DNA from: Escherichia phage vB_EcoM_phAPEC6
Sequence record: MK817115.1
Reading direction: 5' to 3' (one strand)
Length of the DNA stretch: 64,000 nt
Positions 1 through 64,000 of the stretch are shown one piece after another. The notes beneath the pieces are model-generated. The model did not search any database and was not told where the DNA came from. It was given only the letters and a program-made list of their open reading frames with translations. Within the stretch, counting starts at the first letter, position 1, and each line of letters begins with the position of its first letter. Both the position numbers and the translations under genes were made by a program.

Positions 1-308
1 ATTGTATCATTATTTCGCTCTATAGTAAAGCTCTTTTGACACAACTCTTCAGCTAAACCCTTTGCATAGTTTAATACATCTCGGTTGAGATATACTTCTT
101 CTTTTGGAAAGCGTGGGTACTGAATAATACGAGCACACATCCCACTTTCAAGACCGCCAGTGTAGATATATTCACAGGGAATTAATTGTACACAAAAGCC
201 ATGCTTAAACGCAAATTTTCTTGTGTACTCTCTTGCTGTTTGAATATCACCAGCAATATGGATATTCCAGTACTGTGTCTCCACTGTACCTTTATCGATG
301 TATTTCAT
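1..308 (-). CDS. hypothetical protein, partial (C-terminus beyond window start)
   Basis: ATG at 306-308 on minus strand opens a frame (MKYIDKGTVETQYWNIHIAGD...) that runs off the window edge without a stop; absent from ORF track for that reason. Confidence 0.4.
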   Translation of the reverse strand, partial: MKYIDKGTVETQYWNIHIAGDIQTAREYTRKFAFKHGFCVQLIPCEYIYTGGLESGMCARIIQYPRFPKEEVYLNRDVLNYAKGLAEELCQKSFTIERNNDT

Positions 309-337
309 ACTCATCTCCAATTATAGCACTAAAAATC

Positions 338-727
338 TCACTTTCCCAACTCTTCTATGATTCTTTTTATTGAATCATGGTTTTCCAGACATAAAGTACT
401 GTAATTTCTGCCAGTTTTTTCATTGATGTCGTCGATTTCAATCATAAGATATCCATATGTAATATCTTGAACCCTACTTCGTTTTACCCTTGAGTACAGC
501 TTGATTGGTACTGATACACGAGTATTCAAAAACAATTCAGATAAATCATAACGATACACCTGGTATTCATTCTTGGAACGCTTACGACTGTACGATGCTA
601 AACACTGCGGATAACGTCTATCAAAAATACTGGTCCTTAGCTGAAGATTCATCGGATCTAACTTATGTGAGTAATATTTTTTAATTATTTTGTCAAAACG
701 CTTAATGTGACGTTTCTTCCATCTCAT
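338..727 (-). CDS. hypothetical basic protein
   Basis: 129 aa ORF, Lys/Arg-rich; start overlaps stop of upstream gene. Confidence 0.4.
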   Translation of the reverse strand: MRWKKRHIKRFDKIIKKYYSHKLDPMNLQLRTSIFDRRYPQCLASYSRKRSKNEYQVYRYDLSELFLNTRVSVPIKLYSRVKRSRVQDITYGYLMIEIDDINEKTGRNYSTLCLENHDSIKRIIEELGK

Positions 728-1221
728 GTTCTAACTCCTTTCAATAATACAATAGGAAAATACTGTGTATCTGTATCAGAAATACTATTACAGTACTCAA
801 TTATTTCTTGATGGAGTGTGTTTATATAAATGCTAGGATATGGAATTGGTGTTTGTATTAGTCCAGAACTATAAACACAATCAGTTCTTTGACAATCAAT
901 ATAGTGTGTTGTTGGTATACCTTTACCACGTTCCTCAACTACAATTGAGTACGAGTCAGCAATAAAAATGAACGCATTGTTAATTGATACATATTGTAGG
1001 GAATACACATCATCATGAACTTCAATCAAAGGACCATCAAAATACATCAATACCGAACGGCGATAACCTAACACATCACTCATTGCATCGAACTGTTCTT
1101 GTGATGAAAGATAACAAAAACACGTATCACGACATACGTCAATAAAACGCTTAAATGTTGCTGTTTCTATAAGCATATAATTTTCCTTAAAAAAGACCCC
1201 ACATAGTGAGGTCAAATACAT
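724..1221 (-). CDS. hypothetical protein
   Basis: 165 aa ORF in tight minus-strand array. Confidence 0.45.
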   Translation of the reverse strand: MYLTSLCGVFFKENYMLIETATFKRFIDVCRDTCFCYLSSQEQFDAMSDVLGYRRSVLMYFDGPLIEVHDDVYSLQYVSINNAFIFIADSYSIVVEERGKGIPTTHYIDCQRTDCVYSSGLIQTPIPYPSIYINTLHQEIIEYCNSISDTDTQYFPIVLLKGVRT

Positions 1222-1446
1222 TTAATCGTTATCATCATCCAATGCGTCACGGTAAACATAATAAACATGTGCACCTAGCAGAGCAATAAGTACAATAAAG
1301 ATTAACCAGAATGGTACAAAATGCAGTACTAGTGAAAACGCCAGTACTGTAATAACCATTACAACTGAACTGAAAATAAGACTTGCTGCTTTTTCAAATC
1401 CAGATAGTAATTTTTTAAAGATTTTTTTCATAAATGAATCAACCAT
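1222..1446 (-). CDS. small membrane protein
   Basis: 74 aa, two hydrophobic helices (VVMVITVLAFSLVLHFVPFWLIFIVLIALLGAHVYYVY). Confidence 0.4.
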   Translation of the reverse strand: MVDSFMKKIFKKLLSGFEKAASLIFSSVVMVITVLAFSLVLHFVPFWLIFIVLIALLGAHVYYVYRDALDDDND

Positions 1447-1789
1447 TTTTAATCCTCAAGAAAGTATGCTTACATTTTAGTTTATTACCATAGAATGAAA
1501 TAGGAACATTAAACATTTCAATCTTATCTTCTTTCAACAAACGTAGAATATCAGGATCGTTTTTTGTTTGAATACAATGAAGACCATTAACCTGAATTTC
1601 TAAACCTTTCTTTAGATATTCATAAATTTTTTGACGACGCATCCCACCATAACTATCATTATGTACCACATCACATAATTCTTTATATTCTTGCTTCAAT
1701 GCTCGGTCTACAAGTGTTCCATCTTTCTTCTTGATCTCTGCAATACATTTATATTGATTTGAACCTCTAAGAGCCATGTTGTACCTCAT
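1439..1789 (-). CDS. hypothetical protein
   Basis: 116 aa ORF, overlapping start/stop with neighbours. Confidence 0.4.
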   Translation of the reverse strand: MRYNMALRGSNQYKCIAEIKKKDGTLVDRALKQEYKELCDVVHNDSYGGMRRQKIYEYLKKGLEIQVNGLHCIQTKNDPDILRLLKEDKIEMFNVPISFYGNKLKCKHTFLRIKNG

Positions 1790-2246
1790 TAGGGTATTTT
1801 TTCATCAATTCGTGTAAACGCTGAATCTCTTGTTCTTTTTTTCTATCACTCTCGTATTTTCGAGAAAGTTTCTTTTTTGTATTTGCTTCTTCTAATCTAA
1901 TATCAGTACAGAATTTGTCATTTTTAAAAAAATTGATACGCAATGCATCGAAAACAGACTTGAAATCGTTTCCTAATTCTTTAGACGTGTCAGTGTAATT
2001 ATGAAAATACATGTTATTTGTCATATTTACATGTTCAATAACTGCACCATTATGAGTTACGATAAACATTATATCTCCATACTGTTCACGTGGTTCAGTA
2101 CGATATAGATATATATGTTGACGTAAATAATCTTTTAATTCATGTTCAATGCCACTTTGTTCATAACTTTGATATACTAAAACCTCACCATCAGTTGAAC
2201 TGTTGTCAGATTCATATGGTTCGCGGATAATTATAAGATTATACAT
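1767..2246 (-). CDS. hypothetical protein
   Basis: 159 aa ORF. Confidence 0.4.
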   Translation of the reverse strand: MYNLIIIREPYESDNSSTDGEVLVYQSYEQSGIEHELKDYLRQHIYLYRTEPREQYGDIMFIVTHNGAVIEHVNMTNNMYFHNYTDTSKELGNDFKSVFDALRINFFKNDKFCTDIRLEEANTKKKLSRKYESDRKKEQEIQRLHELMKKYPNEVQHGS

Positions 2247-2254
2247 ATTACTCC

Positions 2255-2536
2255 TTATACCGGAGATACGGTACTCAACATTAGTAAAGCTGTATTTTCA
2301 TCAATTTCATGATAGTTGTCGCATACAAGTGTTTCCAACAAATCAGGATGATAATAATAATGTTCATAATCAGTATCATTAGGAATATGATGATATACAA
2401 ATACAATATCAAAAACATCATCATCATTTTCACACTTGAAACGCTTTAATTCATCGACACTTTCAACAAAGCCATATTCTTCAAAAGCAGTTGTACCATC
2501 TGGTAGTTTCATCCATGCACTTGCAACAATTTTCAT
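2255..2536 (-). CDS. hypothetical acidic protein
   Basis: 93 aa ORF. Confidence 0.4.
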   Translation of the reverse strand: MKIVASAWMKLPDGTTAFEEYGFVESVDELKRFKCENDDDVFDIVFVYHHIPNDTDYEHYYYHPDLLETLVCDNYHEIDENTALLMLSTVSPV

Positions 2537-2553
2537 AAATTTGTGAATCCTTA

Positions 2554-3138
2554 TTATTTTGTAATGTTTAGTTTAGAAACGAAGTATTCTTTGGCTTCTT
2601 CATATGTCATTGAAGTATACATAGGATTCCATTTATCGTCAATATCGATAAGTACTTTAACTTCCATTACATCTTCTGGTGTATAGAATTGCCATGTATT
2701 GTGATCTGGCTCATAGTTAGGGTCCAGTACAAAAACCGTACCATCCTGACCATAAACTTCTCCATCCTCTAATAGCTCACGGAAGAAATCTTCTCCAGTA
2801 GTTGGGTCTTCGTATGCATTATAAAAACGAAAAACAACATTCTCAACATCTGTTCGGGTAGTACCATCGTCTTCATCATATTCCACCAAACGGTCCTGAT
2901 GAAATACTAGGTCAATTGCACCAATGCGAGGTTTATTATGTGGAGTTTTGATTTCTTGCTGGGAATTGTAATCAATACGTTCAGTACTGATGAATACTCC
3001 ACTAGGGGTAATTTCAATACCAGACACATTTTCTGGTGAATAGTAAGCGTCACACATGTCATCAATGTGCATGTGCTCATTATACACTTCCATTTCAGGA
3101 TTCTGCAACAACAGTGCTGCTAAGTCTTTTGCTTTCAA
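2554..3138 (-). CDS. hypothetical protein, paralog of 3874..4491
   Basis: 194 aa; N-terminus MKAKDLAALLLQNPEMEVY matches MKSHDLAKLLLSQPNLEIY of 3874..4491; C-terminal TYEEAKEY vs SYDEAIEC. Confidence 0.5.
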   Translation of the reverse strand: MKAKDLAALLLQNPEMEVYNEHMHIDDMCDAYYSPENVSGIEITPSGVFISTERIDYNSQQEIKTPHNKPRIGAIDLVFHQDRLVEYDEDDGTTRTDVENVVFRFYNAYEDPTTGEDFFRELLEDGEVYGQDGTVFVLDPNYEPDHNTWQFYTPEDVMEVKVLIDIDDKWNPMYTSMTYEEAKEYFVSKLNITK

Positions 3139-3527
3139 TCTACAATCTCCATAGAATTATCATCATCATAATCATCACTGGTGTACTTAGTTTTTACCTC
3201 AATACCATTCTCATGTAGGTATGTGATAAAACCATTACCATAAACGAATTGATTATAATATGTATTTTCTTCTACATGTGCATCATAATCATCTTCATAA
3301 TATGTGGGTATTGTAACATCATGACCTACACTTTGCAAGTACTGGAACAATTCTTTCAGTACTACTTCGATATCACCTTCTTCTGTGCCATAACAATATG
3401 CAGGTTCACCGTGAGTGAATTTGAATCCTTTACAGGAAACTGTATAAATGTCACTCATGTTCATACCACAATCATCACATTCATGTATAGAACAATGCTG
3501 GTGGAATTTAATCTTTTTGATTTGCAT
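3135..3527 (-). CDS. hypothetical protein
   Basis: 130 aa ORF, several Cys/His near N-terminus. Confidence 0.4.
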   Translation of the reverse strand: MQIKKIKFHQHCSIHECDDCGMNMSDIYTVSCKGFKFTHGEPAYCYGTEEGDIEVVLKELFQYLQSVGHDVTIPTYYEDDYDAHVEENTYYNQFVYGNGFITYLHENGIEVKTKYTSDDYDDDNSMEIVD

Positions 3528-3867
3528 TTAGAAAATCCTGTAAAGATGTAGTAGACATTGGACTATCAGCACCATCATACCACAGTGATGTATATGGCTG
3601 AACTGAACTAATATCAATACACAACCCTTCACGCTCACATTTTTGAGCGAATTCTTCAGTAGTTAGTTTGTTACCAAAAGAAATCTCAAATTCATAACTA
3701 GACATATCAATATCAGTACTGTAAATCAATGCACCATCATATGTAATATGGAGTTTAGAATCTGCGTCAAAAAGACGATCTGAAATAGCTTCATAATCAT
3801 CTTCAGGAACTGCTTCAATAAGACGTGCCATTAGTCCAGATGTTACGCGGTAATCACTCATGTTCAA
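3508..3867 (-). CDS. hypothetical protein
   Basis: 119 aa ORF. Confidence 0.4.
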   Translation of the reverse strand: MNMSDYRVTSGLMARLIEAVPEDDYEAISDRLFDADSKLHITYDGALIYSTDIDMSSYEFEISFGNKLTTEEFAQKCEREGLCIDISSVQPYTSLWYDGADSPMSTTSLQDFLNANQKD

Positions 3868-3873
3868 CCTCTT

Positions 3874-4491
3874 TTATTTTTTAATTTTATCAATCATAGA
3901 AGGTGATACTTTTACATTGAATTCAGAATCAGGAAAATCTTTAGAAAATGAATCAATTTGTTCTTGTGAAAGTTCTTCTTTTTGTGGAAATAACATTTTA
4001 ACTAAATTTTTACCACATTCAATTGCTTCATCATACGACATAGTTTCCCATGTTCCATGCCAAGTACTAGGTTCATATTCTGTCAGTACAGAAATGAAAT
4101 CAATATCATCGGGTGTATACCAAACAGCATTTTGATTCCCTGATGGTGCTGATTGATTTTTACCTAATAAAACAATTGGCTTTTCATAAGGAATGTTAAA
4201 TATCAACCCAGATTCTAAGTTAAGAACAGTTTGAATAGATGAACCCTCCAATTTTGGAGTAATAGTACCATCCTTAAAGAAAATTTGTACATGACCCAAG
4301 AGCGGGGTTTCGTATGGTGTAAGTACATTTTCAGAAACTGATGTGGGTTTTACCGTTGTGAAAATGCCAGATGGGGTGACCATTAATTTATTATCAAAAT
4401 TCTGATAATGCAAGTCACTCTCTGCATCATAATGATAAATTTCTAGATTTGGTTGAGATAGTAGTAATTTTGCTAAATCATGAGATTTCAT
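3874..4491 (-). CDS. hypothetical protein, paralog of 2554..3138
   Basis: Track ORF extends to 4521 but that ATG lies inside the terminator hairpin; internal ATG at 4491 preceded by GGAG gives MKSHDLAKLLL... aligned with the paralog start. Confidence 0.5.
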   Translation of the reverse strand: MKSHDLAKLLLSQPNLEIYHYDAESDLHYQNFDNKLMVTPSGIFTTVKPTSVSENVLTPYETPLLGHVQIFFKDGTITPKLEGSSIQTVLNLESGLIFNIPYEKPIVLLGKNQSAPSGNQNAVWYTPDDIDFISVLTEYEPSTWHGTWETMSYDEAIECGKNLVKMLFPQKEELSQEQIDSFSKDFPDSEFNVKVSPSMIDKIKK

Positions 4492-4500
4492 TTTATTTCT

Positions 4501-4532
4501 CCAAAAGAAAAGGAGAGTCACAATGACTCTCC
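4501..4532 (-). terminator. rho-independent terminator (hairpin GGAGAGTCA/TGACTCTCC plus T-run on minus strand)
   Basis: 9-bp perfect stem 4512-4520/4524-4532, A-run 4504-4510 on plus = U-run after stem on minus; downstream of 4540..4980. Confidence 0.5.
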
Positions 4533-4539
4533 ATATATT

Positions 4540-4980
4540 TTATTGTAAAACTTTAAGTTTGTAAAGTGTTCCTTCAACAAAACTCATAATATCTTCTAAT
4601 GTGTTTACACTGCCGTAATCACCTGATTCTTCAAGCATATCATGAATTGCTCTACATTGCTCAACATATTCTTCAAGAATTGGTACACAATCTTCAATTG
4701 GTGTAAAACGATAACTATTACCAGTTCCAACTTGTAAAGCACCACGATTATTCATGATACCTTCAACAAATGCGTCTACATATTCTGGTAATTCTTTATA
4801 TAGTTCATCTAATTGTAAATGCTTTGTATAAAAATGACATTGTAAGTGCCAGTTATGTGCAGCAGAACTTAAAAACAAACTATTTTCAATAAAAGTTAAT
4901 AGTACTTCATCATACGAATTATCTTCTTCAGTACTTCCGATAAAGTCCATTACGTGTCGTAAATCATTAATATCTTCCAT
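4540..4980 (-). CDS. hypothetical protein
   Basis: 146 aa ORF. Confidence 0.45.
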   Translation of the reverse strand: MEDINDLRHVMDFIGSTEEDNSYDEVLLTFIENSLFLSSAAHNWHLQCHFYTKHLQLDELYKELPEYVDAFVEGIMNNRGALQVGTGNSYRFTPIEDCVPILEEYVEQCRAIHDMLEESGDYGSVNTLEDIMSFVEGTLYKLKVLQ

Positions 4981-5012
4981 AATATCTCTCCTTAGAGTTA
5001 TTCTCTTATTAT

Positions 5013-5441
5013 TTAGTTAATAATAAAGGTAATTTCAGGATTCATTTCAGAAACTGCATTGCGTTTACTTCTATCCCATAGTATTCTGTTATTATACAAA
5101 GAAGAATCACATACTACAAGTAAGCAATTTCTTAATCTACTTACAGTACTTTGATTATTTAAATCAGTTTCTGAAATAAAAAATACATTTTCAGGAACTA
5201 CTAAAGGAATAGATTTATCAAAAAACAAAACTACAATAGGTCTTGTTGTATGAACTGATTTAACGAAATCCAAAATACTATTATAAAAATTAGTTTCTTT
5301 AGTAATTACTGACGGATCTTTAATTCTTTTCAAATATTGCTGTGGTAATTGATGTTCGTCTTTTATCTGAAACTCAAAATATTCTTTGAATAACATTTGT
5401 GTTAATTCGGATTTATCGGATATTTTCGTTGTGTTACTCAT
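5013..5441 (-). CDS. hypothetical protein
   Basis: 142 aa ORF. Confidence 0.45.
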   Translation of the reverse strand: MSNTTKISDKSELTQMLFKEYFEFQIKDEHQLPQQYLKRIKDPSVITKETNFYNSILDFVKSVHTTRPIVVLFFDKSIPLVVPENVFFISETDLNNQSTVSRLRNCLLVVCDSSLYNNRILWDRSKRNAVSEMNPEITFIIN

Positions 5442-5526
5442 TCACTTCGTTCTCTCGTAACTCAAGAAGTCACTGCGTTTACTTCGTAAACTAGTTCCTT
5501 CTGAAAATGATAATGTACTTTAAAAA

Positions 5527-6096
5527 CTTGACGGGATTTGTTGAGGACTATTACATCCCCCCGCAGGGGAATGAAGGTAATAAAAAAGAGACAATTAAGT
5601 CTCTCTTGACGATGATGGCATCGGATATTATCGAATTGCGAATTTCTCAAATTTTGGACGGATCTTTCTTGTACCAAAATTTAGAGAGCGAAAGCGGGTT
5701 GCTCGGTTTCTCTCTATCGCAGTCATATGCAACGGTCGCTGGTCTTTTCATCAACAGCACTCAGTACTAACTCTATTCGATCAAAGTAGTACTTGTTCTC
5801 AAATTTTGGACGCAACTTTCTTGTAAAAATTGCGTCCGCTATCCTTGAACTCCCTTAGCAAATCTGGTAAGGTGCGAACCTTATACATCTATCTAGGAAC
5901 TCTCTGTATGCTTATCGGAGTTCTTTATACAGCCGTGTCGCCGTGATTCGTGGTCTTACATCGTGTTTGTTTGAATGCCAGTACTCTAACAGGTTTCTTC
6001 TGCTGTTCGCTACAACGGTAAAGCTCATCTATCCTTTACATTTTCAAGAGAAGTAGGTTCTCAGTGTCCATTTTTCAATGTCCGTTGTCATTTTCT
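5527..6096. ncRNA. candidate large structured non-coding element, copy A (paralog of 61208..61740)
   Basis: No conserved ORF; shares blocks with copy B (CATCCCCCCGCAGGGGA, GAAAGCGGGTTGCTC, GTTTCTCTCTATCGC, GCAACGGTCG, TGGTAAGGTGCGA, GGAGTTCTTTATACAGCCG, CTGCTGTTCG); hairpins with conserved stems and divergent loops; strand unresolved. Confidence 0.35.
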
Positions 6097-6103
6097 ATAT
6101 ACA

Positions 6104-6114
6104 TTATATCATTG
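6104..6114 (-). promoter_or_regulatory. extended -10 promoter-like motif TGATATAAT (minus strand), preceded by ATGGGACAT box
   Basis: Plus ATTATATCATT = minus AATGATATAAT; same 11-mer at 61748-61758 and TGATATAAT at 31238-31247. Confidence 0.3.
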
Positions 6115-6131
6115 GAACATATAATGTCCCA

Positions 6132-6530
6132 TTACATGTATACTTTTTTAAAATCCTTAGAACAACGATCAAAAATTGTGTTTATGAATTCAACATCTTC
6201 GATAATATTCGAATCGTTAGCAACATTTTCATTTCTTGTCGTGTTCCTATATGTGTGTTCAGGATGATTGTATACCACCTTGACTACATTATTTAGGTCT
6301 ATAAAATTTGACGTTTTTTGCGTATATGAAGCCTGAAGCTTGATGAGTTTACCATCATTCTCAAGATTGGTTTTATGAATTAGTTCTTCAATACCAGTTA
6401 AATGGCTATAGCTATCTTTTTCTTTTACAAAAGTAATAGTAACAAGAACTGCTTTCTCATCTCCCATATCGGAAATGTTTTTTACAGCACTGATAATTTC
6501 TAAGTTTGAAAAATCTAATTCTTTAAGCAT
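6132..6530 (-). CDS. hypothetical protein
   Basis: 132 aa ORF. Confidence 0.45.
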   Translation of the reverse strand: MLKELDFSNLEIISAVKNISDMGDEKAVLVTITFVKEKDSYSHLTGIEELIHKTNLENDGKLIKLQASYTQKTSNFIDLNNVVKVVYNHPEHTYRNTTRNENVANDSNIIEDVEFINTIFDRCSKDFKKVYM

Positions 6531-6531
6531 T

Positions 6532-6888
6532 TTACAAATATTTCCACAAAGTTCGATAAGTGATAATTTCTTCTCTGGTTACAGAAACTTCATTGCACTT
6601 AACACCATCAGTTTCATTACTGAATGGTTGTACTGGTCTATCTTCTGTTAAACCTCGTTCATAAGTACAATGATAAAACTTATTTGTACTCATGTCAAGA
6701 AATACGAGATCAAATTCTTCAGTCCATCTTCTGTGCCCTTTGCTTTCATTGCAGATGATTTTATATTTTACATCTGGTTTAAAAGTTTCAGTACTGTCAT
6801 CCCATGCACCATAGTCAGTATATTCATCATTTTCATCTAACTCTGCTAGATGCCACATTAATTGTGGTAAAAAGATTTTAGATTTCAT
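6532..6888 (-). CDS. hypothetical protein
   Basis: 118 aa ORF. Confidence 0.45.
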   Translation of the reverse strand: MKSKIFLPQLMWHLAELDENDEYTDYGAWDDSTETFKPDVKYKIICNESKGHRRWTEEFDLVFLDMSTNKFYHCTYERGLTEDRPVQPFSNETDGVKCNEVSVTREEIITYRTLWKYL

Positions 6889-6898
6889 TTATTTTCTC

Positions 6899-6929
6899 CA
6901 AAAAAAAGGACTTGAATACTCAAGTCCTT
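6899..6929 (-). terminator. rho-independent terminator
   Basis: Stem GGACTTGA/TCAAGTCC with loop ATAC, A-run on plus (U-run on minus) at 6901-6907; downstream of 6941..7597. Confidence 0.5.
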
Positions 6930-6940
6930 ATAATATCATA

Positions 6941-7597
6941 TCAATCATGTTTATTCAATTTCTTCTGTTCTTTTTTCAAAGCTTTCATATGACGACCAAA
7001 CTCTCGAACATGCCATAGATGATCAGTTTCCCATAATTCTTGACGTAACCTACGTTCTTCTAGTAGTTTCGACTTGTCAATGTTATTTTTCTTTTTTTGT
7101 ACATTAAAGAAATTATTCATATGTTCTTGGAGAAGATTACGACCTTTAACTTTCTCAAGAAACTCATCAACTGTTTCAGTTTTATTCGAACGTAGTTGAT
7201 TACATCTGGAGCACATAGTATTAAAGTTTGACTCTAAATCAGGTCCACCCTTAGATGCCAGATGATTATGGTCAACTGTCATTAAAACTTCATAAAGACC
7301 ACATACAGCATATACATTTAAATGTGGTTTACCATATACTGGATCAGAACATAATGAACGTTCAATGCGTACTTCAGTAGCTTCAATCCCACATGCCACG
7401 CATTTTGGATTCTTAACAAAAGTAAGAACTTTTTGTGGGAAATATCGAAAAGTAATACCATTTAAAGTGTAGCGTTTCATCTTAGTACTTCGTTGATTTA
7501 ATTCTTCAAGAAGTGATAATTTTGTCGTATAGTAAACATGATATTTGTTCATTTTATTCCTTGATATTGATTTTAATATCTTTACCTTGTAAATCAC
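6941..7597 (-). CDS. HNH-family endonuclease (free-standing, homing-endonuclease-like)
   Basis: 218 aa; Cys pair CVACG then DHNHLASKGGPDLESNFNTMCSRCN matching the HNH motif; bracketed by terminators. Confidence 0.55.
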   Translation of the reverse strand: MIYKVKILKSISRNKMNKYHVYYTTKLSLLEELNQRSTKMKRYTLNGITFRYFPQKVLTFVKNPKCVACGIEATEVRIERSLCSDPVYGKPHLNVYAVCGLYEVLMTVDHNHLASKGGPDLESNFNTMCSRCNQLRSNKTETVDEFLEKVKGRNLLQEHMNNFFNVQKKKNNIDKSKLLEERRLRQELWETDHLWHVREFGRHMKALKKEQKKLNKHD

Positions 7598-7862
7598 GAA
7601 TAGTTTTAATCAATGCGTCGTGTTTTAAAGCACATTCATTGTAGACTGCATCCCAACGAGTAAGTACTTTAAGAATTTCTGCACCATCATAACCTTTAAA
7701 ACCATTTTTGTCAATCATAATTTTTTGTGGTAGAGGTGTATCATCATCACATCTTTCTAACAGAATTTCTTGTTTAATTGGTGCGGGGGATTGTAGTTTT
7801 ACTTGCTCGGCACACCCACTTATAATTAAAAAAGAAATCATTGGAACTAATAATTTTTTCAT
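7554..7862 (-). CDS. outer-membrane spanin subunit (o-spanin lipoprotein)
   Basis: 102 aa; signal peptide with lipobox LIISGC; overlaps the upstream i-spanin-like gene, as in T4 pseT.3/pseT.2. Confidence 0.5.
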   Translation of the reverse strand: MKKLLVPMISFLIISGCAEQVKLQSPAPIKQEILLERCDDDTPLPQKIMIDKNGFKGYDGAEILKVLTRWDAVYNECALKHDALIKTIRDLQGKDIKINIKE

Positions 7863-8233
7863 TTGAATTTATTCCTCGCTGCTTGAGAATTTTGTTTTAG
7901 TTCATTCAGTACTTTTACACCATCTTCATCTAAACATACATTCTTATAAACTTCACGTTCTACAATAAAAGGAACCTTTGTTTCAATAACTTTAGCATTA
8001 TCTTCCATGATTTTTTTAGTTTCAAGGTAATTTTTTGCATTTTCTTGTTGCATTTTATCCAAGGCGGTATCAACTTTTTTAGCTATTTGTTGCTCTATGC
8101 TTTGTTGATATCCACTGTAATAAGTATTAGCTTCCCAACCAGCATAAGCTGAACCGCCAATTAATAATACAAAAGAAATTGGTTTCCAAAATGGAATAAG
8201 AATTTTTGAAACAATTATTTCTAACATACTCAT
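7859..8233 (-). CDS. inner-membrane spanin subunit (i-spanin)
   Basis: 124 aa; N-terminal TM helix then charged coiled-coil-like region; immediately upstream of and overlapping the lipoprotein gene. Confidence 0.5.
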   Translation of the reverse strand: MSMLEIIVSKILIPFWKPISFVLLIGGSAYAGWEANTYYSGYQQSIEQQIAKKVDTALDKMQQENAKNYLETKKIMEDNAKVIETKVPFIVEREVYKNVCLDEDGVKVLNELKQNSQAARNKFK

Positions 8234-8286
8234 AATAATATCTCCTATAGTTGATGATATTATTTAGAGTATACAATTGTATAGTT

Positions 8287-8706
8287 TTACAACATTTTTT
8301 GAATATGTTCTACTAGTTCATACAGCTTAGTTTCATTATTCTCGAACTTTTCATCAACTTCAACATTGAATTTTTCTTCTAGTTCCATTACCATTTCAAT
8401 CCAATCAAGCCAATCAAAATGGAATTTTTCTTCGACTTCCAATTTAGTAAGATTGAAGTTCGCTGATACATCATTCTCTGATGTATCACAATAACGAGTA
8501 GTGATGAATTTGACAATTTCTTTTTCAACATCGTTTAATTCACGAGTTTGATATTCGGGCTGAAGATACCACCACTCTCCCTTATTAATAGATTCCAATT
8601 CTTGTTTGATTTCATGCATTACTTTATAACGGTCAGTACTTTTATGAATAGAATTGACTTCTTGGTTCAATACATGTAGTGCATTTTTAATACGTTCATT
8701 TAACAT
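8287..8706 (-). CDS. acyl-carrier-protein-like protein lacking the phosphopantetheine serine
   Basis: C-terminus FDWLDWIEMVMELEEKFNVEVDEKFEN aligns with ACP helix II ([26 protein letters not shown]) but Ser is replaced by Trp. Confidence 0.4.
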   Translation of the reverse strand: MLNERIKNALHVLNQEVNSIHKSTDRYKVMHEIKQELESINKGEWWYLQPEYQTRELNDVEKEIVKFITTRYCDTSENDVSANFNLTKLEVEEKFHFDWLDWIEMVMELEEKFNVEVDEKFENNETKLYELVEHIQKML

Positions 8707-8718
8707 TTTATCACCTTA

Positions 8719-8750
8719 TAAAAAAAAGAGAACTCCATATGAAGTTCTCT
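8719..8750 (-). terminator. rho-independent terminator
   Basis: Stem AGAGAACT/AGTTCTCT, loop CCATATGA, A-run 8720-8727 on plus; downstream of 8782..11571. Confidence 0.5.
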
Positions 8751-8781
8751 GATTATACATAATTACTTTTTCTATGTCAAG

Positions 8782-11571
8782 TTATAAATCACGGAAACGA
8801 TTTGGTGTGTTTAAGCGGTACATTGAGTATAATCCCAATCCACGCATAATCTCACCTGCCCAGAAACCAAAAAACATACCATTATCAGTACCTTCTCTAA
8901 CTGCTGGACTCCATGAACCATTCATTGGTGAACCTGGATTTACAATAACATAATTCTTTTGAAGTTCGAGAACTAAGTTATCAGCGAGTGTTGTTAGACC
9001 TTCTATTTTACATCCAGCCAATCCAGCAGCACAAGCCCCAGCTAACCACAACCCACACATATGACCTGTAAAGTCCCAATCTGGACCTTCAACTGTGCCA
9101 TCTTTATTGAAGATTGTTGGTGAACGACCATCATTATCTTTTTGAAATTGAATTAAAAAGTGAATCCAATTCTCACAAAATTCAACAAGATCTGCTGGTG
9201 GTTCAATTCCTCTCTCTGCGAGTTCTTGCCATGCTCTGGCAGCCCCAAAGAACGCACGTGGTTCATACCCACTCCATGCTTGATCACCCCAATGTAGCAT
9301 AGTAAATGTATCTGGTTCACCATATTTTAAGTTATCCCAGCGGTTCCAAACATATGCTTGTGCACACGGACCAACAGTACCGAATTGTTGAGTAAACCAT
9401 GTTTGGGAATCTTTCATAAAGCTTAACATGTTTCCTAAGCGTGTGTTATCTACTGGCTGGTCTTTAAAACAATATATCACAGGATATTGATAACCTGGAT
9501 ACGGTAAACCACGCCATCCTGAATACTGGTTCGCATACGGGTCAGTGATGTTAGAAAATGGTATTGTTCCTGGTGTGTAATGCAATGAGTTTAACAAATA
9601 ATCCTTGATTACACAATCCCCTAACTGTGCAGTATATGGTGATTCACCTGCAATTGTTATTGAAAATGTCATAGTATAGTCATCACCGTCAGCATCCGTG
9701 TATAATTCTGGAATGTCATTAATACAATACCAATCAATTATTGCAGCAACACCATCTACTGGGGTTGTATCAGGTAAAATAGTAATATCTTCTAGTTCAC
9801 TATAAACTGGTGCATCTGGTCTTGGGTCAGAACTTGGATGATTTGGCTGATACCCAGATAAACGTAATGTATCGGAACTTAGTGTGATTGTAGTCCATTC
9901 CCCGTGTGTTGCAGGAATCATCCACCACCATCTCCAACCATTATCATCTACAATTCTTATATTGTAATCATCTTCATATGAACGATAGGTAAAAGATTTA
10001 ACTTCAGACTTATTTGTTGCTAATAGCCAAAATCCAATAACAGCACCATCATCTTCACCACAAACTAACTGATTAATGGTATCGCGGCGTGTAACTAATA
10101 TATCAGTACTATATATCATTTCGGACGTTGCTGCACCATAAGGAACAACAATTCTATTATCAGCAATTATATAAGGGGAACCATCTGCTTTCTTTTCTCT
10201 AACAAATGCACTTAAAGGTGTTAATGAATGTGTGATATTTTGGTCTTTACTTTCCGGTAAGCCACAACGATAACGAACAACATCATGGTCATTTTTTGTT
10301 TTTGACAATTCCAGTACTGGTTTAAATGATAACGGCTTACCATCATCACATACACCACCATAGTCTACAAGTAATTTAGAATCAGCATTGACCCTGAACC
10401 AAATAGCTTGTTGTTCCATAGTACTTTGTGCACTTTGGTCTTGCCTGATAGTAATATATCCTAGAGAATTTCTACCAAACTTAGCAATAGCATCACTAGG
10501 ATAAAAATATTCATAGGAAATACCATCAGTGAATGGTGTGGTTACAATTGTACTTTGTCTGAAAAATTTATCTCTGGAGTCAATATCACCATAAGCATAA
10601 CACGTTAGTAGTGAACATTTCCAACCCAAATAATGTTTTCTTTCTTTTGTTATTTTATATAACAAATAAGAAGCATCACTAAACCATAATTCTGCATCTG
10701 ATGCGTTATCAGCAAATTCCAAATCAATTGGAACATGAAGAGGGCGGTTGTGTTGCATTTCATTTCGTTGAATTATCACACCACCATATTCTACTGGTTG
10801 ACGATTTGCAAAATTTAATTTATATACACCATTAATTGTTGTATTCTTTAATTGAACAGTTCCTTTTTCAGATTCGTCAAAACCTTCTGCTAAAATATTA
10901 CCATCCCAGTCGATTTTTCTACCCATGAAATCGATAATCCAGTCAACATCATATTGTTCACCTGGTGTATCCCAATCAACACTACCATCTGGTAATAATG
11001 CTTTTACTGAAGCATTTATTTGGTTCCATGCTAACGCACCTTTGAATGCAAATGTCACTTTATCCAAGAACTGACCATAATATGGTGCACCATGTGGTAT
11101 TTTACATTGACCATTAGTAAATGTAAATTCTACTCCCTTGAAACCACCATGTGTGGGCCAGCCATCATCAGCTAAAGGCCAGTTAGCCAATATAGGTTCT
11201 TTGGCATTAACTATCCAGTTACATTGTAGTGGTGTAGGTGGATCTGGTAATTCACGTCCAGCATAAAAGTACTGATGATATGCGTCCCAATACCACTTTG
11301 CCTTATCTAAAAACATTGGATCATTTGTTGCCAGATACGCATAAATGTATCCTAAAATTAATAGACTTTGACCTTCTGTTGTCCCGTCACCGTTTGGTTG
11401 ACCTTCCATTGCAGAATAGTTAATAAAATGACGGTTGTTCGCCAAAACACCCTGATTATTCACCACATAATGTTGTACTGTTGGGTCTATTGTATCACCA
11501 GTATTTCTTTCAATAAATTTGTGATGCCCATAAAGAAGTTGTACAATATTATCAATATTATTGTTTAACAT
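8782..11571 (-). CDS. large virion-associated protein of unknown function
   Basis: 929 aa, Trp/Tyr/Gly-rich, lies in a cluster with tail-fiber genes; no catalytic motif recognised by eye. Confidence 0.5.
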   Translation of the reverse strand: MLNNNIDNIVQLLYGHHKFIERNTGDTIDPTVQHYVVNNQGVLANNRHFINYSAMEGQPNGDGTTEGQSLLILGYIYAYLATNDPMFLDKAKWYWDAYHQYFYAGRELPDPPTPLQCNWIVNAKEPILANWPLADDGWPTHGGFKGVEFTFTNGQCKIPHGAPYYGQFLDKVTFAFKGALAWNQINASVKALLPDGSVDWDTPGEQYDVDWIIDFMGRKIDWDGNILAEGFDESEKGTVQLKNTTINGVYKLNFANRQPVEYGGVIIQRNEMQHNRPLHVPIDLEFADNASDAELWFSDASYLLYKITKERKHYLGWKCSLLTCYAYGDIDSRDKFFRQSTIVTTPFTDGISYEYFYPSDAIAKFGRNSLGYITIRQDQSAQSTMEQQAIWFRVNADSKLLVDYGGVCDDGKPLSFKPVLELSKTKNDHDVVRYRCGLPESKDQNITHSLTPLSAFVREKKADGSPYIIADNRIVVPYGAATSEMIYSTDILVTRRDTINQLVCGEDDGAVIGFWLLATNKSEVKSFTYRSYEDDYNIRIVDDNGWRWWWMIPATHGEWTTITLSSDTLRLSGYQPNHPSSDPRPDAPVYSELEDITILPDTTPVDGVAAIIDWYCINDIPELYTDADGDDYTMTFSITIAGESPYTAQLGDCVIKDYLLNSLHYTPGTIPFSNITDPYANQYSGWRGLPYPGYQYPVIYCFKDQPVDNTRLGNMLSFMKDSQTWFTQQFGTVGPCAQAYVWNRWDNLKYGEPDTFTMLHWGDQAWSGYEPRAFFGAARAWQELAERGIEPPADLVEFCENWIHFLIQFQKDNDGRSPTIFNKDGTVEGPDWDFTGHMCGLWLAGACAAGLAGCKIEGLTTLADNLVLELQKNYVIVNPGSPMNGSWSPAVREGTDNGMFFGFWAGEIMRGLGLYSMYRLNTPNRFRDL

Positions 11572-11572
11572 A

Positions 11573-12109
11573 TCATACTCCTGCTCTAATTAATGCACCG
11601 TACCATGTAACTCCTTTATCATATGTTTCTAATGAAATAATATCTTTTTCACCAATTTCATAAGAAAGAACAACTGGTCTGTTATATGACCATTTAACAT
11701 TAGAACCCCAATTAACTAGGTTTGAACCTGTTTGTTGTGTTAATAGGATGGTAATTGAATAAACTTCAGTAGGAGCCGTACCAATCGAAATAGTAGTATT
11801 TCTATCAGATAAATTAATATTAAAAACAGAATTGCCCGACAGTGGATTAATTAAAATATTATTAGAACTTAATACATTATATAACTTATTACTTGCACTA
11901 TCATATAATGTTACCCATTCTGTTTCATGATTCTCGTTAGTAGCTTTAGCTTTTATCTTAACATTATTTTCAGAATCAGTCATTCCAGTCCATCCAGATA
12001 TAATAAAAGAACTGTTTTTATTAGTTCCGAATGATGCAATCACAGAATCACTAAGAGAACTATCTTCACCATCAATAGATCCGAGTACTGACAATGTTAA
12101 AACCATCAT
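11573..12109 (-). CDS. hypothetical Ser/Asn/Thr-rich protein
   Basis: 178 aa; overlaps 12072..12263 in another frame, possibly one gene with a frameshift. Confidence 0.4.
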   Translation of the reverse strand: MMVLTLSVLGSIDGEDSSLSDSVIASFGTNKNSSFIISGWTGMTDSENNVKIKAKATNENHETEWVTLYDSASNKLYNVLSSNNILINPLSGNSVFNINLSDRNTTISIGTAPTEVYSITILLTQQTGSNLVNWGSNVKWSYNRPVVLSYEIGEKDIISLETYDKGVTWYGALIRAGV

Positions 12110-12263
12110 TTTTAATGTCTACACCAGTAGCACCAGAAAAATTATTTTGAAATTTAATAACTCCGGTAGTGTGGATATCTGTGAAAATTTGTTGTGCCAT
12201 ACTTAATCCTTGTGTTAATTTATATTGAGTATTTATTGAGTGTAATGGCATTTTTAGTACCAT
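12072..12263 (-). CDS. hypothetical small protein (possibly N-terminal part of 11573..12109 via frameshift)
   Basis: 63 aa ORF overlapping the next ORF by 38 nt; similar composition. Confidence 0.3.
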   Translation of the reverse strand: MVLKMPLHSINTQYKLTQGLSMAQQIFTDIHTTGVIKFQNNFSGATGVDIKNDGFNIVSTRIY

Positions 12264-12277
12264 TACACTTGTATATG

Positions 12278-13510
12278 TTACTTATACCATTGCATTTCTC
12301 TAATATCAATGATAATTTTTGATGCTAACTTGATGTTTGGTTTTTTAGGAAGTACTGATTTCTTATATAGAACATCACGAATGTATTGTACTTTATCATC
12401 GAAATATTCTAATACTTCTTCATACTTCCATTTACCATTACGAATATCCATCAACATTTGTGCATCTGGTCGTTTAACTTGAATAATTCCACTTTGTAAC
12501 GCTTCTTCTGCACTATTCAAAAGTCGGATTGTGTGCATAGCATGTTTACAATCGTATCCGTGTTGTGATTCTAAAATAGCACGTTTGGCATTACGATTTT
12601 CTTTCCATTTATGATAACTTTTCCTATTCTCACTATTTTCCTGATATTCTTTTTCGTTAAATTTGACAATTAGTTCTGGTTTGGTTTTCAACTCTTCAGT
12701 ACTACGTTCTTTTGAAAAATAACGCAATGAACCATCATGGTTAATAGTGCTTTCATTAGGATTCTTAACAATCGCAAAAATGTTTTCTCCGTAATGAATT
12801 AGTTCATAACCATTATTAAAATTCAATAAATTGAAATCACGATCAAGAATTTTTTCAGTAGTGTAGTTATGCACTAATCTTACGAAATGATATTGCTTTA
12901 ATGGATTTTTCGAAACTAACTGCAATGATGTATCACGCATATATTTTTCAAAATCAATCTTTTTAGCATTAAATGGATGTAAGTTGGATGTATCTAAACG
13001 TTCAACAAGATACTGTGGGAATGAATCATACATCCACGCAAGAACCTCATCGACAGGGTGTTCTTCTAAAATCTCATTTAATCGTTTTTCAGCAATACGC
13101 TCTTTATCCATCCAACCGTGATGATTTGTCATACGCTTAATCTGATTATATGCATATCCAGTGTATGAAAATGCAATCTTGGAACTAAGAAGTTTTTGGT
13201 TAAATGAACGAAGATAGTCATAAATTTCAGTACTTTCCACAATGTGTTCAGGTTCAACCCAAAGTGATTCAAGAATATTAGGGTTAGCTTCAGTGTATAA
13301 TTTTAAATACTGATTCAACTCATAGAATTTAGTATCTTCTTCGCTTTTGTCAGCTACCTCGTTGACCTTATAGAAGGGTGTAAGAATAAATTCTTTATTA
13401 GCAAGAAAAATACCACGATAATCAGTATCACTTTCCGGTGTACTGGTTCCGTAGGCTTGTGACCCAGCCAAGTGTTTCACTATTGTTTGTTCAATATATT
13501 GGTTATTCAT
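12278..13510 (-). CDS. Pol-beta-superfamily nucleotidyltransferase-domain protein
   Basis: 410 aa; N-terminal GSQAYGTSTPESDTDYRG fits the minimal NTase motif GS-x10-DxD. Confidence 0.5.
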   Translation of the reverse strand: MNNQYIEQTIVKHLAGSQAYGTSTPESDTDYRGIFLANKEFILTPFYKVNEVADKSEEDTKFYELNQYLKLYTEANPNILESLWVEPEHIVESTEIYDYLRSFNQKLLSSKIAFSYTGYAYNQIKRMTNHHGWMDKERIAEKRLNEILEEHPVDEVLAWMYDSFPQYLVERLDTSNLHPFNAKKIDFEKYMRDTSLQLVSKNPLKQYHFVRLVHNYTTEKILDRDFNLLNFNNGYELIHYGENIFAIVKNPNESTINHDGSLRYFSKERSTEELKTKPELIVKFNEKEYQENSENRKSYHKWKENRNAKRAILESQHGYDCKHAMHTIRLLNSAEEALQSGIIQVKRPDAQMLMDIRNGKWKYEEVLEYFDDKVQYIRDVLYKKSVLPKKPNIKLASKIIIDIREMQWYK

Positions 13511-13908
13511 AGATAAATTGTTAACTCCTTTAAGAAACCATTATAATAACGATTAAAGTCATGTTCTAATGTTTTATAATCATCAAAACTAAAACCTAAA
13601 TTGATAATTGTATCTTCTTGAAAGAAAGTTTCTTCATTCATACATTCAATAGGTTCGTAATTAATTCCACCTTTGAAAACTTTTGTAAAAAACATTCCAT
13701 CATTATTAATTTCAACATACATAAAATTATTTTCTGGGTCACGAGGACAGACGATATTCAGTGAACTATTTCCACTTGTATTGTACTCATAAGAAATTAT
13801 ATCAAAAGAATCAATACCATAACACTTAGATTTTTCTTTATCGCCAAATACTTTTCTATCTGTACTCATATTGCGTATAGTGCTATAGATATCATCAACT
13901 GTAGTCAT
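13507..13908 (-). CDS. hypothetical protein
   Basis: 133 aa ORF. Confidence 0.4.
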   Translation of the reverse strand: MTTVDDIYSTIRNMSTDRKVFGDKEKSKCYGIDSFDIISYEYNTSGNSSLNIVCPRDPENNFMYVEINNDGMFFTKVFKGGINYEPIECMNEETFFQEDTIINLGFSFDDYKTLEHDFNRYYNGFLKELTIYL

Positions 13909-13910
13909 AG

Positions 13911-14420
13911 TTAACCACCATACTTTGACTTGTATGTTTCAAGTGATAAAGATATACGATTTTGCTTTTTAATTCTTTCATCAATATCCTTTGAATTCTT
14001 CACACTTCGGTATACGTCAGCTAATAAATTATAATCTTCTTTATTTGAGCTATGCTGTGTCCAACCTATGTCTGTTTTAATACGAACATTTGCTTTATTT
14101 GACGAGTAAAAGAAACTGAAACCATTTGACCCATCAAAAATATCAAAAGTATCTACCCAATCACCATAAGGAAAACTCATCGGGACTGACTCGTGGTCGA
14201 TTGTGATATCCGATAAATTTTTTGAACAGTACTTCGCAAAGTGATAAACAATTGGATCACATTTAGATAATTCATATTTGTATTCAATGATAGTTTTTCT
14301 ATTAGCATCATTGATAGCATATTCTTTCATCAATGGGCTTTTTTTGATGATAAGAGTCCACAGAAACGATTCTAATCCGGTTTCATCAACTTTTTGTTTC
14401 TTTTTGAAAAATGAAATCAT
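13911..14420 (-). CDS. hypothetical protein, member of tandem paralog triplet
   Basis: 169 aa; shares DANRKTIIEYKYELSK-type motif with 14417..14938 and 14945..15511. Confidence 0.45.
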   Translation of the reverse strand: MISFFKKKQKVDETGLESFLWTLIIKKSPLMKEYAINDANRKTIIEYKYELSKCDPIVYHFAKYCSKNLSDITIDHESVPMSFPYGDWVDTFDIFDGSNGFSFFYSSNKANVRIKTDIGWTQHSSNKEDYNLLADVYRSVKNSKDIDERIKKQNRISLSLETYKSKYGG

Positions 14421-14938
14421 TTATATAAACCCTTAATTTTCTGTCTATTATGTATATCATTTTGCTGGATTTTCAATTTAGTAAGGTTGTTTCTTACACC
14501 TTCAACTCCACGCATTATTTGTAACATAATTAGTGATTCGTCATATGTTAGTACATTGCTATTATTATCGATATATACTTTCACTCCACTTTCAAGATAA
14601 TCATTTTCTTTGGAGTTAAAGTTTCTAATAGCAAACTTAACGCCATTTGATGTATCACTGAAAACATATCGTTCCGCACCGTAGAATGTTTTTCCACGAA
14701 ATAAACCGCCGTCTTCCCACTTCCAACGACTAGATTCATAATCATTAACGTAATCAATGATTAAAGAAAGTAAAGGGTGTTTGCTCAATTTATATTTTGC
14801 ATCTAACAGGATACGTCTATCATTATCTGTGGTGATAATATCCTTTAGTGAGTAGCTTTTAGATATAATTTTAAAGATAATTTCATGCCAAATTAAAGTA
14901 CTGTTTTGTTTTCCAACTGATCCAAAAAACATATCCAT
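14417..14938 (-). CDS. hypothetical protein, member of tandem paralog triplet
   Basis: 173 aa; motif DNDRRILLDAKYKLSK. Confidence 0.45.
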   Translation of the reverse strand: MDMFFGSVGKQNSTLIWHEIIFKIISKSYSLKDIITTDNDRRILLDAKYKLSKHPLLSLIIDYVNDYESSRWKWEDGGLFRGKTFYGAERYVFSDTSNGVKFAIRNFNSKENDYLESGVKVYIDNNSNVLTYDESLIMLQIMRGVEGVRNNLTKLKIQQNDIHNRQKIKGLYK

Positions 14939-14944
14939 TCCTCA

Positions 14945-15511
14945 TTAGTATAAATCAGTAATGTCTTTGTATGCATTAATCTGTTTTTGTTGTAATGAAA
15001 GTTCATTGAGTTTAGTTACCATTTTATCTACACCAACACGTGTATAGAAAATAATAAATGAATCTAAATTGCCTAGAGTAATTCTTGAACTGTAATTTGA
15101 AAGTTTTCTTGCATAAACATAAATTTCTTCTTCACTTGGTAAACGTTTCTCAATCGGCCAGCTTTCCACACCATTCGGCTCATAATCGATTTCAAATTCA
15201 ACTCCCATCACTGTGTCTTGAATGAGATCCGTATATGAACCACCGTAAAAATACTCTCTTGGTTTGGCTCTCCAACGAGGACTAAATGGGTCAGATGCGT
15301 ATTCTTTTACAAATTTGTAAAAGGACATTTTACTGAGCATATACTTCATCTCAATTAGTGCTTTGCGGTCATCATCAGTTTTAAACTCTGCTTTGAGCGA
15401 TGGACTTTTACACAGTAACTTAACTAAATTGATGTACATCTTTAATGTACGTTGTTCTTTCATTTCTTTGATTTTGTGACGTTTTGGTGGCGGTAATAAA
15501 GATTTGACCAT
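14945..15511 (-). CDS. hypothetical protein, member of tandem paralog triplet
   Basis: 188 aa; motif DDDRKALIEMKYMLSK. Confidence 0.45.
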   Translation of the reverse strand: MVKSLLPPPKRHKIKEMKEQRTLKMYINLVKLLCKSPSLKAEFKTDDDRKALIEMKYMLSKMSFYKFVKEYASDPFSPRWRAKPREYFYGGSYTDLIQDTVMGVEFEIDYEPNGVESWPIEKRLPSEEEIYVYARKLSNYSSRITLGNLDSFIIFYTRVGVDKMVTKLNELSLQQKQINAYKDITDLY

Positions 15512-15544
15512 AATTTCCTCCTATTTTTATTCAATTATACACAT

Positions 15545-15573
15545 AAAAGAAAAGCCCGTCAATAGACGAGCTT
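15545..15573 (-). terminator. rho-independent terminator ending the tail-fiber operon
   Basis: Stem AGCCCGTC/GACGAGCT (one mismatch), A-run on plus 15547-15552; just downstream of 15579..18308. Confidence 0.45.
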
Positions 15574-15578
15574 TAAAT

Positions 15579-18308
15579 TTATTTCCAACGTGTACCTGGA
15601 CCTGATGGTACACCAGTACTGGCAGGTATCGCTGAACCACGTTTCGTTGTACTTGGACGATATGTCAAAAAACGAGTTACTTTTTCTGTATCAATTGAAG
15701 TTATTCCTGAAGTTCCAGTAACTATCTTACCAATGTAAGTGCTAGTTAAAGATTCATCAATTGTTTCAGTACTAATAACATATGACGCTTTCTTAGTATT
15801 CCTGTTCATTTGTATATACAAATAGAACGTAGTATTAGCTGGGTTACTTTTTACAGTACTTAAATCAACACTTTGTATAGGTAGTCTGTCGAAAATTCCA
15901 CCTAAAAACACCGGAACTTCACGTGTAAAGTACACTGAGAATCCTTGTGCAACGTCTTGTGATACTACCACAATCTTTTCTTTAACGCTACCATTTCCAC
16001 TAATTAAACCATCCATTTCAGCAGATGTTGTACCAAAAACGCTGAATACAGATTTGGTTTGATAGTCAGAATCTTGAAAATTGTAATATCCAAAACCAAC
16101 ACCAGGAATAACACCATGTTGATATGCTGCACCAAGTTGGATGTAACTAGATGATAAAAAACGATTTGATGTTATGACACCATCTACTGTTTTAGCTATC
16201 ATCATCTTAAATTGTGCATTACCTGGTTGTGAAAATTGATGAACAGCATCAACACCAATGTAACCAAATCCTGAATATTTTGCAACTGTTAGACCAGTAC
16301 AACGTTTCATATATGCTTCAGTAATAATTCCTGTAACAGAACTAAGTGTCTCATATCTAGTACTCACCAATGTAGCTGAAGTTATGTTAGTTCCAGATAA
16401 TACAACATCAACTTCGGCATAGATTGCATAACCTTGGTTATTGTTAAGATTATATGCTGAAACTACTGCGATGGATTTAGAAAAAGTATTATCAGGTACA
16501 TAATATAATACAATTTGTCCAGATAGTGTGCCAACAATGCCAGAGTTTCCTATATTAGCAAAAATATCTTGTTTTAATGATTCTAATACCGTTGGTTCTA
16601 TTGTATATGTTTCATCAAATTCTAAAGTATCTGGGTTTAATAATCCACCACTTGTTTTATATACACCTTCAATGAATGATGTTCCATAGCATCTAACACT
16701 ACCATCGGTATCAACAAGAGAAATCATAGCAGTGTATGTAAAATCATCGCCTATTTGTTTACGATTAGATTGTGGTGCAAAACCATTTAATGTAGTATTA
16801 TTTTGAACTGAGTTATATTGATATGTTGGTTGTGAACCTATTTCAGAAAAAACAGTATTATTATAATTATATGTTACATCATCATACGTACCAGAACATG
16901 CTAATAATATTTTTCTATTATCGATGAAACGTACACCTAAAAGGTTTGCACCAACAGCACTACCAAAAACTGGTAAAACGTTTGCATTTATAACGTTACT
17001 TGCGGTTCTAGTACTGGCAACCCATGAATCAAACGGTGTACCACTAACCTTATATCGTTGTAGACCATAAAATTCAGTTGAACTCCATCTAAATTTAGAT
17101 GCAAATACCAAACCATCTTTAGTTTGACATAAACCACCTGCGTTTCCTAATACACCAGCAGCAGTTGTCCCTGTGAAGTTGACCATATTAATTTCAAATG
17201 GGTTAGAAACTTGAAATCCATTATTATATGAAACAGTTGCAGGTGCACGAGCACTACCATCTAGTGACATAGATTTTGAGTTTATATTATAAACAAAACT
17301 TATTCCAGTACCATAAACTGTTGAAATATACAAAGGTGTAACCATTCGATGTGTTGGATATAAAGTTACACGTATTTTTGATAAATCAGTACTAACGTTG
17401 GCTTGAATGTTAAAGTCTGTATAGTCTGAAAATTCTACACGTGATACTGGTGATGTAACTTCGAATAATGAATCCGAGCTAGTACCAACACTATATAATT
17501 TATCGAACACTCTTATGTTATTAGATGCAGAATAACTTGTGTTTCGAACAGTTTGACCTGATAACCCAGTAACTTTTGTTAATGATGCCATTGAGCTTGC
17601 TTTCACATCACTTAGCTCTACTGTATAAATTGAAAGTGCTAATCCTAAATTAGAAACACTTTTATCTTTACACCAAATATAAACCTTTGTCCCAACAATA
17701 TGTGTATATATTGGCATATCATTACCAAAAGAAGTACTTGGCACTTTAGCATGAATATGTGATATTTCGTTAAATGTGCCATTGGTTATAGTAAAAATAT
17801 AATTATCTTCAGTACTTAAACATCCAAGCATCTCATAACCATTAGAGCCAATAAAATACTTAATATTTTCAGTACTACTCATAATTGAAGGTTTATACAT
17901 TGAATTGGTTGAAATAACACTTTCTTGTGAAATCATAGTTATATTTCGGAGTTCTCGTATAAATGAATAATAAAAACCTTTAGTACTACCATTGGTTCCG
18001 CTACGCAGAACAACGGCGGTTCCATCATCTTCAATAATTGTTGGCTGAACTACTTGGTCACTTGACATAGGTGTAGCACCTTCATACGACCCACTTACGT
18101 TTAATGGTAAGTAATCCATTTCTCCTACACGTGATATAGGCAACATATCTAAAATACTTTGAACTTCTGAACGCTTATATATTGGATATTGAACAATTCC
18201 AGTATTGGCATTCGGTGAGGTTCCATTAAAAGTACGCATAGCGTACCTTTGTCCAATTGCCAAGTTCCCAAGGATCTCGGCACTTCCTATAATTCGTTTT
18301 GATGACAT
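15579..18308 (-). CDS. tail fiber protein
   Basis: About 909 aa from ATG 18308 (RBS AAGGAAAAG); N-terminal LRSGTNGS and C-terminal VVSQDVAQGF...SRF.TYRPS module shared with 18924..21620 and 18325..18912; track ORF start 18398 is probably too long. Confidence 0.55.
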   Translation of the reverse strand: MSSKRIIGSAEILGNLAIGQRYAMRTFNGTSPNANTGIVQYPIYKRSEVQSILDMLPISRVGEMDYLPLNVSGSYEGATPMSSDQVVQPTIIEDDGTAVVLRSGTNGSTKGFYYSFIRELRNITMISQESVISTNSMYKPSIMSSTENIKYFIGSNGYEMLGCLSTEDNYIFTITNGTFNEISHIHAKVPSTSFGNDMPIYTHIVGTKVYIWCKDKSVSNLGLALSIYTVELSDVKASSMASLTKVTGLSGQTVRNTSYSASNNIRVFDKLYSVGTSSDSLFEVTSPVSRVEFSDYTDFNIQANVSTDLSKIRVTLYPTHRMVTPLYISTVYGTGISFVYNINSKSMSLDGSARAPATVSYNNGFQVSNPFEINMVNFTGTTAAGVLGNAGGLCQTKDGLVFASKFRWSSTEFYGLQRYKVSGTPFDSWVASTRTASNVINANVLPVFGSAVGANLLGVRFIDNRKILLACSGTYDDVTYNYNNTVFSEIGSQPTYQYNSVQNNTTLNGFAPQSNRKQIGDDFTYTAMISLVDTDGSVRCYGTSFIEGVYKTSGGLLNPDTLEFDETYTIEPTVLESLKQDIFANIGNSGIVGTLSGQIVLYYVPDNTFSKSIAVVSAYNLNNNQGYAIYAEVDVVLSGTNITSATLVSTRYETLSSVTGIITEAYMKRCTGLTVAKYSGFGYIGVDAVHQFSQPGNAQFKMMIAKTVDGVITSNRFLSSSYIQLGAAYQHGVIPGVGFGYYNFQDSDYQTKSVFSVFGTTSAEMDGLISGNGSVKEKIVVVSQDVAQGFSVYFTREVPVFLGGIFDRLPIQSVDLSTVKSNPANTTFYLYIQMNRNTKKASYVISTETIDESLTSTYIGKIVTGTSGITSIDTEKVTRFLTYRPSTTKRGSAIPASTGVPSGPGTRWK

Positions 18309-18324
18309 CTTTCTTTTCCTTAAT

Positions 18325-18912
18325 TTACCAACCAATTGTACCAGTTTCTGATGGTTTTCCAGTACTGACTGGGAATGAAGAACCTTTTTGTGTAACACTA
18401 GGTCTATATGTACTAAATCTGGATACTTTATTAATGTTTATATTTGTAATACCACTTGTACCAACGGTCAGTGTTCCAATAAACATTATAATTTCAGATT
18501 CTTGTATTTGTGTTGGTGATATTTTATAAATTGGTTCACCGAGAACTAACGTTGCATATACGTATTGTGTTTGTGTTCCAGATGAAACAGTTGAAGCAAA
18601 AATAGAAACTGCTGGAAATTTATAAAGATAACCACCAATAAATGATGGTATCTGTCTATTAAATGTAAGACTATAGCCTGATGAAGTAATATTTAGACTA
18701 GCGTCATCATACAATTCTCCGTATTGTGTAAGTGGTAATCCATTGACAATAAAGTTAACTTCATCTTTGGTAATAGAGGGGAATGTACATTCCCCATTTG
18801 AATTTGTTGGGTAATAAGTCATATTATTACCTAATACACCAAGACCAGTACTTTTACCCTGAACTGTAACTTGTTGCATTGCCTTAAGGTCTGCTCTTAT
18901 TTTATATGCCAT
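18325..18912 (-). CDS. small tail fiber-related protein carrying the shared C-terminal module
   Basis: 195 aa; C-terminus SRFSTYRPSVTQKGSSFPVSTGKPSETGTIGW matches the C-termini of both large fiber proteins. Confidence 0.5.
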   Translation of the reverse strand: MAYKIRADLKAMQQVTVQGKSTGLGVLGNNMTYYPTNSNGECTFPSITKDEVNFIVNGLPLTQYGELYDDASLNITSSGYSLTFNRQIPSFIGGYLYKFPAVSIFASTVSSGTQTQYVYATLVLGEPIYKISPTQIQESEIIMFIGTLTVGTSGITNININKVSRFSTYRPSVTQKGSSFPVSTGKPSETGTIGW

Positions 18913-18923
18913 TATGTAATCCT

Positions 18924-21620
18924 TTACCAGTTTATGGTTCCTGTTTGTGATGGTAGACCGTAGCTAACTGGGAACGATGAACCTGCTGATTCAAGTGAAG
19001 CACCAAATATATCTAAACGGGAACGTTTTTGTATATTAATTGTTTCGATTTGAATTGCATTAGTTTGAATTGTACCTATCCAAAAAATATTATATGCAGT
19101 TGTCCCTGTTTCAGAAATAACATCAGTAGTTATGTAATAGTTTGCCAATCCTTGTTCCAATTTAACATATACATAAAATGTTGTATTTGCTGGATTAGAC
19201 TTAATAGTTCTCAAATCAATATTTGAAACTGGTAGTGAAAATGACTTACCTGAAAGAATAACTGGTGTTTCCTCTGTAAAATATACAATAAACCCTTGAG
19301 CAACGTCCTGGGATACTACGTTAATTGGGCTACCTTGTGCAGTCCAGTTATTATAGTCTGCAATCGTTGTTCCATATTTTTTGAATGTCATTTTATTTGA
19401 GTAATCCATTGGTTCAAAAATTCCAAAACCAATACCAGGTAATGCTGCTGGTTGACTTCCTTGTTCATAACTGGCATGAGATCCAGTAATTATAAAACTT
19501 GTAAATTGTGCAGTTGATTTAGTTACATATGCTCTAAATTGATGAGTTGCAGTATTACCTATTGTTGGATGTGATAATGGGTCAGAACCACCAATGAAGT
19601 AGAATGAACCACCATCATATATGGTCAAACCAACAGAAGAAGATGCAATCGAACCATTCCCAGTTGGTGTAAAGTTATCACCATACGTATTCTCAAGTAC
19701 TAAACGCTTAAATGTAATAGATGTAATATTACCAACTCTAGTATTGACATTAACTTCAGCAATTCTAATATAGTTTCTATAATCATTAGTAATTGTACTC
19801 AACATAACAAAAGCTGGAATGTCTGTTTGTTGTGGAACAAATAGTGTCATATCACGGTATGCTTGTGCTGATAAATTCCAATCACTTAGAACTTTGGCAT
19901 ATTCAGTATTTCTAAAATTGTCCAGTACTGATTGTGTAACGCTTATAATTCCTGTGCCATTTAAGTTTTTATCATAGGATAATGATTGTGAATAACGTTG
20001 CCCAACCATAAAAATACCACCATTGGTTGTGACAGTTGACCCAGAAATACTACTAATAAAAATTCTATTATTTGCATTATCATCAACATTAGCACGTTCA
20101 ACTGTAGGTTCATAACCTTGTATTGTTCCTAAAGATAATGATTTAAATGTAAAATTAGGAGTACTTTTATGAACTGCATATGATGGTCTAAATCCACCAC
20201 TACCTGATGCACGTGAATATTGTTTAGTACTGTTATCTGGTAGTAATTCTACACCATTAATAAATGAACCAACCGCTGAACCAAAAGACGGGCGAACTAT
20301 ACCACCTTTGAAGTCAGTAGAAAGTACAGCACGGACATTCAGCATACTATAAACTATTTGAATAGGAAACTTAGCTTTTTGCATAAGTAATGGTTCTGCT
20401 AAGTTTGGACATGTAGTACAAAAAGCTTCACCAGAATTCAAATAAAAATATGAACTATAAATGTTTCTTGCATTTGCATGGTTATACAATGGATCGTTAT
20501 TTAAAACGTTACCAGTAGGAACTAATGCCGAACCAGTATTAGTTATAACTAATGGTGCTTGATATGAACCAATATCGTTACCCGCATCTAATGTACATTG
20601 TTTAGTACTCATATTGAACACAAAACTGTAACTATGCTGTGGACGTGTATTATATGTTGCCATTGTAAACCAAGCGTCCCCGTTCATTCTAAAGCGGAAA
20701 TTCTGCGTTCCTGGCTGCTGTGCAACATATAAATCAATTGATGTCATGTAAATCCCAATACCACGTAGATTTTGTGGAACATACACATAAGGTTTATCAG
20801 CAATATTTGTTGATGTTACCTGATTAGTAATAACCATATTATTTTGTGCAGAATATGTCGTGTTATAAAATGTTTTAGTAGTCCATCCAGTAATTCGAGT
20901 TGCAGTATAAGTACCATTGCTTATATTATAAACAACTTTTACAACAACTAATTGTAGTTGGTTATTTTCATTAAGTACGTTAAAAACATATATAGAACCA
21001 TCTTCTGCCATCATAGCATATTCAATACCACCTTCAGGTGATATATCTGCTTGGTTAACGAAAAAACCAGTATGCAATTTATCATCTAATGTACCATTGG
21101 TAATTGATATGAACAAACCATTAGTACTGTTAGAAGTATCAATATATCTACCGAGTAAAATATTTGGATCAGTATTGTATAAACCAATCGCAACTCTATT
21201 TGAACCAAAAAACCCAGGCTTGTATTGACGACTAGTGTTAATTGTACGGCTCATGTCATCAACTGATAATGCGTTAGCCAAATATGAATAAAATAATCCC
21301 TCAACACTACCGTTTGTCCCACTACGTAAAAGTACTAGTGTACCATCGTTTTCTAATAAAATTTTATTTCTACGTTGTGACTGGTTTTCTGATGCACCAT
21401 TGAAATCCCCAGAAACACCCGCAGGTAGATAGTTTTGTGAACCATAATGGGAGATTGGCATCATACTTACTATATCTAGTACTTCATCTCTGGAATAAGT
21501 ATCTAATTCCAAGTTACCGTTGGAATCAAAAACTTGTTCATTTATTCCTTGAATTGTTCTTTTACCATTAACTGTCACATTATGTGTGACATCTAAGCCA
21601 CCATATATTTTCTTTGACAT
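18924..21620 (-). CDS. tail fiber protein
   Basis: 898 aa; paralogous to 15579..18308; T4-type late promoter upstream. Confidence 0.55.
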   Translation of the reverse strand: MSKKIYGGLDVTHNVTVNGKRTIQGINEQVFDSNGNLELDTYSRDEVLDIVSMMPISHYGSQNYLPAGVSGDFNGASENQSQRRNKILLENDGTLVLLRSGTNGSVEGLFYSYLANALSVDDMSRTINTSRQYKPGFFGSNRVAIGLYNTDPNILLGRYIDTSNSTNGLFISITNGTLDDKLHTGFFVNQADISPEGGIEYAMMAEDGSIYVFNVLNENNQLQLVVVKVVYNISNGTYTATRITGWTTKTFYNTTYSAQNNMVITNQVTSTNIADKPYVYVPQNLRGIGIYMTSIDLYVAQQPGTQNFRFRMNGDAWFTMATYNTRPQHSYSFVFNMSTKQCTLDAGNDIGSYQAPLVITNTGSALVPTGNVLNNDPLYNHANARNIYSSYFYLNSGEAFCTTCPNLAEPLLMQKAKFPIQIVYSMLNVRAVLSTDFKGGIVRPSFGSAVGSFINGVELLPDNSTKQYSRASGSGGFRPSYAVHKSTPNFTFKSLSLGTIQGYEPTVERANVDDNANNRIFISSISGSTVTTNGGIFMVGQRYSQSLSYDKNLNGTGIISVTQSVLDNFRNTEYAKVLSDWNLSAQAYRDMTLFVPQQTDIPAFVMLSTITNDYRNYIRIAEVNVNTRVGNITSITFKRLVLENTYGDNFTPTGNGSIASSSVGLTIYDGGSFYFIGGSDPLSHPTIGNTATHQFRAYVTKSTAQFTSFIITGSHASYEQGSQPAALPGIGFGIFEPMDYSNKMTFKKYGTTIADYNNWTAQGSPINVVSQDVAQGFIVYFTEETPVILSGKSFSLPVSNIDLRTIKSNPANTTFYVYVKLEQGLANYYITTDVISETGTTAYNIFWIGTIQTNAIQIETINIQKRSRLDIFGASLESAGSSFPVSYGLPSQTGTINW

Positions 21621-21653
21621 TATATATCCCTTATAAATTAGATATTAGTTAAT

Positions 21654-21661
21654 GTATTTAT
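21654..21661 (-). promoter_or_regulatory. T4-type late promoter TATAAATA
   Basis: Plus TATTTATA = minus TATAAATA, about 34 nt upstream of the ATG at 21620. Confidence 0.45.
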
Positions 21662-21669
21662 ATACATAA

Positions 21670-21692
21670 TAAAAAAGCACCCAACGGGTGCT
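21670..21692 (-). terminator. rho-independent terminator after nrdG
   Basis: Stem AGCACCC/GGGTGCT, loop AAC, A-run 21671-21675 on plus. Confidence 0.5.
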
Positions 21693-21696
21693 TATG

Positions 21697-22167
21697 CTAA
21701 AAATCTTTATTTTTATATAGTATTCTTTGATTATTTGAACCACGGAAAGGTAATTTTAAATTCTTTTCGGACTCAATAAACTTACCATCAACTAATACAT
21801 CTAAGTACTGAAGTATATCTTTAGCATGATTTTTCATAATCTCATCTAAAGTATACCCACTCCAGCACCAAATAGTTTTACTAGGATAAGTTTCTTTAAC
21901 TACTTTGCATAGATTTAAAACTTCATCTATATTCTTTTTCATTAATGGATCGCCGCCTAGAAGTGACAAACCACTAACATATGGTTTTTTTAGTTCCTGT
22001 AGTATAATCTCAACTGTTTCAGTACTGAACAATTGACCACTTCTGTAATCCCATGCTTCTTCATTGAAGCAACCATCACATCCGTGCGAACACCCACTAA
22101 CAAATAAAGAGCAGCGAACGCCCTCTCCATTTACTAAATCATCCTTGATTATCGTCTGGTAATTCAT
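21697..22167 (-). CDS. nrdG: anaerobic ribonucleotide reductase activating protein (radical SAM)
   Basis: 156 aa; CSHGCDGC cluster; adjacent to nrdD. Confidence 0.85.
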   Translation of the reverse strand: MNYQTIIKDDLVNGEGVRCSLFVSGCSHGCDGCFNEEAWDYRSGQLFSTETVEIILQELKKPYVSGLSLLGGDPLMKKNIDEVLNLCKVVKETYPSKTIWCWSGYTLDEIMKNHAKDILQYLDVLVDGKFIESEKNLKLPFRGSNNQRILYKNKDF

Positions 22168-22471
22168 CTAATATTGCACTCACTATTTCGACAAGAACAT
22201 CGCCGTGACATGATTTTGGTTTACAGAAACAACCAAGGCGTTTCCCTGCGAGTTCAAGTAATTCATCAATCTTAACTTCTCCACAAGAAATACGTTCAAT
22301 AATGTATTCTCTGAATTTTTCAATTGATTCTTCTCTTGTACTAACAATGAACTCGGCTTTGGTTTGTTTATCTTTAATATGGGTAAATGGGTTTCCCCAT
22401 TTAGACCCACGTCCAATATACACATCATACGGTTCTTTGTATTTGTTAACCACAATTGGCTTTAAATCCAT
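22139..22471 (-). CDS. conserved phage protein (DUF4326-like)
   Basis: 110 aa; YDVYIGRGSKWGNPF motif; sits between nrdD and nrdG. Confidence 0.45.
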   Translation of the reverse strand: MDLKPIVVNKYKEPYDVYIGRGSKWGNPFTHIKDKQTKAEFIVSTREESIEKFREYIIERISCGEVKIDELLELAGKRLGCFCKPKSCHGDVLVEIVSAILDELPDDNQG

Positions 22472-22479
22472 AATTTACC

Positions 22480-24348
22480 TTATTTGTGCTGAATACGCTC
22501 ACAACACTCTTGTTGCTTGCCTTTATTGAAGCCACGCGAAGAAGGATTACCCAAGTACCCAGAAACACGACGAATCACTGAGATTGTCTTCTCATTACGA
22601 TTATCACATACAGGACAGTGGAAACCATGTTTATCTACACTGAACTCACCCTGGAAGCCACATTCATAACAATGGTCAACTGGTTGGTTAATACCAAAAT
22701 ATGGTATCTTAGTGTACGCATAGTTAACTAATGTTTCAAGTGCTTGAATGTTGTTTGCTAAGTTTGGAGATTCAACATAACTGATGTTTCCACCGTTACT
22801 TAGGTAAGCAAACCCTTCTTCATAACTCCATTTATCAAATGGAGAACTTTCTACCCATACTGGTTGATGGAAGGAATTTGTGATGTAATCACGTTTTAGT
22901 ACTGAAGGATATTTTGCTTCAATGCAACGTGCAAATTTATAACAAAGCGACTCTGCTGGAGTTCCATATAGACTAAAAGCAATATTACTTTCTTTTTTGA
23001 ACTCATCACATTTTACTTTCATATAATTCAGTACTGACATACAAAACTCCTTACTGATAGAACCAGTGAGGATTTCTGAACATTCAACAAGACCAACATA
23101 ACCAATACTAATACTAGCATAACCATTGTAAAATAGCTTGTCAATAGTTTCTTCTGCACCTAAACGTGCTAATGCACCTTCCATGAACAAAATTGGATTC
23201 TGCTTCGCTTTAGTGCCTTTTAAACGCTCCACACGGTTCATCTGAGCACGATATGCAATATTCATATGCTCGTCTATCTTATCAAAAAACTCTCCATCAG
23301 AATCACTCTCAAGAGCAATTAGAGGTAAATTGATAGAAACCACACCTAAATTGAAACGACCGTTGTATTGTTCATTTCCATTTGAATCTTCCCATTTTCC
23401 TAAGAATGAACGACATCCCATCGGTGTTACAGCAGTACTACTACTTCCCGTCACTTTGTGATTTAATGGAACTGAAACAAAGTCTGGGTAGATTCGTTTT
23501 GATGCACAACGCATAGCTAACTGTTTAAGGTCATAATTACTATCATTGGTATTCATGTTTATACCATCTTGTAAAAAGAAAATTACTTTAGGAAACACTG
23601 GAGTAATCTTATCTTTACCTAAACCATTCTCATGAACTTTTAAGTACTGTTCAGTGATTAATTTACCAAATTTAGAAGTATTAAGCCCTAAACTAAGAGA
23701 AATGAATGCAGCTTGTCCATTAGTGCTAATCATTGAATTAGTCTGGTAAAGTAATGTTTGACATCCATCGTATACTTCTTTTCGTAATTCTTCTTCAATG
23801 AACTCATCACTTAGATTATATTTCTTTTGTTTTTCTAACAGCTTATCCCATGACTTTTGAACGTAAGGTTCTAAACCGACATCAATGTGAGCCAACGATT
23901 GACCGCCGTATTGGGAACTAGCTACAGCTTGTACAATCTGTGTCAGTACTGTACATGCTACACTAAAACTCTTTGGTTCTTCAATTTTGGCACAACCAAT
24001 GGTAAATCCATTTTTTAGCATATCTGGGTAGTTAACTAAGCAACAGTTGGTTAATGGGCTGATATAGTAGTCTAAATCATGAATATGACCATAACCATCA
24101 TTATGCCACTGCATTAGCTCATTTGGAATAACATCTTGTGAATAATGCTTAGATAGGATACCTGCAAGTAAATCCCTGTGTGTATTGACGCATTTCGCAT
24201 CTTTGTTCGCATTTTCGTTGGTAAGATCAGTATTGCTCTGATTGAGGAAATTCGTTACGTCAGTATATAATTTATCTAATTGCATTGTACATTCCTTGTA
24301 TTTTGAAATCATCTGGGGGTGAAGATATTTAATATCACCAGACAACAT
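22480..24348 (-). CDS. nrdD: anaerobic ribonucleoside-triphosphate reductase
   Basis: 622 aa; C-terminal glycyl-radical motif RVSGYLG and Cys cluster CYECG...CPVC; uninterrupted (no intron). Confidence 0.9.
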   Translation of the reverse strand: MLSGDIKYLHPQMISKYKECTMQLDKLYTDVTNFLNQSNTDLTNENANKDAKCVNTHRDLLAGILSKHYSQDVIPNELMQWHNDGYGHIHDLDYYISPLTNCCLVNYPDMLKNGFTIGCAKIEEPKSFSVACTVLTQIVQAVASSQYGGQSLAHIDVGLEPYVQKSWDKLLEKQKKYNLSDEFIEEELRKEVYDGCQTLLYQTNSMISTNGQAAFISLSLGLNTSKFGKLITEQYLKVHENGLGKDKITPVFPKVIFFLQDGINMNTNDSNYDLKQLAMRCASKRIYPDFVSVPLNHKVTGSSSTAVTPMGCRSFLGKWEDSNGNEQYNGRFNLGVVSINLPLIALESDSDGEFFDKIDEHMNIAYRAQMNRVERLKGTKAKQNPILFMEGALARLGAEETIDKLFYNGYASISIGYVGLVECSEILTGSISKEFCMSVLNYMKVKCDEFKKESNIAFSLYGTPAESLCYKFARCIEAKYPSVLKRDYITNSFHQPVWVESSPFDKWSYEEGFAYLSNGGNISYVESPNLANNIQALETLVNYAYTKIPYFGINQPVDHCYECGFQGEFSVDKHGFHCPVCDNRNEKTISVIRRVSGYLGNPSSRGFNKGKQQECCERIQHK

Positions 24349-24423
24349 TATAGCGTCAGAACAGGTTATTTCTCTTGACCTATATCAAGGAAAAGTCACA
24401 TTGGTTTTTATTTGCACAAATAG

Positions 24424-24444
24424 AAAAAGCACCACTAGGGTGCT
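24424..24444 (-). terminator. rho-independent terminator-like hairpin
   Basis: Stem AGCACC/GGTGCT, loop ACTA, preceded on plus by A-run. Confidence 0.35.
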
Positions 24445-24561
24445 TTAAAGTACTGCTAATATAACAACTGCCCAAATTAACAGTAATACATTGGTTGGTG
24501 CGGAAAAAAGCATATATGCAGCAAGTGCACTACAACCTATGACAAGTTTAGCTAGTCTCAT
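24445..24561 (-). CDS. small hydrophobic peptide (38 aa)
   Basis: Unlisted ORF MRLAKLVIGCSALAAYMLFSAPTNVLLLIWAVVILAVL; start overlaps end of upstream ORF; below track size cutoff. Confidence 0.3.
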   Translation of the reverse strand: MRLAKLVIGCSALAAYMLFSAPTNVLLLIWAVVILAVL

Positions 24562-24733
24562 CTGGACTCCATGTAATAGTCACTGTGAAAGTGCCTTCCT
24601 GAAAACCAAACTCATCTTGTGGGATTTGTTCAGCTAATGGGTTAAATCTTGAATCGAAGGCTTCATGTACGTCTCTTTGAATATCATAGAGACTTTCACC
24701 ATCGTATTCTTTTTTGAAGATTTCATTCTGCAT
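24548..24733 (-). CDS. hypothetical protein
   Basis: 61 aa ORF. Confidence 0.35.
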   Translation of the reverse strand: MQNEIFKKEYDGESLYDIQRDVHEAFDSRFNPLAEQIPQDEFGFQEGTFTVTITWSPDETS

Positions 24734-25133
24734 TTAAACGTAACGACCCTCGGATTGTATATGGATAATTATCTAATAGATCGATTAGTCTATTAAATGT
24801 ATGAGTACTGATGAATGGATGTTTCTTAGCTAGTTCAATGCGTTTTTCAAAATCCATTATTGTAATCTCGGTTCTATTGAAACTACCTTTACGTCTGTAC
24901 GTTAGTAAACGCTCTTTATGTCCATCAAGCTGGAAATCAAAATATGTTGTTGCATTATAATCACTATCATCACTGATAGGCTTTGAAAGATCCAGATTAT
25001 ACGTAGTTCCAATCGCAAAAAAGTATCCACCATCTTCCAATGGAATATCTTTGTCGCTTAGATTGAAATCTGTTTCATCACCTAGTATATCAAATATCTT
25101 GATACTTAGTGACATAAATTCATCAGCTAACAT
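24723..25133 (-). CDS. hypothetical protein
   Basis: 136 aa ORF. Confidence 0.4.
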   Translation of the reverse strand: MLADEFMSLSIKIFDILGDETDFNLSDKDIPLEDGGYFFAIGTTYNLDLSKPISDDSDYNATTYFDFQLDGHKERLLTYRRKGSFNRTEITIMDFEKRIELAKKHPFISTHTFNRLIDLLDNYPYTIRGSLRLNAE

Positions 25134-25144
25134 TTCTTTTTACC

Positions 25145-25363
25145 TTATTTGATAACTCTACAGTAGTACTGAATAATGTAAGGAAATAAAGGATTATTTA
25201 CGTATGTTGCAAAATTAGCTATTGTAACTTTTTTATAGTACGAATTATGAATTGTTATAAGAGTGTGGGGGTCTATTGATTCTCTATTAGAGAGTTCAAC
25301 ATAACGCCCACACTTCATATAAGCCTTACCATAATAATCGTAAATTATCTCGTATTTTTCCAT
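25145..25363 (-). CDS. hypothetical protein
   Basis: 72 aa ORF. Confidence 0.35.
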   Translation of the reverse strand: MEKYEIIYDYYGKAYMKCGRYVELSNRESIDPHTLITIHNSYYKKVTIANFATYVNNPLFPYIIQYYCRVIK

Positions 25364-25768
25364 TTATTCAGGATCTTTATTTTTATCAACTGTGTTGTTT
25401 TTATTCAAATCAATTTGCAAAGCCATTGCAGCTTCAGCATTTTCTTCATGTGTGCCATTGAATTTATACCCATTCTTGATGAGATTCACGGTGTAGTACT
25501 TATTATAAAGAAATGCCCATACAACCATTGCAATTGTACCCACAATCCAAAATGACACTGCGTTGAGGATGAAGTAAATTACGAATGCACCGATGAACGT
25601 AATAAAGTCACCACGAAACAATGCAGGGAACGGTCCAAAGAATAATGTTGTCCAAGAAAAACCAAAGAAACCATCTTTGCGTTGTCCTACATTTTCATTT
25701 TTTAAAGAAATTGTTTTAGCCATTTTTAATCTCCTACTTTTTATTTGGGTTTGGTATACAGTACACAA
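25364..25768 (-). CDS. membrane protein
   Basis: 134 aa; hydrophobic segments FFGPFPALF and FIGAFVIYFILNAVSFWIVGTIAMVVWAFL. Confidence 0.4.
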   Translation of the reverse strand: MCTVYQTQIKSRRLKMAKTISLKNENVGQRKDGFFGFSWTTLFFGPFPALFRGDFITFIGAFVIYFILNAVSFWIVGTIAMVVWAFLYNKYYTVNLIKNGYKFNGTHEENAEAAMALQIDLNKNNTVDKNKDPE

Positions 25769-26003
25769 ATACTAAATGATTAAAATGTTCTGTATTCGCA
25801 TACTTTGCTAAGTCGGTTATGAGGAAGTTTGTATCTTTAAATCTGCCATCATTGTATGTTGTGATTTGAAAACGTAGTTCCGGTGCAAAAATATAATAAT
25901 AGAATATATCATTTACACACCCAACAGTATGCTTAGCATATCTTTCAATTTTCATGTGTGGATAATCTCTTTCACCCCATATTCTTTTATTGCTAATGAG
26001 CAA
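25734..26003 (-). CDS. hypothetical protein
   Basis: 89 aa ORF. Confidence 0.35.
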   Translation of the reverse strand: MLISNKRIWGERDYPHMKIERYAKHTVGCVNDIFYYYIFAPELRFQITTYNDGRFKDTNFLITDLAKYANTEHFNHLVFVYCIPNPNKK

Positions 26004-26320
26004 ATTTCACATGGTTTAGCCGGAACAGGAATTCCATCTTTACTTATCCGTGCAATCAGTAAAGTATGAACATCAGCACGAGCAGCCAGTAAACATGAAA
26101 TTTCAGCATGAAGAAACTCACCTTGCGGTCGCCCAGCACGAATGGCGAAACCCTTCTGTACTGGGTGAGTCTGTGTATAAGAATTTGTGCGAGTTGCCAG
26201 TACTCTACCTTTTTTATCAAGTGCACGAGCAATAACACGATACCGTTTGTAATTTCCTACTTGTTCAATAGGTGGCATCTGGCGTAATTCTTCGATTAGT
26301 TTCTCCAATTTACTATTCAT
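25952..26320 (-). CDS. cytidine/deoxycytidylate deaminase-fold zinc enzyme
   Basis: 122 aa; HAEISCL and PCEICS zinc-binding motifs of the CDA fold. Confidence 0.5.
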   Translation of the reverse strand: MNSKLEKLIEELRQMPPIEQVGNYKRYRVIARALDKKGRVLATRTNSYTQTHPVQKGFAIRAGRPQGEFLHAEISCLLAARADVHTLLIARISKDGIPVPAKPCEICSLAIKEYGVKEIIHT

Positions 26321-26943
26321 AAGTCTAAGTCTATACCCTTTTCAATAGATTTCTCTAGAACCCAAAGTTTACATTCTTCACTCTCCAAATGTATCTTTGC
26401 CTCTTTCTGTTGTTCTATTGTACAAGACATTATGAATTCACGCAAGGCTTCTATCGTATTTTTTAAATTTTTTATATCATCGATGATTTTTTCTTTGGTT
26501 TCTTCATCGATTACACATGAACTCCAACTGTGTCGTTCCTCCCAAACAGTTTTAGTAGGATTAAAAATTGATGGAGTAGATTTGAATGCATGGATCTTAT
26601 TAAATGTGTTATCTGCTTCTTGTTGGGTGTAATCACCATATGTGTTTAGCACATTTTTGTATAATTTATCAATCGCCTCTTCATACGTATCACCACCACA
26701 ATCCAATTGATAATCATGTGCTTGTACCCATTCGTCGTCTTGCTCAATATACATTGGTGAAAGAAATTCTACCCAAAATTGAGTCTTTGTATTCAATGCT
26801 TTGAAATCTTCAATTCGATTTGTCATTGGACACACATCATGAGGTTCTATATCAATCCTAGCTGGAACCATATCTTTGTTTATGAATTTAGGATGAGCCA
26901 AAATCCACCAGTACTTTTCAGATGTAGTCATAGTAATCTCCAA
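26317..26943 (-). CDS. hypothetical protein
   Basis: 208 aa ORF. Confidence 0.45.
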   Translation of the reverse strand: MEITMTTSEKYWWILAHPKFINKDMVPARIDIEPHDVCPMTNRIEDFKALNTKTQFWVEFLSPMYIEQDDEWVQAHDYQLDCGGDTYEEAIDKLYKNVLNTYGDYTQQEADNTFNKIHAFKSTPSIFNPTKTVWEERHSWSSCVIDEETKEKIIDDIKNLKNTIEALREFIMSCTIEQQKEAKIHLESEECKLWVLEKSIEKGIDLDL

Positions 26944-26977
26944 TTAAAAAGTACTGCCCACTGTGGTAGTACTGATA

Positions 26978-27337
26978 TTAAATGTAACGTTTCTTTTTAT
27001 AATCATACCCTACTGCTTTGTAAAAATCAAACAAAGAAGCATGTTCAAATGTAGGTAATAAGTCATATGGGTGCTGATAGTTCGCAATACCAACAATAGC
27101 CAGCATTGATTCAGCAGTTCTTACGTTCTCACTATCCCATTCATCCAAACGCCACAGTGAGCAAAGTACCTCTCGTTCATGTTGCTTACCCAGAAAGAAT
27201 CCAGCTTCACGGTCACGAAATGCACCTACACTTATAGTACTTTTGTACCAGTCTTTTTCACCATATAATGGCATACGGATAATATGTTTTTCTTTAGCTT
27301 CTCCAAAGCGATGAAGAAATGCTACATAATCACTCAT
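26978..27337 (-). CDS. hypothetical protein
   Basis: 119 aa ORF. Confidence 0.4.
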   Translation of the reverse strand: MSDYVAFLHRFGEAKEKHIIRMPLYGEKDWYKSTISVGAFRDREAGFFLGKQHEREVLCSLWRLDEWDSENVRTAESMLAIVGIANYQHPYDLLPTFEHASLFDFYKAVGYDYKKKRYI

Positions 27338-27504
27338 AATTTATAACCCATTACAGGTTTGGTATGTTCCGGTTCGTAAGACTTTTCAGTACTGAACCCG
27401 CTGAAATTACCACGATCTGGATTCGGGCAAGCCATCCCTTGTACTGAATGCTTACCCTTATCTTTGCCACAATTTTTACATTTGTAGTCAATTACTTCTT
27501 TCAT
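27334..27504 (-). CDS. small Cys-containing protein (56 aa)
   Basis: Unlisted ORF MKEVIDYKCKNCGKDKGKHSVQGMACPNPD...; ATGA-type overlaps with both neighbours. Confidence 0.35.
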   Translation of the reverse strand: MKEVIDYKCKNCGKDKGKHSVQGMACPNPDRGNFSGFSTEKSYEPEHTKPVMGYKL

Positions 27505-27734
27505 TGTGCATCCTTCGGAACAGTATTAAGACGTTTGCGATTCACAATCTTCCTGCACATGAGATTAAGATCTTGCCCATGACGCATAGTATGACATGCG
27601 TATAGTGTTCCTTGGTGATTTAGTTTTGTTAAACCTTGACGGATGATTTCAGCATCCATCTCATCAACTTTAGGAGCACAACCACAGAGAATAATGGATA
27701 CAAATATTGTTAATGTAATGAATATATTTTTCAT
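27501..27734 (-). CDS. lipoprotein
   Basis: 77 aa; signal peptide with lipobox ILCGC. Confidence 0.45.
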   Translation of the reverse strand: MKNIFITLTIFVSIILCGCAPKVDEMDAEIIRQGLTKLNHQGTLYACHTMRHGQDLNLMCRKIVNRKRLNTVPKDAQ

Positions 27735-27746
27735 GATATTTTTTTC

Positions 27747-28127
27747 TCATTTAGTAAAACACGAATTATTACTGATAAGTTCATCAAGTACGTTTTGTAC
27801 TTCGATAGAATTAATATCAACTTTGTAATAATTATAGTTTTTAACTCTAAAATGTTCTTTTGATATATCAACTTTAAATTCAATAATATCAAGATTACCA
27901 ATAAAATCAGACTTATCAGTTCTTAAATCCAAAATACCTAATTCCGGTTTTTGTGGTTTACATAAAATCAAACCAAATTTATTTTCTTCAAATGCCTGAT
28001 TAAACATATCATAATAATCACTAATAACAAATCTAATATTATCAGTGCTTAACTTTCCTGATTTTCCTTTTTTATAAACAGAAACAATGTTTAGTTCAAA
28101 GGTTTTACCAAAGCGTGTGATTTTCAT
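27747..28127 (-). CDS. hypothetical protein
   Basis: 126 aa ORF. Confidence 0.4.
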   Translation of the reverse strand: MKITRFGKTFELNIVSVYKKGKSGKLSTDNIRFVISDYYDMFNQAFEENKFGLILCKPQKPELGILDLRTDKSDFIGNLDIIEFKVDISKEHFRVKNYNYYKVDINSIEVQNVLDELISNNSCFTK

Positions 28128-29095
28128 TTTGGGCTATAACCACTTTTAATTTTGGAAATTACTTTCTTCTCGAAGAACTTACGTGCTTCTTCAATAGTTT
28201 CGAATTCTTCACCATCAGTAGTACTGGTTTTACCAATAGCACCGTACTCAATAATTACTTCACACACTGGAGCATTCAATTCAATATTATAGAATTTGTT
28301 TGAAGAACCGTGAACATATTCCAAATGAACATTATCAGGAATGTTCTGTACATAATCATAGTTCTTGAAGATAATATCAATCATATTTTCTTCGCCGCGA
28401 TCAGGAAATAGTTCAGTATTATTCAGTACTAAACGCTGTGCAGCACGGAACATATCAAAATATTGTTCGCCTTTTTTCAGTTCTTTTGTATCAGAACAGA
28501 AATGACCATAATATTCTACATAATCATTCCAAGGATAAATTCCTTCATCAGCAGTTTCAAAAACGTAAGTTTCATCTTGTGGAACTTTAAAACCACGAGT
28601 TTTTGGATGAGAAATTAAGCACAGTGAAATATTATGACCGATATCTGAATCATCAGTAATACTACCACCAACCATATGAACAACATTTTTAATACGTTCA
28701 AAATCTACATCTTCAATTTCATGATACATTAAATGTTCTTCAATATTACTTACTAGTAATGAATTACCATTTCCGGCATCGAATTCAAAAATGAAAAGTT
28801 CTACACAATCTTCTTCTTTCATTTCAATAGTATCACTGAGTTTAATATACTCATTTTTTAATTGTTCAATATTTTCATGAGAACCAAAACTATAACGTGA
28901 ACTGATATAACTACTACCGTCCAACCATCCCATATCCCAAGGTTCTTCTGACATGTATTCTGAGCTATAGAAATGAGTCAAATCATCTCTCTGAGTACAA
29001 ACCGTAAGAGAGCGAACATTATTAAGACCTTGAACTTCAAGATTCAGTACTGTAGTATTGCCAATTTTTTGTTCAGAAATAATTTTAGTTTTCAT
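28124..29095 (-). CDS. hypothetical protein
   Basis: 323 aa ORF. Confidence 0.5.
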   Translation of the reverse strand: MKTKIISEQKIGNTTVLNLEVQGLNNVRSLTVCTQRDDLTHFYSSEYMSEEPWDMGWLDGSSYISSRYSFGSHENIEQLKNEYIKLSDTIEMKEEDCVELFIFEFDAGNGNSLLVSNIEEHLMYHEIEDVDFERIKNVVHMVGGSITDDSDIGHNISLCLISHPKTRGFKVPQDETYVFETADEGIYPWNDYVEYYGHFCSDTKELKKGEQYFDMFRAAQRLVLNNTELFPDRGEENMIDIIFKNYDYVQNIPDNVHLEYVHGSSNKFYNIELNAPVCEVIIEYGAIGKTSTTDGEEFETIEEARKFFEKKVISKIKSGYSPK

Positions 29096-29139
29096 TTAAA
29101 ATACCTATTGAATTGATTTACGCCATTTGGCTAGTTTAA

Positions 29140-29185
29140 CATTCATGTAAGTAAGGAACTCACGTTCCATCTCTTCTGAACTCAT
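29140..29185 (-). repeat. degenerate duplicate of the 3' end of gene 29227..29877
   Basis: About 75 percent identity to 29255..29300; encodes SSEEMEREFLTYMNVKLAKWRKS vs gene C-terminus SAEEVEREFITRVQIALFQSKK. Confidence 0.4.
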
Positions 29186-29226
29186 ATTATCGCATTGCAA
29201 AGCGAACATGTCAAGTGTACATCATC

Positions 29227-29877
29227 CTACTTTTTCGATTGGAACAATGCAATCTGTACGCGTGTAATGAACTCACGCTCTACTTCTTCAGCACTGTGTC
29301 CTTCATATTGTGTCTTGAAAAGTTCCATTGCTTTTAGTGCCATCTGTACAGAAATGTCTGTAATACTTTCAGTACTGGTACTTTCAAATACATTTTTGAG
29401 GCTTAGTTCATCATCACTAACAACATTAACTTCAACTGGGGTGTTGTTTTGTTCATCAATGTAACGTAAAGCTTTGTACTCTGCTTTTGTTAGATTTTCA
29501 TACCAACGTGGGTGGTGGAACAAATCATGCATTGTAACTTTTGCTGCTTCCATGAGAAGTAATAGCTCTTCATTTCGGCGAATATGTTTTTCTTCACCTT
29601 TATGATTTTTGTAAGTATATGCACAACGCATAATGGCTAATCGAACTTCACCTGCTTTGGTGATAGTGTATGAATGTATTGCATTATCATAATCACTTTC
29701 CCATTTCTGACCAGCATATTCGTACCAAAGTTCATTAGTTTCCCATTTAATGAAATCAAATTCTAACAAACTGTCAATCAACTTAGCCAAATTACCACTG
29801 TACTCACGGCTAATGATATTGAAACCACCATTGTACTTTGCAAGGTACAGAATCTTTTCTTGAGTTACATTTTTCAT
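29227..29877 (-). CDS. hypothetical protein
   Basis: 216 aa ORF. Confidence 0.45.
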   Translation of the reverse strand: MKNVTQEKILYLAKYNGGFNIISREYSGNLAKLIDSLLEFDFIKWETNELWYEYAGQKWESDYDNAIHSYTITKAGEVRLAIMRCAYTYKNHKGEEKHIRRNEELLLLMEAAKVTMHDLFHHPRWYENLTKAEYKALRYIDEQNNTPVEVNVVSDDELSLKNVFESTSTESITDISVQMALKAMELFKTQYEGHSAEEVEREFITRVQIALFQSKK

Positions 29878-30215
29878 TACATGTAATCCTTGATGTATTT
29901 TAGCAGTTTAGATTTCTCTTCGGTACTTAATGATTTCTTGTTCATTAAGTGTTTCATTTCTTGACGTTCAATTTCTTCACATCTTTTAGATTCAGCTTCA
30001 ATTCGTGTATTATATTCTTCGTCAGTTTCTTCTCTGGTCCAAATTACATTGTATCCATGAAAACCGCCGTAACCACCGTCGGGGGAAAGACTAATGGGAC
30101 CGTTATATTCAGCACGATACTTATTAAGAGTGTCAATAAAGGTATCAATGCCACACGGTTCAATTTCAATATAACCAATCACTACAGTAACGTCAATTTT
30201 GTTCATAAAGTTCAC
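29877..30215 (-). CDS. hypothetical protein
   Basis: 112 aa ORF. Confidence 0.4.
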   Translation of the reverse strand: MNFMNKIDVTVVIGYIEIEPCGIDTFIDTLNKYRAEYNGPISLSPDGGYGGFHGYNVIWTREETDEEYNTRIEAESKRCEEIERQEMKHLMNKKSLSTEEKSKLLKYIKDYM

Positions 30216-30233
30216 CTATAAAATTAGGGAGCA

Positions 30234-30791
30234 TTAGCTCCCTTTGTATTGATGTTTACGTTTAGTACTGTATTTCCAGCCAGTACTGTGTCTTGTTCTG
30301 ATATCGTCCCAATACGATGGTAATGAACGCATCTTACGTCTTCCACGTATTTCAGGTTCCCCCTCATCCTTCAGTACTGCACAAGCCATACGACGCTCTT
30401 GCTGAGTCTTAGGACGCTTGTATCGGGAGTGGTTATGTTTGTACATATACGAACGCTTATGTCGCCATTCCTTATCACGAGCTTTACGTTTATGTTCCCA
30501 GTACTCATTATAGAGTATCATGTATTCACCCATAAGTAAATCAGGAGATACAAGTAATCCTTTTTCAGTACAAAGATAATAACCCACAAACTTTTCTGGA
30601 AACATTTCGTAATAGAAACGGTTCTTCCAAAATGTTTCACGATTCTTTTTGTTGAATTCAGCTAAATCGAATTTCATCTTACTGTGGAAACGGTCTATAC
30701 CGTCATGTTCCGCAATGTACTCTAACAGATTATCAATAATCTCAACTTTACCAGAATCGTGATACAACGTAAATGTTTGGTCAAAAAACAT
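30234..30791 (-). CDS. hypothetical protein with basic C-terminus
   Basis: 185 aa ORF; Arg/Lys-rich C-terminal third. Confidence 0.45.
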   Translation of the reverse strand: MFFDQTFTLYHDSGKVEIIDNLLEYIAEHDGIDRFHSKMKFDLAEFNKKNRETFWKNRFYYEMFPEKFVGYYLCTEKGLLVSPDLLMGEYMILYNEYWEHKRKARDKEWRHKRSYMYKHNHSRYKRPKTQQERRMACAVLKDEGEPEIRGRRKMRSLPSYWDDIRTRHSTGWKYSTKRKHQYKGS

Positions 30792-30885
30792 ATGAAATCT
30801 CCTTTAAGTTAAAATAACCTAATGGAAAGTCATTCTTCCTTTAATACATGTTCTCATGATTTGTTCCTTTTGTCAAGATATAGAT

Positions 30886-30913
30886 ATAAAAAATCCCTGC
30901 CAAAAGACAGGGA
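30886..30913 (-). terminator. terminator-like hairpin
   Basis: Stem CCCTG/CAGGG flanked by A-runs on both sides; downstream of 31018..31206. Confidence 0.3.
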
Positions 30914-31017
30914 CGAAAAACTGAAATAACACATGGAGTTCTTTTTAATTTAATAAAAAGTATTATTATTCTTATAAAAGTATTTATTAAGAACTCCACA
31001 ATATGGCTTCAAATGAA

Positions 31018-31206
31018 TCAAAAACCTTTCTGAGCTACTAGTTCACGGTACTGTGCACGAGTTAGTACACCTTGTTTGCGTAGAGCTTGTAGACCGGATA
31101 GGGTTTCACTCTTACGTTGTTCGTACATACGTTGTTCTTTAGATTGAATAACTTTCTCTTTCTTAACTTTTGCTACTGGTTCTTTTTTCTTAGGTTGTTT
31201 AGCCAT
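31018..31206 (-). CDS. small basic protein
   Basis: 62 aa, Lys-rich N-terminus. Confidence 0.4.
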   Translation of the reverse strand: MAKQPKKKEPVAKVKKEKVIQSKEQRMYEQRKSETLSGLQALRKQGVLTRAQYRELVAQKGF

Positions 31207-31237
31207 TTTATATCTCCTTCTGTATTATGATAACAAC

Positions 31238-31271
31238 ATTATATCATGTATGGGACATTATGTCCCATACA
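31238..31271 (-). promoter_or_regulatory. perfect 12-bp palindrome abutting an extended -10 element (operator-promoter candidate)
   Basis: TGTATGGGACAT-T-ATGTCCCATACA at 31247..31271; minus-strand TGATATAAT at 31238..31247, about 30 nt upstream of ATG 31206 with GGAG RBS. Confidence 0.35.
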
Positions 31272-31274
31272 ATA

Positions 31275-32714
31275 TTACATATTTTCTTCAGCAAATTCTG
31301 CAAGTGGTGAACGAACAACACCTTCTAGTTCGATGACACGACAACCTGCCCAATCTTTAAACTTCTCAGTTACATATGTCAAACCACTGTTAACAGGACT
31401 AATAAACTTACTGTCAATCTGACTCAAGTTACCCATAATTACTACTTTACAGTTTAATCCTGCTCGTGTCAAGATTGTTTTGGCTTGTGCAGGTGTAATG
31501 TTTTGGAATTCATCAACTACTAGAATAGTGTTGGTGAATGAACGTCCACGTACAAAGTTTAGTGCTTTAAATTGAATAACATTACGTTTCATAATCTCTT
31601 CAATACTACCTTGAGGGTTAGCATCATCTTTATGAAGAAACTCTAACGCGTCAATTGCGGCTCCACAGAATGGAATCACTTTTTCTGCTTCTGAACCTGG
31701 CAAGAAACCAATATCTTCAAACTGTGAGTCTTGAGTTTTAGAGAAGATGATTCGGTCGTATTTACGTTTTTCCAGTACTAATTCTAATGCAGTAGCAATC
31801 GTAATTAGTGTTTTACCAGTACCAGCAGAACCTAGCAGTACTGTTAGATGTACATCAGGATCGAGAATACTGTTGATGGCGAGTGCTTGTTGGATATTCT
31901 TTGCTTTAATATCCCATACTTTAGCACGTAAAGCTACTGATTGTCCAATATCTTGGAATACCAAAATATCTTCTGGTGTTAGTGTTCCATCATCTTCCTC
32001 AATTGCTGATTGACCTTCGTACACAAATAATACGTCTGCATCATCATATAGATAATCACCGATGCATAGATTTTGTGGGAGCAAATGCTCAATCAAGCTT
32101 TTGGAAATGTAATGATACAAACGACGACCAACTTGTTCGGATTGAATATTAGTATTGGTTAAGTTGCTGTATACTTCCCAAAAATTGATTTCCAAATGGT
32201 GTTGACCAATGTGAATCAAATCACTATCACCAATAACAATATCATGGCGATAATCTTGTACCTCGACACCATAACTTAGTGCTTTGATACGCATGTTGAT
32301 ATCACGAGTTACCAGTACTGATTCTGTTGCTAAAGCTACCAGAATGATTTTATCATCAGGTACTGTGCTTTTGAGAAGGGTTTGAACTTTCTCTTCTGAA
32401 CCTTTAGTACGAATTAGTGCTTCAGCTTCTTCGTTTGTAATAACAAACAATTTGCTATCAGGATTCATATTGGTATGAACATCAGCAATATTAACACCAG
32501 TACTACTAATCTCATCATGTGATGCATCTGCAATAATTGCTTCAATGTTACGAATAGCAACACGAGCATCGCGTGAAACATCTACATTACGACTCTTAAT
32601 TGAATCCAATTCTTCCAGTACTGTAAATGGTAGAATGATTGCAGCACCATCAAAAGCAATAGATGCATTAGGGTCAGATAGTAGTACGTTTGTGTCAATT
32701 GTATATTTTTTCAT
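31275..32714 (-). CDS. phoH: PhoH-like ATPase with N-terminal PIN domain
   Basis: 479 aa; Walker A LGSAGTGKT, Walker B VVDEFQN; N-terminal PIN-like acidic residues. Confidence 0.8.
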   Translation of the reverse strand: MKKYTIDTNVLLSDPNASIAFDGAAIILPFTVLEELDSIKSRNVDVSRDARVAIRNIEAIIADASHDEISSTGVNIADVHTNMNPDSKLFVITNEEAEALIRTKGSEEKVQTLLKSTVPDDKIILVALATESVLVTRDINMRIKALSYGVEVQDYRHDIVIGDSDLIHIGQHHLEINFWEVYSNLTNTNIQSEQVGRRLYHYISKSLIEHLLPQNLCIGDYLYDDADVLFVYEGQSAIEEDDGTLTPEDILVFQDIGQSVALRAKVWDIKAKNIQQALAINSILDPDVHLTVLLGSAGTGKTLITIATALELVLEKRKYDRIIFSKTQDSQFEDIGFLPGSEAEKVIPFCGAAIDALEFLHKDDANPQGSIEEIMKRNVIQFKALNFVRGRSFTNTILVVDEFQNITPAQAKTILTRAGLNCKVVIMGNLSQIDSKFISPVNSGLTYVTEKFKDWAGCRVIELEGVVRSPLAEFAEENM

Positions 32715-32774
32715 AAAACATCCTTGAGTTATGAGTACATCCTTGTACTCGACTAATGTTATTGACTCGGATTA

Positions 32775-33077
32775 TTACATATTTGGTTCGTATTCAACAT
32801 AGCAACGTGAACCTCGAACCTTTTCTTCCCAGCACTCCTGGTAAACAAGTTGACCAATTGAAACTGGTTCTCTTGATAGTCCATTACGTACTTCACCATT
32901 TTGGGTTTTATACATAAATGAACATTTGGACTCGCTACATTGTCCTAAACTAACAACTTCTGCGGTATTGTAGTGAATGTTGGTACGCTTAGTGTTCTCG
33001 TGATACTGTCCGAACCAAAGAACTCCTGCACCTAACAGAACAGTACAAATAAGACTTTTGATGTGTGTTTGAATCAT
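32775..33077 (-). CDS. hypothetical secreted/membrane protein
   Basis: 100 aa; N-terminal hydrophobic segment LICTVLLGAGVLWF. Confidence 0.4.
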   Translation of the reverse strand: MIQTHIKSLICTVLLGAGVLWFGQYHENTKRTNIHYNTAEVVSLGQCSESKCSFMYKTQNGEVRNGLSREPVSIGQLVYQECWEEKVRGSRCYVEYEPNM

Positions 33078-33394
33078 AATGAGTTAAATCCATTGTTTAA
33101 GTATGTTTCAATATTAATTTTACCAACAGGATTACTACTGTGAACAAAGTACTCAAACGGTTCTTTAATATTATTATCAAACATATAATCAATAAGAAAC
33201 TTAGCAAAAGAATATCCAGTCTTTTCGTCTTCGCTCACATCACCCAAGTCATGGTCGAATGATACAAATGCTGGAATTCCATTTTCAATAACATATTCAC
33301 ATGCACTTTTAAAGTCACGACATACCACCATATCTTGGTTTGGATAATATAGATTTGCATCACGAATATCATCCAAAAACATTGAGTAAGACAT
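33074..33394 (-). CDS. hypothetical protein
   Basis: 106 aa; FLDDIR...SFDHDLG motifs, function not identified by eye; co-oriented with Nudix and Sir2. Confidence 0.4.
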   Translation of the reverse strand: MSYSMFLDDIRDANLYYPNQDMVVCRDFKSACEYVIENGIPAFVSFDHDLGDVSEDEKTGYSFAKFLIDYMFDNNIKEPFEYFVHSSNPVGKINIETYLNNGFNSL

Positions 33395-33403
33395 GTTAAA
33401 CTC

Positions 33404-33955
33404 CTATAGATAACTAATTAGTAAGTTTTCTTTTTGAACCAGATACTCCAATTCTTGTCTTGCTGTACCGATGAAGTTCTGTGTCATAAGATTATTATAT
33501 CCCGCTTCTCGATTTTGTCCCTTAGAATAACGAGAAATATGACATAAATTTACACCAGCAACTTCTGCACTTGCATGTTTAGCATTAGTGTATCCATCTC
33601 TAATGTGTTTCAACTCGTCATAGGTTACTTCATAGCTAAAACTGTGACTGTTTGCACCTGGGTAAATTTCAAAAGTTTTGAGTGGTCGAAGATGGGAAAC
33701 AAAAATATTGTAATCCATTTCTTCTTGAACTTCACGACGCAACGCATCTTCTAGTGAGATATCAGTACTTTCTACGGTTCCACCACATCCACCAAGAAGA
33801 CCATCCCATCGTAATTGCAGTAATACTAAATTTACTTCTGGTATATCATTCAACTCATAGTTTTTGTAAGGGTTGCATTTTCTTGCAAAGAAATAACAAA
33901 ATACAAAATTTGCACGTGTGCCATATTCACCAAAGGGAACTTCTTTAACACTCAT
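33404..33955 (-). CDS. Nudix hydrolase
   Basis: 183 aa; Nudix-box-like GGTVESTDISLEDALRREVQEEMDY (REUxEE core present, spacing and final Gly atypical). Confidence 0.55.
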   Translation of the reverse strand: MSVKEVPFGEYGTRANFVFCYFFARKCNPYKNYELNDIPEVNLVLLQLRWDGLLGGCGGTVESTDISLEDALRREVQEEMDYNIFVSHLRPLKTFEIYPGANSHSFSYEVTYDELKHIRDGYTNAKHASAEVAGVNLCHISRYSKGQNREAGYNNLMTQNFIGTARQELEYLVQKENLLISYL

Positions 33956-34710
33956 TTCATACGTTCCTTAATTATAGTCTCTAGATGCGGTATTGCTTTG
34001 GTTGCTGGCTTGATAACTTTTTCATTAAACAAAAAATCATTATCATTTTTACGAATGTTAACATTAACACTATAACATGGTAATGCTGCTGCTAATCTCG
34101 ACCATACCAGTACTGTATCGCTACTACCAATTACAATAACTGTATCATTTTCATTAAGAGATTTCAACACATTATTTCGTTCTTCGTAAATTGGTAAGCG
34201 AATACCATCAACATAACGATGATATTCTCCAATCATTACTACATTTGGTTTAGCAAAAACATCATGTTTTGGTATGTATGGTTCGTATCCGCAGTTAATA
34301 ACATTATAATCATCGGAATTGATACTATAATTTTCAATAACTTCGCACAAGTTTCCATGAAGTTTAAGCTCATGACCACCAATACGAGTATAAAGATCGT
34401 CCATGTTAGAAGTCATATGAAGGAAGCAATCACCATATTGATCTTCTAACGATTTTATAAAATAATGCATTGCATTCGGTTCGCATTGTCCCAATTTTAC
34501 ACGTAATGTATTATAGAAAGAATGAACAACATGATATTTTGTAGTTAAACTAGCAATGTTACATACATCATTAATTTTAAATGTATCCCACAAACCATCA
34601 TCAAATCGAAAAGGTTCCATACCACTTTCAACAGAAAGTCCTGCACCTGATATAATCAGTAATCGCTTTTTACCTTCATTGCTTATAAATTTTTCTGATA
34701 TCATATTCAA
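33952..34710 (-). CDS. Sir2-family NAD-dependent protein
   Basis: 252 aa; sirtuin motifs GAGLSVESGMEPFR, HG, GSS; no obvious Zn ribbon. Confidence 0.55.
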   Translation of the reverse strand: MNMISEKFISNEGKKRLLIISGAGLSVESGMEPFRFDDGLWDTFKINDVCNIASLTTKYHVVHSFYNTLRVKLGQCEPNAMHYFIKSLEDQYGDCFLHMTSNMDDLYTRIGGHELKLHGNLCEVIENYSINSDDYNVINCGYEPYIPKHDVFAKPNVVMIGEYHRYVDGIRLPIYEERNNVLKSLNENDTVIVIGSSDTVLVWSRLAAALPCYSVNVNIRKNDNDFLFNEKVIKPATKAIPHLETIIKERMK

Positions 34711-34907
34711 TCCTTATAAAAAACAATTAAATATATTGATAATAACAGAATGATTCCAATATGATAGGCATACATAAAATTATTATCTTTGTGATAACCA
34801 TTGGATTTCAAGTCCCTATATAAGCATTTAGCATTGTTATAAATTACAACAATAGAAAAAACTATAAAAAAACTCAAAACCCATTCATAAATTGTGTATG
34901 CCATCAT
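34707..34907 (-). CDS. small membrane protein
   Basis: 66 aa, two hydrophobic helices. Confidence 0.35.
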   Translation of the reverse strand: MMAYTIYEWVLSFFIVFSIVVIYNNAKCLYRDLKSNGYHKDNNFMYAYHIGIILLLSIYLIVFYKD

Positions 34908-34934
34908 CTATTCTCTCTTATAATATTAGTACTT

Positions 34935-35528
34935 TTAATATTTTAAAACATCAAACTCTTCGCTTACGCTTGTTACATTATCACTAACAATTTTAAAAAT
35001 TGATTTGATACGTTCGTGTAGTGGTTTTTTAGATTCGTTCTCAACTTCAATATATGCTTGCATTGCTGCAATTGCATGATATGTCCCACTACCTACTGCG
35101 GTAATTCTTGTTTTAGGTTGTAGTACTGAAAAGTCTTCTTGAACTTCATAGATTGTATGATTGTGGAGAATGATAAATTGTCCACCTCCTACATCTTGTG
35201 ATGCATCTCGTGCACCCCATTCTTCTTTAAACATTTGACGAATAATTGGAATAACTTTAAGAACCAAATATTGTGAAAATGTTTGACTAGCATCTTGTTC
35301 AGGTAAATTAAGGTTATAATTTAACAACTGACCCATACGAAATGATGTAGTATAACCCAATGCCATTACTTCTTTAGTTCTAGTTAGTCCATCATCATGT
35401 AACTTGATAAATTCTTTCTCGAATACCTTTGGCTCAGTTTGAACAGTTTTTGTAAATCCATTGCTTCCTAACTTATCCCCAGCAATAAAAGAACTTACTC
35501 CGTCAGTGTGTGCAATAATACAGGTCAT
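34935..35528 (-). CDS. HslV-like Ntn-hydrolase peptidase
   Basis: Start moved to ATG 35528 (MTCIIAHTDGVSSFIAGDKLGSNG resembles HslV MTTIVSV...VIAGDGQATLGN); AVGSGTYHAIAA resembles HslV GSGSPYALGAA. Confidence 0.45.
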   Translation of the reverse strand: MTCIIAHTDGVSSFIAGDKLGSNGFTKTVQTEPKVFEKEFIKLHDDGLTRTKEVMALGYTTSFRMGQLLNYNLNLPEQDASQTFSQYLVLKVIPIIRQMFKEEWGARDASQDVGGGQFIILHNHTIYEVQEDFSVLQPKTRITAVGSGTYHAIAAMQAYIEVENESKKPLHERIKSIFKIVSDNVTSVSEEFDVLKY

Positions 35529-35785
35529 AAAATAGCTCCAATTGCAAATAATGTTGTGTATAAGATATAAATTAGTGCTCCTAACAACATTAGGCACACC
35601 AAGTATGAAGTTGATAGTACATAATAAATTATTGCTTCGAATTTTGAATTGAACTTCATTGTAGTTGAATCAATAAAGCCATTACGATAATCTTTGTAAA
35701 TGAAAACTGTTAGAAAAATAACTGTAGCATACATTACTACAGTAGCATAAAAAATAATAGATGTCAAGTTTTGGATGTTTGTCAT
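35525..35785 (-). CDS. membrane protein
   Basis: 86 aa, three hydrophobic segments. Confidence 0.4.
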   Translation of the reverse strand: MTNIQNLTSIIFYATVVMYATVIFLTVFIYKDYRNGFIDSTTMKFNSKFEAIIYYVLSTSYLVCLMLLGALIYILYTTLFAIGAIL

Positions 35786-35855
35786 AGTTATATAATCTCA
35801 ATATAATTAATAACAAAGGAAGTACATCATAATCATCCTGTTATTTTAATTATTT

Positions 35856-36479
35856 TTATTGTTTGACTGAACCGTAAAAAACCAGTTCTGGTTTTGTTAA
35901 TATTACAACATCTTCACCACGAGAACGACTAACTCTAAATAGAACTTCTGGTGGGATTCCATTTGCTGCATATAGTGAAAAAAGGAAACCTACCTTTGTT
36001 GCCATTTCTTCGGTAAAAGTTGATAACTGTCTTACAGACACAAATGAATTATCACCATCAGTAACATTACTTTTAATCGAAATGTTATGAAGACCCAGTA
36101 CTGAGCGATTTGTCATATATCGCTTTTCGGGAGATACACTAAAGAATACCACAGTACATGCTGAATTGCAATACCTAGAAACAATTAAATTTATCCCATT
36201 GTCTCTAACAAAGTTTGCCATTCGAATACCTGCATCAAAATCACCACCAGGAGATGTAATTGTGATGGTATCATAGTGTTCTTTATCATACAACTCTATC
36301 ATACGCTTGAGTGACCCATCTGTAATATCTGATATGAAATATACATTTCGGGTTTCAGGATTATACTTTATCACATTTTTACTTTCAATACCAGCACTGG
36401 CTGGAAAATTTATTAACAATAGAAACATTGCTGCTTGTATCACTTCAAGCCATAGTCTTTTCATATAACAAGTCCTCAA
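35856..36479 (-). CDS. secreted ClpP/SppA-fold serine peptidase-like protein
   Basis: 207 aa; signal peptide; ITSPGGDFDAGIRMANFV matches the ClpP-fold SPGG motif; start may be the internal ATG (MKRLWLEV). Confidence 0.45.
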   Translation of the reverse strand: MRTCYMKRLWLEVIQAAMFLLLINFPASAGIESKNVIKYNPETRNVYFISDITDGSLKRMIELYDKEHYDTITITSPGGDFDAGIRMANFVRDNGINLIVSRYCNSACTVVFFSVSPEKRYMTNRSVLGLHNISIKSNVTDGDNSFVSVRQLSTFTEEMATKVGFLFSLYAANGIPPEVLFRVSRSRGEDVVILTKPELVFYGSVKQ

Positions 36480-36500
36480 TTTTGTTTAGGAAGATATAAA

Positions 36501-36529
36501 TAATATAGTACTTAAACACTTAAGTCAAA
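36501..36529 (-). promoter_or_regulatory. sigma70-like promoter (TTGACT-N17-TATTAT) for 35856..36479
   Basis: Reverse complement of 36501-36529 reads TTGACT, 17-nt spacer, TATTAT. Confidence 0.3.
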
Positions 36530-36689
36530 CTTTTTCTGTACTTAACTCAAATTTTTAAAAATAAAACTTAAGGTGTACAGTTTATAACAGATCATATCAT
36601 ACCACTGATGTTTTGTCAACTAGTTCATGGTGCATCTGATGTAAAAAACAAATATATTTCATACTTATATTTAAAAAAGGAAATAAAAT

Positions 36690-37067
36690 ATGAAAGCTAT
36701 CGCAGCACAAGGTAAACTACCATTCAATATCGGCGGGTTTTGTGTAACCGCAGCTAATATAAACGGTGAATTGAAATATAACTTGAACATCTTTAATCAA
36801 CGTTCTAGTTGTGTTTACGATCTCATTGATACTGATTTTAATGTTTATCGTTTTGTAACTATCACTAGTTATGATAAAGATAAAATTAGATTAGATGCAT
36901 CTAAAACAGCATTGGAAATTGCACCAACTCTAGCCAAAAATACTTTTTGTATTAAGATTGACGATAGTGCATTTGCTGAATCATTCCAGTTTCATAAAAT
37001 TAAATTGAGTACTGGGGCGATGAAATATCACCCTTGGGATTTGTATTATTGCAACCTCCCAGGTTAA
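36690..37067 (+). CDS. hypothetical protein; only convincing plus-strand gene in the window
   Basis: 125 aa; RBS AAGGAAATAAAATATG; followed on plus by hairpin and T-run. Confidence 0.5.
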   Translation: MKAIAAQGKLPFNIGGFCVTAANINGELKYNLNIFNQRSSCVYDLIDTDFNVYRFVTITSYDKDKIRLDASKTALEIAPTLAKNTFCIKIDDSAFAESFQFHKIKLSTGAMKYHPWDLYYCNLPG

Positions 37068-37098
37068 CAAAAAAGGAGCCTTGTGGCTCCTTTTTTTA
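37066..37098. terminator. bidirectional rho-independent terminator
   Basis: Stem AGGAGCC/GGCTCCT, loop TTGT, A-run before and T-run after on plus; sits between the plus gene and the convergent minus gene. Confidence 0.55.
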
Positions 37099-37353
37099 TT
37101 CTACAGTATTAAGCTTCTGACAAATCATATCAGCTTCTACTCGGTCTTTATAATAAATGGTAAATCCAAATCTACTTGTTACCCTTTTCTCACTACGGTG
37201 TATACAGTTTACAATATAGTACTTATTATTTTGTGCAGAAAAACGAACTTCATAATTTCGAAAAGAAGTATTAGGTTCATCCATAGCAACTATATATAAC
37301 ATAAAAATAAAAAACACTGTTATTAGAAAAGCAATAATAATTATTACTGTCAT
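37096..37353 (-). CDS. small membrane protein
   Basis: 85 aa; N-terminal TM helix. Confidence 0.4.
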   Translation of the reverse strand: MTVIIIIAFLITVFFIFMLYIVAMDEPNTSFRNYEVRFSAQNNKYYIVNCIHRSEKRVTSRFGFTIYYKDRVEADMICQKLNTVE

Positions 37354-37841
37354 TTATCAAGACCCTTATCATAAATGCAATTAACAATAATTCCAGCATC
37401 TTCCAGTACTTTAATAGCTTCTGGTGGTGTACGAGGATAATTTTTGAGATAAATTACACGTGAAATCCCACTACCTGCGATCAACTTAGAACAAGTATAA
37501 CATGGTTGTAGTGTTGTGTAAAGAGTAGCACCTTGACGTTCAGTAGGAGAACTATAGAGTAAAGCGTTCATTTCAGCATGGATTTCATGAATATTACTCC
37601 ACTCATGATGTTCATGCTTTGCTTCATCACTAACCCAGTCTTGAAAACGTCCATCATTGACTAAGTGTTGATTCACATCACAACAATTTGGTTGTTTTGA
37701 TGGAGTACCATTGTATCCAGTACTCAATACTCGGTTATTTTTAACAATAACACAACCAACTTTTTGTGAAATACATTTACTTTCCTCAGCAACTACTTCT
37801 GCTATCTTCAACCAAGTCGTATGTTTCATTATAAGCTCCAA
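37350..37841 (-). CDS. dCMP deaminase
   Basis: 163 aa; HAEMNAL and PCYTCSKLI zinc-binding motifs. Confidence 0.75.
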   Translation of the reverse strand: MELIMKHTTWLKIAEVVAEESKCISQKVGCVIVKNNRVLSTGYNGTPSKQPNCCDVNQHLVNDGRFQDWVSDEAKHEHHEWSNIHEIHAEMNALLYSSPTERQGATLYTTLQPCYTCSKLIAGSGISRVIYLKNYPRTPPEAIKVLEDAGIIVNCIYDKGLDK

Positions 37842-38310
37842 TACTTAACAATGCGTTTTTACACAAATCATGAATTTTCATAACTCGAATATAGTTTAAC
37901 ACATCTGTTTCATTAATTTCAAATGGTTTATCTGCATATGTGGACCACGTTTGATTTAATTCAATAACAAATGTAATTTTATCTGTATCCATAATATTAT
38001 CACAAAATCTACGAAAATCTTGCTCTTCATCGGAAAGTCTGAAATTTAAATCATTTTTTAAACCATTAACTGTGAAGCAAATACCAGTACTGTAACCGAT
38101 GCAAATATCTTCAATATCATATAATCCATAAATTAATTTAGAGATAAACGTGCTATATTTGTTTCTATGATAATAGTTTAATATTTCTTGTTTAATATTA
38201 ATTTCAATATCAGTAGTTTTTTGTAATGTAAGTTTAATTAATTCTAATGTCTTGATTATGTTATCTAACCAGATATTAGTATCATCTATACTTAGGTGTG
38301 TGTATTTCAT
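37786..38310 (-). CDS. hypothetical protein
   Basis: 174 aa ORF. Confidence 0.4.
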   Translation of the reverse strand: MKYTHLSIDDTNIWLDNIIKTLELIKLTLQKTTDIEINIKQEILNYYHRNKYSTFISKLIYGLYDIEDICIGYSTGICFTVNGLKNDLNFRLSDEEQDFRRFCDNIMDTDKITFVIELNQTWSTYADKPFEINETDVLNYIRVMKIHDLCKNALLSIGAYNETYDLVEDSRSSC

Positions 38311-38836
38311 TATGTCCCTCTAGATTCCAATCATCAACGAGTTTAGAACAAACTTCCATATGATTATAGTACTTTTCATCCAATACATACGGTTTATTAT
38401 GATATTGTCGTACATCAGTGAATATATCATAATTTCTATATATGAATGACATATTTTTATGCATTAATTCTATAGTTTTCCAAATTTTCTCAATATCATA
38501 TAGAATTGTTTCTAATGACAAACCTGTTAACTTGGAAATTCTTTCAACTTTAAACCCTGATAACATCATAGTACTGTTGTGTTTAGTTAAGTAACTATAT
38601 CCAATAGAACTATGTATTAACTCAATACTATCAGTGTATGTGATTGTTTTTAGAAATGATTTTATATTTCTATTAAACCAATACCACTTTTTGTTTTTAT
38701 TATAACAACTATACCATTTCTTCAATATATCAATTGCTTCAGAATTAATTTTTAAAGCAAATTCATCAATTAAAAACATATGATGGTAAAAAATATCACT
38801 TTGTTCTTCAGTTAAATTATATTGCTGCATATTCAC
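38282..38836 (-). CDS. hypothetical protein
   Basis: 184 aa ORF. Confidence 0.4.
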   Translation of the reverse strand: MNMQQYNLTEEQSDIFYHHMFLIDEFALKINSEAIDILKKWYSCYNKNKKWYWFNRNIKSFLKTITYTDSIELIHSSIGYSYLTKHNSTMMLSGFKVERISKLTGLSLETILYDIEKIWKTIELMHKNMSFIYRNYDIFTDVRQYHNKPYVLDEKYYNHMEVCSKLVDDWNLEGHNEIHTPKYR

Positions 38837-38914
38837 CTACCCTAGTAACAATGATTCCTTGGGTATTTAGCTCATATAGATCAAAATATGATCAATGGAA
38901 AATTGATATACAGC

Positions 38915-38945
38915 AATAAAAATAGGAATCCCATGATAGGATTCC
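38915..38945 (-). terminator. rho-independent terminator
   Basis: Stem GGAATCC/GGATTCC, loop CATGATA, A-run 38915-38924 on plus. Confidence 0.45.
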
Positions 38946-38956
38946 TTTTCACAATA

Positions 38957-39403
38957 TTATTTTTGATATGGGGTGTACTGATATTTTTCACAATCAGCGA
39001 CAGTTAGAACACCTTCATCATAACCATATTGAAGTACAAGGTCAAATGCTTTATCAACCATAGCAACAACATCTTTATAACGAACAATCTTATGAGATTG
39101 ATTCTCAACTGCTTTCATAATCCCCATTAGCAACCAGCGACCTTCATCGGTGTGTAATTTAGCAAAGCGTGGACGCTTTGTCGCTGCCATAATATCAGTC
39201 CATTCAGCTTTAAAAATGTGTGGACGTTTTGGAATATCATATAGTGTAGTAGGGAAAGTTACATTATTTTTCTTCATTGCTTCTGCTTGTGCTGCACGAT
39301 AGCCCTGACGATATAATGGATGCTGCATTTTTAGCTGTTCAGCACTTAGAACTACTTTTGCTTTGTATGCGTCATAACCATCTTTATATTGTGCATTGGA
39401 CAT
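38957..39403 (-). CDS. hypothetical protein
   Basis: 148 aa ORF. Confidence 0.45.
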   Translation of the reverse strand: MSNAQYKDGYDAYKAKVVLSAEQLKMQHPLYRQGYRAAQAEAMKKNNVTFPTTLYDIPKRPHIFKAEWTDIMAATKRPRFAKLHTDEGRWLLMGIMKAVENQSHKIVRYKDVVAMVDKAFDLVLQYGYDEGVLTVADCEKYQYTPYQK

Positions 39404-39404
39404 A

Positions 39405-39722
39405 TTATTCTTTTACCTCATCAGTTTGAATGTATTTTTTGTCAGAGAATGTACCGTGTTCTTTACGCACAGCTTCTGCATGTTGAACCGCATCAACTGG
39501 ATTAATGTTCTTTTTAATTAGTACTTCCTTCATTAATTCAAGTACAATTGCAAAACCATTCAGCACACGCTCAGATTCATCTACATTTTTTAATTCAAGT
39601 GCTACTGCACTAATTTGATCGAACGCAACATTAATAAAATCGGAATCTTCTAATACATTTGCAACTTCAGTATTATTACGCACTAGTACTTTCATATAAT
39701 CTCCACAAAGATGATGCCCCAT
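39405..39722 (-). CDS. hypothetical protein
   Basis: 105 aa ORF. Confidence 0.4.
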   Translation of the reverse strand: MGHHLCGDYMKVLVRNNTEVANVLEDSDFINVAFDQISAVALELKNVDESERVLNGFAIVLELMKEVLIKKNINPVDAVQHAEAVRKEHGTFSDKKYIQTDEVKE

Positions 39723-39743
39723 ATTGAGGCATCAAAATCTATC

Positions 39744-40439
39744 TTACACCCACTCTTCCACGCCACCGCGACGCTTAACTAAGTACTTGCCTTCTTCGTT
39801 ACGTGGTCCAAGAATAATACCATCAATGAAACCATGTTCACCATATTCAAGAGCTTCTTCTGCATTTAACCACAAATCACGGTCAGCATCTTTAAGTAGT
39901 TGTTCGTGTGTTACACCAACTGCTTCTGCAATTTCTTTAGTCAATAGAGTGTTTAGGGCATCAGAATGTTTAAGTGAAATCTTCTGGTCAGTAATTAGAC
40001 CTTGTGTACCAGAACTTACTTGGTGACACATGAAATAAGAACGCTTACCACCTAAACGGAAACCTTTAGTACCAATTACAGATTGTGTATAGCAACCCAT
40101 TGATGCTGCATAGCCCATTACTACAGTGCGAATTGGAGAAATACAAGACTTAGCAACATCTGCAATACCCAAACCTGCGTGTACTGAACCACCCGGTGAA
40201 CTAATGTAGAATGTAATAGGGGAATCACCTTGTGAGTCTAACCATACCAATTGTTGTTTGATGATATGTGCCATTTGATCATTGAAATCAGTATCAAGGA
40301 AAATGATACGGTCTTGCATCATACGAGATGCTAGATCATATGTACGTTCTGAACCATTAACTTTCTCAACTACGTAAGGAATAGAAATGTTACGTACTTC
40401 GCCATTAGCATAACCACCAAACATGAATTGTTCAACCAT
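39744..40439 (-). CDS. clpP: ClpP-family serine protease
   Basis: 231 aa; SSPGGSVHAG and GYAASMG active-site region, His in FMCHQVSSG. Confidence 0.8.
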   Translation of the reverse strand: MVEQFMFGGYANGEVRNISIPYVVEKVNGSERTYDLASRMMQDRIIFLDTDFNDQMAHIIKQQLVWLDSQGDSPITFYISSPGGSVHAGLGIADVAKSCISPIRTVVMGYAASMGCYTQSVIGTKGFRLGGKRSYFMCHQVSSGTQGLITDQKISLKHSDALNTLLTKEIAEAVGVTHEQLLKDADRDLWLNAEEALEYGEHGFIDGIILGPRNEEGKYLVKRRGGVEEWV

Positions 40440-40503
40440 TATTAATTTCCTCTATTATTTCGTTGTTGTGAGTATTATATCACTAAGATTTAAAATGTCC
40501 AAA

Positions 40504-40944
40504 CTATTTTACTGGAATATTTGAAAAGAAATCAGTCATCCAATACGCCGTCTCTTTGTTGAATAATACTGGATCAAACTTAAGTAACTCAACATGACTT
40601 GTATCATACACGCTTGTATCGGTAATGTCAAACAAAGTTTTAGTACTGAATAGTGGATTACTCACTAGAAAGTAGTAATCAGCAGTAGTGCTAATGTCAT
40701 CATAAAACACACCGTCATACCATCCATCATCATATACATAAACAGAATCGTCATGAAGATAGTAAACTTCTATATGTAAACTCAAGTTCTTCATGGTTTC
40801 AATCATTTTTGCCGTATGAGGATTTAACTTATTGACATTTTCAAACACATAAGAGTGTTTTTTATTCATATCAACAAATGAAAATATTCGTACTGAACGT
40901 ATATTCATATTACTCCAAATAAACAAGTGAATTAATGAAATCAT
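40504..40944 (-). CDS. hypothetical protein
   Basis: 146 aa ORF. Confidence 0.4.
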   Translation of the reverse strand: MISLIHLFIWSNMNIRSVRIFSFVDMNKKHSYVFENVNKLNPHTAKMIETMKNLSLHIEVYYLHDDSVYVYDDGWYDGVFYDDISTTADYYFLVSNPLFSTKTLFDITDTSVYDTSHVELLKFDPVLFNKETAYWMTDFFSNIPVK

Positions 40945-41293
40945 ATTTCAATTTATCATCAACATAATTCAAATCAACTTTAATCATCGGAGCATGGGAA
41001 CGTATAGACAGTGTTTCCATAAAGTACTGATTAAGTTTGTATGTATGGAAAAGATGAATATCTCGTTTCAACACCACCATTACTTCCCCGAACAGATCAC
41101 AGAGTTCAACTTCAGTGTTAGTTGGGTCAAACCCATAACGATTCTTTAATGTACGTGGTTCTTTATTTCGATAATAATGCACAGCTTTATTACTATTCAC
41201 TAACAAGTGATGATATGCATTACTATAAACTGAGCAAATAACTCGGCTTGGATAATTGGTATATTCTGGTAGTTCAAAATAAATTAATGACAC
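40910..41293 (-). CDS. hypothetical protein
   Basis: 127 aa ORF. Confidence 0.4.
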   Translation of the reverse strand: MSLIYFELPEYTNYPSRVICSVYSNAYHHLLVNSNKAVHYYRNKEPRTLKNRYGFDPTNTEVELCDLFGEVMVVLKRDIHLFHTYKLNQYFMETLSIRSHAPMIKVDLNYVDDKLKYDFINSLVYLE

Positions 41294-41305
41294 AATATCC
41301 TCTCA

Positions 41306-42097
41306 TTAAATTTCAAATACAAATTTAGGATTGTAATCAAAATTCTCACAAGCTCCACTGTATGATTCATAGCCTCGTGGATTACAAATGATACGTGTCT
41401 TACCAATGTGGTAGTCAAAACTACTATGAACATGACCATGAATCCAAACATCAGCACCCAAATCTTCAATGTACTGATCCATATCGGAACAGTAACAACC
41501 ATTCAGTGAATCATTTTTATATTTTGGTGAAACACTTTGATAACTTGGTGCGTGATGGGTAACCACGATTACCTTGAAATCATTATCATGCATAAAGCGA
41601 ACTGTGTCAATAGAATTTTTGATAAATTGTTTATCTTTGTGATGCATAAACTCAGTATCATCTGGTGTCAGTTTCTTACGCCAAGGCTCTGATGTTGTTC
41701 CATGACGGATATGTTTGTAATCGTTCATCTTCAGACGAGCATCAAACTTCGTCAAAGAATTACCTTTATCGAAGTCTGTCCACAGAGTACTACCAACAAG
41801 CAGTACTCCATCCAGCCATACAAATTTGTTTTGCAAAAAGATGAAATTAGGAATCTCATCTTGCATATCGGACAGTACTTTATGCGTTTTGTGGATATTG
41901 GAACCATAATATTCATGATTGCCAGGAACCAGTACTACATTCTTAAACTGCTTACATAGTGATTCTATACCAGTACGGTAACGACTGCGTTTAACTTCAT
42001 CGAAGTCCCCAGCAATAATCAGTACTGTATCACTGTAATCACCACTATGGAGGTAATCAGTACCACCGTGTACGTCAGACGTTACAACAAATTTCAT
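41306..42097 (-). CDS. calcineurin-like metallophosphoesterase
   Basis: 263 aa; motifs SDVHGG, GDFDE, GNHEY, VTHHAP, IHGHVH. Confidence 0.7.
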   Translation of the reverse strand: MKFVVTSDVHGGTDYLHSGDYSDTVLIIAGDFDEVKRSRYRTGIESLCKQFKNVVLVPGNHEYYGSNIHKTHKVLSDMQDEIPNFIFLQNKFVWLDGVLLVGSTLWTDFDKGNSLTKFDARLKMNDYKHIRHGTTSEPWRKKLTPDDTEFMHHKDKQFIKNSIDTVRFMHDNDFKVIVVTHHAPSYQSVSPKYKNDSLNGCYCSDMDQYIEDLGADVWIHGHVHSSFDYHIGKTRIICNPRGYESYSGACENFDYNPKFVFEI

Positions 42098-42116
42098 AAT
42101 TACCTCCTATAAGTGT

Positions 42117-43535
42117 TTAGCCAAGTGATTCAATGATACTGTTTGAGAACACCTCAACAGCACTATCACGAATTTCTAAAATACGAGTATAGTCGTCACA
42201 AGTGTTTTTGTCAAATCTAAATTCAATAAACACTGGTAAGAACAGTGATGGCTCACCAGTACGCTTGTCGAATACAATGTCATTACACTCAACTGTAACC
42301 ACTTTACCAATAAGTTCTTGCATTCTTTCCCAAATGGTTTTAAATGTCCATTCAGCATCTTTCTCTTTGATACCAGTACCCACATTAACTTTCAATGAAC
42401 CACAAGCACTTTCCAGTTGTAAAGAACCTAGGCTTCCTTTACGTTTACCTTCACCTTCATTGAAACCAACAATACGCAAGTCTAGTTGCATTTTCAATTT
42501 CATTTTCAACTGCTTCGGAGAAGTGTGAGATTTCCAGATACCATCTTCACATTTCAGTACTGAACCCTCTTCACCTTCGTTCATTAGTTCACTATTGTAC
42601 TCAAATGCTTCTTTGATGTTTAGAACTTTACGGAATCCAACCATACGAACAAAATCACTATTGAGTTCGTTAATTGCATCTACTAAGATCTCGCGACGTT
42701 CTTTACGTTTTACATCCCATACACCTTCACAAAATGCATCATATGGAACAACATCCCATAGAACGAATACAGTACGCATTGCTTCATTCTGACTGATGCT
42801 ATCTTTACCAGCTTTCTGAATTATACCGTTGCCAGTAGTGCGTGGGAGAATGGTTTCCCCATCATTGTCCAGTACTACACCTTCCCCCATAAAGACCACA
42901 CCACTACTAAAACGTTCATCTTTACTTTGGATGATGTGAGCAAGACCTGCCATCTCACCATCACGACAACCCAGGAAGTCGTATAGTTTACCATTACGGG
43001 ATGTAGAAGTTAATGAACCATTAATAACAACGTGGTTCAAGTACTGACCATCCATTTTCACTTCTGATATAGCGTAACCATAATCTTTGAAGTTGATGTT
43101 CTTTGCAGTCTTTTTGTCAATCAAAGAACAACGCATATATGGTTCGTCTTTAATAAAGCCTTTACCAAATACATCATTGCAGTTCTTTTCTTGAATACCA
43201 CAATCAAGGTTTTTAGTAAGCATTTTACGGAGAACTTCCTGATCATCTTCAGATACAGAACCCAGTACTGAAGCAATGAAATCACGCCCCGCATTTCCTG
43301 TCACATCACGCTTGTAAATGCATTCTAGCTTATCAATTGCTTCATCTAACGTCATATGTTGATATACGTCATCAGCGGCAGGGAGCTTCTTATAGCCACT
43401 AACGATAGAAGGGTCTAGAGTATATTTCAGTACTTTTTGTAAAGTTACATTATCTTTATTTTGTTCAAGAATAGCTTTTTTGCCTAGTGTACTGCTAGTA
43501 TTTTTAATGCTTTCAAGAATTGCTAAAATGCTCAT
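42117..43535 (-). CDS. ATP-dependent DNA ligase (T4 gp30-like)
   Basis: 472 aa; adenylation motif EVKMDGQ (KxDG); N-terminus MSILAILESIKNTSSTLGKKAILEQNKDN resembles T4 DNA ligase N-terminus. Confidence 0.85.
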   Translation of the reverse strand: MSILAILESIKNTSSTLGKKAILEQNKDNVTLQKVLKYTLDPSIVSGYKKLPAADDVYQHMTLDEAIDKLECIYKRDVTGNAGRDFIASVLGSVSEDDQEVLRKMLTKNLDCGIQEKNCNDVFGKGFIKDEPYMRCSLIDKKTAKNINFKDYGYAISEVKMDGQYLNHVVINGSLTSTSRNGKLYDFLGCRDGEMAGLAHIIQSKDERFSSGVVFMGEGVVLDNDGETILPRTTGNGIIQKAGKDSISQNEAMRTVFVLWDVVPYDAFCEGVWDVKRKERREILVDAINELNSDFVRMVGFRKVLNIKEAFEYNSELMNEGEEGSVLKCEDGIWKSHTSPKQLKMKLKMQLDLRIVGFNEGEGKRKGSLGSLQLESACGSLKVNVGTGIKEKDAEWTFKTIWERMQELIGKVVTVECNDIVFDKRTGEPSLFLPVFIEFRFDKNTCDDYTRILEIRDSAVEVFSNSIIESLG

Positions 43536-43546
43536 TGTATATTCCT

Positions 43547-44749
43547 TTATAGATAATACTTTCCAATATAAAGTGGATTACTAATTGATAGTTGAACGTG
43601 ACACGGCTTATCTTGGTAGTAACGAGAACTTGATGTTTTGCGTTCATTTGGTGGGAAGAATGGGGAACGATAGCCATTCCATGTACTAAATGATGAGTGT
43701 TCATTAATATCAACATCCATTACCATAATCCCATTATCATCAATTTGAACTGGATATGCACTAAAGCGTTCAAATTTATCATTATAATGGATATTATAAT
43801 CTCCACTACGCCCATAATAACTACGCGTTGTATTATTACTTACACCAAAAAATACGCGATATGTTTGTTCATTATCTTTAGTCATAAATGGTACGTTCTC
43901 GTTGAAACGTCCATTATTCATAAGATCATCAACATTTATTTCTTCATATTTAATTTTTAGGTCTTTTGCTTTAAATGATTTATTGTGTACCAGTACTGGA
44001 ATGTTAGATTCACCTAATGGGTTATGTCTGTTTGTTCTATAGCTTTGCCAAAAATCATTAGCAAGTTTAATTTCTTCATCTGCCGTAGTCTTCTTATTCA
44101 AGAGTGCACGAGGTTCCAGATTGTAATTATCCAAACGTTGATTCAATGCATAAGTTCCACGAGTACTGTTGAAAAGTAAATGATAAACAGAACTTTTGTC
44201 GGGGTATGCAAATTCTTTAGTTTTCTTTATACAAATTGCATGAACTTTACCGCAGTAATAGTAATCTTCTTTGAGATAAGTGAAACCATCACCAACTTTA
44301 AGACCTGCTACAGTTTCTTTTTGTTGTTCTTTTTTATTTTCTTTTTCAACTAACTTAGCAAACGTTTTTGTTTTACCATTAATTAATTCTAAGTTATTGT
44401 TGAAAAACATTGGGTCTACAAAAACACCTTTGATTATATCGTTATTGATAATTAAATCATTCATGTTTTTGGCACTAATCATAAATTCAAATCCTTCTGG
44501 GTGACGGATCGTGAAATATGTTTCTCGTGCATGAGTTGTTAATTTATCAACTACACAAAATCCCGTAGTTGGAACGTTGTCAATATATAACGATGGAAGA
44601 TTGTTCTTCTTTGCCCAGTACTCTGCTCTCTCTTTCTTTGTTTCAAACGCTTTTGTATGTGATTTTGTTGCATCGATAATAAAACCATCAACTTGGTTGT
44701 GGTTTACATAGGAACGTGCAACAAATAACTTCTCTGGAAAATCCATCAA
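43547..44749 (-). CDS. hypothetical protein
   Basis: 400 aa ORF. Confidence 0.5.
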   Translation of the reverse strand: MMDFPEKLFVARSYVNHNQVDGFIIDATKSHTKAFETKKERAEYWAKKNNLPSLYIDNVPTTGFCVVDKLTTHARETYFTIRHPEGFEFMISAKNMNDLIINNDIIKGVFVDPMFFNNNLELINGKTKTFAKLVEKENKKEQQKETVAGLKVGDGFTYLKEDYYYCGKVHAICIKKTKEFAYPDKSSVYHLLFNSTRGTYALNQRLDNYNLEPRALLNKKTTADEEIKLANDFWQSYRTNRHNPLGESNIPVLVHNKSFKAKDLKIKYEEINVDDLMNNGRFNENVPFMTKDNEQTYRVFFGVSNNTTRSYYGRSGDYNIHYNDKFERFSAYPVQIDDNGIMVMDVDINEHSSFSTWNGYRSPFFPPNERKTSSSRYYQDKPCHVQLSISNPLYIGKYYL

Positions 44750-45165
44750 ATAGTCCTCATTGTGCTGATTGCTTTTAATGTGTCAAACAATGCACCATAT
44801 TTTACTTGCATTAGTTGATCACCAGCAGGAAGATTCATACGCATAACAGCCATGTCTTCAATCATTTCAGACGTACACAGTACTGCTACACAGGTAATAG
44901 CATCATTCAATCCAGCTTCATTGAATTTGGCAAACGGAACTTTTCCCTGTTTGCTAAGGTTGTTATAATAAGAATTTAACTTATCATGTCCACCAGCATT
45001 TAGTACTACAATAGTTTCGTGTTCATAGTACCATTCATCAATAATAGTACTGAAAGCAGTACCTTCATATTCTTTAATTAGTTTAACACCAGCATGGAAT
45101 GCTTGAATACCAGCTTGGACACCTTGGCAGTACATATTAGTTAAACAATACAATTTCATTTCCAT
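44746..45165 (-). CDS. hypothetical protein
   Basis: 139 aa ORF. Confidence 0.4.
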   Translation of the reverse strand: MEMKLYCLTNMYCQGVQAGIQAFHAGVKLIKEYEGTAFSTIIDEWYYEHETIVVLNAGGHDKLNSYYNNLSKQGKVPFAKFNEAGLNDAITCVAVLCTSEMIEDMAVMRMNLPAGDQLMQVKYGALFDTLKAISTMRTI

Positions 45166-45383
45166 ACCTCTTGTTTTTCTACGTAGCCTTTCCCATCACA
45201 GTGTGGACAAGCATAAAAGCTGCGGTAATCTTCTGACGGTACTTGTTGTGTTCCATTACATGTAGGACATACTTTACGTGCACCCGAAATAATACGTTCA
45301 TGGTGTTCAGCTTGTTTAGCTGAATCAAAAATACGACCATCTTCAGTTTGGTATTTTTCTACCATAACTTGAATTACTTTCAT
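45156..45383 (-). CDS. zinc-ribbon protein
   Basis: 75 aa; CPTCNG...CPHCDG. Confidence 0.4.
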   Translation of the reverse strand: MKVIQVMVEKYQTEDGRIFDSAKQAEHHERIISGARKVCPTCNGTQQVPSEDYRSFYACPHCDGKGYVEKQEVWK

Positions 45384-45393
45384 TTCTATTTCC

Positions 45394-45663
45394 TTATAAA
45401 AATGTTAAATCTTCAGTACTTAATTGTGATAATTTACCATCATATTCAATTTCAACATATACATTTTGGTCATAAACAGCAACTACACGTTTAATAACTC
45501 CAATCTTCACGACATTCTTTTTGTAGTTGAACTCAACTGAACAACCAATAAGTTTATTTGATAGAATCTCACGTATTTGATTAGCATGGTCTTTTAGGAT
45601 AGAATTAATAGATTTTTTCATAATATATCTATCATTCAAATATTTTTTAACTACATCATGCAT
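45394..45663 (-). CDS. small protein, dispersed paralog family
   Basis: 89 aa; motif LSNKLIGCSV like the family's DL..KY.G..V. Confidence 0.4.
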   Translation of the reverse strand: MHDVVKKYLNDRYIMKKSINSILKDHANQIREILSNKLIGCSVEFNYKKNVVKIGVIKRVVAVYDQNVYVEIEYDGKLSQLSTEDLTFL

Positions 45664-45668
45664 AATTA

Positions 45669-46427
45669 TTACCTTTTGAAACGATTGAATGAGTACTCAT
45701 CTTTTTCTTTACGTAAGTATCTCATTCCACCACTTTGTGGAGTAGCGAGAGTTAAGTCACCCGTCAAGAACTGACTATCAATCCAAATGCGATTACCGTA
45801 AATTAGTGGATCTGTAACTGCTGTATGTCCACTAAAGACACAATGCACTCCATCTAACTTAGGTGCATAATATGTATTATTAGTTCTACAATAATCGAAT
45901 GTTTTTCTATCCCACAAGCACTTATCAATTATATCAGCACTAAGTGATTTTGTCCCATTAACAAATCGTTCCCATGTTGTATATTCCAACGGAACTCCAG
46001 CATGAACTAACCCAATCTTCAATCCTCGGTGATTGATTTGGATAATCATAGGGAGATCCTTTAAGTACTGACGAAAGAATTGAATGCCTGTTCCTCCAAC
46101 TTCATCAAGGAATTTATCACCACCATTACTTATCCAACAATGATACCAATCTCGAAGTGTTTCCGAATCAACGCACATCATCTCATGATTACCCGCAATC
46201 ATGTAACGATTTTCTCCGAACAAAAATTCAAAAAGGAGCTTTGAATTTTGTTCTCCACGGTCGATAATATCACCTACACTGAAAACATAATCATTGTGTG
46301 TAATACCAAATTCTTTCACTGTAGCATCCCATAGTTTACCATTACCATGCAAATCACCTACAATGTATAAATCTTTATCATCAGGTACGGTTACTTCTAA
46401 GAAGTGTTTCATTATTACTCCAACCAT
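45669..46427 (-). CDS. PPP-family Ser/Thr protein phosphatase
   Basis: 252 aa; GDLHGN, GDIIDRG, GNHE motifs. Confidence 0.75.
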   Translation of the reverse strand: MVGVIMKHFLEVTVPDDKDLYIVGDLHGNGKLWDATVKEFGITHNDYVFSVGDIIDRGEQNSKLLFEFLFGENRYMIAGNHEMMCVDSETLRDWYHCWISNGGDKFLDEVGGTGIQFFRQYLKDLPMIIQINHRGLKIGLVHAGVPLEYTTWERFVNGTKSLSADIIDKCLWDRKTFDYCRTNNTYYAPKLDGVHCVFSGHTAVTDPLIYGNRIWIDSQFLTGDLTLATPQSGGMRYLRKEKDEYSFNRFKR

Positions 46428-46666
46428 ATAATATTAGTGTGTTTAGTAACTTGTGTTCCAGCAAAAGAACCATCTTTAAGATAAGTATTAATTTTAAAAC
46501 GCCATTCACCACCACTAATATACATATCAGTAATAATATACTTTCCATACCCTCTGGAGTTTATTAATCGTACTTCTTGACCAATATATTTTGGCTTCAG
46601 ATCATTTATAAAATCATCAGCCAAAGACATAAGATATCGCAGATGTGATAAGTCAGTGTTGAACAT
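46415..46666 (-). CDS. small protein, dispersed paralog family
   Basis: 83 aa; motif INDLKPKYIGQEV. Confidence 0.4.
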   Translation of the reverse strand: MFNTDLSHLRYLMSLADDFINDLKPKYIGQEVRLINSRGYGKYIITDMYISGGEWRFKINTYLKDGSFAGTQVTKHTNIIWLE

Positions 46667-46881
46667 TATTTCTTTCTCTTATATTTGTTAATAATATCTT
46701 GGGTAAGTGAAATAAAAATATATACTAATGTTACAGGCCAAATAATAGCCATCAGTGCTGCTGTTTGGAGATTCATGATAATCATGATTTCATCTTTAAA
46801 ACAACCCCAATTGAGTACTAGAAAGTTGGTTATAAATGTAACAAATGCTACAAATCCATATATTGCAAAAAATGTTATCAT
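46666..46881 (-). CDS. small membrane protein
   Basis: 71 aa, two TM helices. Confidence 0.35.
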   Translation of the reverse strand: MITFFAIYGFVAFVTFITNFLVLNWGCFKDEIMIIMNLQTAALMAIIWPVTLVYIFISLTQDIINKYKRKK

Positions 46882-46883
46882 AA

Positions 46884-47213
46884 TTATTCCTCATCATCCA
46901 CTAAAACAAGATAATCCAAACTCAACTCGGTATCTATGTAACAATCACAATTCAAGTACTCAATTTCAGCACCTATAGTTCTCCCATTCTTAAATATCTC
47001 AATGATTTTCATTCTAGTATTGGGATTAATGTGTTCAATGTCGTATTCGTATTCAGGGTCAATATACTCACTTGTCATACGTTTGATGTATTGTTCCGAA
47101 TATCGTACAGTTTTACCTATAAGATCATTACTCAACGTCTGATAAAAATCATCTTGAATTTTGAATAATGACCTATAAAAAATATTATGTTGAATTAGTG
47201 GTTTCATTGACAT
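46884..47213 (-). CDS. small protein, dispersed paralog family
   Basis: 109 aa; motif LSNDLIGKTV. Confidence 0.4.
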   Translation of the reverse strand: MSMKPLIQHNIFYRSLFKIQDDFYQTLSNDLIGKTVRYSEQYIKRMTSEYIDPEYEYDIEHINPNTRMKIIEIFKNGRTIGAEIEYLNCDCYIDTELSLDYLVLVDDEE

Positions 47214-47830
47214 TAATCACAACTTCCAGACGATGAACTTGAATCAGAACTAGAGCTATCATAGGAACAAGAATCAGAGGAAGAACTGCTGTGACGGCTA
47301 TAATCACTGTAATCATCATTGTTGTAGATTGGTGATGTTACGATTGCTGCTGCGGTCGCTGCCGTTGCAATTTGTGCAGTATGGTCATGAACATCTAGTT
47401 TTGGTTCATCCTTAGATTTACCTTTGTTCTTACCTTTAGTGTAACGAGCTTTCTTTGCAGTTTTAGTATTTTTCTGTACTTTAGGAGCTTTTGGTTTCAC
47501 ATCTTCAACTACTGGAACTACATTCACTACAACTTTAGGATCAGTTTCTTCAAGTGTATTATACACTTTAACTTGCATTTGAACTTCAACTTCTTTAACT
47601 TCTGGAATAACTGTTTCTGGTGCTGGAGTGATTTTATCAAGTTCTTTAGTAATAAAGAAGCTTGTATTTTTCTCACCTAGCATAACAAGAAGACCAATGG
47701 CAATCACTGGACTTAGTACTGTACCAAGTACTACATAACCTAGAACACTTCTGTTATAGTTATATGCAAGCATACCAGAAATAATAATACCGATTACATA
47801 TGCACTGCTAAGAATAATTGGGGTTAACAT
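47213..47830 (-). CDS. membrane-anchored protein with Lys-rich and Ser-rich low-complexity tail
   Basis: 205 aa; N-terminal TM helices, KPKAPKVQKNTKTAKKARYTKGKNKGK, C-terminal SSSSSDSCSYDSSSSDSSSSSGSCD. Confidence 0.45.
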   Translation of the reverse strand: MLTPIILSSAYVIGIIISGMLAYNYNRSVLGYVVLGTVLSPVIAIGLLVMLGEKNTSFFITKELDKITPAPETVIPEVKEVEVQMQVKVYNTLEETDPKVVVNVVPVVEDVKPKAPKVQKNTKTAKKARYTKGKNKGKSKDEPKLDVHDHTAQIATAATAAAIVTSPIYNNDDYSDYSRHSSSSSDSCSYDSSSSDSSSSSGSCD

Positions 47831-48134
47831 ATTCTACTCCTTTGTATATAAATTTACTAACTTCTTCGATGTATAAAGACAACCCTGAACGTTCATTTAG
47901 AACTAACCAAGCACCAAAACCACATCGAATCTCGGATATACGAAACTCTTCTACACTATAAATTGAATACGCGTTAAATGGACATATTTCATCAGATATA
48001 CTTACCACATAGTTATTATTAATTGAATCTAACACCTGGGTATTGTATAAATTATTAGTACTGAAAATCTGCATTAACGAGCTAGAAAGCATCTCGGTTG
48101 TCTTTTCTAATATTGTTAAAAACGAACCATTCAC
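47808..48134 (-). CDS. hypothetical protein
   Basis: 108 aa ORF. Confidence 0.35.
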   Translation of the reverse strand: MNGSFLTILEKTTEMLSSSLMQIFSTNNLYNTQVLDSINNNYVVSISDEICPFNAYSIYSVEEFRISEIRCGFGAWLVLNERSGLSLYIEEVSKFIYKGVEYVNPNYS

Positions 48135-48191
48135 TTCAACTTCTCCCTATTGGTGATGTAATCAAATTATATCACCGAATTCTGATACGTC

Positions 48192-48497
48192 TCATGATAT
48201 TCGCATTTCATCTATATATAATGAACATGATTCAGAATTATCGTCTAAACTTAAACCTAAATCGACCATCAAACCGCAATGCGTTCCCCAGAATTTCTTT
48301 ATGTATAGTTTTTTGCTACTATTACCTAAATCATAAACATATTCATTTTTAAATATACTTTTTAATTCTTCACATATACATTTTATTATCTTCATTACTT
48401 GATTATGATATTCGTATGGTATTCCATCAAGTTCGTTAATTATTAATGCAAAACCATTATCATAGTACTTAAGTTTATTGAATGTTTGTATATCCAT
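48192..48497 (-). CDS. hypothetical protein
   Basis: 101 aa ORF. Confidence 0.4.
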   Translation of the reverse strand: MDIQTFNKLKYYDNGFALIINELDGIPYEYHNQVMKIIKCICEELKSIFKNEYVYDLGNSSKKLYIKKFWGTHCGLMVDLGLSLDDNSESCSLYIDEMRIS

Positions 48498-48794
48498 TTA
48501 ATATATAATCTCACTAGCTTCTATTGTGTAGACACCATCATCAGTCATTAATCTTACTGCAACTTTAATATTACTAGACATTCGTGTAACTATCAATCCA
48601 ATAATTATACCATTCTTTAAAGTACCATTATGGTATCTAACTTTTACTTCAGTTTTATTATCAATTAAGTATCTTCTAATTATGTGTATTTCATTTCTGA
48701 ATAATTCTAAAAAAGCTTCACTATTTTCTTTATCTGACCCGTCTGAACACCAGTACAATAAATTTACTTGTTCAAATAATTTTTTTATATTCAT
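48498..48794 (-). CDS. small protein, possible member of dispersed paralog family
   Basis: 98 aa. Confidence 0.4.
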   Translation of the reverse strand: MNIKKLFEQVNLLYWCSDGSDKENSEAFLELFRNEIHIIRRYLIDNKTEVKVRYHNGTLKNGIIIGLIVTRMSSNIKVAVRLMTDDGVYTIEASEIIY

Positions 48795-49150
48795 AAAAAT
48801 CTCACAGATTTAATATTACTGGTTACATGATTTACCCAAGTGTTATCGAACTTGTAAACAATTGTATTAAGTGATTTATGAAAATTAACCTCGCACACTA
48901 AAGCCTTGGAACCATTGATTGTACAGACCGTGGATGGTAAGTTGTTTGCTAATATCTCTTTTTCATCTAAACATAGTGAACTAATACAATCATAATAGAG
49001 AGGTTCAAGAACTTTTTCAGTACTGAGAAAGTCAAAAGAAAGATCATCTATTAGTTTTATGTAATCGAATAAATTATGATAATATTCATTCATTGTAGAT
49101 CCTTTTAAATTTAGCATTATTAGAATATGTATATGAATGACCAAAATCAT
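48791..49150 (-). CDS. hypothetical protein
   Basis: 119 aa ORF; 3' end overlaps next ORF, start uncertain. Confidence 0.35.
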   Translation of the reverse strand: MILVIHIHILIMLNLKGSTMNEYYHNLFDYIKLIDDLSFDFLSTEKVLEPLYYDCISSLCLDEKEILANNLPSTVCTINGSKALVCEVNFHKSLNTIVYKFDNTWVNHVTSNIKSVRFL

Positions 49151-49337
49151 TTACACCATGTACATTTAGTACACCGTCACTGAAATAAATTCGATCAATA
49201 GTGAGTTCACGTTTATAATCCCAATCATCATACCAGCACAGAACACGAATGCCTTTGTACTTTGTAGTTAAATCATTTTCTAATATAGTCAAGTAATCAA
49301 TATGACTTTTGAATATCTCTAAGTCCTGCTCAAACAT
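49086..49337 (-). CDS. small protein, dispersed paralog family
   Basis: 83 aa; motif ENDLTTKYKGIRV. Confidence 0.4.
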   Translation of the reverse strand: MFEQDLEIFKSHIDYLTILENDLTTKYKGIRVLCWYDDWDYKRELTIDRIYFSDGVLNVHGVNDFGHSYTYSNNAKFKRIYNE

Positions 49338-49597
49338 TATTGTTCCTCGTATAATTCTATATCATCAACTCCAACTTGGCGAATTGCAGTACTTCTGATG
49401 AATGTATTTTTTTCAAACAAACATACTGTTAAACGTATTTCACACTTCAATGCACTGTAATAAATCATATCAATAACACCATATGTTTCATACATTTCTA
49501 CGTATACATTTCGACCTAAGTACTTTTCTTCTAAATCAGTAATTAGACTATTGATAAGATTACCTATCTGTGTTATATCTGTGTGAAATTTATCCAT
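49337..49597 (-). CDS. small protein, dispersed paralog family
   Basis: 86 aa; motif ITDLEEKYLGRNV. Confidence 0.4.
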   Translation of the reverse strand: MDKFHTDITQIGNLINSLITDLEEKYLGRNVYVEMYETYGVIDMIYYSALKCEIRLTVCLFEKNTFIRSTAIRQVGVDDIELYEEQ

Positions 49598-49842
49598 TAT
49601 AATAAACCTCTCACATAAAACATTGATGAAAATAGATAATCATCAGTACTTGTGTTTAGATGTTTAGAAAAGCTATATTTTTTATGTTTTTTTTCGTATA
49701 AAGACAATCTATAGAACATTTCTATATTTTCTAAGTATTCTTTTTGTAATAACATCTGTGTTTTTACATTCATTATAATATTCCTTAAAAGAAAAAGGGA
49801 CCAACATATGATCCCTTTTGTATTAGAAATTTCCTTCTGCAA
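49597..49842 (-). CDS. hypothetical protein
   Basis: 81 aa ORF overlapping the pnk 3' region; uncertain. Confidence 0.3.
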   Translation of the reverse strand: MQKEISNTKGIICWSLFLLRNIIMNVKTQMLLQKEYLENIEMFYRLSLYEKKHKKYSFSKHLNTSTDDYLFSSMFYVRGLL

Positions 49843-50755
49843 CTTGAAAAACTTTCAAGCCAAGTAGCTTACGCCACATGAATACGACTTGTGTTCGGTC
49901 ATCATATACCTTTTTAACATCGTAATGATCAACCACATTTTTCATGTACAGGTCGAATTTTACAACATCATCAGGACGTTTATCATCGATATCTCGCATA
50001 AACAATGCATCGTAAGGAACACCCCAATTCTTAAGCCACTGTTCGGTATCCGCACGACACCCTTCAGTACGCCCACTCATGACGATAATCTTGCGTTTAT
50101 GAAAAACTGCTTCAGCGATAATAGACAAAATAACTTCTTCATCAGGTGTATCCTGAAGAACAGTACTTTCATCGTAAGGATTACGACCCCATTTATGAGC
50201 AAGAGTTCCATCGATATCAACGATGATAGCAGCTTCGCGTGAATTACCATAGTAACCAATGTGTAATGCTTTACTATAATAGTACGTATCTGCCATTTTG
50301 TCAATGATATCATCTGGTACTGAACGCTCACGCTGGAGGTTATATTTCTTACAAAGTTTTACGAACTCTTTAATCTTAAAGAATTCATGAACATCTGCAC
50401 CACGGTCTTCATTAGGTACAAAATCATCATAGAAGTTCTTTTCTTTGTAATCATAACCATTATCTGTAGCCCATACTTTCCAGAGATTACGGAAATGTGG
50501 TTTAAGGTTTGTATCGGATACTATGATGTTCCAACCATTCTCTGCTGCTGAATTTGCTGCACTGAACTGTAAATTATCTACGTACTGCTCATTAGCATCG
50601 TTGAATTTGTAAGCATCATGTGACCCAGCCATAGATTCACGAATATCATCACGGTTGATGTTGATAGTCTTGGATTTGGCTTTTTTAATCTCTTGCACTG
50701 CCCATGTAGTTTTACCACACCCAGGCAATCCAACTGTTAGTGTGATAGTTGGCAT
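49823..50755 (-). CDS. pseT: polynucleotide 5'-kinase / 3'-phosphatase (T4 PseT-like)
   Basis: 310 aa; P-loop GLPGCGKTT; HAD phosphatase motif DIDGTL; C-terminus DDRTQVVFMWRKLLGLKVFQVAEGNF matches T4 Pnk C-terminus. Confidence 0.85.
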   Translation of the reverse strand: MPTITLTVGLPGCGKTTWAVQEIKKAKSKTININRDDIRESMAGSHDAYKFNDANEQYVDNLQFSAANSAAENGWNIIVSDTNLKPHFRNLWKVWATDNGYDYKEKNFYDDFVPNEDRGADVHEFFKIKEFVKLCKKYNLQRERSVPDDIIDKMADTYYYSKALHIGYYGNSREAAIIVDIDGTLAHKWGRNPYDESTVLQDTPDEEVILSIIAEAVFHKRKIIVMSGRTEGCRADTEQWLKNWGVPYDALFMRDIDDKRPDDVVKFDLYMKNVVDHYDVKKVYDDRTQVVFMWRKLLGLKVFQVAEGNF

Positions 50756-50758
50756 CCT

Positions 50759-51088
50759 TTAATCCTCTAAAAATTTAACATGCTCTATATTATGATAGGT
50801 GAGCCATTCCTGTGGTGTTCCCTTTCGTATTAAAACACCAATATACGCAATACCATTAATTAGACCATTACTATCAGTATTCACATCAACTTTCACAATC
50901 TCGGAATCGTACCAGTGTTTAAATGTGTAATCCCAACATCTGACTTTCTTCCCAATAAGATTGCTCTTGTATTTGTCAATCATTTCATCGACGATAGTTT
51001 GTACTGAATTTTTAATTTCAGCTTCTACTGACTTTATATATAGTAAATTACTTTGTGCATTGTTTATCATTATATTTCCCAACTCCAA
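50759..51088 (-). CDS. small protein, dispersed paralog family
   Basis: 109 aa; motif KYKSNLIGKKV. Confidence 0.4.
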   Translation of the reverse strand: MELGNIMINNAQSNLLYIKSVEAEIKNSVQTIVDEMIDKYKSNLIGKKVRCWDYTFKHWYDSEIVKVDVNTDSNGLINGIAYIGVLIRKGTPQEWLTYHNIEHVKFLED

Positions 51089-51284
51089 ATCGCTTGGAGA
51101 TTTTCACAAGTACAGATTCATCACAACGAATACTAGCAGTATCATTGGATGAACTGTACTTTAATGGGGTCCACTGTAATTGAGATTCTTCTAGGAACTT
51201 GATACATCTGAAATAATCTTTCAAGGAAAGAAATTTAACTACTGACATATCCTGAACAATACTATGCTGAACTTCAACTTTCAT
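51048..51284 (-). CDS. hypothetical protein
   Basis: 78 aa ORF. Confidence 0.35.
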   Translation of the reverse strand: MKVEVQHSIVQDMSVVKFLSLKDYFRCIKFLEESQLQWTPLKYSSSNDTASIRCDESVLVKISKRFGVGKYNDKQCTK

Positions 51285-51293
51285 ATGAACTCC

Positions 51294-51551
51294 TTATAGT
51301 GGGTCAAATTTATTTTCACGTTTCGATGTATAGCGAGTTACATCATGTATTCTCGGCTTAACACCTTTTGGTTTCCTTTTCTTCTTGTATTCAGTACTAC
51401 TACATCCGAAGGTATTCTCGATTCGTTTCTTACTTATCTTCACACCTTTCATTGAGCGTTTGTGCTGTAATTCATCGATTTCTTCTTGTATTTTCCTGAA
51501 CTCAGTCGGAGAAAGGGAACCGTCATTTTTATACTTAGGTTTAGCCATCAC
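51294..51551 (-). CDS. small basic protein
   Basis: 85 aa, Lys/Arg-rich. Confidence 0.4.
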   Translation of the reverse strand: MMAKPKYKNDGSLSPTEFRKIQEEIDELQHKRSMKGVKISKKRIENTFGCSSTEYKKKRKPKGVKPRIHDVTRYTSKRENKFDPL

Positions 51552-51578
51552 TTCTCCTTGTGCTTAGGCTAGATAGTA

Positions 51579-52721
51579 CTAAAAATCCTTTAGTACAATT
51601 TTCATGTATTTTATAAGAGTCTCTTTGTAATCAACTTTCTTATTGTTATACATTGCAAAGGCCAAGCCCTGACGATTCAGTTCATTAGTTAAACACTCCT
51701 GAACCTTCATTGCGAATTCCTTTCGCTCCAAGTGCTTGTGTTCCTTGACGAAGCTTTCTACTTCATCTTGTAATGCATTATAGCACGAAAATACCAATTG
51801 TTCCATTCTTAATATCTTTTGCATAGCATATTCATCAGTACTGAACAATTGTTTTAAATCATCACTTGAACCATTTAATACTGCTTCATATAAATGAGAA
51901 TCAATAATAATACTATCTTTTGTAAGATGTAATGAACTGTACCAGTCAGTCTTTATTTTACACATTGTCCCATTATTTAGGATGCACACAAAACCCTCAA
52001 TATCAAGCATTTTATGAACTTCCTCCACGCTTTCACGGAAGGTATTTCGTACCGGAAAAGTGTGATGAATATCTTTTCCAGTCATATTAGTACTGTACTG
52101 TGCAAGACATGGAAACTTATCACGTAGTGCTTTACCACATAGCAACTCACCACTCACACGATGACGAACGTTCAGTACAAACAGTTGTTCTACCTGATAT
52201 GGTAATACAATTCGGTACTCTGGGCTTGTATACTCCATATTAACTGTGTAACCTAAACGTTCCGCTTCGTCGATGTACTGATACAAATTCTGGTTCTCGT
52301 TAATAAGTCGAGTACTGTTAATCGCATGGTCAGAATACAATGCAGTATGTGATTTACAACGAATCTCACCATCATTATCACGGTAAGTACTGATAATCGA
52401 ACCATCCAACTTAGGCATCACTACCGCAATGTCATCGCATGTGGTGTTAGCAGGGAACATTGTAGCAGGATTCTCGTAAGCATTGAAGAACTTTTTCATT
52501 GTACGTGCTGCACAACGTATCATTTCACCTTCTTCATCAATTTCCCACATAGAGCCACGGGTTTCCAACGCATTTGGTTGCATGAAATCAGTGTATGATG
52601 CTAGACGATAACTGAATACACGATACGTGCCACCAGCAGGACTTTTATGATCCACATAAAAGAATGCATCGTTTGTATTACATAAGTGCATTAAATCTTC
52701 ATATATTTGCAAAAGGGTCAT
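51579..52721 (-). CDS. rnlA: RNA ligase 1 (T4 Rnl1/gp63-like)
   Basis: 380 aa; adenylation motif KLDGS; YRVFSYRLASY, KIKTDWYSSLH and GSSDDLKQLFSTDEY align with T4 Rnl1 segments. Confidence 0.85.
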   Translation of the reverse strand: MTLLQIYEDLMHLCNTNDAFFYVDHKSPAGGTYRVFSYRLASYTDFMQPNALETRGSMWEIDEEGEMIRCAARTMKKFFNAYENPATMFPANTTCDDIAVVMPKLDGSIISTYRDNDGEIRCKSHTALYSDHAINSTRLINENQNLYQYIDEAERLGYTVNMEYTSPEYRIVLPYQVEQLFVLNVRHRVSGELLCGKALRDKFPCLAQYSTNMTGKDIHHTFPVRNTFRESVEEVHKMLDIEGFVCILNNGTMCKIKTDWYSSLHLTKDSIIIDSHLYEAVLNGSSDDLKQLFSTDEYAMQKILRMEQLVFSCYNALQDEVESFVKEHKHLERKEFAMKVQECLTNELNRQGLAFAMYNNKKVDYKETLIKYMKIVLKDF

Positions 52722-53026
52722 TTTATTACCTCTATATCTACATCAGTTCCATAATATGATATTAATCCATCATCAGATTCACACTGAATAGACAACTCAG
52801 ATTCATAGTATGTTACTTTATTCACTGTTAGTACTTGTTCTTCAATTACTCCAGAAAAATAATTCATCTCACGTACACGAACTTTAGTTCCTTTAGGTAG
52901 TTCATCTGAGATTTTTCGAACAAGATCATAAGCAGCCTGTTCAAGTGTGTACAGTAATTGTAATCTATCTTGAATATTCATATTATTTCCACCAACTGGT
53001 ATCACGTCCATTAGACAAAGATTCAT
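52718..53026 (-). CDS. small protein, dispersed paralog family
   Basis: 102 aa; motif ISDELPKGTKV. Confidence 0.4.
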   Translation of the reverse strand: MNLCLMDVIPVGGNNMNIQDRLQLLYTLEQAAYDLVRKISDELPKGTKVRVREMNYFSGVIEEQVLTVNKVTYYESELSIQCESDDGLISYYGTDVDIEVIK

Positions 53027-53672
53027 TGTACTGATGCCTAAAATTAGTTTTTGGATTATTGTTCATAGTACTAATAAAATCAAATTTAACATTCTCTTGA
53101 ATATATTTTTTAACACTATCTTTAAATTTAATAGTACTGAAGTCTAAATCTAGATGTTCATACAATACCGGATGACAAAACTCATGTGTACGCAACGCTG
53201 GCATGGTATCCTTAATGTATTGCACAGTGTTAATCATTGCATTGTATTCCGGCATAGCACGCATCATCATTAGCTGAAAGTGTTCTTCCTCTGACATTGA
53301 CTCATCCAAATCAATAACGACTTCATCATTTTTAGAGTCATAAACTTTAATGGTACTCTTGGTTGGATCAAGCATAGCCCACTCTGGATACAGGCATGTT
53401 TTCCAAAAAGGATTATTGCACTGAAACATACTAATGAGATTTTGATCTTTATCAAAAATAGCAAATCCAAGATCCGAACTTGGTTGTACTTCACATACAC
53501 AAATATCGTAAGACGAGTCTTCAGTACTGAGTGAACCAACTACATTTGATATATGTGAATATGGAGTTTCTCTTGACTCCAACTGAAATGTACTTTCAAT
53601 TCGATTGATTTGTGGATGTAATGTAATTACACCCCTTAGTACATATAAAATTCTATCTAAATCTTTAATCAA
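52983..53672 (-). CDS. hypothetical protein
   Basis: 229 aa ORF. Confidence 0.45.
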   Translation of the reverse strand: MIKDLDRILYVLRGVITLHPQINRIESTFQLESRETPYSHISNVVGSLSTEDSSYDICVCEVQPSSDLGFAIFDKDQNLISMFQCNNPFWKTCLYPEWAMLDPTKSTIKVYDSKNDEVVIDLDESMSEEEHFQLMMMRAMPEYNAMINTVQYIKDTMPALRTHEFCHPVLYEHLDLDFSTIKFKDSVKKYIQENVKFDFISTMNNNPKTNFRHQYNESLSNGRDTSWWK

Positions 53673-54247
53673 AATTCTATCCCCGTATCAGTTAATTTCG
53701 TTCCGTCCATGTACTTAACAGTTATTTCAATGCGTCGATCAGTACTCAATTTTTGAAGATCATTGTAGTACAATTTAAATTCTTCAAAGAACTCAAGTGG
53801 TGGAATATCGTATAAAGTACTAATCTGGAAGTGCTCAGGTAATCCAAATTCCAATATATCAATCTTAGGCATAAGTCCATCGGCTGCTGCACCTTCTGGA
53901 GTACTGCTATCTGCTACATAAAACATAGAATTACCATGACGCTGGATAACGAATATGCAATCATCTTCACTTACATAAATCATATTTCCAAGGTATGGAT
54001 CGTTATCACACCAATTATCATGGACGAGTTGTTCAACTTGAAGTAAATCTTTTATAATTCCCTGACCACTATCGTCAACTAGAATATGTAAACCAGAACA
54101 ATCTTTGCTCAACCAGCGGTATCTTGCATCACATCCTGATTCCATAAATGGATATTTTGAAAAATCCATATCAGTACCATTATAAAACCAATCGTACCAC
54201 TCATTACGCATACTAATCAGCTTAGTACTTAATTCTAATACATTCAT
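53669..54247 (-). CDS. hypothetical protein
   Basis: 192 aa ORF. Confidence 0.45.
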   Translation of the reverse strand: MNVLELSTKLISMRNEWYDWFYNGTDMDFSKYPFMESGCDARYRWLSKDCSGLHILVDDSGQGIIKDLLQVEQLVHDNWCDNDPYLGNMIYVSEDDCIFVIQRHGNSMFYVADSSTPEGAAADGLMPKIDILEFGLPEHFQISTLYDIPPLEFFEEFKLYYNDLQKLSTDRRIEITVKYMDGTKLTDTGIEF

Positions 54248-54254
54248 TTTAGTT

Positions 54255-54557
54255 TTATCCTCTTAATTTAATAGTACTGGCTGGATATTCTACAAAAGTA
54301 TTATCTGGTAATCCTATACAGTAATAAGGTAAATACCCCATCTTTATATTAATACCAATTAAAATTCCTGTTTTATATGAAGTATTAATTCCATAGTAAT
54401 CGTCTATATCAACAGCAAGTCCATATAATGATATGTTACAATCCTTGATGTATCGGTCAAACATTTTATACATTGATGGATATAAAGTTCCATTGGATTG
54501 TCTCACCAAATCAGCCAACATTTTGATAGTACTGTTAATTAAATCTATACTGAACAT
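54255..54557 (-). CDS. hypothetical protein
   Basis: 100 aa ORF. Confidence 0.4.
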   Translation of the reverse strand: MFSIDLINSTIKMLADLVRQSNGTLYPSMYKMFDRYIKDCNISLYGLAVDIDDYYGINTSYKTGILIGINIKMGYLPYYCIGLPDNTFVEYPASTIKLRG

Positions 54558-54570
54558 CTTTGTACCTGCG

Positions 54571-54594
54571 AAAAAAGACCAGCAAACGCTGGCC
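54571..54594 (-). terminator. rho-independent terminator-like hairpin
   Basis: Stem CCAGC/GCTGG, loop AAAC, A-run 54571-54576 on plus. Confidence 0.35.
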
Positions 54595-54601
54595 TAAGAA
54601 T

Positions 54602-54883
54602 TTAAATTATTTCATAAAGACAATATACACCATCAACGCCAGCATCAGGAAAATCAACATAGAAATTCACACTAACAGTGTCGTAATCTATATCAGTGAT
54701 TCGTCCGGTTTTACCTACACTTTTTACAAATATATCAGACCCAAGATACACAAACTCGAACTCGTCAGCATACTCTTTTATGATATCTGCGAACCTACAA
54801 CCACACCTAGGTTCTGTGTTAATAATTTCAAGATATAATGTAATATATTGTTCGTATGTCCATGTGTGTAGATAAAAATCCAT
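54602..54883 (-). CDS. hypothetical protein
   Basis: 93 aa ORF. Confidence 0.4.
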   Translation of the reverse strand: MDFYLHTWTYEQYITLYLEIINTEPRCGCRFADIIKEYADEFEFVYLGSDIFVKSVGKTGRITDIDYDTVSVNFYVDFPDAGVDGVYCLYEII

Positions 54884-54893
54884 AGAAGTTTCC

Positions 54894-55631
54894 TTAGAAA
54901 TATATCATACCCATCAATTCAGAATCGGCGGGGCGAGTATAACCTTGCTTCTTAACTTTAAAATAGAATGATTCATGCTCTTCTAAATTATAACGTTTTT
55001 TCAAGCAACGAGTGTATGTCTGACAATTTGGGTGAACCCATTCATAAATGTGAATGCCATTTTCGTCATAACCATTTATACTACAACGATTTCCTTCATG
55101 CTTCATAAAGTTTTTACTTTTTTCAGTAAATTCTTTCACTGTAGTTGTATATGGAGATTTGTATTCAAAAGGAACTTCAGTCATACGAAAATAATAGTAT
55201 TCTTCGTCTTCATCATATCCCAAGAGCACTGTGTTAGTTTCACGTACATTGTAATGATTCTTACTTTTTAATTCATTTTCGTATATATCTTTCAGTACTT
55301 CTGCAAAAACTTCATCGCTTGATGCATTAGGATTAGATACACCTGATACTCGGCGTTCAATAATAAAATCAGTGAATTTGCGGTCTTCGGCAATATCTTC
55401 GTTCATATAAAGACTAACAAACTTATCCTTATATGTCTTTACACTATATTGCTTACTTTGTACTTCACTATAAACATCTGCTAACATATTCTCCTGACCA
55501 CACTGCACACCACTTACAGAATAAGCACATGCATGTTCAGCCATTACTGATGTTAACATTTGGAAATTTGCCATGTTTAATTCATTCGCCATCTCTGTAG
55601 CGAAACGGATACGGTCAAGCATTTCACACAC
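54894..55631 (-). CDS. hypothetical protein
   Basis: 245 aa ORF. Confidence 0.45.
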   Translation of the reverse strand: MCEMLDRIRFATEMANELNMANFQMLTSVMAEHACAYSVSGVQCGQENMLADVYSEVQSKQYSVKTYKDKFVSLYMNEDIAEDRKFTDFIIERRVSGVSNPNASSDEVFAEVLKDIYENELKSKNHYNVRETNTVLLGYDEDEEYYYFRMTEVPFEYKSPYTTTVKEFTEKSKNFMKHEGNRCSINGYDENGIHIYEWVHPNCQTYTRCLKKRYNLEEHESFYFKVKKQGYTRPADSELMGMIYF

Positions 55632-55680
55632 TCCTTGTGTTAATTATTGTTCCTTACCCATTATTATATCATGAATTAGA

Positions 55681-55959
55681 CTATTGTCCCTGTTTATAGC
55701 AATAAAGATTCTCTAATTTAAAATCTACTAGATCACATTCAGAACGTACTCGATTCTTGTTCCAGAATAAAATACGAATCCTTTCATAATCACGATAAAC
55801 ACTAATAATGCTTCTGTGCTTGGATTTGTAGTACTCCTGTACTATCCCCAGATACACAGTCCTCAATAAAGACTTAGTTGGATATGGCATATTCTGTGCT
55901 GACGTGATATCGTAAATCATCTTCATTGTTTCAGCAACAAGTACTTCATTTGTTCTCAT
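55681..55959 (-). CDS. hypothetical protein
   Basis: Track ORF starts at GTG 55977; ATG at 55959 (MRTNEVLV) overlaps the stop of the upstream small ORF. Confidence 0.4.
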   Translation of the reverse strand: MRTNEVLVAETMKMIYDITSAQNMPYPTKSLLRTVYLGIVQEYYKSKHRSIISVYRDYERIRILFWNKNRVRSECDLVDFKLENLYCYKQGQ

Positions 55960-56122
55960 TGTAATCCTTACATACACTATGTAAAGTAAATCCTAATCCA
56001 ACACCGACAAATGGAAATAGTAAATTGATATACCAAGTATTAATTGTTGAAAGGAAACAAATCCCACATACTGTCAGTACTGCCAATGAAAAAAGACTCC
56101 AGATAAAAAATACTGTTCTCAT
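55952..56122 (-). CDS. small membrane protein (56 aa)
   Basis: Unlisted ORF MRTVFFIWSLFSLAVLTVCGICFLSTINTWYINLLFPFVGVGLGFTL...; ATGA overlap with upstream gene. Confidence 0.3.
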
Positions 56123-56409
56123 AAAAATGTTACCTCATCAAATGAAAAGTTTAAGTACGTTGTTGAATCTTGGTCTAAACTATGAATAGTAATATGACCA
56201 TTGAAATAAAAAGAAACATCAACTATTTGAAGTTTTGGGTATTTTCTAGTACTGAAATACCTTCCTACTACTAAGTCAGAAAACATATTTCTGTATTCTT
56301 GTGTTACGTTTTTGTATAGGTTATGTAGAGCACTTTCTTGTGAATCGAAAGTAATGGAATAATCTTTCACCAATATAGCATATGTTTTCTGCATTAAAAT
56401 GATATTCAT
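56119..56409 (-). CDS. small protein, tandem paralog array
   Basis: 96 aa. Confidence 0.4.
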   Translation of the reverse strand: MNIILMQKTYAILVKDYSITFDSQESALHNLYKNVTQEYRNMFSDLVVGRYFSTRKYPKLQIVDVSFYFNGHITIHSLDQDSTTYLNFSFDEVTFL

Positions 56410-56666
56410 AAATCTCCTAATATCTCAAAAATTATTGATATTGGGTATACTGGGTTATCAGATGAAGTAACACATACTATTAGTACGTTTTTTCCAGGTG
56501 CTACATCCTTTACCGTGAAATTAATATTATTAAGAATCAGTGATTTACCAATATAATGCTCTTTCAATAATTCAACAAAATAATCCAGTACTGGATTATC
56601 TGCACTATATGATAACTCAGTACTTGATATCATTTTATATGTATGAACTATTAGTTCAGCTTTAGT
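56406..56666 (-). CDS. small protein, tandem paralog array
   Basis: Track ORF runs to 56792 but overlaps the zinc-ribbon ORF; internal ATG at 56666 (MTKAELIV) preferred; motif LKEHYIGKSL. Confidence 0.35.
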   Translation of the reverse strand, partial: TKAELIVHTYKMISSTELSYSADNPVLDYFVELLKEHYIGKSLILNNINFTVKDVAPGKNVLIVCVTSSDNPVYPISIIFEILGDL

Positions 56667-56862
56667 CATGAACACGCTCACAATTAAGGCAATAAATGCA
56701 CTCAATGTCAGGTCGCCATGATTTATCAAAATCTTTGTGCTGTTCTTCGGTGTATTCTGCATCATCATTAATAGGGAAGAAATCACCAGCACCAGTCGCC
56801 CAGTCTGAATCTAAACGGAAACGAGCTAATTGAGTACTGTTACAATATGGACATTTATTCAA
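56662..56862 (-). CDS. zinc-ribbon protein
   Basis: 66 aa; CPYCNS...CIYCLNC. Confidence 0.4.
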   Translation of the reverse strand: MNKCPYCNSTQLARFRLDSDWATGAGDFFPINDDAEYTEEQHKDFDKSWRPDIECIYCLNCERVHD

Positions 56863-57139
56863 AATTTATTCCTTCTAACTGATATACGTTTAATGAAAAT
56901 GACCCATTATTATTATCGCATCTGAAACACAGTGTTAAAGAACCATTAAAACTAACAACATCAGTACATATACATTTTTCACCATTGGATATGATAGATT
57001 TTCCTATATATAAATCTCTTACTATAGTACGGTAATGTTGCCATAAAAAATAATACACACTTTCATAGTACTCATCTTTTACATATGACAAGTATAAGAA
57101 TTTATAAAATACTTGTATTTCCTTTAAGTTGTTTTTCAT
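56855..57139 (-). CDS. small protein, tandem paralog array
   Basis: 94 aa; VRDLYIGKSI. Confidence 0.4.
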   Translation of the reverse strand: MKNNLKEIQVFYKFLYLSYVKDEYYESVYYFLWQHYRTIVRDLYIGKSIISNGEKCICTDVVSFNGSLTLCFRCDNNNGSFSLNVYQLEGINFE

Positions 57140-57413
57140 TCTCCAACTCCAGTAAATTTACACCAATCCAATCAACATCACTATCAGTACTTAATTCCAA
57201 TCGTAGCTTACCGCTATGACTAACAATATCGCGGAATTTGTATATTTTATTATCACGAACTATACACAAATCATGGTAATATTCATGTAATTCATCCAAA
57301 AACTTTATCCATACCGAACGATAGATTTCACCGTAGAGATATTCTCCAGCATCAACCGTAGCGTATTGGATATACAAAAATTTGTATGTGAATTGTATAT
57401 CATTTAATAACAT
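57102..57413 (-). CDS. small protein, tandem paralog array
   Basis: 103 aa; N-terminus LNDIQFTYKFLY shared with 57424..57735. Confidence 0.45.
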   Translation of the reverse strand: MLLNDIQFTYKFLYIQYATVDAGEYLYGEIYRSVWIKFLDELHEYYHDLCIVRDNKIYKFRDIVSHSGKLRLELSTDSDVDWIGVNLLELENEKQLKGNTSIL

Positions 57414-57423
57414 ATGTAACCTC

Positions 57424-57735
57424 TTATAAATTCACCAACTTCACAACTTTAATCTCGATAAATCCCCTATCGGTTATTTCAAGAAATTCAACATGGATAA
57501 TCCCATTGTATGATTTAACTCCAGAGAACTCGAATATATCATTTCCGTCGATAAAAGTACTGTAATTCTTTTTTATATATTCACCTACTGAATCTAAGTA
57601 CTCAATATATAAATCAATAAATGGTTGTTCTTTGTATGGGTTATGTGAACCTATTTTGTTACTAACAAGGTATACATCATACAAATCATATAGGATCTTA
57701 TAAGTGAATTGTATATCATTTAAATTTAATCCCAA
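57424..57735 (-). CDS. small protein, tandem paralog array
   Basis: 103 aa; N-terminus LNDIQFTYKILY. Confidence 0.45.
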   Translation of the reverse strand: MGLNLNDIQFTYKILYDLYDVYLVSNKIGSHNPYKEQPFIDLYIEYLDSVGEYIKKNYSTFIDGNDIFEFSGVKSYNGIIHVEFLEITDRGFIEIKVVKLVNL

Positions 57736-57992
57736 GGGAATATCTCCAACGGAATACTGGTAAATCCAAAATCAGTGTAGTACTGAACCTCAACTTTACC
57801 ATCACGTCTAATGATTATATCAGAAAATTCTGCATGGTCATCACCAATAATAACAGTACTGAATTTTTTTTTAATCTTACCACGAATTGTATGAATCATT
57901 TCAGTGCATGTGTCTTCTAGACTAGGGCTATCATTGTCGTGTGCTAAATCTCGAATAATCTTGTATGTTAGTAGGAAATCTTTATAATTCAT
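57726..57992 (-). CDS. small protein, tandem paralog array
   Basis: 88 aa; MNYKDFLLTYK. Confidence 0.4.
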   Translation of the reverse strand: MNYKDFLLTYKIIRDLAHDNDSPSLEDTCTEMIHTIRGKIKKKFSTVIIGDDHAEFSDIIIRRDGKVEVQYYTDFGFTSIPLEIFPWD

Positions 57993-58264
57993 ATGTCCAC
58001 CAAATCTATACTATATCTTTCATTAGTATTACTATCTATAAATGATAGTACTAATTTACCACCAAAACTATTAACTTGTTCTATCTTCTGTTTTTTACCA
58101 CGAATGATTATCTCACTATTAACAAAATATTCACGTATCATTATTAAGTGATTAATCCAGATAGTATGAGTGAATGTGTTTTCTCGTATTGTATTGAGAT
58201 ATCTTCCATTGTGATGTAAATCAAACAAAACACTGTATGTATATTGTAGAACTTTATAATTCAT
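57989..58264 (-). CDS. small protein, tandem paralog array
   Basis: 91 aa; MNYKVLQYTY. Confidence 0.4.
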   Translation of the reverse strand: MNYKVLQYTYSVLFDLHHNGRYLNTIRENTFTHTIWINHLIMIREYFVNSEIIIRGKKQKIEQVNSFGGKLVLSFIDSNTNERYSIDLVDI

Positions 58265-58274
58265 ATATCCCCTT

Positions 58275-58305
58275 ACAAAAATAGCCCGAACTTATGTCGG
58301 GCTAT
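58275..58305 (-). terminator. rho-independent terminator
   Basis: Stem ATAGCCCGA/TCGGGCTAT (9 bp), A-run 58275-58280 on plus. Confidence 0.5.
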
Positions 58306-58310
58306 GTACA

Positions 58311-58925
58311 TTATTCATCGTCGTCATCGTCATCTAGATCGATATAGATACTATCATCACCATCATCAAAGTACTCCACAATAACTCCTGGAATATTAAG
58401 AGCAGTAAACATTGCATCATATTTCTCATCAGATGGAATCAAAACAAATTCATCAATGTTTTGAACTTCTGGCATTTTATCTTCGGGGATACCCATATCA
58501 ACAAGTGACTGAATAATCTTTTCTTTGAATTCTAAAAACTTCTCTTCAGATTCAAAATCCATAATAAGCTGTGCAACATATCCTTCATCGTTACCGAATG
58601 AAATTGACATTTGTGCATCAGTACCGACATAGCACCAAACACGTTTACCTGTGTGCTGCTCAATAAAGTTTTGAATCTGTAACACAATGTCATGGCGAGA
58701 ACTGTTAGCAATGTTGTTAAGATTTTCTACACCAGCATTAATTCCAGTACTGTCATTTGTTTCTTCAAATTCACCATAATCACCCAATACATACTGTACA
58801 CCTTCATGATGTAATGCATATGCATAGTCAAGGTCAGCGAGTGAATCGCACTTTCCACGGATCGGACGTAGGGAAAGACCTAAGCGAAGATAACGGAAGT
58901 ATGTATTAGTATTTGTATTTGTCAA
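58311..58925 (-). CDS. hypothetical protein with poly-acidic C-terminus
   Basis: Ends DDGDDSIYIDLDDDDDDE; track ORF (to 58997) overlaps upstream gene, real start uncertain (possibly TTG 58925 or a later ATG). Confidence 0.4.
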   Translation of the reverse strand: MTNTNTNTYFRYLRLGLSLRPIRGKCDSLADLDYAYALHHEGVQYVLGDYGEFEETNDSTGINAGVENLNNIANSSRHDIVLQIQNFIEQHTGKRVWCYVGTDAQMSISFGNDEGYVAQLIMDFESEEKFLEFKEKIIQSLVDMGIPEDKMPEVQNIDEFVLIPSDEKYDAMFTALNIPGVIVEYFDDGDDSIYIDLDDDDDDE

Positions 58926-59205
58926 CGTAATGCTCCTTAACAATATAAAAGTAGTTGCTGTTATTGTCAAAAAAGATAACCATCCCTTTATAGACATTTA
59001 CACCAATTTTGATTTCACATATGTTATTTGATTTACTCGCTTCAGTCAATAACATTTTGTGCTCTTTACTGAAAGTGTGGAACAGTGGTTTGACATGCCA
59101 CATTTCGATACCATCCAGTACTGAAAATTTTTCACTAAATTTAATCATTGATTCTTGTAAAAAATATCCTGTAAGATTTATTTCATCACACATGCAAGTT
59201 TCCAA
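58906..59205 (-). CDS. hypothetical protein
   Basis: 99 aa ORF. Confidence 0.4.
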   Translation of the reverse strand: METCMCDEINLTGYFLQESMIKFSEKFSVLDGIEMWHVKPLFHTFSKEHKMLLTEASKSNNICEIKIGVNVYKGMVIFFDNNSNYFYIVKEHYVDKYKY

Positions 59206-59479
59206 GAAAATTAATCACATCTGCATGTGATAATGTATCATTACCTTCTAGTACATTAATGATAAACGGCACTTGGCGATATAGTTCAGCCAGGAATTGT
59301 ACCTCATCAGATGTGTAAGAATATCCCATAGGAACAACCTGTGCAGTCCAGTTTCCTAGAGTTTTGTTAGCAATAATTGCAACTACAGTATTACCTTTGT
59401 ATTCAACATGGATGGAACGAAATCCTGATTGCTCATTTTGATCCCAAAGTACTGGATTGGTTTTGAACAGTACTGACAT
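59186..59479 (-). CDS. hypothetical protein
   Basis: 97 aa ORF. Confidence 0.4.
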   Translation of the reverse strand: MSVLFKTNPVLWDQNEQSGFRSIHVEYKGNTVVAIIANKTLGNWTAQVVPMGYSYTSDEVQFLAELYRQVPFIINVLEGNDTLSHADVINFLGNLHV

Positions 59480-59481
59480 AA

Positions 59482-60015
59482 TTATTTCCTCATGTATTTT
59501 ATAACGTCTTCAAATAATTGTATTTTTAAGTCCTCGTCATTTCCAGGTAAAAACTCACGAAAACTATCAAAATCTTCATTTTTTGCGAAGTTACGCATTT
59601 GTGTTGAGCTATATTGACTTACATTACGGTCAATACCTGCCTGAATTGCTTTTATACTACAAAAATTATACAACTTACCATTGTACATGTCAAGAGTTTT
59701 TTGAAAAGAATCAATACGGTCAGAACCACAAATGAAAAGAACATCTAAGTACTTTCCATCCAGTTCTCTCATTATATCAAATAGATTGTCTTCTGTGTAG
59801 ATGTTCTCTTGCACTGAAGGATAGAATCCCTCTGTATAATACATTTTTAGTTCAGGTGGGAGTGGGTTTTTTATATTGTCAGTACTGGTGCTTAGATATA
59901 TTTTTAAATCAGCATTGTACTGTTCTTGTAATGTTTTGGCCTTTTCAAAAACTAAACCATGTCCACGATGTACAGGATTAATACGACCAAACGTTAATAC
60001 ACATGTTTCTTTCAT
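59482..60015 (-). CDS. HxGH-type nucleotidyltransferase, likely NMN adenylyltransferase-like
   Basis: 177 aa; FGRINPVHRGH (HxGH) near N-terminus and SSTQMR (ISSTxxR-like) near C-terminus. Confidence 0.5.
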   Translation of the reverse strand: MKETCVLTFGRINPVHRGHGLVFEKAKTLQEQYNADLKIYLSTSTDNIKNPLPPELKMYYTEGFYPSVQENIYTEDNLFDIMRELDGKYLDVLFICGSDRIDSFQKTLDMYNGKLYNFCSIKAIQAGIDRNVSQYSSTQMRNFAKNEDFDSFREFLPGNDEDLKIQLFEDVIKYMRK

Positions 60016-60533
60016 AAATTCTTCATCACCAACCCAAGAGATTTAAGATAATTGATTTTAGCAGTGGTTAAGTACTTATCCAGTACTATCAGACACGAAG
60101 GAAATGGTGCTGAATCTGTTTTCTTATCGGGTTCTTCTGGTATACCAAATCGTAATCTTCCCTTAATAAAACAAATACAATCACATATTTTAGCAGCATA
60201 ATCCTGAAAAGCAATTGTGTCGGTTCTTGAGGGTACAAGAATAACTACAGTTGCCCCGTTATTATATGCATCTACTGCTTTAGATAACCAAGTTTTCAAG
60301 TCACTGTATGGTGGATTCAACCAAACTATATTATTTCCCCAATCCTGTGATAGTGAATCATCTTCTGGAGTGAAAAAATTATCACACAATGCAGTCTCAT
60401 CAACACAAGCAGCATCAAGTGTAAATCCCCATAACTCATCCAAATCTTCAAAGAAATCTTTGGGAGTTGTCCAGTTATCTTTTCCAGTACTGAAATGTAC
60501 TGAATGTTTTTTCGAAGCATCCTTCTTCGACAT
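60012..60533 (-). CDS. phage-type DNA N6-adenine methyltransferase (Dam-like)
   Basis: 173 aa; WGFTLDAAC and NPPY motifs. Confidence 0.5.
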   Translation of the reverse strand: MSKKDASKKHSVHFSTGKDNWTTPKDFFEDLDELWGFTLDAACVDETALCDNFFTPEDDSLSQDWGNNIVWLNPPYSDLKTWLSKAVDAYNNGATVVILVPSRTDTIAFQDYAAKICDCICFIKGRLRFGIPEEPDKKTDSAPFPSCLIVLDKYLTTAKINYLKSLGLVMKNL

Positions 60534-60549
60534 TATATAATTCCTTTTG

Positions 60550-61170
60550 TTAGAGACAGTTGTGTACTATCTTATCAAAAGTACTACTGTCAATGTTATA
60601 TTCATATAAAAATTTAAAATGTGAACCGTAACGCATCATCAGATTAAACTCTTCTTCAGTATTGAACTTGTAATCATGAATAGTCTCAGGGGTACATTTT
60701 AAACCCAAGAACTCTATAATTTCAGATGTTACATCATATCCTGAATTGAAGTATTTAACCCAAACACATTTTCCTTGTGGGTTGTATTTTCTATATTCTC
60801 CTTCTAGTTCTCCTTTAATAATATGAGCCTTAACACTTATTGAATTATTACTATATCTTTCTTCAAAATAATTACCATACTGGGCTTTTGATATTGTTGG
60901 TTTTTGAGTAGGAAGTAATTTAACTGAAGTCACTTCAATTCCATTTTGTAATTCCTTTATATAAGAAATGCATCCTTTTTCTTTAATAACCACATATCCA
61001 GTAAAGATATCTTCGTCTTGTGATTGATTAATGCAATCATCAAAATTCAAAGTTTTATAAGTAACAGTTTTTTCTTTTCTAATAAATGCCATCATTATTC
61101 CTATGGAAACATCAATGAATATACGTGACGTTGATTGCATCAACATCAGTAGAATTATCATGCTACGCAT
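60550..61170 (-). CDS. hypothetical protein
   Basis: 206 aa track ORF; N-terminal 26 codons hydrophobic, true start may be ATG near 61092. Confidence 0.4.
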   Translation of the reverse strand: MRSMIILLMLMQSTSRIFIDVSIGIMMAFIRKEKTVTYKTLNFDDCINQSQDEDIFTGYVVIKEKGCISYIKELQNGIEVTSVKLLPTQKPTISKAQYGNYFEERYSNNSISVKAHIIKGELEGEYRKYNPQGKCVWVKYFNSGYDVTSEIIEFLGLKCTPETIHDYKFNTEEEFNLMMRYGSHFKFLYEYNIDSSTFDKIVHNCL

Positions 61171-61207
61171 GTCTAATTCTACAAGTACTATTTTCTTTTA
61201 ATTAATA

Positions 61208-61740
61208 TTGACGGGGTTTGCTTGAGCATATTTCATCCCCCCGCAGGGGAAAGAACAAAAAAATTTGACGCTGGTGGCCTTCACATAGTTCATATCACGA
61301 ATTCTCTTACGAGACGAAAGCGGGTTGCTCTGTTTCTCTCTATCGCGGTTCTTGTAGCAACGGTCGTCGGTCTTAAACATCCCGACACATAATACAAATA
61401 CCATATGACCAGTACTTGTATTTGATTTCACAAAATTTGGACGCAACTATATTGTATAATTCCGACCGCATATTTCTTATGAAATCTCCCTTAGATAATT
61501 GGTAAGGTGCGATCCTTATATGTCTATCGAGGAACTCTCTTTATCCTATTGGAGTTCTTTATACAGCCGCATTGCCGTGAGTGGTTCAAACTATGCCATC
61601 ATCTAACGGGTTTCATCTGCTGTTCGTACTGAAAGGACTACTCATCTACCCTCTACATTTTCGAGTGGATTAGGCTTTTAATCATTTCCTTATGGGAACC
61701 TTTCAGGATTAAAAAAAGGTGACTAACATATTATGTTGTC
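61208..61740. ncRNA. candidate large structured non-coding element, copy B (paralog of 5527..6096)
   Basis: Same conserved blocks and hairpins as copy A; no conserved ORF; strand unresolved. Confidence 0.35.
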
Positions 61741-61743
61741 ACC
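61711..61743 (-). terminator. rho-independent terminator (long bulged hairpin)
   Basis: GGTGACTAACAT-ATT-ATGTTGTCACC, A-run 61711-61717 on plus. Confidence 0.45.
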
Positions 61744-61747
61744 TTAT

Positions 61748-61758
61748 ATTATATCATT
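61748..61758 (-). promoter_or_regulatory. extended -10 promoter-like motif TGATATAAT (minus strand)
   Basis: Plus ATTATATCATT identical to 6104-6114; directly followed on minus by the hairpin (PeSL-like arrangement). Confidence 0.3.
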
Positions 61759-61773
61759 AACTTATCATTTGTC

Positions 61774-62661
61774 TCAGTTATATTCGGTTTTTTCTGTGAA
61801 ATTTGTTAGTATATCAACACTAAAACTTCGAATAACCTCAATCCTGCTTGGCATGAAACGATGTTTATTTTTAATATACAACTCATCATCTTCAATAAAA
61901 GACGTAAAAATAAATGTCATATCTTCACGTGGAATTTGTAAAATATCACACATTTCATTTGCCGATGCTACTGGTGAATCGTTGTAGTACTGAGAGTATG
62001 CACTAGATTGGCGACCGATTATAATAGAATTTCTGATTAGAAAATTACTACAGTACTGAAAATCTTTGTAGTACTTTTCAATAATGTACGGCATAAGTGC
62101 TTCTTTCACGTCTTCATAACCATTAGTACTATCAATTGCTATACAGTAATCTTCACGTTCTTTTTTCTCATGATGGTAATCATAAACATACTCAAAGAAT
62201 GAATTTTTATTTAATGAATCATTTAAACCAACTGACCCACTATAGTATGATTTTCTATCATTCATTCGATCATCTGGGCATGATGCATACATAGAAGTGT
62301 CATGTGATGATGTACCAATATAAATTTTCTTAGTAATATGATTATACGCTATGTAATCATAATCTTGAACTCCAGTCAGCATTAACTGGAACATTAAATC
62401 ATCAGGAACATCAATTAACGGGTACTCAAACTTCGAATATCTACTGCGGCAGAAGTTCTTTTCAAATGCTCGGTATGCGATAAAATCTTTTAGATTTTTA
62501 CAAGATTCATGCTCATGAGCACTACTGCTACGTACATTGACATTAGTCGATGTGCAATATCCATCCGAATCTTCGGTGAAGTTACCAGCATAATCCTTAT
62601 TGTAGTCAACGATTAGATAAAGTTTCATACATCTCCAGACAAAAAAAGGACGAGATAACAA
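61774..62661 (-). CDS. hypothetical protein
   Basis: 295 aa ORF. Confidence 0.5.
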   Translation of the reverse strand: MLSRPFFVWRCMKLYLIVDYNKDYAGNFTEDSDGYCTSTNVNVRSSSAHEHESCKNLKDFIAYRAFEKNFCRSRYSKFEYPLIDVPDDLMFQLMLTGVQDYDYIAYNHITKKIYIGTSSHDTSMYASCPDDRMNDRKSYYSGSVGLNDSLNKNSFFEYVYDYHHEKKEREDYCIAIDSTNGYEDVKEALMPYIIEKYYKDFQYCSNFLIRNSIIIGRQSSAYSQYYNDSPVASANEMCDILQIPREDMTFIFTSFIEDDELYIKNKHRFMPSRIEVIRSFSVDILTNFTEKTEYN

Positions 62662-62679
62662 ATCCCGTCCTTTGGTTTA

Positions 62680-62985
62680 TTAGTGACTTGCCCAGCAGTA
62701 AACAGGACGTAGATTTTCCATTGGATTTACTTCAGGCTTCAGTACTGTTACACGTACTTCATATGGAGTTCCATCTGCATGATGGAATGTTTCATAATGA
62801 ATACTTTCAATAAATGTTTCGTATTCTTCTTGTGAACGTGAACGTACTGCTGATGAATATTTCTTCTTAGAATCTGCTTTAAGTGTAACACTGACTAGTT
62901 CTGATTCCTCACCTTCTTCAAGTTTGTTGAAATCGAACTCTGGTACACCTTCAAACATATCAAATTTCATTCCATTGTCTTCCAT
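62680..62985 (-). CDS. hypothetical protein
   Basis: 101 aa ORF; terminator-like hairpin downstream at 62650-62678. Confidence 0.45.
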   Translation of the reverse strand: MEDNGMKFDMFEGVPEFDFNKLEEGEESELVSVTLKADSKKKYSSAVRSRSQEEYETFIESIHYETFHHADGTPYEVRVTVLKPEVNPMENLRPVYCWASH

Positions 62986-63034
62986 TTTTAAATTCCTTTT
63001 ATATAATGTTAATTAGATATTTTTAATAAGCAGA

Positions 63035-63421
63035 TTAGATTGTGTCATACTGTAGTGTTCCGTGACGGAATTTTTCAAGTCGTGCTAGAACTTCTTTTCG
63101 TTCAACAATTTCTGGAACATCTTCTTGTAGTTGATCACAAACTTCAACAATGAAGTCCCAATCACTCTCACAACTTTGTCGTACCGCCTCAATTGTTTTC
63201 CAATCAGTACTGATATCACCATCAGCATTTTGATATACAGGCCAAACTTTTCCATAATCAGCAATGGATTTGTCATTTAGAATACGAATGGCATTGAAAA
63301 TCTGACCAGTACTGAAGTGTTTTGTATTCTTCATATCTTCTAAACAGCATAGCTTTGGCTCACCTTTTACTTCAATGAGTAAAACACCACCAATTGCTTT
63401 TAGGACTGAACTTGTATTCAT
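63035..63421 (-). CDS. hypothetical protein
   Basis: 128 aa ORF. Confidence 0.45.
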   Translation of the reverse strand: MNTSSVLKAIGGVLLIEVKGEPKLCCLEDMKNTKHFSTGQIFNAIRILNDKSIADYGKVWPVYQNADGDISTDWKTIEAVRQSCESDWDFIVEVCDQLQEDVPEIVERKEVLARLEKFRHGTLQYDTI

Positions 63422-63492
63422 CTATATCTCCGTTATCAAAAAAAGATGTGAACATTATATCACAAGAATCTAATATGTTCACATTATTTTCA

Positions 63493-63786
63493 TTAGATTT
63501 TAATAATATTGTACCAGTTATCAAAATCCTCAATTGCTAGAATGAACATATTTTCATCATTGAAATCTAAAATATGTTCATTGTATAGGTAACTAATGTA
63601 CTTGTTTTTGCATAGTCTAGCATTCATTAGTAACATTTCTACTGCACGTTCATAAGAACAAGGAACAAGGTATAACTTAGTACCATCTTGGTGAATAATT
63701 TCCTCAGCACCATGTGGTATAAAACGTTCTGCTGTATGTGGAATATACGGCTTAGTTTTAAAAATAATTTTGAATTTAGTATCCAT
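63493..63786 (-). CDS. hypothetical protein
   Basis: 97 aa ORF; GGAGG RBS 8 nt upstream. Confidence 0.45.
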   Translation of the reverse strand: MDTKFKIIFKTKPYIPHTAERFIPHGAEEIIHQDGTKLYLVPCSYERAVEMLLMNARLCKNKYISYLYNEHILDFNDENMFILAIEDFDNWYNIIKI

Positions 63787-63808
63787 ACCAAATCCTCCAG
63801 ATTTATAA

Positions 63809-64000
63809 TGTTTCTTTTATGTTATGTAACATAGTATTAACTATGCACATCTTACCACCTAACTTGTAGTAATATTCTAACTTATTAATAATATTACTTT
63901 TTAATATATCAAATATTTGATATTCATTTGGATCGAAACTAAGTTCGAATTGGAATGTATATAAATTGTTAAAGAGGTGAACTAATGATGCATCTGGTGA
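63809..64000 (-). CDS. hypothetical protein, partial (N-terminus beyond window end)
   Basis: Open frame from window edge to stop at 63809 (...KLEYYYKLGGKMCIVNTMLHNIKETL). Confidence 0.35.

Follow-up and report, generated by a model that had tools for sequence, protein, structure and literature searches.

Escherichia phage vB_EcoM_phAPEC6 encodes, within the 64,000-nucleotide stretch of DNA analysed here (the window), a compact gene module comprising a sirtuin, a Nudix hydrolase and a receiver-like cREC protein, which we tentatively interpret as a sirtuin-centred phage unit predicted to process phosphorylated RNA ends in an NAD+-dependent manner. The original prediction had not recognized this gene combination as a described pathway, but it has already been described as a neighbourhood: Iyer, Burroughs, Anantharaman and Aravind (Viruses 2022, PMC9503650, section 3.7.3) reported 'sirtuin + 2H + Nudix + cREC + PIN endoRNase' in jumbo phages and predicted that the sirtuin acts like Tpt1/KptA in NAD+-dependent RNA repair. 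The module is of a known, computationally predicted kind, and neither the gene combination nor its role is new; literature searches on phage sirtuins of the zinc-less clade and on cREC returned computational papers only, with no experiments found. If the prediction is true, a sirtuin joins the enzymes acting on nucleic-acid phosphates, the receiver fold gains a catalytic role outside two-component signalling, and phages facing tRNA- and mRNA-cleaving host defences have a second, NAD-dependent RNA repair route.

Organization and conservation of the gene module

The window belongs to an Asteriusvirus-type jumbo coliphage and is 100% identical to vB_EcoM_G17; the module lies on its minus strand. 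The three co-oriented genes originally noted are all open reading frames, encoding a zinc-less CobB-like sirtuin (Sir2; 33952..34710 from a TTG codon, or to 34704 from an ATG codon), a 183-residue NUDT16/X29-like Nudix hydrolase (33404..33955) and a 106-residue cyclic-phosphate-processing receiver-like protein (cREC; 33074..33394), and every motif quoted for them (GAGLSVESGMEPFR, LHG, GSS, REVQEE, FLDDIR and FDHDLG) is present. Their description as overlapping holds for Sir2 and Nudix, where the stop and start codons share 4 nt (ATGA), but not for Nudix and cREC, which are separated by a 9-nt gap holding a GGAG Shine–Dalgarno sequence. The ATG at 34704, giving a protein of 250 residues, is more likely to be the Sir2 start than the TTG at 34710, giving 252, because AGGA lies 6 nt upstream of the former and database homologues are 250 residues long.

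The trio is tightly packed, but the packed unit is larger than the three-gene operon first proposed. At the Sir2 end, TM66 (34707..34907, minus strand), encoding a small membrane protein of 66 residues with a weak match to phrog_18969 'membrane protein', abuts the Sir2 start, its stop codon lying 2 nt ahead of the likely ATG; in phage K64-1, too, a pair of small membrane genes occupies this place. At the other end, the start of TM100 (32775..33077, minus strand) overlaps the cREC stop by 4 nt. TM100 encodes a membrane-anchored protein of 100 residues with four invariant cysteines (C47, C52, C82 and C92; phrog_14661, 1.2e-44), found at the same position in phages BF and K64-1 at about 43% identity. 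Start/stop coupling runs through TM66–Sir2–Nudix–cREC–TM100, and 60 nt downstream of TM100 begins PIN-PhoH (31275..32714, minus strand; Pfam PIN_4 7e-20 and PhoH 7e-44), a PhoH2-type RNase with an ATPase/helicase-like domain that is syntenic in K64-1 (80% identity) and BF (68%). PIN-PhoH is the counterpart of the 'PIN endoRNase' reported by Iyer et al., so that Sir2, Nudix, cREC and PIN all lie within 31275..34710 on one strand. A promoter and terminator scan of 30.5–37.5 kb counted 42 against 36.7 ± 6.2 in shuffled sequences, and no operon boundaries could be assigned from it. Between TM100 and PIN-PhoH lies a 7-bp hairpin, the folding of which does not exceed that of shuffled sequences (z = −1.1); an Rfam scan of the whole window gave no match, and a tRNA search of the window found none.

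The gene order Sir2–Nudix–cREC–TM100–PIN-PhoH is kept in all eight Rak2-like IMG/VR loci and in about 70 GenBank jumbo-phage records. PIN-PhoH lies 300–380 nt from cREC in 8 of 8 Rak2-like loci, Nudix and cREC form a single fused ORF in 6 of 8, Sir2 and Nudix overlap in every listed Rak2-like record annotated there, and the distributions of these two genes co-vary perfectly within the group. Comparison with phage 121Q gives dN/dS values that show purifying selection on Sir2 (0.017), Nudix (0.13) and PIN-PhoH (0.02). Chance adjacency is rejected because the synteny is conserved and Nudix and cREC are fused in relatives; with the coupled start and stop codons, these features make the earlier idea of a coupled NAD+/ADP-ribose-type pathway a reasonable reading.

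Protein families and predicted active sites

Profile searches place the sirtuin, the Nudix protein and the third protein in families well above the curated cut-offs, upholding the Sir2 and Nudix assignments made from motifs. The sirtuin matches Pfam SIR2 (PF02146) over profile positions 1–178 of 180 with 73.1 bits (gathering score 24; 3.7e-20), as well as phrog_2162 (2e-77), and its closest solved structure by sequence is E. coli CobB (1e-22). An AF2 model (pLDDT 92.3 overall and about 93–95 in the small domain) supports a sirtuin fold, its top Foldseek matches being CobB (6rxq and 1s5p; E about 1e-16, TM 0.75–0.83, 28% identity), followed by Sir2Af and SIRT5. The protein keeps GAGLSVESGMEPFR, GAGLS, FR, N102, D104 and the catalytic H118, and G22, G24, N102, D104 and H118 are invariant across 35 homologues. 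The zinc cysteines (CxxC...CxxC) are missing from this protein and from all aligned jumbo, rV5-like, T5-like and Vibrio phage homologues, and are kept in the cellular homologues P0163–P0166. Across the whole phage clade, GTSxxVxPA, the segment that forms the peptide β-staple in established sirtuin structures, is replaced by GSSDTVLxWS. A Tyr-x-x-Arg clamp for an acyl carboxylate (or a phosphate), as in CobB and SIRT5, was rejected: the Tyr is invariant, but the Arg at +3, the acyl-carboxylate-binding residue present in CobB and the cellular homologues, is Leu, leaving only the Arg at +4. Among the NCBIfam CobB/deacylase equivalogues, the best match was NF001755 at 93 bits against a cut-off of 318. 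Roughly 1,000 sequenced phages carry this zinc-less clade, among them T5-like, rV5-like and Rak2-like coliphages.

The Nudix protein matches Pfam Nudt16-like (PF22327; 68.8 bits against 27, 7.1e-19), NUDIX (PF00293; 30.3 bits against 21.1, 4.9e-7) and phrog_9999 (5e-90). In the PDB it aligns best, through residues 38–179 (about 142 residues), with human NUDT16 and Xenopus X29 (1e-12). The spacing of the Nudix box, GGxV(E/D)...R(R/N)ExxEE, is identical to that of NUDT16/X29, and R74-E75-V-Q-E78-E79, the REVQEE core, aligns column for column with R-E-L-R-E-E of human NUDT16. The protein is thus NUDT16/X29-like with an intact Nudix box, and is predicted to hydrolyse NDP-X substrates such as ADP-ribose conjugates, RNA caps or IDP. 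Hydrolysis of ADP-ribose was originally invoked for it, but NUDT16/X29 is a family known for RNA decapping and for cleaving ADP-ribose attached to macromolecules, and profile and sequence scans matched no named free-ADP-ribose pyrophosphatase family. A tblastn search of phages placed the gene in 74 phage records only, essentially the Rak2-like group; a word-indexed homologue search gave only 12 close relatives.

The third protein had been noted only as a small DHDLG-motif protein; its FLDDIR and FDHDLG motifs are present, but it belongs to an already named family, Pfam cREC_REC (PF20274; 80.5 bits against a cut-off of 27). A PDB sequence search gave no match, and the fold search alone was informative; the protein is predicted to have a receiver-domain fold and carries a conserved acidic pocket. 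Pfam scans of the examined window proteins found no histidine-kinase domain. A survey of 80 IMG/VR loci, whose queries did not include histidine kinases, found RNA ligases, PNK-type kinases, HAD-PNKP, Metallophos, Sir2, Nudix and Nampt as neighbours of cREC. The cyclic-phosphate phosphoesterase activity of cREC is itself a published prediction (PMC9503650 and PMC7824862).

Possible functions of the module

We tentatively favour processing of phosphorylated RNA ends. In phages unrelated to this one, the sirtuin clade and cREC turn up repeatedly beside genes for RNA ligases, kinases and phosphoesterases, an independent reproduction of the published links to RNA ligase, kinase and HAD_SAK genes. 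The rV5-like phage PVP-SE1 has the order Rnl1–cREC–AAA_33 (PNK-like) kinase–Sir2, with a MazG-like gene further on, and the T5-like phage NBEco001 has a gene for HAD_SAK_2 (4e-20), the Pfam 'HAD domain in Swiss Army Knife RNA repair proteins', downstream of Sir2 with one 183-nt ORF between them. Of 56 non-redundant IMG/VR cREC loci outside the Rak2-like group, 23 encode at least one of RNA ligase, PNK-type kinase and HAD-PNKP no more than 8 kb away, the ligase being present in 15 of them (counts without background control). In 10 of 80 loci (near-identical loci not collapsed, no background control) the distance between Rnl2 and cREC is at most 1.5 kb, and in the metagenomic locus L022 the two genes overlap by 4 nt. 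Nampt is nearby in 4 of the 56 loci. Outside the Rak2-like group, the genes that accompany cREC are those of RNA ligases and kinases rather than of NAD enzymes; within that group, the 8 kb around the module hold neither an RNA ligase nor a kinase. Further support comes from the RNA-repair-type genes of the window itself (Rnl1, Pnkp, PTH2-like and RlaP), from the experimentally documented cleavage of ADPR-cyclic phosphate by the Nudix enzyme NudC (Osterman et al., preprint) and from the action of NUDT16 on the ADP-ribose pyrophosphate of conjugates (PMC8883491).

In such a pathway, the zinc-less sirtuin would place NAD+-derived ADP-ribose on a phosphate oxygen and release nicotinamide, the likeliest target being the 2'-phosphate at a healed or sealed RNA break. 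The chemistry could proceed as on acyl groups, with attack at C1'' followed by attack of the ribose 2''-OH, aided by the conserved His, and in a Tpt1/KptA-like step the RNA phosphate would depart as ADP-ribose 1'',2''-cyclic phosphate. The invariant acidic and histidine pocket of cREC may open cyclic phosphates or strip phosphates, acting either on an RNA 2',3'-cyclic end, thereby making the 2'-phosphate substrate, or on the ADP-ribose cyclic-phosphate by-product. The Nudix enzyme would split the pyrophosphate of an ADP-ribose derivative, or of a cap-like RNA 5' end, to give AMP and ribose phosphates, and PIN-PhoH could serve as an RNA-directed helicase/nuclease partner. A more specific version, which we regard as doubtful, makes the zinc-less clade a nucleic-acid phosphate ADP-ribosyltransferase/2'-phosphotransferase that replaces Tpt1/KptA non-homologously, cREC a new class of cyclic-phosphate/phosphomonoesterase, and Nudix the enzyme that clears the ADP-ribose-phosphate by-product; if true, the three would make up an entire NAD+-dependent pathway of RNA end repair, assembled from folds not previously seen to carry out such chemistry.

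Several observations count against RNA-end processing. The phage already has a complete T4-type pair, a T4 Rnl1-like RNA ligase (51579..52721, minus strand; RNA_lig_T4_1 1e-15, T4_Rnl1_C 6.6e-17) and a T4 Pnkp-like kinase with a HAD 3'-phosphatase (49823..50755, minus strand; HAD_PNKP 1.6e-43, AAA_33 2.9e-13), and the T4-type pathway leaves no 2'-phosphate. These genes lie on the same strand at a distance of 16–19 kb from the module, the ligase at about 17 kb, and provide context only. PIN nucleases are metal-dependent and make no cyclic-phosphate ends. The distance of the ligase and kinase and the degenerate NAD-loop motifs of the K64-1 sirtuin orthologue (GNG...YD) likewise weigh against it, as does the acidity of Sir2, Nudix and cREC (pI 5.9, 5.4 and 4.2), which is weak evidence only on RNA binding; Tpt1/KptA, in contrast, is basic.

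Counter-defence, as originally suggested, is a less probable alternative. The module would then belong to the phage's NAD economy, its targets being soluble products of NAD+ that arise in the host immune response (ADP-ribose, ADPR-cyclic phosphate, ADPR-1''-phosphate or Thoeris-type signals). Nudix and cREC would break these down or recycle them, the resulting AMP and ribose phosphates supplying the resynthesis of PRPP and NAD+, and the sirtuin would use NAD+ to modify or toggle a target, perhaps switching off a defence protein of the host. The suggestion gains some support because related genera place NARP2-type NAD-salvage genes and an Acb1-like 2H gene directly upstream: Nampt and NMNAT-Nudix lie 1.7–5.5 kb upstream of the module in 7 of 8 Rak2-like loci, and a 2H gene matching Pfam Acb1 (anti-CBASS, 3.6e-15) lies about 1 kb upstream in 6 of 8. 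Such neighbours are as compatible with a counter-defence island as with RNA repair. A NARP2-type Nampt and NMNAT pair has been shown to defeat NAD-depleting defences (Osterman et al., preprint); Iyer et al. (PMC9503650) proposed that phage ADPr-processing domains mainly counter soluble signals. The Nudix–cREC fusion would also suit sequential action on one small molecule, and the four further loci with Nampt near cREC point the same way. However, signal degradation needs no NAD+-consuming sirtuin, no protein of the trio convincingly matches a PADLOC defence or anti-defence model, and the company that cREC keeps outside the Rak2-like group is not that of NAD enzymes.

The present phage, moreover, has lost the salvage and 2H genes. 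A tblastn search of the whole 352-kb genome with K64-1 Nampt gave a best E of 0.066 over 31 residues, and no Asteriusvirus record is among the 60 best phage Nampt hits. The 352-kb genome holds no NadM-like gene, and at E ≤ 1 a search of the 351,992-bp Asteriusvirus genome yielded no homologue of the BF 2H/Acb1-like protein; an HslV-like peptidase gene sits where relatives have Nampt and NMNAT-Nudix. The module is nevertheless retained, and so works without NAD-salvage and 2H genes. The gene earlier called NMNAT-like (59482..60015, minus strand) does exist and encodes a HIGH-superfamily nucleotidyltransferase of 177 residues with the HxGH signature (motifs GRINPVHRGH and YSSTQMR), but it is no more than a candidate NMNAT: the Pfam CTP_transf_like score of 17.3 bits is under the cut-off of 21, its family profile matches NadD (1.6e-6), PPAT (6e-6) and NMNAT (3e-4) in the PDB similarly weakly, and it has no Nampt partner. 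It matches phrog_3041 (8.5e-58) and phrog_395 (1e-24), with a remote link to a phrog of NadM-like proteins, and was not matched when K64-1 NadM was searched against the 351,992-bp genome. It lies 25 kb from the module beside a Dam methylase, and its family is often found as the N-terminal domain of 500–1,400-residue proteins. We regard it as a candidate NadD/PPAT-like nucleotidyltransferase. If counter-defence were true, the set of phage tools against NAD-based immunity would be wider; on either reading, the module is a small E. coli phage system that is directly testable.

We consider it rather improbable that the sirtuin is a protein lysine deacylase or protein ADP-ribosyltransferase derived from a CobB-like ancestor that remodels host or phage protein acylation, with Nudix removing O-acyl-ADP-ribose or ADP-ribose, or trimming ADP-ribosylated proteins, and cREC as an accessory phosphoesterase. 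In its favour, E. coli CobB, archaeal Sir2 and SIRT5, to which the protein comes nearest in structure and sequence, are all deacylases, the catalytic His and NAD-binding motifs are intact, GenBank annotates the protein as an NAD-dependent deacylase, and an acidic pI is ordinary for a protein-directed enzyme. NUDT16, in addition, cleaves the ADP-ribose pyrophosphate on conjugates, including protein-linked ADP-ribose (PMC8883491). The low score on the curated deacylase models, the loss of the zinc cysteines, the replaced GTSxxVxPA segment and the Leu at Tyr+3 speak against it, and it leaves unexplained the pairing with phosphoesterase (cREC and HAD_SAK_2), RNA ligase and kinase genes.

RNA turnover without ADP-ribose chemistry, the sirtuin being functionally separate, seems to us quite unlikely. 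Here Nudix would turn 5' ends bearing a cap (NAD, Np4N) or a triphosphate into 5'-monophosphates, with cREC healing 3' ends and PIN-PhoH responsible for cleavage or unwinding. The NUDT16/X29 family has its origin in RNA decapping, with removal of metabolite caps reported for mammalian NUDT16 (PMC7337524), and the conserved PIN-PhoH gene immediately downstream and the linkage of cREC to RNA ligases elsewhere are in keeping with such a role. However, no RNA-binding domain was detected in Nudix or cREC, and the Sir2–Nudix overlap and perfect co-variation within the Rak2-like group argue for a function shared by the two. Two further ideas fail outright: a PADLOC scan of the trio and its neighbours gave no meaningful match that would make the module a copy of a known defence component, and a role in feeding the phage's own NAD salvage is ruled out here by the absence of Nampt and NadM.

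Relationship to known systems

Homologues of both enzymes of T4 Pnkp–Rnl1 tRNA repair are encoded in the same window as the module, and in rV5-like phages the sirtuin and cREC lie between Rnl1 and a kinase; the T4 pathway itself needs no NAD+. The phage sirtuin has the Rossmann core, GAGxS, N/D and catalytic His in common with E. coli CobB and SIRT5, but differs in lacking the zinc ribbon cysteines, in having VLxWS in place of the β-staple VxPA and in the replaced Tyr+3 Arg. Similarly, the phage Nudix protein shares the Nudix-box spacing and REXXEE glutamates of human NUDT16 and Xenopus X29, whereas it has 183 residues, is often fused to cREC, and the snoRNA/m7G cap link of those enzymes is inconceivable in bacteria.

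The Tpt1/KptA–2H cyclic phosphodiesterase–Poa1p/macro pathway follows the same proposed logic, in which esterases clear the by-product: in Tpt1/KptA, NAD+ accepts the RNA 2'-phosphate to yield nicotinamide and ADP-ribose 1'',2''-cyclic phosphate. No part is homologous, with a sirtuin for the ART fold, cREC for 2H and Nudix for the macro domain, all with predicted activities, and a Pfam scan found no ART-fold Tpt1 domain in any module protein; the resemblance is best regarded as functional analogy, not membership.

NARP2 (Nampt and Nmnat; Osterman et al. 2024) adjoins the module in sister genera (K64-1, BF, CBB, GAP32 and others), but it is absent from this phage, and the module holds an NAD+ consumer rather than a builder. 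The Serratia phage BF-type neighbourhood (Iyer et al. 2022, configuration 1), the function of which is a published prediction, belongs to the same supergroup and has the same gene order. In contrast to the BF type, Nudix and cREC are separate genes here and 2H is absent genome-wide, and in contrast to seven of the eight related loci, the upstream Nampt and NMNAT-Nudix pair gives way to the HslV-like peptidase gene. The proteins of the two phages are 44% (Sir2), 46% (Nudix), 62% (cREC), 43% (TM100) and 68% (PIN-PhoH) identical.

Organization of the Sir2–Nudix–cREC module

The original prediction described three co-oriented, overlapping genes encoding a sirtuin, a Nudix hydrolase and a 106-aa protein with a DHDLG motif; all three open reading frames (ORFs) and every quoted motif are present in the window sequence, and a Pfam profile search bore out the first two family calls. 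The Sir2 gene (33952..34710, minus strand; Pfam SIR2, 3.7e-20; phrog_2162) is followed by the Nudix gene (33404..33955, minus strand; Pfam Nudt16-like, 7.1e-19, and NUDIX, 4.9e-7; phrog_9999) and by the gene for the 106-aa protein (33074..33394, minus strand; phrog_1479), which matches Pfam cREC_REC, the 'cyclic-phosphate processing receiver domain' (1.5e-22), and is hereafter referred to as cREC. Sir2 and Nudix overlap within an ATGA, whereas Nudix and cREC are separated by a 9-nt spacer containing GGAG, so that the description as overlapping genes holds for the first pair only. The Sir2 start is probably the ATG at 34704 rather than the TTG at 34710, since an AGGA lies 6 nt 5′ of this ATG and the sirtuin homologues in databases have 250 residues; this ATG lies 2 nt beyond the end of the gene for TM66, a membrane protein of 66 aa.

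Downstream, cREC overlaps by an ATGA with the gene encoding TM100 (32775..33077, minus strand), a 100-aa protein that is anchored in the membrane by its N terminus and in which C47, C52, C82 and C92 are invariant, and the PIN-PhoH gene (Pfam PIN_4, 7e-20; PhoH, 7e-44) starts 60 nt beyond TM100. TM100 matches no Pfam family, occupies the same position in Serratia phage BF and Klebsiella phage K64-1, and falls outside every mechanism proposed here. Nearly all genes of the window lie on the minus strand; no plus-strand ORF across the module reaches 90 aa, and each falls within one of the conserved genes. A scan of the module region for consensus promoters and terminators gave counts not above the shuffled expectation, the small intergenic hairpin of the module was not significant, and an Rfam search of the entire window returned no match.

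The window belongs to an Asteriusvirus-type jumbo coliphage. Positions 32700–35700 are 100% identical to Escherichia phage vB_EcoM_G17 and 99–100% identical to PBECO4-type phages (the counterpart of the window in phage ECO103 4-12-1 is 202541..264309), and comparison with 121Q gave dN/dS values of 0.017 for Sir2, 0.13 for Nudix and 0.02 for PIN-PhoH. In K64-1 and BF, members of the same Rak2-like group of jumbo phages, the order is colinear: a ClpP-like protease, a variable slot, Sir2, Nudix, cREC, TM100, PIN-PhoH and two further shared genes. The ClpP-like protease (35856..36479, minus strand; phrog_26024) shares 38% identity with its K64-1 counterpart, and the variable slot holds an HslV-like peptidase (34935..35597, minus strand; phrog_1040, 5.6e-25, with weak HslV NCBIfam matches) in Asteriusvirus, as opposed to an NMNAT-Nudix and a Nampt gene in the sister genera.

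Features of the sirtuin, Nudix and nucleotidyltransferase proteins

Sequence and AF2-model searches both identified Escherichia coli CobB, followed by archaeal Sir2 and SIRT5, as the nearest solved relatives of the sirtuin (model pLDDT 92.3; TM 0.75–0.83 to the nearest structures), and defence-type SIR2 proteins were absent among the top matches. The sirtuin retains an intact NAD loop (GAGLS...FR), N102/D104 and the catalytic H118, all of which are conserved in the homologue alignment. None of the aligned phage homologues (jumbo, rV5-like, T5-like and Vibrio) has the four zinc cysteines found in cellular sirtuins. In the jumbo-phage clade the GTSxxVxPA segment is replaced by GSSDTVLxWS, the other aligned phage homologues also lack the VxPA motif, and position Tyr+3, an arginine in CobB and cellular homologues, is a leucine in the phAPEC6 sirtuin. 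The score against the curated CobB equivalog models is far under the cut-off. Thus, the protein is a sirtuin by each tested feature save the zinc site and belongs to a distinct phage clade, which occurs in 986 GenBank phage records. In K64-1 Sir2 (L005:3707-4441) and two further homologues (P0131 and P0137), the NAD loop is degenerate (GAG to GNG, PFR to LYD, DGLW deleted); these Alcyoneusvirus-type orthologues still keep the catalytic histidine, and their enzyme may have a weakened function or a different one.

The Nudix protein aligns with human NUDT16 and Xenopus X29 over about 142 residues (E = 1e-12) with identical Nudix-box spacing, an affinity not mentioned in the published analyses; the term 'NUDT16' does not occur in PMC9503650. 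NUDT16 is known to decap RNA and to cleave the ADP-ribose pyrophosphate on conjugates (PMC7337524; PMC8883491). The Nudix of the module is found in only 74 GenBank phage records, essentially Rak2-like jumbo phages; in every listed Rak2-like record annotated there, Nudix overlaps Sir2, and in BF Nudix and cREC form a single 302-aa protein.

A separate nucleotidyltransferase (59482..60015, minus strand; 177 aa) had been called NMNAT-like. Its ORF and its HIGH (HRGH) and SSTxxR motifs are present, but the profile evidence does not single out NMNAT: the family profile matches NadD (1.6e-6), PPAT (6e-6) and archaeal NMNAT (3e-4) about equally, the protein itself falls below the Pfam cut-off and has no direct match in the PDB, and its link to NadM-like proteins is a remote one through PHROG neighbourhoods. 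This HIGH family (2,722 representatives) often forms the N-terminal domain of 500–1400-aa phage proteins with DUF5824 or Hint modules, which is unlike a housekeeping NMNAT. The gene overlaps by 4 nt with that of a Dam-type N6-adenine methyltransferase (60012..60533, minus strand); the module is 25 kb away, and the genome lacks Nampt.

Neighbourhoods of cREC and the sirtuin in other phages

The gene combination, at first not recognised as a described pathway, had in fact been published, with its function as a prediction. The name cREC comes from the 2021 survey of jumbo phages by Iyer et al., who stated that it was experimentally uncharacterised and proposed that the sirtuin removes RNA 2′-phosphates in a KptA-like manner, the associated esterases making the 2′-phosphate substrate or clearing ADPr>P (PMC9503650; PMC7824862). 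Our literature search yielded no subsequent experiments on cREC or phage sirtuins. We reproduced the two remaining published sirtuin configurations. In the rV5-like phage PVP-SE1, the order is Rnl1, cREC (phrog_1479, 2e-33), an AAA_33/PNK-like kinase and Sir2; genes for a metallophosphoesterase and a MazG-like protein are nearby. In the T5-like configuration, a single 183-nt ORF separates Sir2 from a downstream gene of the HAD_SAK_2 family ('Swiss Army Knife RNA repair' HAD, 4e-20).

cREC occurs in 139 GenBank phage records and has at least 559 relatives in IMG/VR, of which we surveyed the best 80 loci. All eight Rak2-like loci carry Sir2, a NUDT16-like Nudix and PIN-PhoH; Nudix and cREC are fused in six, Nampt and NMNAT-Nudix lie 1.7–5.5 kb upstream in seven, and a 2H gene lies about 1 kb upstream in six. 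The BF 2H gene (L004:2940-3386), which is the 2H member of the published neighbourhood and lies two positions upstream of Sir2, matches Pfam Acb1 (anti-CBASS) at 3.6e-15, above the gathering score, and is annotated as 'RNA ligase', yet is sub-threshold to 2_5_RNA_ligase2; the Acb1 match suggests a counter-defence role rather than RNA repair. A tblastn search of the whole 351,992-bp Asteriusvirus genome found no Nampt, NadM-like or Acb1-like 2H gene. The Asteriusvirus lineage is the exception among Rak2-like phages, having lost the NAD-salvage and 2H neighbours.

Outside the Rak2 group, the best 80 yielded 56 non-redundant cREC loci, none with a sirtuin or NUDT16-like Nudix. In counts made without a background control, 23 of them have at least one of RNA ligase, PNK-type kinase and HAD-PNKP within 8 kb (15 with a ligase), a calcineurin-type phosphoesterase accompanies 15 and Nampt four; with near-identical loci left uncollapsed, 10 of the 80 loci place Rnl2 no more than 1.5 kb from cREC. 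In one metagenomic phage contig, Rnl2 and cREC overlap by 4 nt and are followed by Rnl1 and a kinase; such tight adjacencies are hard to ascribe to chance. In the T4-like Aeromonas phage 65, the cREC stop overlaps the start of a 252-aa protein (L006:4345-5103; phrog_4182) with no Pfam match, which may be another cREC partner; a CCA-type tRNA nucleotidyltransferase and an HD phosphohydrolase are nearby.

The window itself encodes, 10–20 kb from the module, Rnl1, a complete Pnkp, a PTH2-type peptidyl-tRNA hydrolase (44746..45165; 2e-5) and an RlaP 'RNA repair pathway' polymerase-beta-type nucleotidyltransferase (12278..13510; 8e-16); it also encodes two calcineurin-like phosphoesterases (41306..42097 and 45669..46427). 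The PTH2, RlaP and two phosphoesterase genes are scattered along the minus strand. A phage of the same type carries, outside the stretch corresponding to the window and far from the module, a seven-tRNA cluster (OR844650.1, 31069..34895; Thr, Asn, Met, two Ser, Arg and Gly), whose tRNAs are potential clients for a phage RNA-repair system.

Possible routes for the module

In each of three phage lineages, the sirtuin is consistently accompanied by a phosphoesterase (cREC or HAD_SAK), and in many cases by RNA ligase and kinase genes as well. In Tpt1 and sirtuins alike, an oxyanion attacks C1″ of NAD+, and the ribose 2″-OH then attacks the acyl or phosphoryl centre. By this analogy, a sirtuin acting on phosphate is chemically plausible. 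The sirtuin would ADP-ribosylate an RNA phosphate, most likely a 2′-phosphate, releasing nicotinamide and ADP-ribose cyclic phosphate; cREC would open or remove the phosphates on the RNA end, the by-product or both; the NUDT16-like Nudix would split the ADP-ribose pyrophosphate, a reaction shown for NudC on ADPR-cP (Osterman et al. preprint); and PIN-PhoH would be the RNA-handling partner. We infer each step, and regard this route as the likeliest of those considered, though tentative, at somewhat less than an even chance.

Several observations weaken it. No RNA ligase or kinase lies within 8 kb of the module in any of the eight Rak2-like IMG/VR loci; the phage already has a complete T4-type Pnkp–Rnl1 pathway, which makes no 2′-phosphate; PIN nucleases are not known to make cyclic ends; and Sir2, Nudix and cREC are all computed to be acidic. 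Furthermore, the sister-genus neighbours resemble counter-defence genes, and these NARP2-type (Nampt plus NMNAT) and Acb1-like genes favour a counter-defence or NAD-economy role directed at soluble derivatives of ADP-ribose, which we consider rather unlikely, because phAPEC6 keeps the module without them and degrading signals needs no sirtuin. The similarity to CobB favours a genuine protein deacylase or ADP-ribosyltransferase whose by-product is cleaned up, but we judge this unlikely: the zinc site is lost, the substrate motif is altered, and such a role leaves the phosphoesterase partners unexplained. RNA-end turnover by Nudix decapping, cREC and PIN-PhoH, with the sirtuin separate, is very doubtful.

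Collectively, the phAPEC6 module is a reduced version of a published, computationally predicted kind. To the published account our analysis adds that the Nudix is of the NUDT16 type, that the phage sirtuin clade as a whole is zinc-less, that the 2H neighbour in relatives is Acb1-like, and that the Asteriusvirus lineage has lost its NAD-salvage and 2H neighbours; it also provides an independent count of cREC contexts.

Follow-up and report, generated by a model that had tools for sequence, protein, structure and literature searches.

The three peptidase genes that lie within 5.5 kb of each other in the phage studied here are most likely three separate genes, organised in at least two transcription units, and do not form one protease system. 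Judged from gene content, the ClpP homologue among them most likely forms the core of a ClpS/ClpA/ClpP protease that the phage itself encodes. The explanation as a whole, in which this ClpP works with the ClpA and ClpS of the phage, a second ClpP-fold protein (ClpP-like-2) is exported and an HslV-like hydrolase stands alone, appears likely to us.

The window, that is the whole 64-kb stretch of DNA that was analysed, belongs to an Asteriusvirus, a Rak2-like jumbo myophage with 99.5% identity to published genomes; PBECO4 is approximately 99% and 121Q approximately 93% identical to it. The region is part of a minus-strand block of non-structural auxiliary-metabolism genes, which also carries genes for DNA ligase, metallophosphoesterase, dCMP deaminase, Sir2, NUDIX and PIN-PhoH proteins. 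It contains the following features:

34707..34907, minus strand: 66-aa protein with two predicted TM segments, between the HslV-like and Sir2 genes (hydropathy; weak phrog_18969 membrane-protein match)
34935..35528, minus strand: proteasome-beta/HslV/BPH-like Ntn hydrolase ("HslV-like"), 197 aa (fold and conserved residues)
35525..35785, minus strand: 86-aa protein with two predicted TM segments, 10-28 and 62-80 (sequence, hydropathy)
35856..36464, minus strand: ClpP-like-2, 202 aa, predicted exported ClpP-fold Ser/His hydrolase (sequence motifs)
36465..36689, no strand: divergent intergenic region with two near-consensus sigma-70-like promoters towards ClpP-like-2 (pattern scan)
36619..36591 (TTGACA-17-TATGAT) and 36528..36500, facing ClpP-like-2: these two promoters (consensus match only)
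36690..37067, plus strand: Ig-like virion structural protein, divergent from ClpP-like-2 (phrog_33171; 121Q note "structural protein; Ig domain")
38924..38946, minus strand: terminator-like hairpin, which would end the ClpP/96-aa/148-aa unit (pattern scan; annotated terminator in phage G17)
38957..39695, minus strand: pair of conserved small ORFs (96 aa and 148 aa) that directly follow ClpP (synteny)
39744..40439, minus strand: ClpP homologue, 231 aa (Pfam CLP_protease and triad mapping)
40474..40501, minus strand: sigma-70-like promoter TGGACA-16-TATAAT with TG, just upstream of ClpP (pattern match only)

The three peptidase ORFs are real and all lie on the minus strand, as the sequence-only reading had it when it placed three peptidase homologues within 6 kb. 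Its family and fold assignments also hold. Separate units are indicated by the promoter and terminator pattern matches and by the plus-strand gene in between. The intergenic region 36465..36689 as a whole is not enriched in sigma-70-like matches in the pattern scan. The distant relatives L007, L015 and L016 have an Ig/Big_2 protein in the position matching that of the Ig-like protein.

The ClpP homologue matches Pfam CLP_protease (PF00574) with an E-value of 3.8e-41 and 141.4 bits (cut-off 20.2) over profile positions 2-179 of 182, and it is 35% identical to E. coli ClpP. Its predicted triad S113/H139/D188 corresponds to S97/H122/D171 of E. coli in the alignment; ClpPs in the PDB are matched as well (phmmer, 5e-36), with AASMG, H and DRD aligned, and S, H and D are invariant in comparisons down to 20-30% identity. 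With the E. coli enzyme it shares the S14 fold, the triad, a propeptide-like N-terminus (approximately 19 variable residues, likely a propeptide) and the sequence of the N-terminal gating region, which is similar to that of cellular ClpP. It differs, besides the low identity, in a C-terminal extension of roughly 20 aa and in the docking pocket, which is partly conserved, the E. coli residues being changed as Y60T, F82S and L114G. To call this ClpP canonical, as had been done, overstates the case, since it reaches 151.1 bits with the equivalog model TIGR00493 (cut-off 308.6) and 155.3 bits with the subfamily model PRK00277 (cut-off 249). Being below these NCBIfam cut-offs, it is a diverged member of the ClpP family and not an equivalog; by its sequence it is catalytically complete, with predicted activity. 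The 96-aa and 148-aa ORFs downstream keep their order in Munch and L016 with 42-54% identity and have no Pfam or PDB matches; they are candidate ClpP-associated factors.

Homologues of ClpX, ClpA, HslU, Lon and ClpS were not found within the 64-kb window, and the earlier statement that no unfoldase partner is encoded there was therefore correct. ClpA and ClpS were read from the genomes of approximately 99%-identical relatives, outside the window. A ClpA homologue is encoded in PBECO4, 121Q ("ClpA-like protein"), slurp01, SP27 and other Rak2-like phages. It is full-length (95% of E. coli ClpA aligned at 43% identity) and keeps Walker A and B of both AAA+ rings, the pore loops and the docking loop (IGL as IGM); the whole of PBECO4 encodes no other AAA+ unfoldase homologue. 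An AAA+ partner with an IGF/IGL-type docking loop is thus present for ClpP at the gene level (the IGM ClpA, in approximately 99%-identical genomes). An adaptor search, which had been suggested for the neighbouring genes, gave no ClpS homologue in the window, but a ClpS-domain protein is encoded elsewhere in PBECO4. This protein, gp457, scores just above the cut-off (PF02617, 24.7 bits, cut-off 23); it has 181 aa and a long N-terminal extension, and conservation of its His66 equivalent is not obvious. Across the Rak2-like phages, the distribution of ClpP over host genera matches that of ClpA (ClpP vs ClpA records: Escherichia 33 vs 32, Klebsiella 10 vs 11, Erwinia 8 vs 8, Pseudomonas 11 vs 11). 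The genes for phage ClpP, ClpA and ClpS are scattered at least 83 kb apart and form no operon; in 121Q the distance between ClpA and ClpP is approximately 83 kb. Compared to ClpAPS of E. coli, the phage set therefore shares the two AAA+ rings, the pore loops, the IG(L/M) loop and a ClpS-domain protein, but its ClpA is only 43% identical and its three genes are dispersed over the genome.

Since genes for ClpA, a ClpS-domain protein and a separate S77 protease are all present in near-identical genomes, ClpP is likely the core of a ClpS/ClpA/ClpP protease. It would assemble with the ClpA-like unfoldase of the phage, with the ClpS-like adaptor as guide, into a cytoplasmic protease that degrades proteins in an ATP-dependent and possibly N-degron-directed manner in the infected cell. 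The separate T4 gp21-type S77 protease would take care of head maturation. The sequences themselves give the identities, the folds, the conserved catalytic residues, the signal peptide, the synteny and the presence of ClpA, ClpS and S77 genes in near-identical genomes; what we infer is the pairing of ClpA with ClpP, where the proteins act and when they are expressed, their enzymatic activity and their substrates.

The three proteases are not all unrelated, as had been claimed, because ClpP-like-2 is homologous to ClpP (BLASTP 29% over 100 aa, E 5e-4) and has its fold in common with it. There is no match of ClpP-like-2 to PF00574 above the gathering score. The signal peptide proposed earlier is present and conserved (approximately residues 1-24, MKR...FPASA/G), and the protein displays the motifs S71-P-G-G, C99-N-S101-A-C103 and H126. 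S101 and H126 are kept in 158-160 of 162 representatives, with a ClpP-like Ser-His spacing; the site aligned to Asp171, that of the third triad residue, varies (D, N, E or K). ClpP-like-2 belongs to a large uncharacterised family marked by the C-x-S-x-C nucleophile motif, for which an exhaustive search gave 426 representatives at E <= 1e-3 (one per 50%-identity cluster). Among the closest known systems are ClpP-fold peptidases that face the membrane or periplasm, namely SppA (S49) and NfeD/1510-N. Assignment to SppA/S49 itself was rejected, since a Ser-Lys dyad together with SppA as the nearest structural relative was not found. A cleavable Sec signal peptide would export ClpP-like-2 to the periplasm, where it would most likely act as an ATP-independent Ser/His peptidase. 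The C-x-S-x-C cysteines may form a disulfide after export.

In the HslV-like protein, Thr1, Asp17, Lys33 and G-S-G at 146-148 are found after removal of Met, and T2/D18/K34 (Met counted) are present in 35 of 35 sequences down to 20-30% identity. Together with the alpha-beta-beta-alpha sandwich, the Thr/Asp17/Lys33 residues place it in the proteasome-beta/HslV/BPH superfamily (MEROPS T1). It has no significant match to the HslV models (TIGR03692: 18.9 bits, cut-off 157.75; PRK05456: 19.9 bits, cut-off 137), and HslU was found neither in the window nor in the whole of PBECO4 nor beside the homologues in other phages examined. Since PBECO4 lacks HslU, ClpX and Lon, the HslV-like protein is without a phage-encoded partner. 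No ClpP or unfoldase is annotated within approximately 4 kb of the homologue at the inspected loci of EPS7, Aeromonas, Vibrio and Geobacillus phages. The group I phage-borne proteasome homologues comprise PPH, AAH and CPH (Fuchs, Alva and Lupas 2021, PMC8665760). An assignment to PPH is unlikely, since helix H2 is present and the protein has 197 aa; PPH has approximately 140 aa, whereas the family described here has 180-197 aa and both helix pairs. It further differs from HslV, BPH and the group I homologues by an invariant Cys2 (T-C-I-I, not T-T), and the Asteriusvirus proteins have an insertion of approximately 19 aa (residues 38-56). We propose that it would be a stand-alone Thr1 N-terminal-nucleophile peptidase of the superfamily, whose nucleophile a methionine aminopeptidase would expose. 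The stop codon of the 86-aa gene and the start codon of the HslV-like gene share bases (ATGA), an arrangement that points to translational coupling; Munch and EPS7 have a small gene for a 2-TM or "membrane protein" in the position of the 86-aa gene.

It had been suggested that the phage brings proteolytic cores only, which dock on host ClpX/ClpA and HslU and redirect the ATP-dependent proteolysis of the host. The unfoldase-free window, the absence of HslU, ClpX and Lon homologues from the whole of PBECO4, which leaves the HslV-like protein without a phage partner, the ClpP gating region, which is similar to that of cellular ClpP, and the partly conserved docking pocket all fit this idea. However, since the phage has its own ClpA with an IGM loop and a ClpS-like protein, it fails for ClpP, and the genus-level distribution common to ClpP and ClpA points the same way. 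As regards HslU, the HslV-like protein is far from true HslV (18.9 bits vs 157.75; tblastn E 0.004 over 43 residues) and equally similar to the partner-less BPH, and members of its family are also present in phages that infect Gram-positive bacteria, e.g. Geobacillus E3. We therefore consider the borrowing of host unfoldases unlikely as a whole, though for the HslV-like protein, with HslU and ClpX homologues absent from PBECO4, it is conceivable. Much less probable still is a role of ClpP as the head-maturation (prohead) protease, which is the label given by RefSeq product names and by the top PHROG match (phrog_94, "head maturation protease"). Phage prohead proteases such as T4 gp21 and the members of NF045542 and PHROG 94 are likewise phage-encoded ClpP-fold serine proteases, and mass spectrometry of virion preparations detected ClpP in CBB, as one peptide, and in PA5oct. 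In PA5oct, however, DNA ligase and MazG are flagged as well, which points to carry-over. The ClpP of the window is far closer to cellular ClpP (151-155 bits) than to NF045542 (51 bits, cut-off 120), and it has no scaffold domain, so that the proviso of a prohead protease fused to a scaffold does not apply. The neighbours of ClpP are genes for ligase, phosphoesterase and deaminase; no head or packaging gene lies within approximately 5 kb, and in the PBECO4 record the head cluster is approximately 225 kb off. That cluster has its own Peptidase_S77 (T4 gp21-type), whose gene adjoins those for scaffold and portal and is two genes away from that for the major head protein. Score, position and the existence of another prohead protease thus set ClpP apart from the ClpP-related head-maturation proteases, the literature on phAPEC6 and CBB agrees with a separate head protease, and the RefSeq label is probably wrong.

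The proximity of the genes might also reflect one functional module of a ClpP-fold protein and the proteasome-like hydrolase, maybe with the small membrane proteins, near which ClpP was recruited. The ClpP-like-2, 86-aa, HslV-like and 66-aa genes are contiguous and co-oriented, with the ATGA overlap. With four peptidase genes in a genome of 348 kb, the nominal p for three of them to share a 5.5-kb stretch is approximately 0.003 (0.02-0.1 conservatively), in a post hoc test. A separate phage lineage, represented by L005 and L008, has a ClpP-fold gene (phrog_1827, 2.5e-34 and 1.4e-48; C-G-S-M-C in one of the two) immediately upstream of the HslV-like gene, which hints that the two genes may not be fully independent. 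Yet the phyletic distributions are unlike (49, 197 and 142 phage records, the 197 being those of the HslV-like family): Munch and XacN1 have the HslV-like gene without ClpP-like-2, RaK2 has ClpP-like-2, an HslV-like match occurs in only 2 Klebsiella phage records, and EPS7, the Aeromonas, Vibrio and Geobacillus phages, L022, L023 and L024 are without a ClpP-fold neighbour. Moreover, the predicted locations differ, periplasm for one protein and cytoplasm for the other, and ClpP is in another transcription unit. Such a module is therefore quite improbable, and the clustering reflects mostly inherited synteny. That one or more of the three are dead pseudo-proteases, serving as scaffolds or decoys, is the least credible reading. 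The variable third triad residue of ClpP-like-2 would agree with it, but the nucleophiles and general bases of all three proteins are invariant down to 20-30% identity, and the residue check proposed earlier found the ClpP triad, Ser/His of ClpP-like-2 and Thr1/Asp17/Lys33 intact.

The observation of the three genes adds little by itself, since the GenBank record of 121Q (2014) already calls all three proteases and phage ClpP/ClpA/ClpS and proteasome homologues are catalogued and discussed in comparative papers. What is useful is the phage's own complete ClpS/ClpA/ClpP gene set. Two conserved uncharacterised families are worth experiments, namely the exported C-x-S-x-C ClpP-fold family and the stand-alone Thr1 proteasome homologue, which is also present in tractable T5-like Epseptimavirus phages. 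A more far-reaching, rather doubtful idea links an unnamed exported C-x-S-x-C family that remodels the periplasm with an unfoldase-independent two-peptidase module in two lineages. The nucleophile of this family lies between two invariant cysteines, whose disulfide could then be gated by redox state or by export. If true, Rak2-like phages would use ClpP-like-2 on the periplasm, for instance for destroying a receptor or an envelope-defence component, and the ClpP-fold hydrolase and the proteasome homologue would be a partner-less, uncharacterised pair. As for ClpP, a phage that imports N-degron machinery could selectively destroy host proteins, defence proteins included.

Three protease homologs lie clustered between positions 34935 and 40439, as the sequence-only reading had proposed, and matches to Pfam, to phrog families and to ClpP structures bear this out. 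They are listed here with two genes of the near relative PBECO4:

39744..40439, minus strand: ClpP, full-length match to Pfam CLP_protease (E 3.8e-41)
35856..36464, ATG at 36464: ClpP-like-2, a ClpP-fold protein with predicted export
34935..35528, minus strand: HslV-like protein with a proteasome-beta/HslV/BPH fold
PBECO4 NC_027364.1, 249684-250229 (L029:2684-3229): ClpS-domain protein of 181 aa (PF02617), annotated 'ATP-dependent protease'
PBECO4, 330788-333076: ClpA homolog (gp539)

The 6.5 kb around the cluster share 99.0-99.5% identity with the published Asteriusvirus genomes BAU.Micro_ELP-22, vB_EcoM_G17, Sharanji, PBECO4 and slurp01, and 93% with phage 121Q. These relatives are Rak2-like jumbo myophages of approximately 350 kb. 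Nearly all genes of the window are located on the minus strand. Two ORFs of approximately 900 aa on this strand (15579..18398 and 18924..21620), both without a Pfam match, are found near a WGR-domain protein (28124..29095) and a RlaP-type nucleotidyltransferase (12278..13510).

The predicted folds and catalytic residues proved right. Searched against solved ClpP structures, ClpP gives E-values near 5e-36, and its residues S113, H139 and D188 align with the triad S97, H122 and D171 of E. coli ClpP. The description of this protein as canonical has to be given up, since its scores of 151-155 bits are far below the NCBIfam equivalog cut-offs of 249-309, and it is therefore a diverged ClpP (35% identity to E. 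coli ClpP). Two closely spaced ORFs of 96 and 148 aa are located 3' of ClpP (38957..39695, minus strand). Their order is kept in Salmonella phage Munch and in the metagenomic contig L016, with 42-54% identity, and searches of Pfam and the PDB gave no homologs of known function. They could be ClpP-associated factors, or their conservation could be mere synteny.

The observation that a ClpX, ClpA or HslU partner is missing from the window held up, as no homologs of ClpX, ClpA, HslU, Lon or ClpS turned up in these 64 kb in the annotation, in Pfam scans of the large ORFs that lack annotation or by tblastn with the E. coli proteins. The idea built on it, that the phage cores borrow host unfoldases, is contradicted in the case of ClpP by the presence of both a ClpA and a ClpS-domain protein in the near-identical PBECO4. 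With E. coli ClpA as tblastn query, a full-length homolog was detected in PBECO4, 121Q, slurp01, SP27 and further Rak2-like phages (43% identity, 95% coverage, E 6e-180). In 121Q, whose record names it 'ClpA-like protein', the gene is located about 83 kb from ClpP and therefore beyond the reach of the window. In the phage ClpA the pore loops and the Walker A/B motifs of both rings are retained, and the ClpP-docking tripeptide IGL is replaced by IGM. A census of unfoldases and adaptors across the whole PBECO4 genome identified ClpA as the sole AAA+ unfoldase homolog, with no homologs of ClpX, HslU or Lon, and a ClpS domain in gp457 (PF02617, 24.7 bits at a cut-off of 23). The genes for ClpS, ClpA and ClpP are scattered round the phage genome, and the genus-level spread of ClpP and ClpA among phage records is identical. 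Read most simply, these genes would encode a ClpS/ClpA/ClpP protease of the phage's own.

A role of ClpP in head maturation is implied by RefSeq, where NC_027364 and NC_025447 label it 'head maturation protease'. This label is doubtful, because PBECO4 possesses a separate T4 gp21-type prohead protease (gp520, Peptidase_S77, 1e-20) two genes away from that of the major head protein, and it is probably a carry-over from PHROG 94. A separate head protease also agrees with what has been published on phAPEC6 and CBB from proteomics and annotation, and on the simplest reading head maturation is the job of a different enzyme than ClpP. In particle preparations of phage PA5oct, ClpP was flagged by ESI-MS/MS (L034 2950-3621), which may be carry-over since DNA ligase and MazG bear the same flag. 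In CBB virions, ClpP (CBB_104) was detected via a single peptide.

The close spacing of the three genes raises the question whether they form one system, and the answer is probably no. A sigma-70-like promoter match of its own precedes ClpP, whose unit takes in the two conserved small ORFs and closes with a terminator. Between this unit and the next stand an Ig-like virion gene on the plus strand and another terminator. The next unit runs from ClpP-like-2 through an 86-aa protein with two transmembrane segments (TM), the HslV-like protein, a 66-aa two-TM protein, Sir2 and NUDIX on to PIN-PhoH. Single promoter and terminator sites are suggestive only, as the counts of these patterns were not above shuffled expectation. 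The distributions also differ: ClpP-like-2 occurs in 49 phage records (approximately 47 of them Rak2-like jumbo phages), ClpP in 142 and the HslV-like gene in 197, including T5-like Epseptimavirus, Aeromonas, Vibrio, Geobacillus and Xanthomonas phages. The distant relative L016 keeps the order ligase, phosphoesterase, ClpP, dCMP deaminase, Ig-like gene and ClpP-like-2, while Munch retains ClpP, deaminase, HslV-like, Sir2, NUDIX and PhoH, with NAD-salvage genes at the position of ClpP-like-2. On the side of a common system, a post hoc Monte-Carlo test of whether three out of four peptidase genes would fall within 5.5 kb gave a nominal p near 0.003, with weaker values of 0.02-0.1 when the assumptions were more conservative. 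Moreover, on two smaller, related contigs of phages (L005 and L008) the HslV-like gene directly follows a gene for a cytoplasmic ClpP-fold protein (phrog_1827), and one of these ClpP-fold proteins bears C-G-S-M-C. A linkage of ClpP-fold and HslV-like genes, as these contigs suggest, is kept as a reading of low probability. As a general phage module it was rejected, since the ClpP-fold neighbor is absent in all seven other lineages tested (EPS7, Aeromonas 4L372D, Geobacillus E3, Vibrio 2.058.O, L022, L023 and L024).

The three proteins had been called unrelated, which should read two families, as BLASTP detects homology between ClpP and ClpP-like-2 (E 5e-4). The ORF 35856..36479 stays below the Pfam ClpP threshold (17.4 versus 20.2 bits) and was assigned to phrog_26024 'protease'; its homologs, the public records and a Shine-Dalgarno sequence (GAGGA) all point to 36464 as its start. 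The HslV-like ORF has no Pfam match and was assigned to phrog_1040 'peptidase HslV family' (4e-24). For both proteins sequence searches of the PDB returned only noise, and fold searches were needed.

The C-x-S-x-C ClpP-fold family, predicted to be exported, could not be matched to any named and characterized family; it may correspond to COG3904 'predicted periplasmic protein'. The gene context of its bacterial members is inconsistent. On a Vibrio aestuarianus chromosome (L017, 6001-6753) a member adjoins a RiPP- or bacteriocin-like cluster with a 61-aa peptide, a radical SAM enzyme, a HlyD-like protein and a C39-peptidase ABC exporter, and the context of two further members, one at a chromosomal locus resembling Shewanella (L033) and one on a metagenomic contig of 2.2 kb (L032), was uninformative. 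In the window (36690..37067, plus strand) and in L007, L015 and L016, an Ig-like/Big_2 gene is always divergent from ClpP-like-2, its product ranging from 125 to 629 aa across relatives.

The HslV-like gene is bracketed by two genes for small two-TM proteins (35525..35785 and 34707..34907, minus strand), the upstream one overlapping its start via ATGA. A small membrane protein is also encoded directly 5' of it in Munch (79 aa, 2 TM) and EPS7 ('membrane protein', 102 aa); as a universal partner it was ruled out by its absence in L005 and XacN1. The PBECO4 'ATPase' gp010 was likewise rejected as a hidden HslU-like partner, given its borderline AAA match, its lack of PDB relatives and its position among virion genes. 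Five phage lineages encode a PhoH-family ATPase no more than a few genes away from the HslV-like protein: the window (PIN-PhoH, 31275..32714, minus strand), L005, L008, L019 and L024, in the last as immediate neighbors. Aeromonas phage 4L372D (L019, 4001-5454) possesses two adjacent phrog_1040 proteasome-like genes (184 and 294 aa), which recall a two-subunit arrangement. NAD-related genes surround the HslV-like/ClpP-like-2 slot, namely Sir2 and NUDIX in the window (33404..34710), an adenylyltransferase and NAPRTase exactly at the expected place of ClpP-like-2 in Munch (L013 4081-7263), a NMNAT-NUDIX fusion right after ClpP-like-2 in L016 (8663-9766), and NAPRTase in L005 and XacN1.

A literature search found no experimental work on these phage proteins. 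In the GenBank record of 121Q, two of the three genes already bear the note 'protease (ClpP-like)' and the third 'protease (ClpYQ-like)'. For jumbo phages of group 2.2, Iyer et al. 2021 (PMC7824862) regard ClpP as a candidate peptidase directed against the host, and they also record phage ClpA, ClpX and ClpS. Conservation of ClpA in Rak2-like phages was noted in the Atu_ph07 paper (PMC6102473). Phage-borne group I proteasome homologs (PPH, AAH and CPH), kin of HslV and BPH, were described by Fuchs, Alva and Lupas 2021 (PMC8665760). In BFVD, proteasome-like folds of viral proteins number at least 32. The finding of three peptidases is essentially in the public record already, and the remaining interest lies in two uncharacterized peptidase families and a predicted phage-encoded ClpSAP system.

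Follow-up and report, generated by a model that had tools for sequence, protein, structure and literature searches.

A lone plus-strand gene for an abundant 14.1-kDa virion protein, with a T4-type late-promoter motif upstream, in DNA of the Asteriusvirus type

In bacteriophage T4, the late structural genes run against the early and middle genes, and the late genes with their gp55/TATAAATA late-transcription system are said to have been set out by Geiduschek and Kassavetis in 2010. Regarding the decoration of phage particles, T4 Hoc and the Big_2 domains present on tail tube or capsid proteins constitute Ig-like phage decoration, and Ig-like domains are reportedly located on the outside of the particles, as is attributed to Fraser et al. 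in 2006.

Among the RaK2-like jumbo phages, the heptamer ATAAATA was predicted independently as a late promoter in the study of CBB, being found upstream of genes for structural proteins in both CBB and GAP32 (PMC5259590). The same paper pointed out that this motif resembles the T4 late promoter and that CBB has a sigma factor like gp55, CBB_244; meanwhile, co-activators of the gp33 or gp45 type were not recognised in the group (PMC5259590). As seen by cryo-EM, 121Q and phAPEC6 carry decoration densities without an assigned protein, namely a fibre-anchoring protein at the hexamer centres, a ridge lattice and tail rings, and both phages also have an inner body. Databases or the literature already contain the gene described here, its association with the virion and the group's late-promoter motif; the analysis makes small additions to them, which are the reading of the product as a single domain, the statistic on the avoidance of the heptamer and the conservation of the cassette.

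Gene, setting and conservation

The window is the whole 64-kb stretch of DNA that was analysed. Six plus-strand ORFs of at least 100 aa were considered, and the ORF at 36690..37067 (125 codons, ATG start, TAA stop, 378 nt) is the only one that is neither overlapped by nor nested in a longer minus-strand ORF, the remaining five having TTG or GTG starts and overlapping minus-strand genes. The annotation of phage vB_EcoM_G17 (G17) contains one other plus-strand CDS in the 64 kb, the unconvincing 51-aa ORF G17_00407, in a 690-nt gap at about 5441-6132. The claim of the sequence-only reading, that this is the lone convincing plus-strand gene in 64 kb, is thus borne out by the survey. A Shine-Dalgarno sequence, AAGGA, can be read at 36677-36681 on the plus strand, 8 nt before the ATG. 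The AT-richness that had been pointed out upstream is confirmed as well, since the 210 nt of the intergenic region 36480-36689 are 77% A+T versus 66.7% for the window, while the CDS, with 66.7% A+T, has the same composition as the window. The divergent neighbour, on the minus strand at 35856..36464, encodes a ClpP/NfeD-like protease with a signal-peptide-like N-terminus (121Q gp473). On the other side lies a convergent minus-strand gene at 37096..37353, for an 85-aa protein with a hydrophobic N-terminus (121Q gp470), and upstream of it, also on the minus strand, the dCMP deaminase gene at 37350..37829.

In the segment 35800-38000, identity is 100% with vB_EcoM_G17, Sharanji and two further Escherichia phages, 99% with PBECO4, SP27, slurp01 and JP4, and 91% with 121Q. 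Judged by these identities, the window belongs to an Asteriusvirus jumbo coliphage of the RaK2-like group, whose members are myoviruses of about 350 kb. The ORF is known as G17_00454, PBECO4 gp098, 121Q gp471 and JP4_206, and in PBECO4 and 121Q it is annotated as "virion structural protein". Some 16 isolates have exactly this protein (100% identity), and in EJP2 the identity is 55%. Compared to 121Q, the CDS shows 22 synonymous and 4 non-synonymous differences (dS 0.37, dN 0.013, dN/dS 0.036), which places the ORF under strong purifying selection. Conservation of the ORF in related phages was a point on which the earlier reading had been staked, and it was found together with this selection; the ORF 36690..37067 is shown to be a real, conserved and selected gene.

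The setting of the gene is also preserved. A lone opposite-strand gene of this family, convergent with a small hydrophobic ORF and the dCMP deaminase gene, is present in 121Q, PBECO4, EJP2 and UE-S1, all from Asteriusvirus, and the same arrangement occurs in RaK2 (Alcyoneusvirus) and CBB (Mimasvirus), so that three genera have it; no family gene was found at the corresponding site in Ecwhy_1. The full cassette, with ATAAATA and a GGAGCC hairpin, is also seen in CBB, EJP2 and UE-S1. The length of the gene at the orthologous site differs, reaching 633 aa in UE-S1, 212 aa in RaK2 and 218 aa in CBB. In addition, G17 has a paralogue, G17_00158, with 384 aa and an N-terminal domain 33% identical, which corresponds to JP4_497, detected in virions, and by its mass (42.88 kDa) to phAPEC6 gp077. 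This paralogue is likewise a lone plus-strand gene in a minus-strand block, preceded at 31 nt by the sole ATAAATA in 6 kb and followed by a hairpin terminator. There is evidence of a cassette-like turnover at the locus.

Late-promoter motif, leader and terminator

The sequence-only reading had placed a plus-strand TATAAATA about 180 nt upstream of the gene. It is found at 36495..36502, 187 nt before the ATG, as an exact match to the T4-type late promoter core, a function that is predicted for it, and its presence is far from chance: the window has 2 copies of TATAAATA versus 13.4 expected, and 4 copies of ATAAATA versus 45.8 +/- 6.4 expected (z = -6.1), making ATAAATA the most depleted among the 5486 heptamers tested in the window. 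By the G17 annotation, all four copies are intergenic, each directed at the next gene. On the minus strand, the copy at 12236-12230 lies 30 nt from the ATG of a 42-aa ORF followed by a tail-fibre gene, and the masses of both products, 4.66 and 105.34 kDa, are those of the phAPEC6 virion proteins gp315c and gp314c. Another minus-strand copy, at 21662-21655, is positioned just past a terminator and 34 nt ahead of an 898-aa gene, whose product of 98.62 kDa equals, by mass, the phAPEC6 virion protein gp323c. Three of the four copies thereby precede genes for virion proteins. The last one, at 30987-30981 on the minus strand, occupies the loop of a hairpin that precedes a terminator, and the gene after it is absent from the virion mass spectrometry list; because of this, not every ATAAATA copy is an obvious promoter.

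The TATAAATA site is retained in 121Q and PBECO4. In the loci of EJP2, UE-S1, Ecwhy_1, CBB and the G17 paralogue (5-8 kb), ATAAATA appears once or twice each, in every case 30-45 nt upstream of a family gene, while RaK2 has a variant motif, CATAAATT, at the corresponding place. UE-S1 bears TATTAATA where the TATAAATA of the window aligns and has its own proximal ATAAATA nearer the gene; consequently, the motif of the window is not positionally homologous to the promoters of the relatives, and its position is specific to the lineage. The position of the promoter is the weakest link of the expression model. As for the factor that would recognise the motif, a gp55-like sigma is encoded in G17 at 180425..181261, outside the window, beside a gp47-like nuclease gene; it is 74% identical to CBB_244, which in turn matches PHROG 234 (late sigma transcription factor, E = 5e-19) and cyanophage gp55.

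The predicted leader, at 36509..36689 on the plus strand, is A+T-rich and overlaps minus-strand promoter-like sites; from the motif to the ATG, no terminator-like sites were found on the plus strand. The possibility of a structured regulatory leader was dropped, as its 207 nt show no unusual RNA structure (z = -0.31), and no Rfam families were found in the window. The block 36480-36549 is conserved in 121Q, with TTGACA at the aligned position in UE-S1, while the middle of the leader, 36550-36660, is not homologous to the leader of 121Q. The distance from motif to ATG is 187-273 nt in the PBECO4 and 121Q lineage. The leader of 121Q holds ORF472, whose 43 codons align to the N-terminus of the family (hhalign probability 98.2%, E = 3e-14), and it seems evident from this alignment that an older family gene was cut short there and that another copy came to lie behind it. 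The leader of the window was considered as a decayed copy of this remnant, and this idea was rejected, as no significant similarity was detected.

Regarding the opposite direction, a minus-strand promoter, TTGACT-N17-TATTAT, had been proposed for the neighbouring gene. It is indeed present at 36528..36500, with 10/12 matches, where it might drive early expression of the ClpP-like protease gene, and 3 nt of its -10 hexamer are shared with TATAAATA; however, such patterns occur at chance frequency, with 24 sigma-70-like patterns found in the window versus 19.4 +/- 5 in shuffles. Given this lack of enrichment, little weight is placed on the sigma-70-like sites, including a better match on the same strand at 36619..36591, TTGACA-N17-TATGAT with an extended -10 TG (11/12), in a segment that differs in 121Q.

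Downstream of the gene, the sequence A6-GGAGCC-TTGT-GGCTCC-T7 at 37069..37097 (stems 37075-37080 and 37085-37090) forms an intrinsic terminator for both strands, with folds of -17.8 and -17.6 kcal/mol (z -4.7 and -5.3). It sits between the convergent stop codons of the plus-strand gene (TAA) and of the 85-aa minus-strand gene, as expected for the bidirectional terminator shared with the convergent gene that was originally proposed, and it is also annotated as a terminator in G17. The GGAGCC/GGCTCC stem with a loop of four nucleotides, the A-run and the T-run are the same in the window, 121Q, EJP2, UE-S1 and CBB, while the hairpin of RaK2 at this locus is different.

Another heptamer stands out in the window by its abundance. 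GTACTGA, in the context A-GTACTGA-A/T, has 105 copies versus 8 expected, spread over the two orientations and over all reading frames except those where it would create a stop codon. In the long ORFs, it occurs 94 times versus 19.8 +/- 4.0 after synonymous-codon shuffling, and it is similarly frequent in the RaK2 and CBB loci; no mention of it was found in the literature searched.

Virion presence and protein family

The product is shown to be an abundant 14.1-kDa virion component. The virion proteome of JP4 lists JP4_206, which has the identical sequence, with 4 unique peptides and 12 PSMs (PMC12648861). Its abundance of 8.9e7 places it at rank 4 of 49 in the JP4 virions, where it is surpassed by the major capsid protein (6.6e8), JP4_352 (1.4e8) and the tail sheath (1.2e8) (PMC12648861). 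In phAPEC6, gp347 appears in Table 1 of the structural proteome with 14.10 kDa, 8 unique peptides and a coverage of 75.2%, the highest in the table, and near the PhoH protein gp341c it is the only gene without the complement suffix (PMC7247149). The product of 36690..37067 was equated with gp347 by mass, strand and gene order, the computed masses of the 125-aa protein (14,108 Da) and of the PhoH of the window (53.21 kDa) both matching the phAPEC6 table. In addition, the CBB orthologue, CBB_112, was found in virions by mass spectrometry (PMC5259590). The virion proteomes of JP4 and phAPEC6 also include PhoH, an HslV-like peptidase, thymidylate synthase, ClpP and topoisomerase (PMC12648861, PMC7247149); because enzymes such as PhoH, the HslV-like peptidase and thymidylate synthase are found in virions too, virion presence does not prove a surface location.

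The 125-aa protein, which is basic (pI 8.3), matches PHROG 33171 over its full length (E = 4.6e-88) and, at profile positions 3-125, PHROG 10468, a 384-aa "virion structural protein" (E = 2.5e-13). It has no match in Pfam, NCBIfam or PADLOC, and no DNA-binding, defence or regulatory domain was matched. The protein is all-beta, and its AlphaFold2 model has a pLDDT of 86.5. A BFVD structure search returned family members only, and in the profile search against the PDB the matches were confined to the Ig part of the homologues, which resembles lambda gpV, the T5 tail tube protein pb6, a Hoc-like protein and decoration proteins, with none for the N-terminal domain. By these comparisons, the domain has no detectable relation to any solved fold.

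An exhaustive HMMER search gave 83 cluster representatives sharing the domain, always at the extreme N-terminus (residues ~3-120) of proteins from 76 to 1859 aa. In the longer members, it is followed by Ig-like domains of the Big_2, Invasin_D3 or Big_1 type, numbering from one to many, with one Big_2 domain in RaK2 ORF496, one in CBB_112 and six in the UE-S1 orthologue. Such domains are typical of the family, though not universal, and the 125-aa protein has none; about 10 of the 83 representatives consist, as it does, of the N-terminal domain alone. Of this Ig-displaying family, which is confined to RaK2-like jumbo phages, the product represents only the ~115-aa N-terminal domain. Since it is the non-Ig N-terminal module only, the note "Ig domain" given for 121Q does not apply to it.

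Expression, role and comparison with known systems

The explanation that fits best, and that is held to be probable, is that of a late gene, with a T4-type late promoter read by a gp55-like sigma, for a virion protein whose N-terminal domain is a module of attachment to the capsid or tail, this copy being anchor-only. With good support, host RNA polymerase carrying the gp55-like sigma would start transcription late at TATAAATA, with a predicted start near 36509. The transcript would comprise an unstructured leader of about 180 nt, followed by the 378-nt gene, and would stop at the hairpin 37069-37097, where the convergent dCMP-deaminase operon of the minus strand would end too. Through its opposite orientation, private promoter and shared terminator, the gene would then be kept apart from the surrounding early and middle transcription. 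The suggestion of independent regulation made from the sequence is supported by these observations, the gene having its own promoter motif and terminator and being set against the flow of its neighbours. With moderate support, the N-terminal domain most likely attaches the proteins of the family to the capsid or tail surface, and the copy in the window would then act as an anchor-only decoration protein.

The idea that such a gene is a moron or a regulator, i.e., a foreign accessory gene acting on host or phage gene expression, is the least probable of the readings considered and is largely refuted. An autonomous, opposite-facing unit with a promoter motif and a terminator, the lack of a known domain, the missing gene at the Ecwhy_1 site and the different lengths of leader and gene among the relatives would suit it, but the same site is kept in Asteriusvirus, Alcyoneusvirus and Mimasvirus, the A+T content is that of the genome, the product is abundant in virions in two or three independent proteomes, and regulatory, defence and NCBIfam matches are lacking in a protein whose homologues have Ig-like surface domains. 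Moreover, the opposite orientation follows the rule of T4 late genes and is not a sign of foreign origin. In this respect, the sequence-only reading is not supported. A decaying remnant of an Ig-bearing gene, truncated, still translated and functionless, is very improbable: the dN/dS of 0.036, the full identity in some 16 isolates, the abundance in virions and the domain-only members in several lineages all weigh against it, although longer genes stand at the site in UE-S1, RaK2 and CBB and a truncated 43-codon piece of the family lies just upstream in 121Q. A packaged internal protein, housed in the head and ejected into the host, would be in keeping with the many non-structural proteins of the same proteomes, with the basic pI and with the inner body of 121Q and phAPEC6. 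Nevertheless, it is considered unlikely, as the same domain is fused to Ig-like domains in the homologues, the protein gives a signal on a par with the tail sheath, and external capsid and tail densities on both phages are free of an assigned protein.

The promoter admits a further alternative, in which TATAAATA belongs just to the -10 region of the minus-strand protease gene, and the plus-strand gene uses a proximal middle promoter or a late variant. The distance of 187 nt, versus 30-45 nt in the relatives, the overlap with TATTAT of the opposite strand and the presence in UE-S1 of TATTAATA at the aligned site, plus its own proximal ATAAATA, speak for it. Against it, no plus-strand sigma-70-like site of at least 9/12 was found in 36480-36690, and, apart from TATAAATA, the vicinity of the gene holds just one sequence close to the late motif, TAAAAATA at 36556; in addition, ATAAATA is avoided genome-wide to such an extreme that each remaining copy is, by implication, active, and 121Q keeps the motif although the sequence between motif and gene was replaced. 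This alternative is therefore judged rather unlikely. Promoter or transcript data were not found in the papers on Sharanji, fEgEco12 and UE-S1, and no Asteriusvirus transcriptome was found in the literature.

The 14.1-kDa protein is possibly one of the proteins behind the external decoration density on 121Q and phAPEC6, either as the anchor of the 'hair' at the hexamer centre or as the ridge lattice, with about one copy per capsid subunit; an abundant, bare N-terminal module of 14 kDa is a concrete candidate for such density. If true, the N-terminal domain would be a new attachment fold for interchangeable Ig-like 'hair' modules in RaK2-like jumbo phages, and copies without Ig-like domains would occupy or share sites with the 384-aa paralogue. 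The avoidance signature of ATAAATA, in its turn, points at virion genes and is usable to map late promoters in genomes of 350 kb.

Compared to the known members of the group, RaK2 ORF496, CBB_112 and the GAP32 Ig domain-containing protein are more distant orthologues with the same N-terminal domain, sharing the position, the opposite strand, the convergence with a small ORF and the dCMP deaminase gene, and the detection in virions. They differ in that the copies of the window, PBECO4 and 121Q have no Ig-like domain, whereas RaK2 and CBB have one Big_2 and UE-S1 six, and in the 187-nt leader of the window. Like the T4 late system, the locus presents a predicted -10-only promoter of the TATAAATA type, and the gp55-like sigma gene lies beside genes for gp47/46-like nucleases; unlike it, co-activators of the gp33/gp45 type are unrecognised in the group, and the leader in the window is unusually long.

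The family resembles T4 Hoc and the Big_2 decoration proteins in combining an anchor domain with displayed Ig-like domains; however, its anchor is N-terminal, while that of Hoc is C-terminal, and the member in the window lacks the Ig-like domain. With the lambdoid morons, the gene shares the self-contained unit of promoter, gene and terminator, a feature that is common to ordinary late genes here. In contrast to morons, it is neither sporadic, nor compositionally foreign, nor host-directed, and it encodes a component of the virion.

ATAAATA copies and genes for virion proteins

ATAAATA, the core of T4-type late promoters, is the most avoided heptamer of the window, with 4 copies compared to 45 expected, and all four are intergenic: 12230-12236 (-), 21655-21662 (-), 30981-30987 (-) and 36495-36502 (+), the latter preceding the gene under study (36690..37067, +). 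Two of them are found 30-34 nt upstream of genes encoding products that agree in mass with phAPEC6 virion proteins, namely gp315c/gp314c (tail fibre) and gp323c, whose presence in the virion was verified by mass spectrometry. The same arrangement is seen outside the window in a 384-aa paralogue of the gene under study (G17 71451..72605; L012, its G17 locus, 2501-3655), known as 121Q gp155, phAPEC6 gp077 and JP4_497. Like the gene under study, it is a lone plus-strand gene inside a minus-strand block, having ATAAATA 31 nt upstream and a hairpin terminator, and its product has been detected in virions.

A long hairpin, GGAGTTCTT...AAGAACTCC (region 30880-31000), holds the copy at 30981-30987 (-) in its loop and is followed by a terminator-like hairpin and then TTGACA, upstream of the gene 30234..30791. 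The product of this gene was not detected in the virion proteomes; this copy of ATAAATA is not an obvious late promoter. The avoidance of ATAAATA, together with its placement, provides a simple predictor of late promoters for such phage genomes.

Enzymes and proteases near the gene

Regarding the 'metabolic' block, the PhoH-like protein (31275..32714, -), the HslV-like peptidase (34935..35528, -) and the ClpP-like protease (39744..40439, -) have all been reported in the virion proteomes of JP4 and/or phAPEC6, and thus virion association in these phages is not confined to classical structural proteins. The divergent neighbour (35856..36464, -) is a ClpP/NfeD-like protease with weak Pfam matches and PHROG 26024, and its signal-peptide-like N-terminus, MKRLWLEVIQAAMFLLLINFPASAG, suggests an exported protease.

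The GTACTGA heptamer

GTACTGA occurs 105 times in the window, compared to 8.1 expected (z = +34), with 53 copies on the plus and 52 on the minus strand, in the context A-GTACTGA-A/T; examples are 36098-36104 (+), 22019/22022 and 60487/60497. The copies are intragenic, in both orientations and in every frame with no resulting stop codon, and nine of them form the palindrome TCAGTACTGA. As the long ORFs of the window hold 94 copies, compared to 19.8 +/- 4.0 after synonymous-codon shuffling, the heptamer is selected at the DNA level. No mention of it was found in the literature searched; it may serve as a binding word or as a signal for replication, modification or nicking. A density of approximately 1-1.9 per kb is also seen in the RaK2, CBB, EJP2, UE-S1 and Ecwhy_1 loci (L006-L011).

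Comparison with G17 and 121Q

Compared with the G17 record, features upstream of approximately 29.2 kb are shifted by about 83 nt and those downstream coincide, therefore indicating a small indel at about 29100-29230; the window is probably a different isolate of the same species as G17. The 690-nt stretch at 5441-6132 has no convincing gene; there, the G17 annotation places a 51-aa plus-strand ORF, G17_00407, similar to 121Q_516, and an Rfam search of the stretch gave no match.

The leader of the gene 36690..37067 carries no remnant resembling 121Q ORF472. In 121Q, this annotated 43-codon ORF (3847-3978 of its locus, L003) lies in the leader upstream of gp471 and is a truncated N-terminus of gp471's own protein family (hhalign probability 98.2%), a remnant that is evidence for gene replacement at the gp471 locus.
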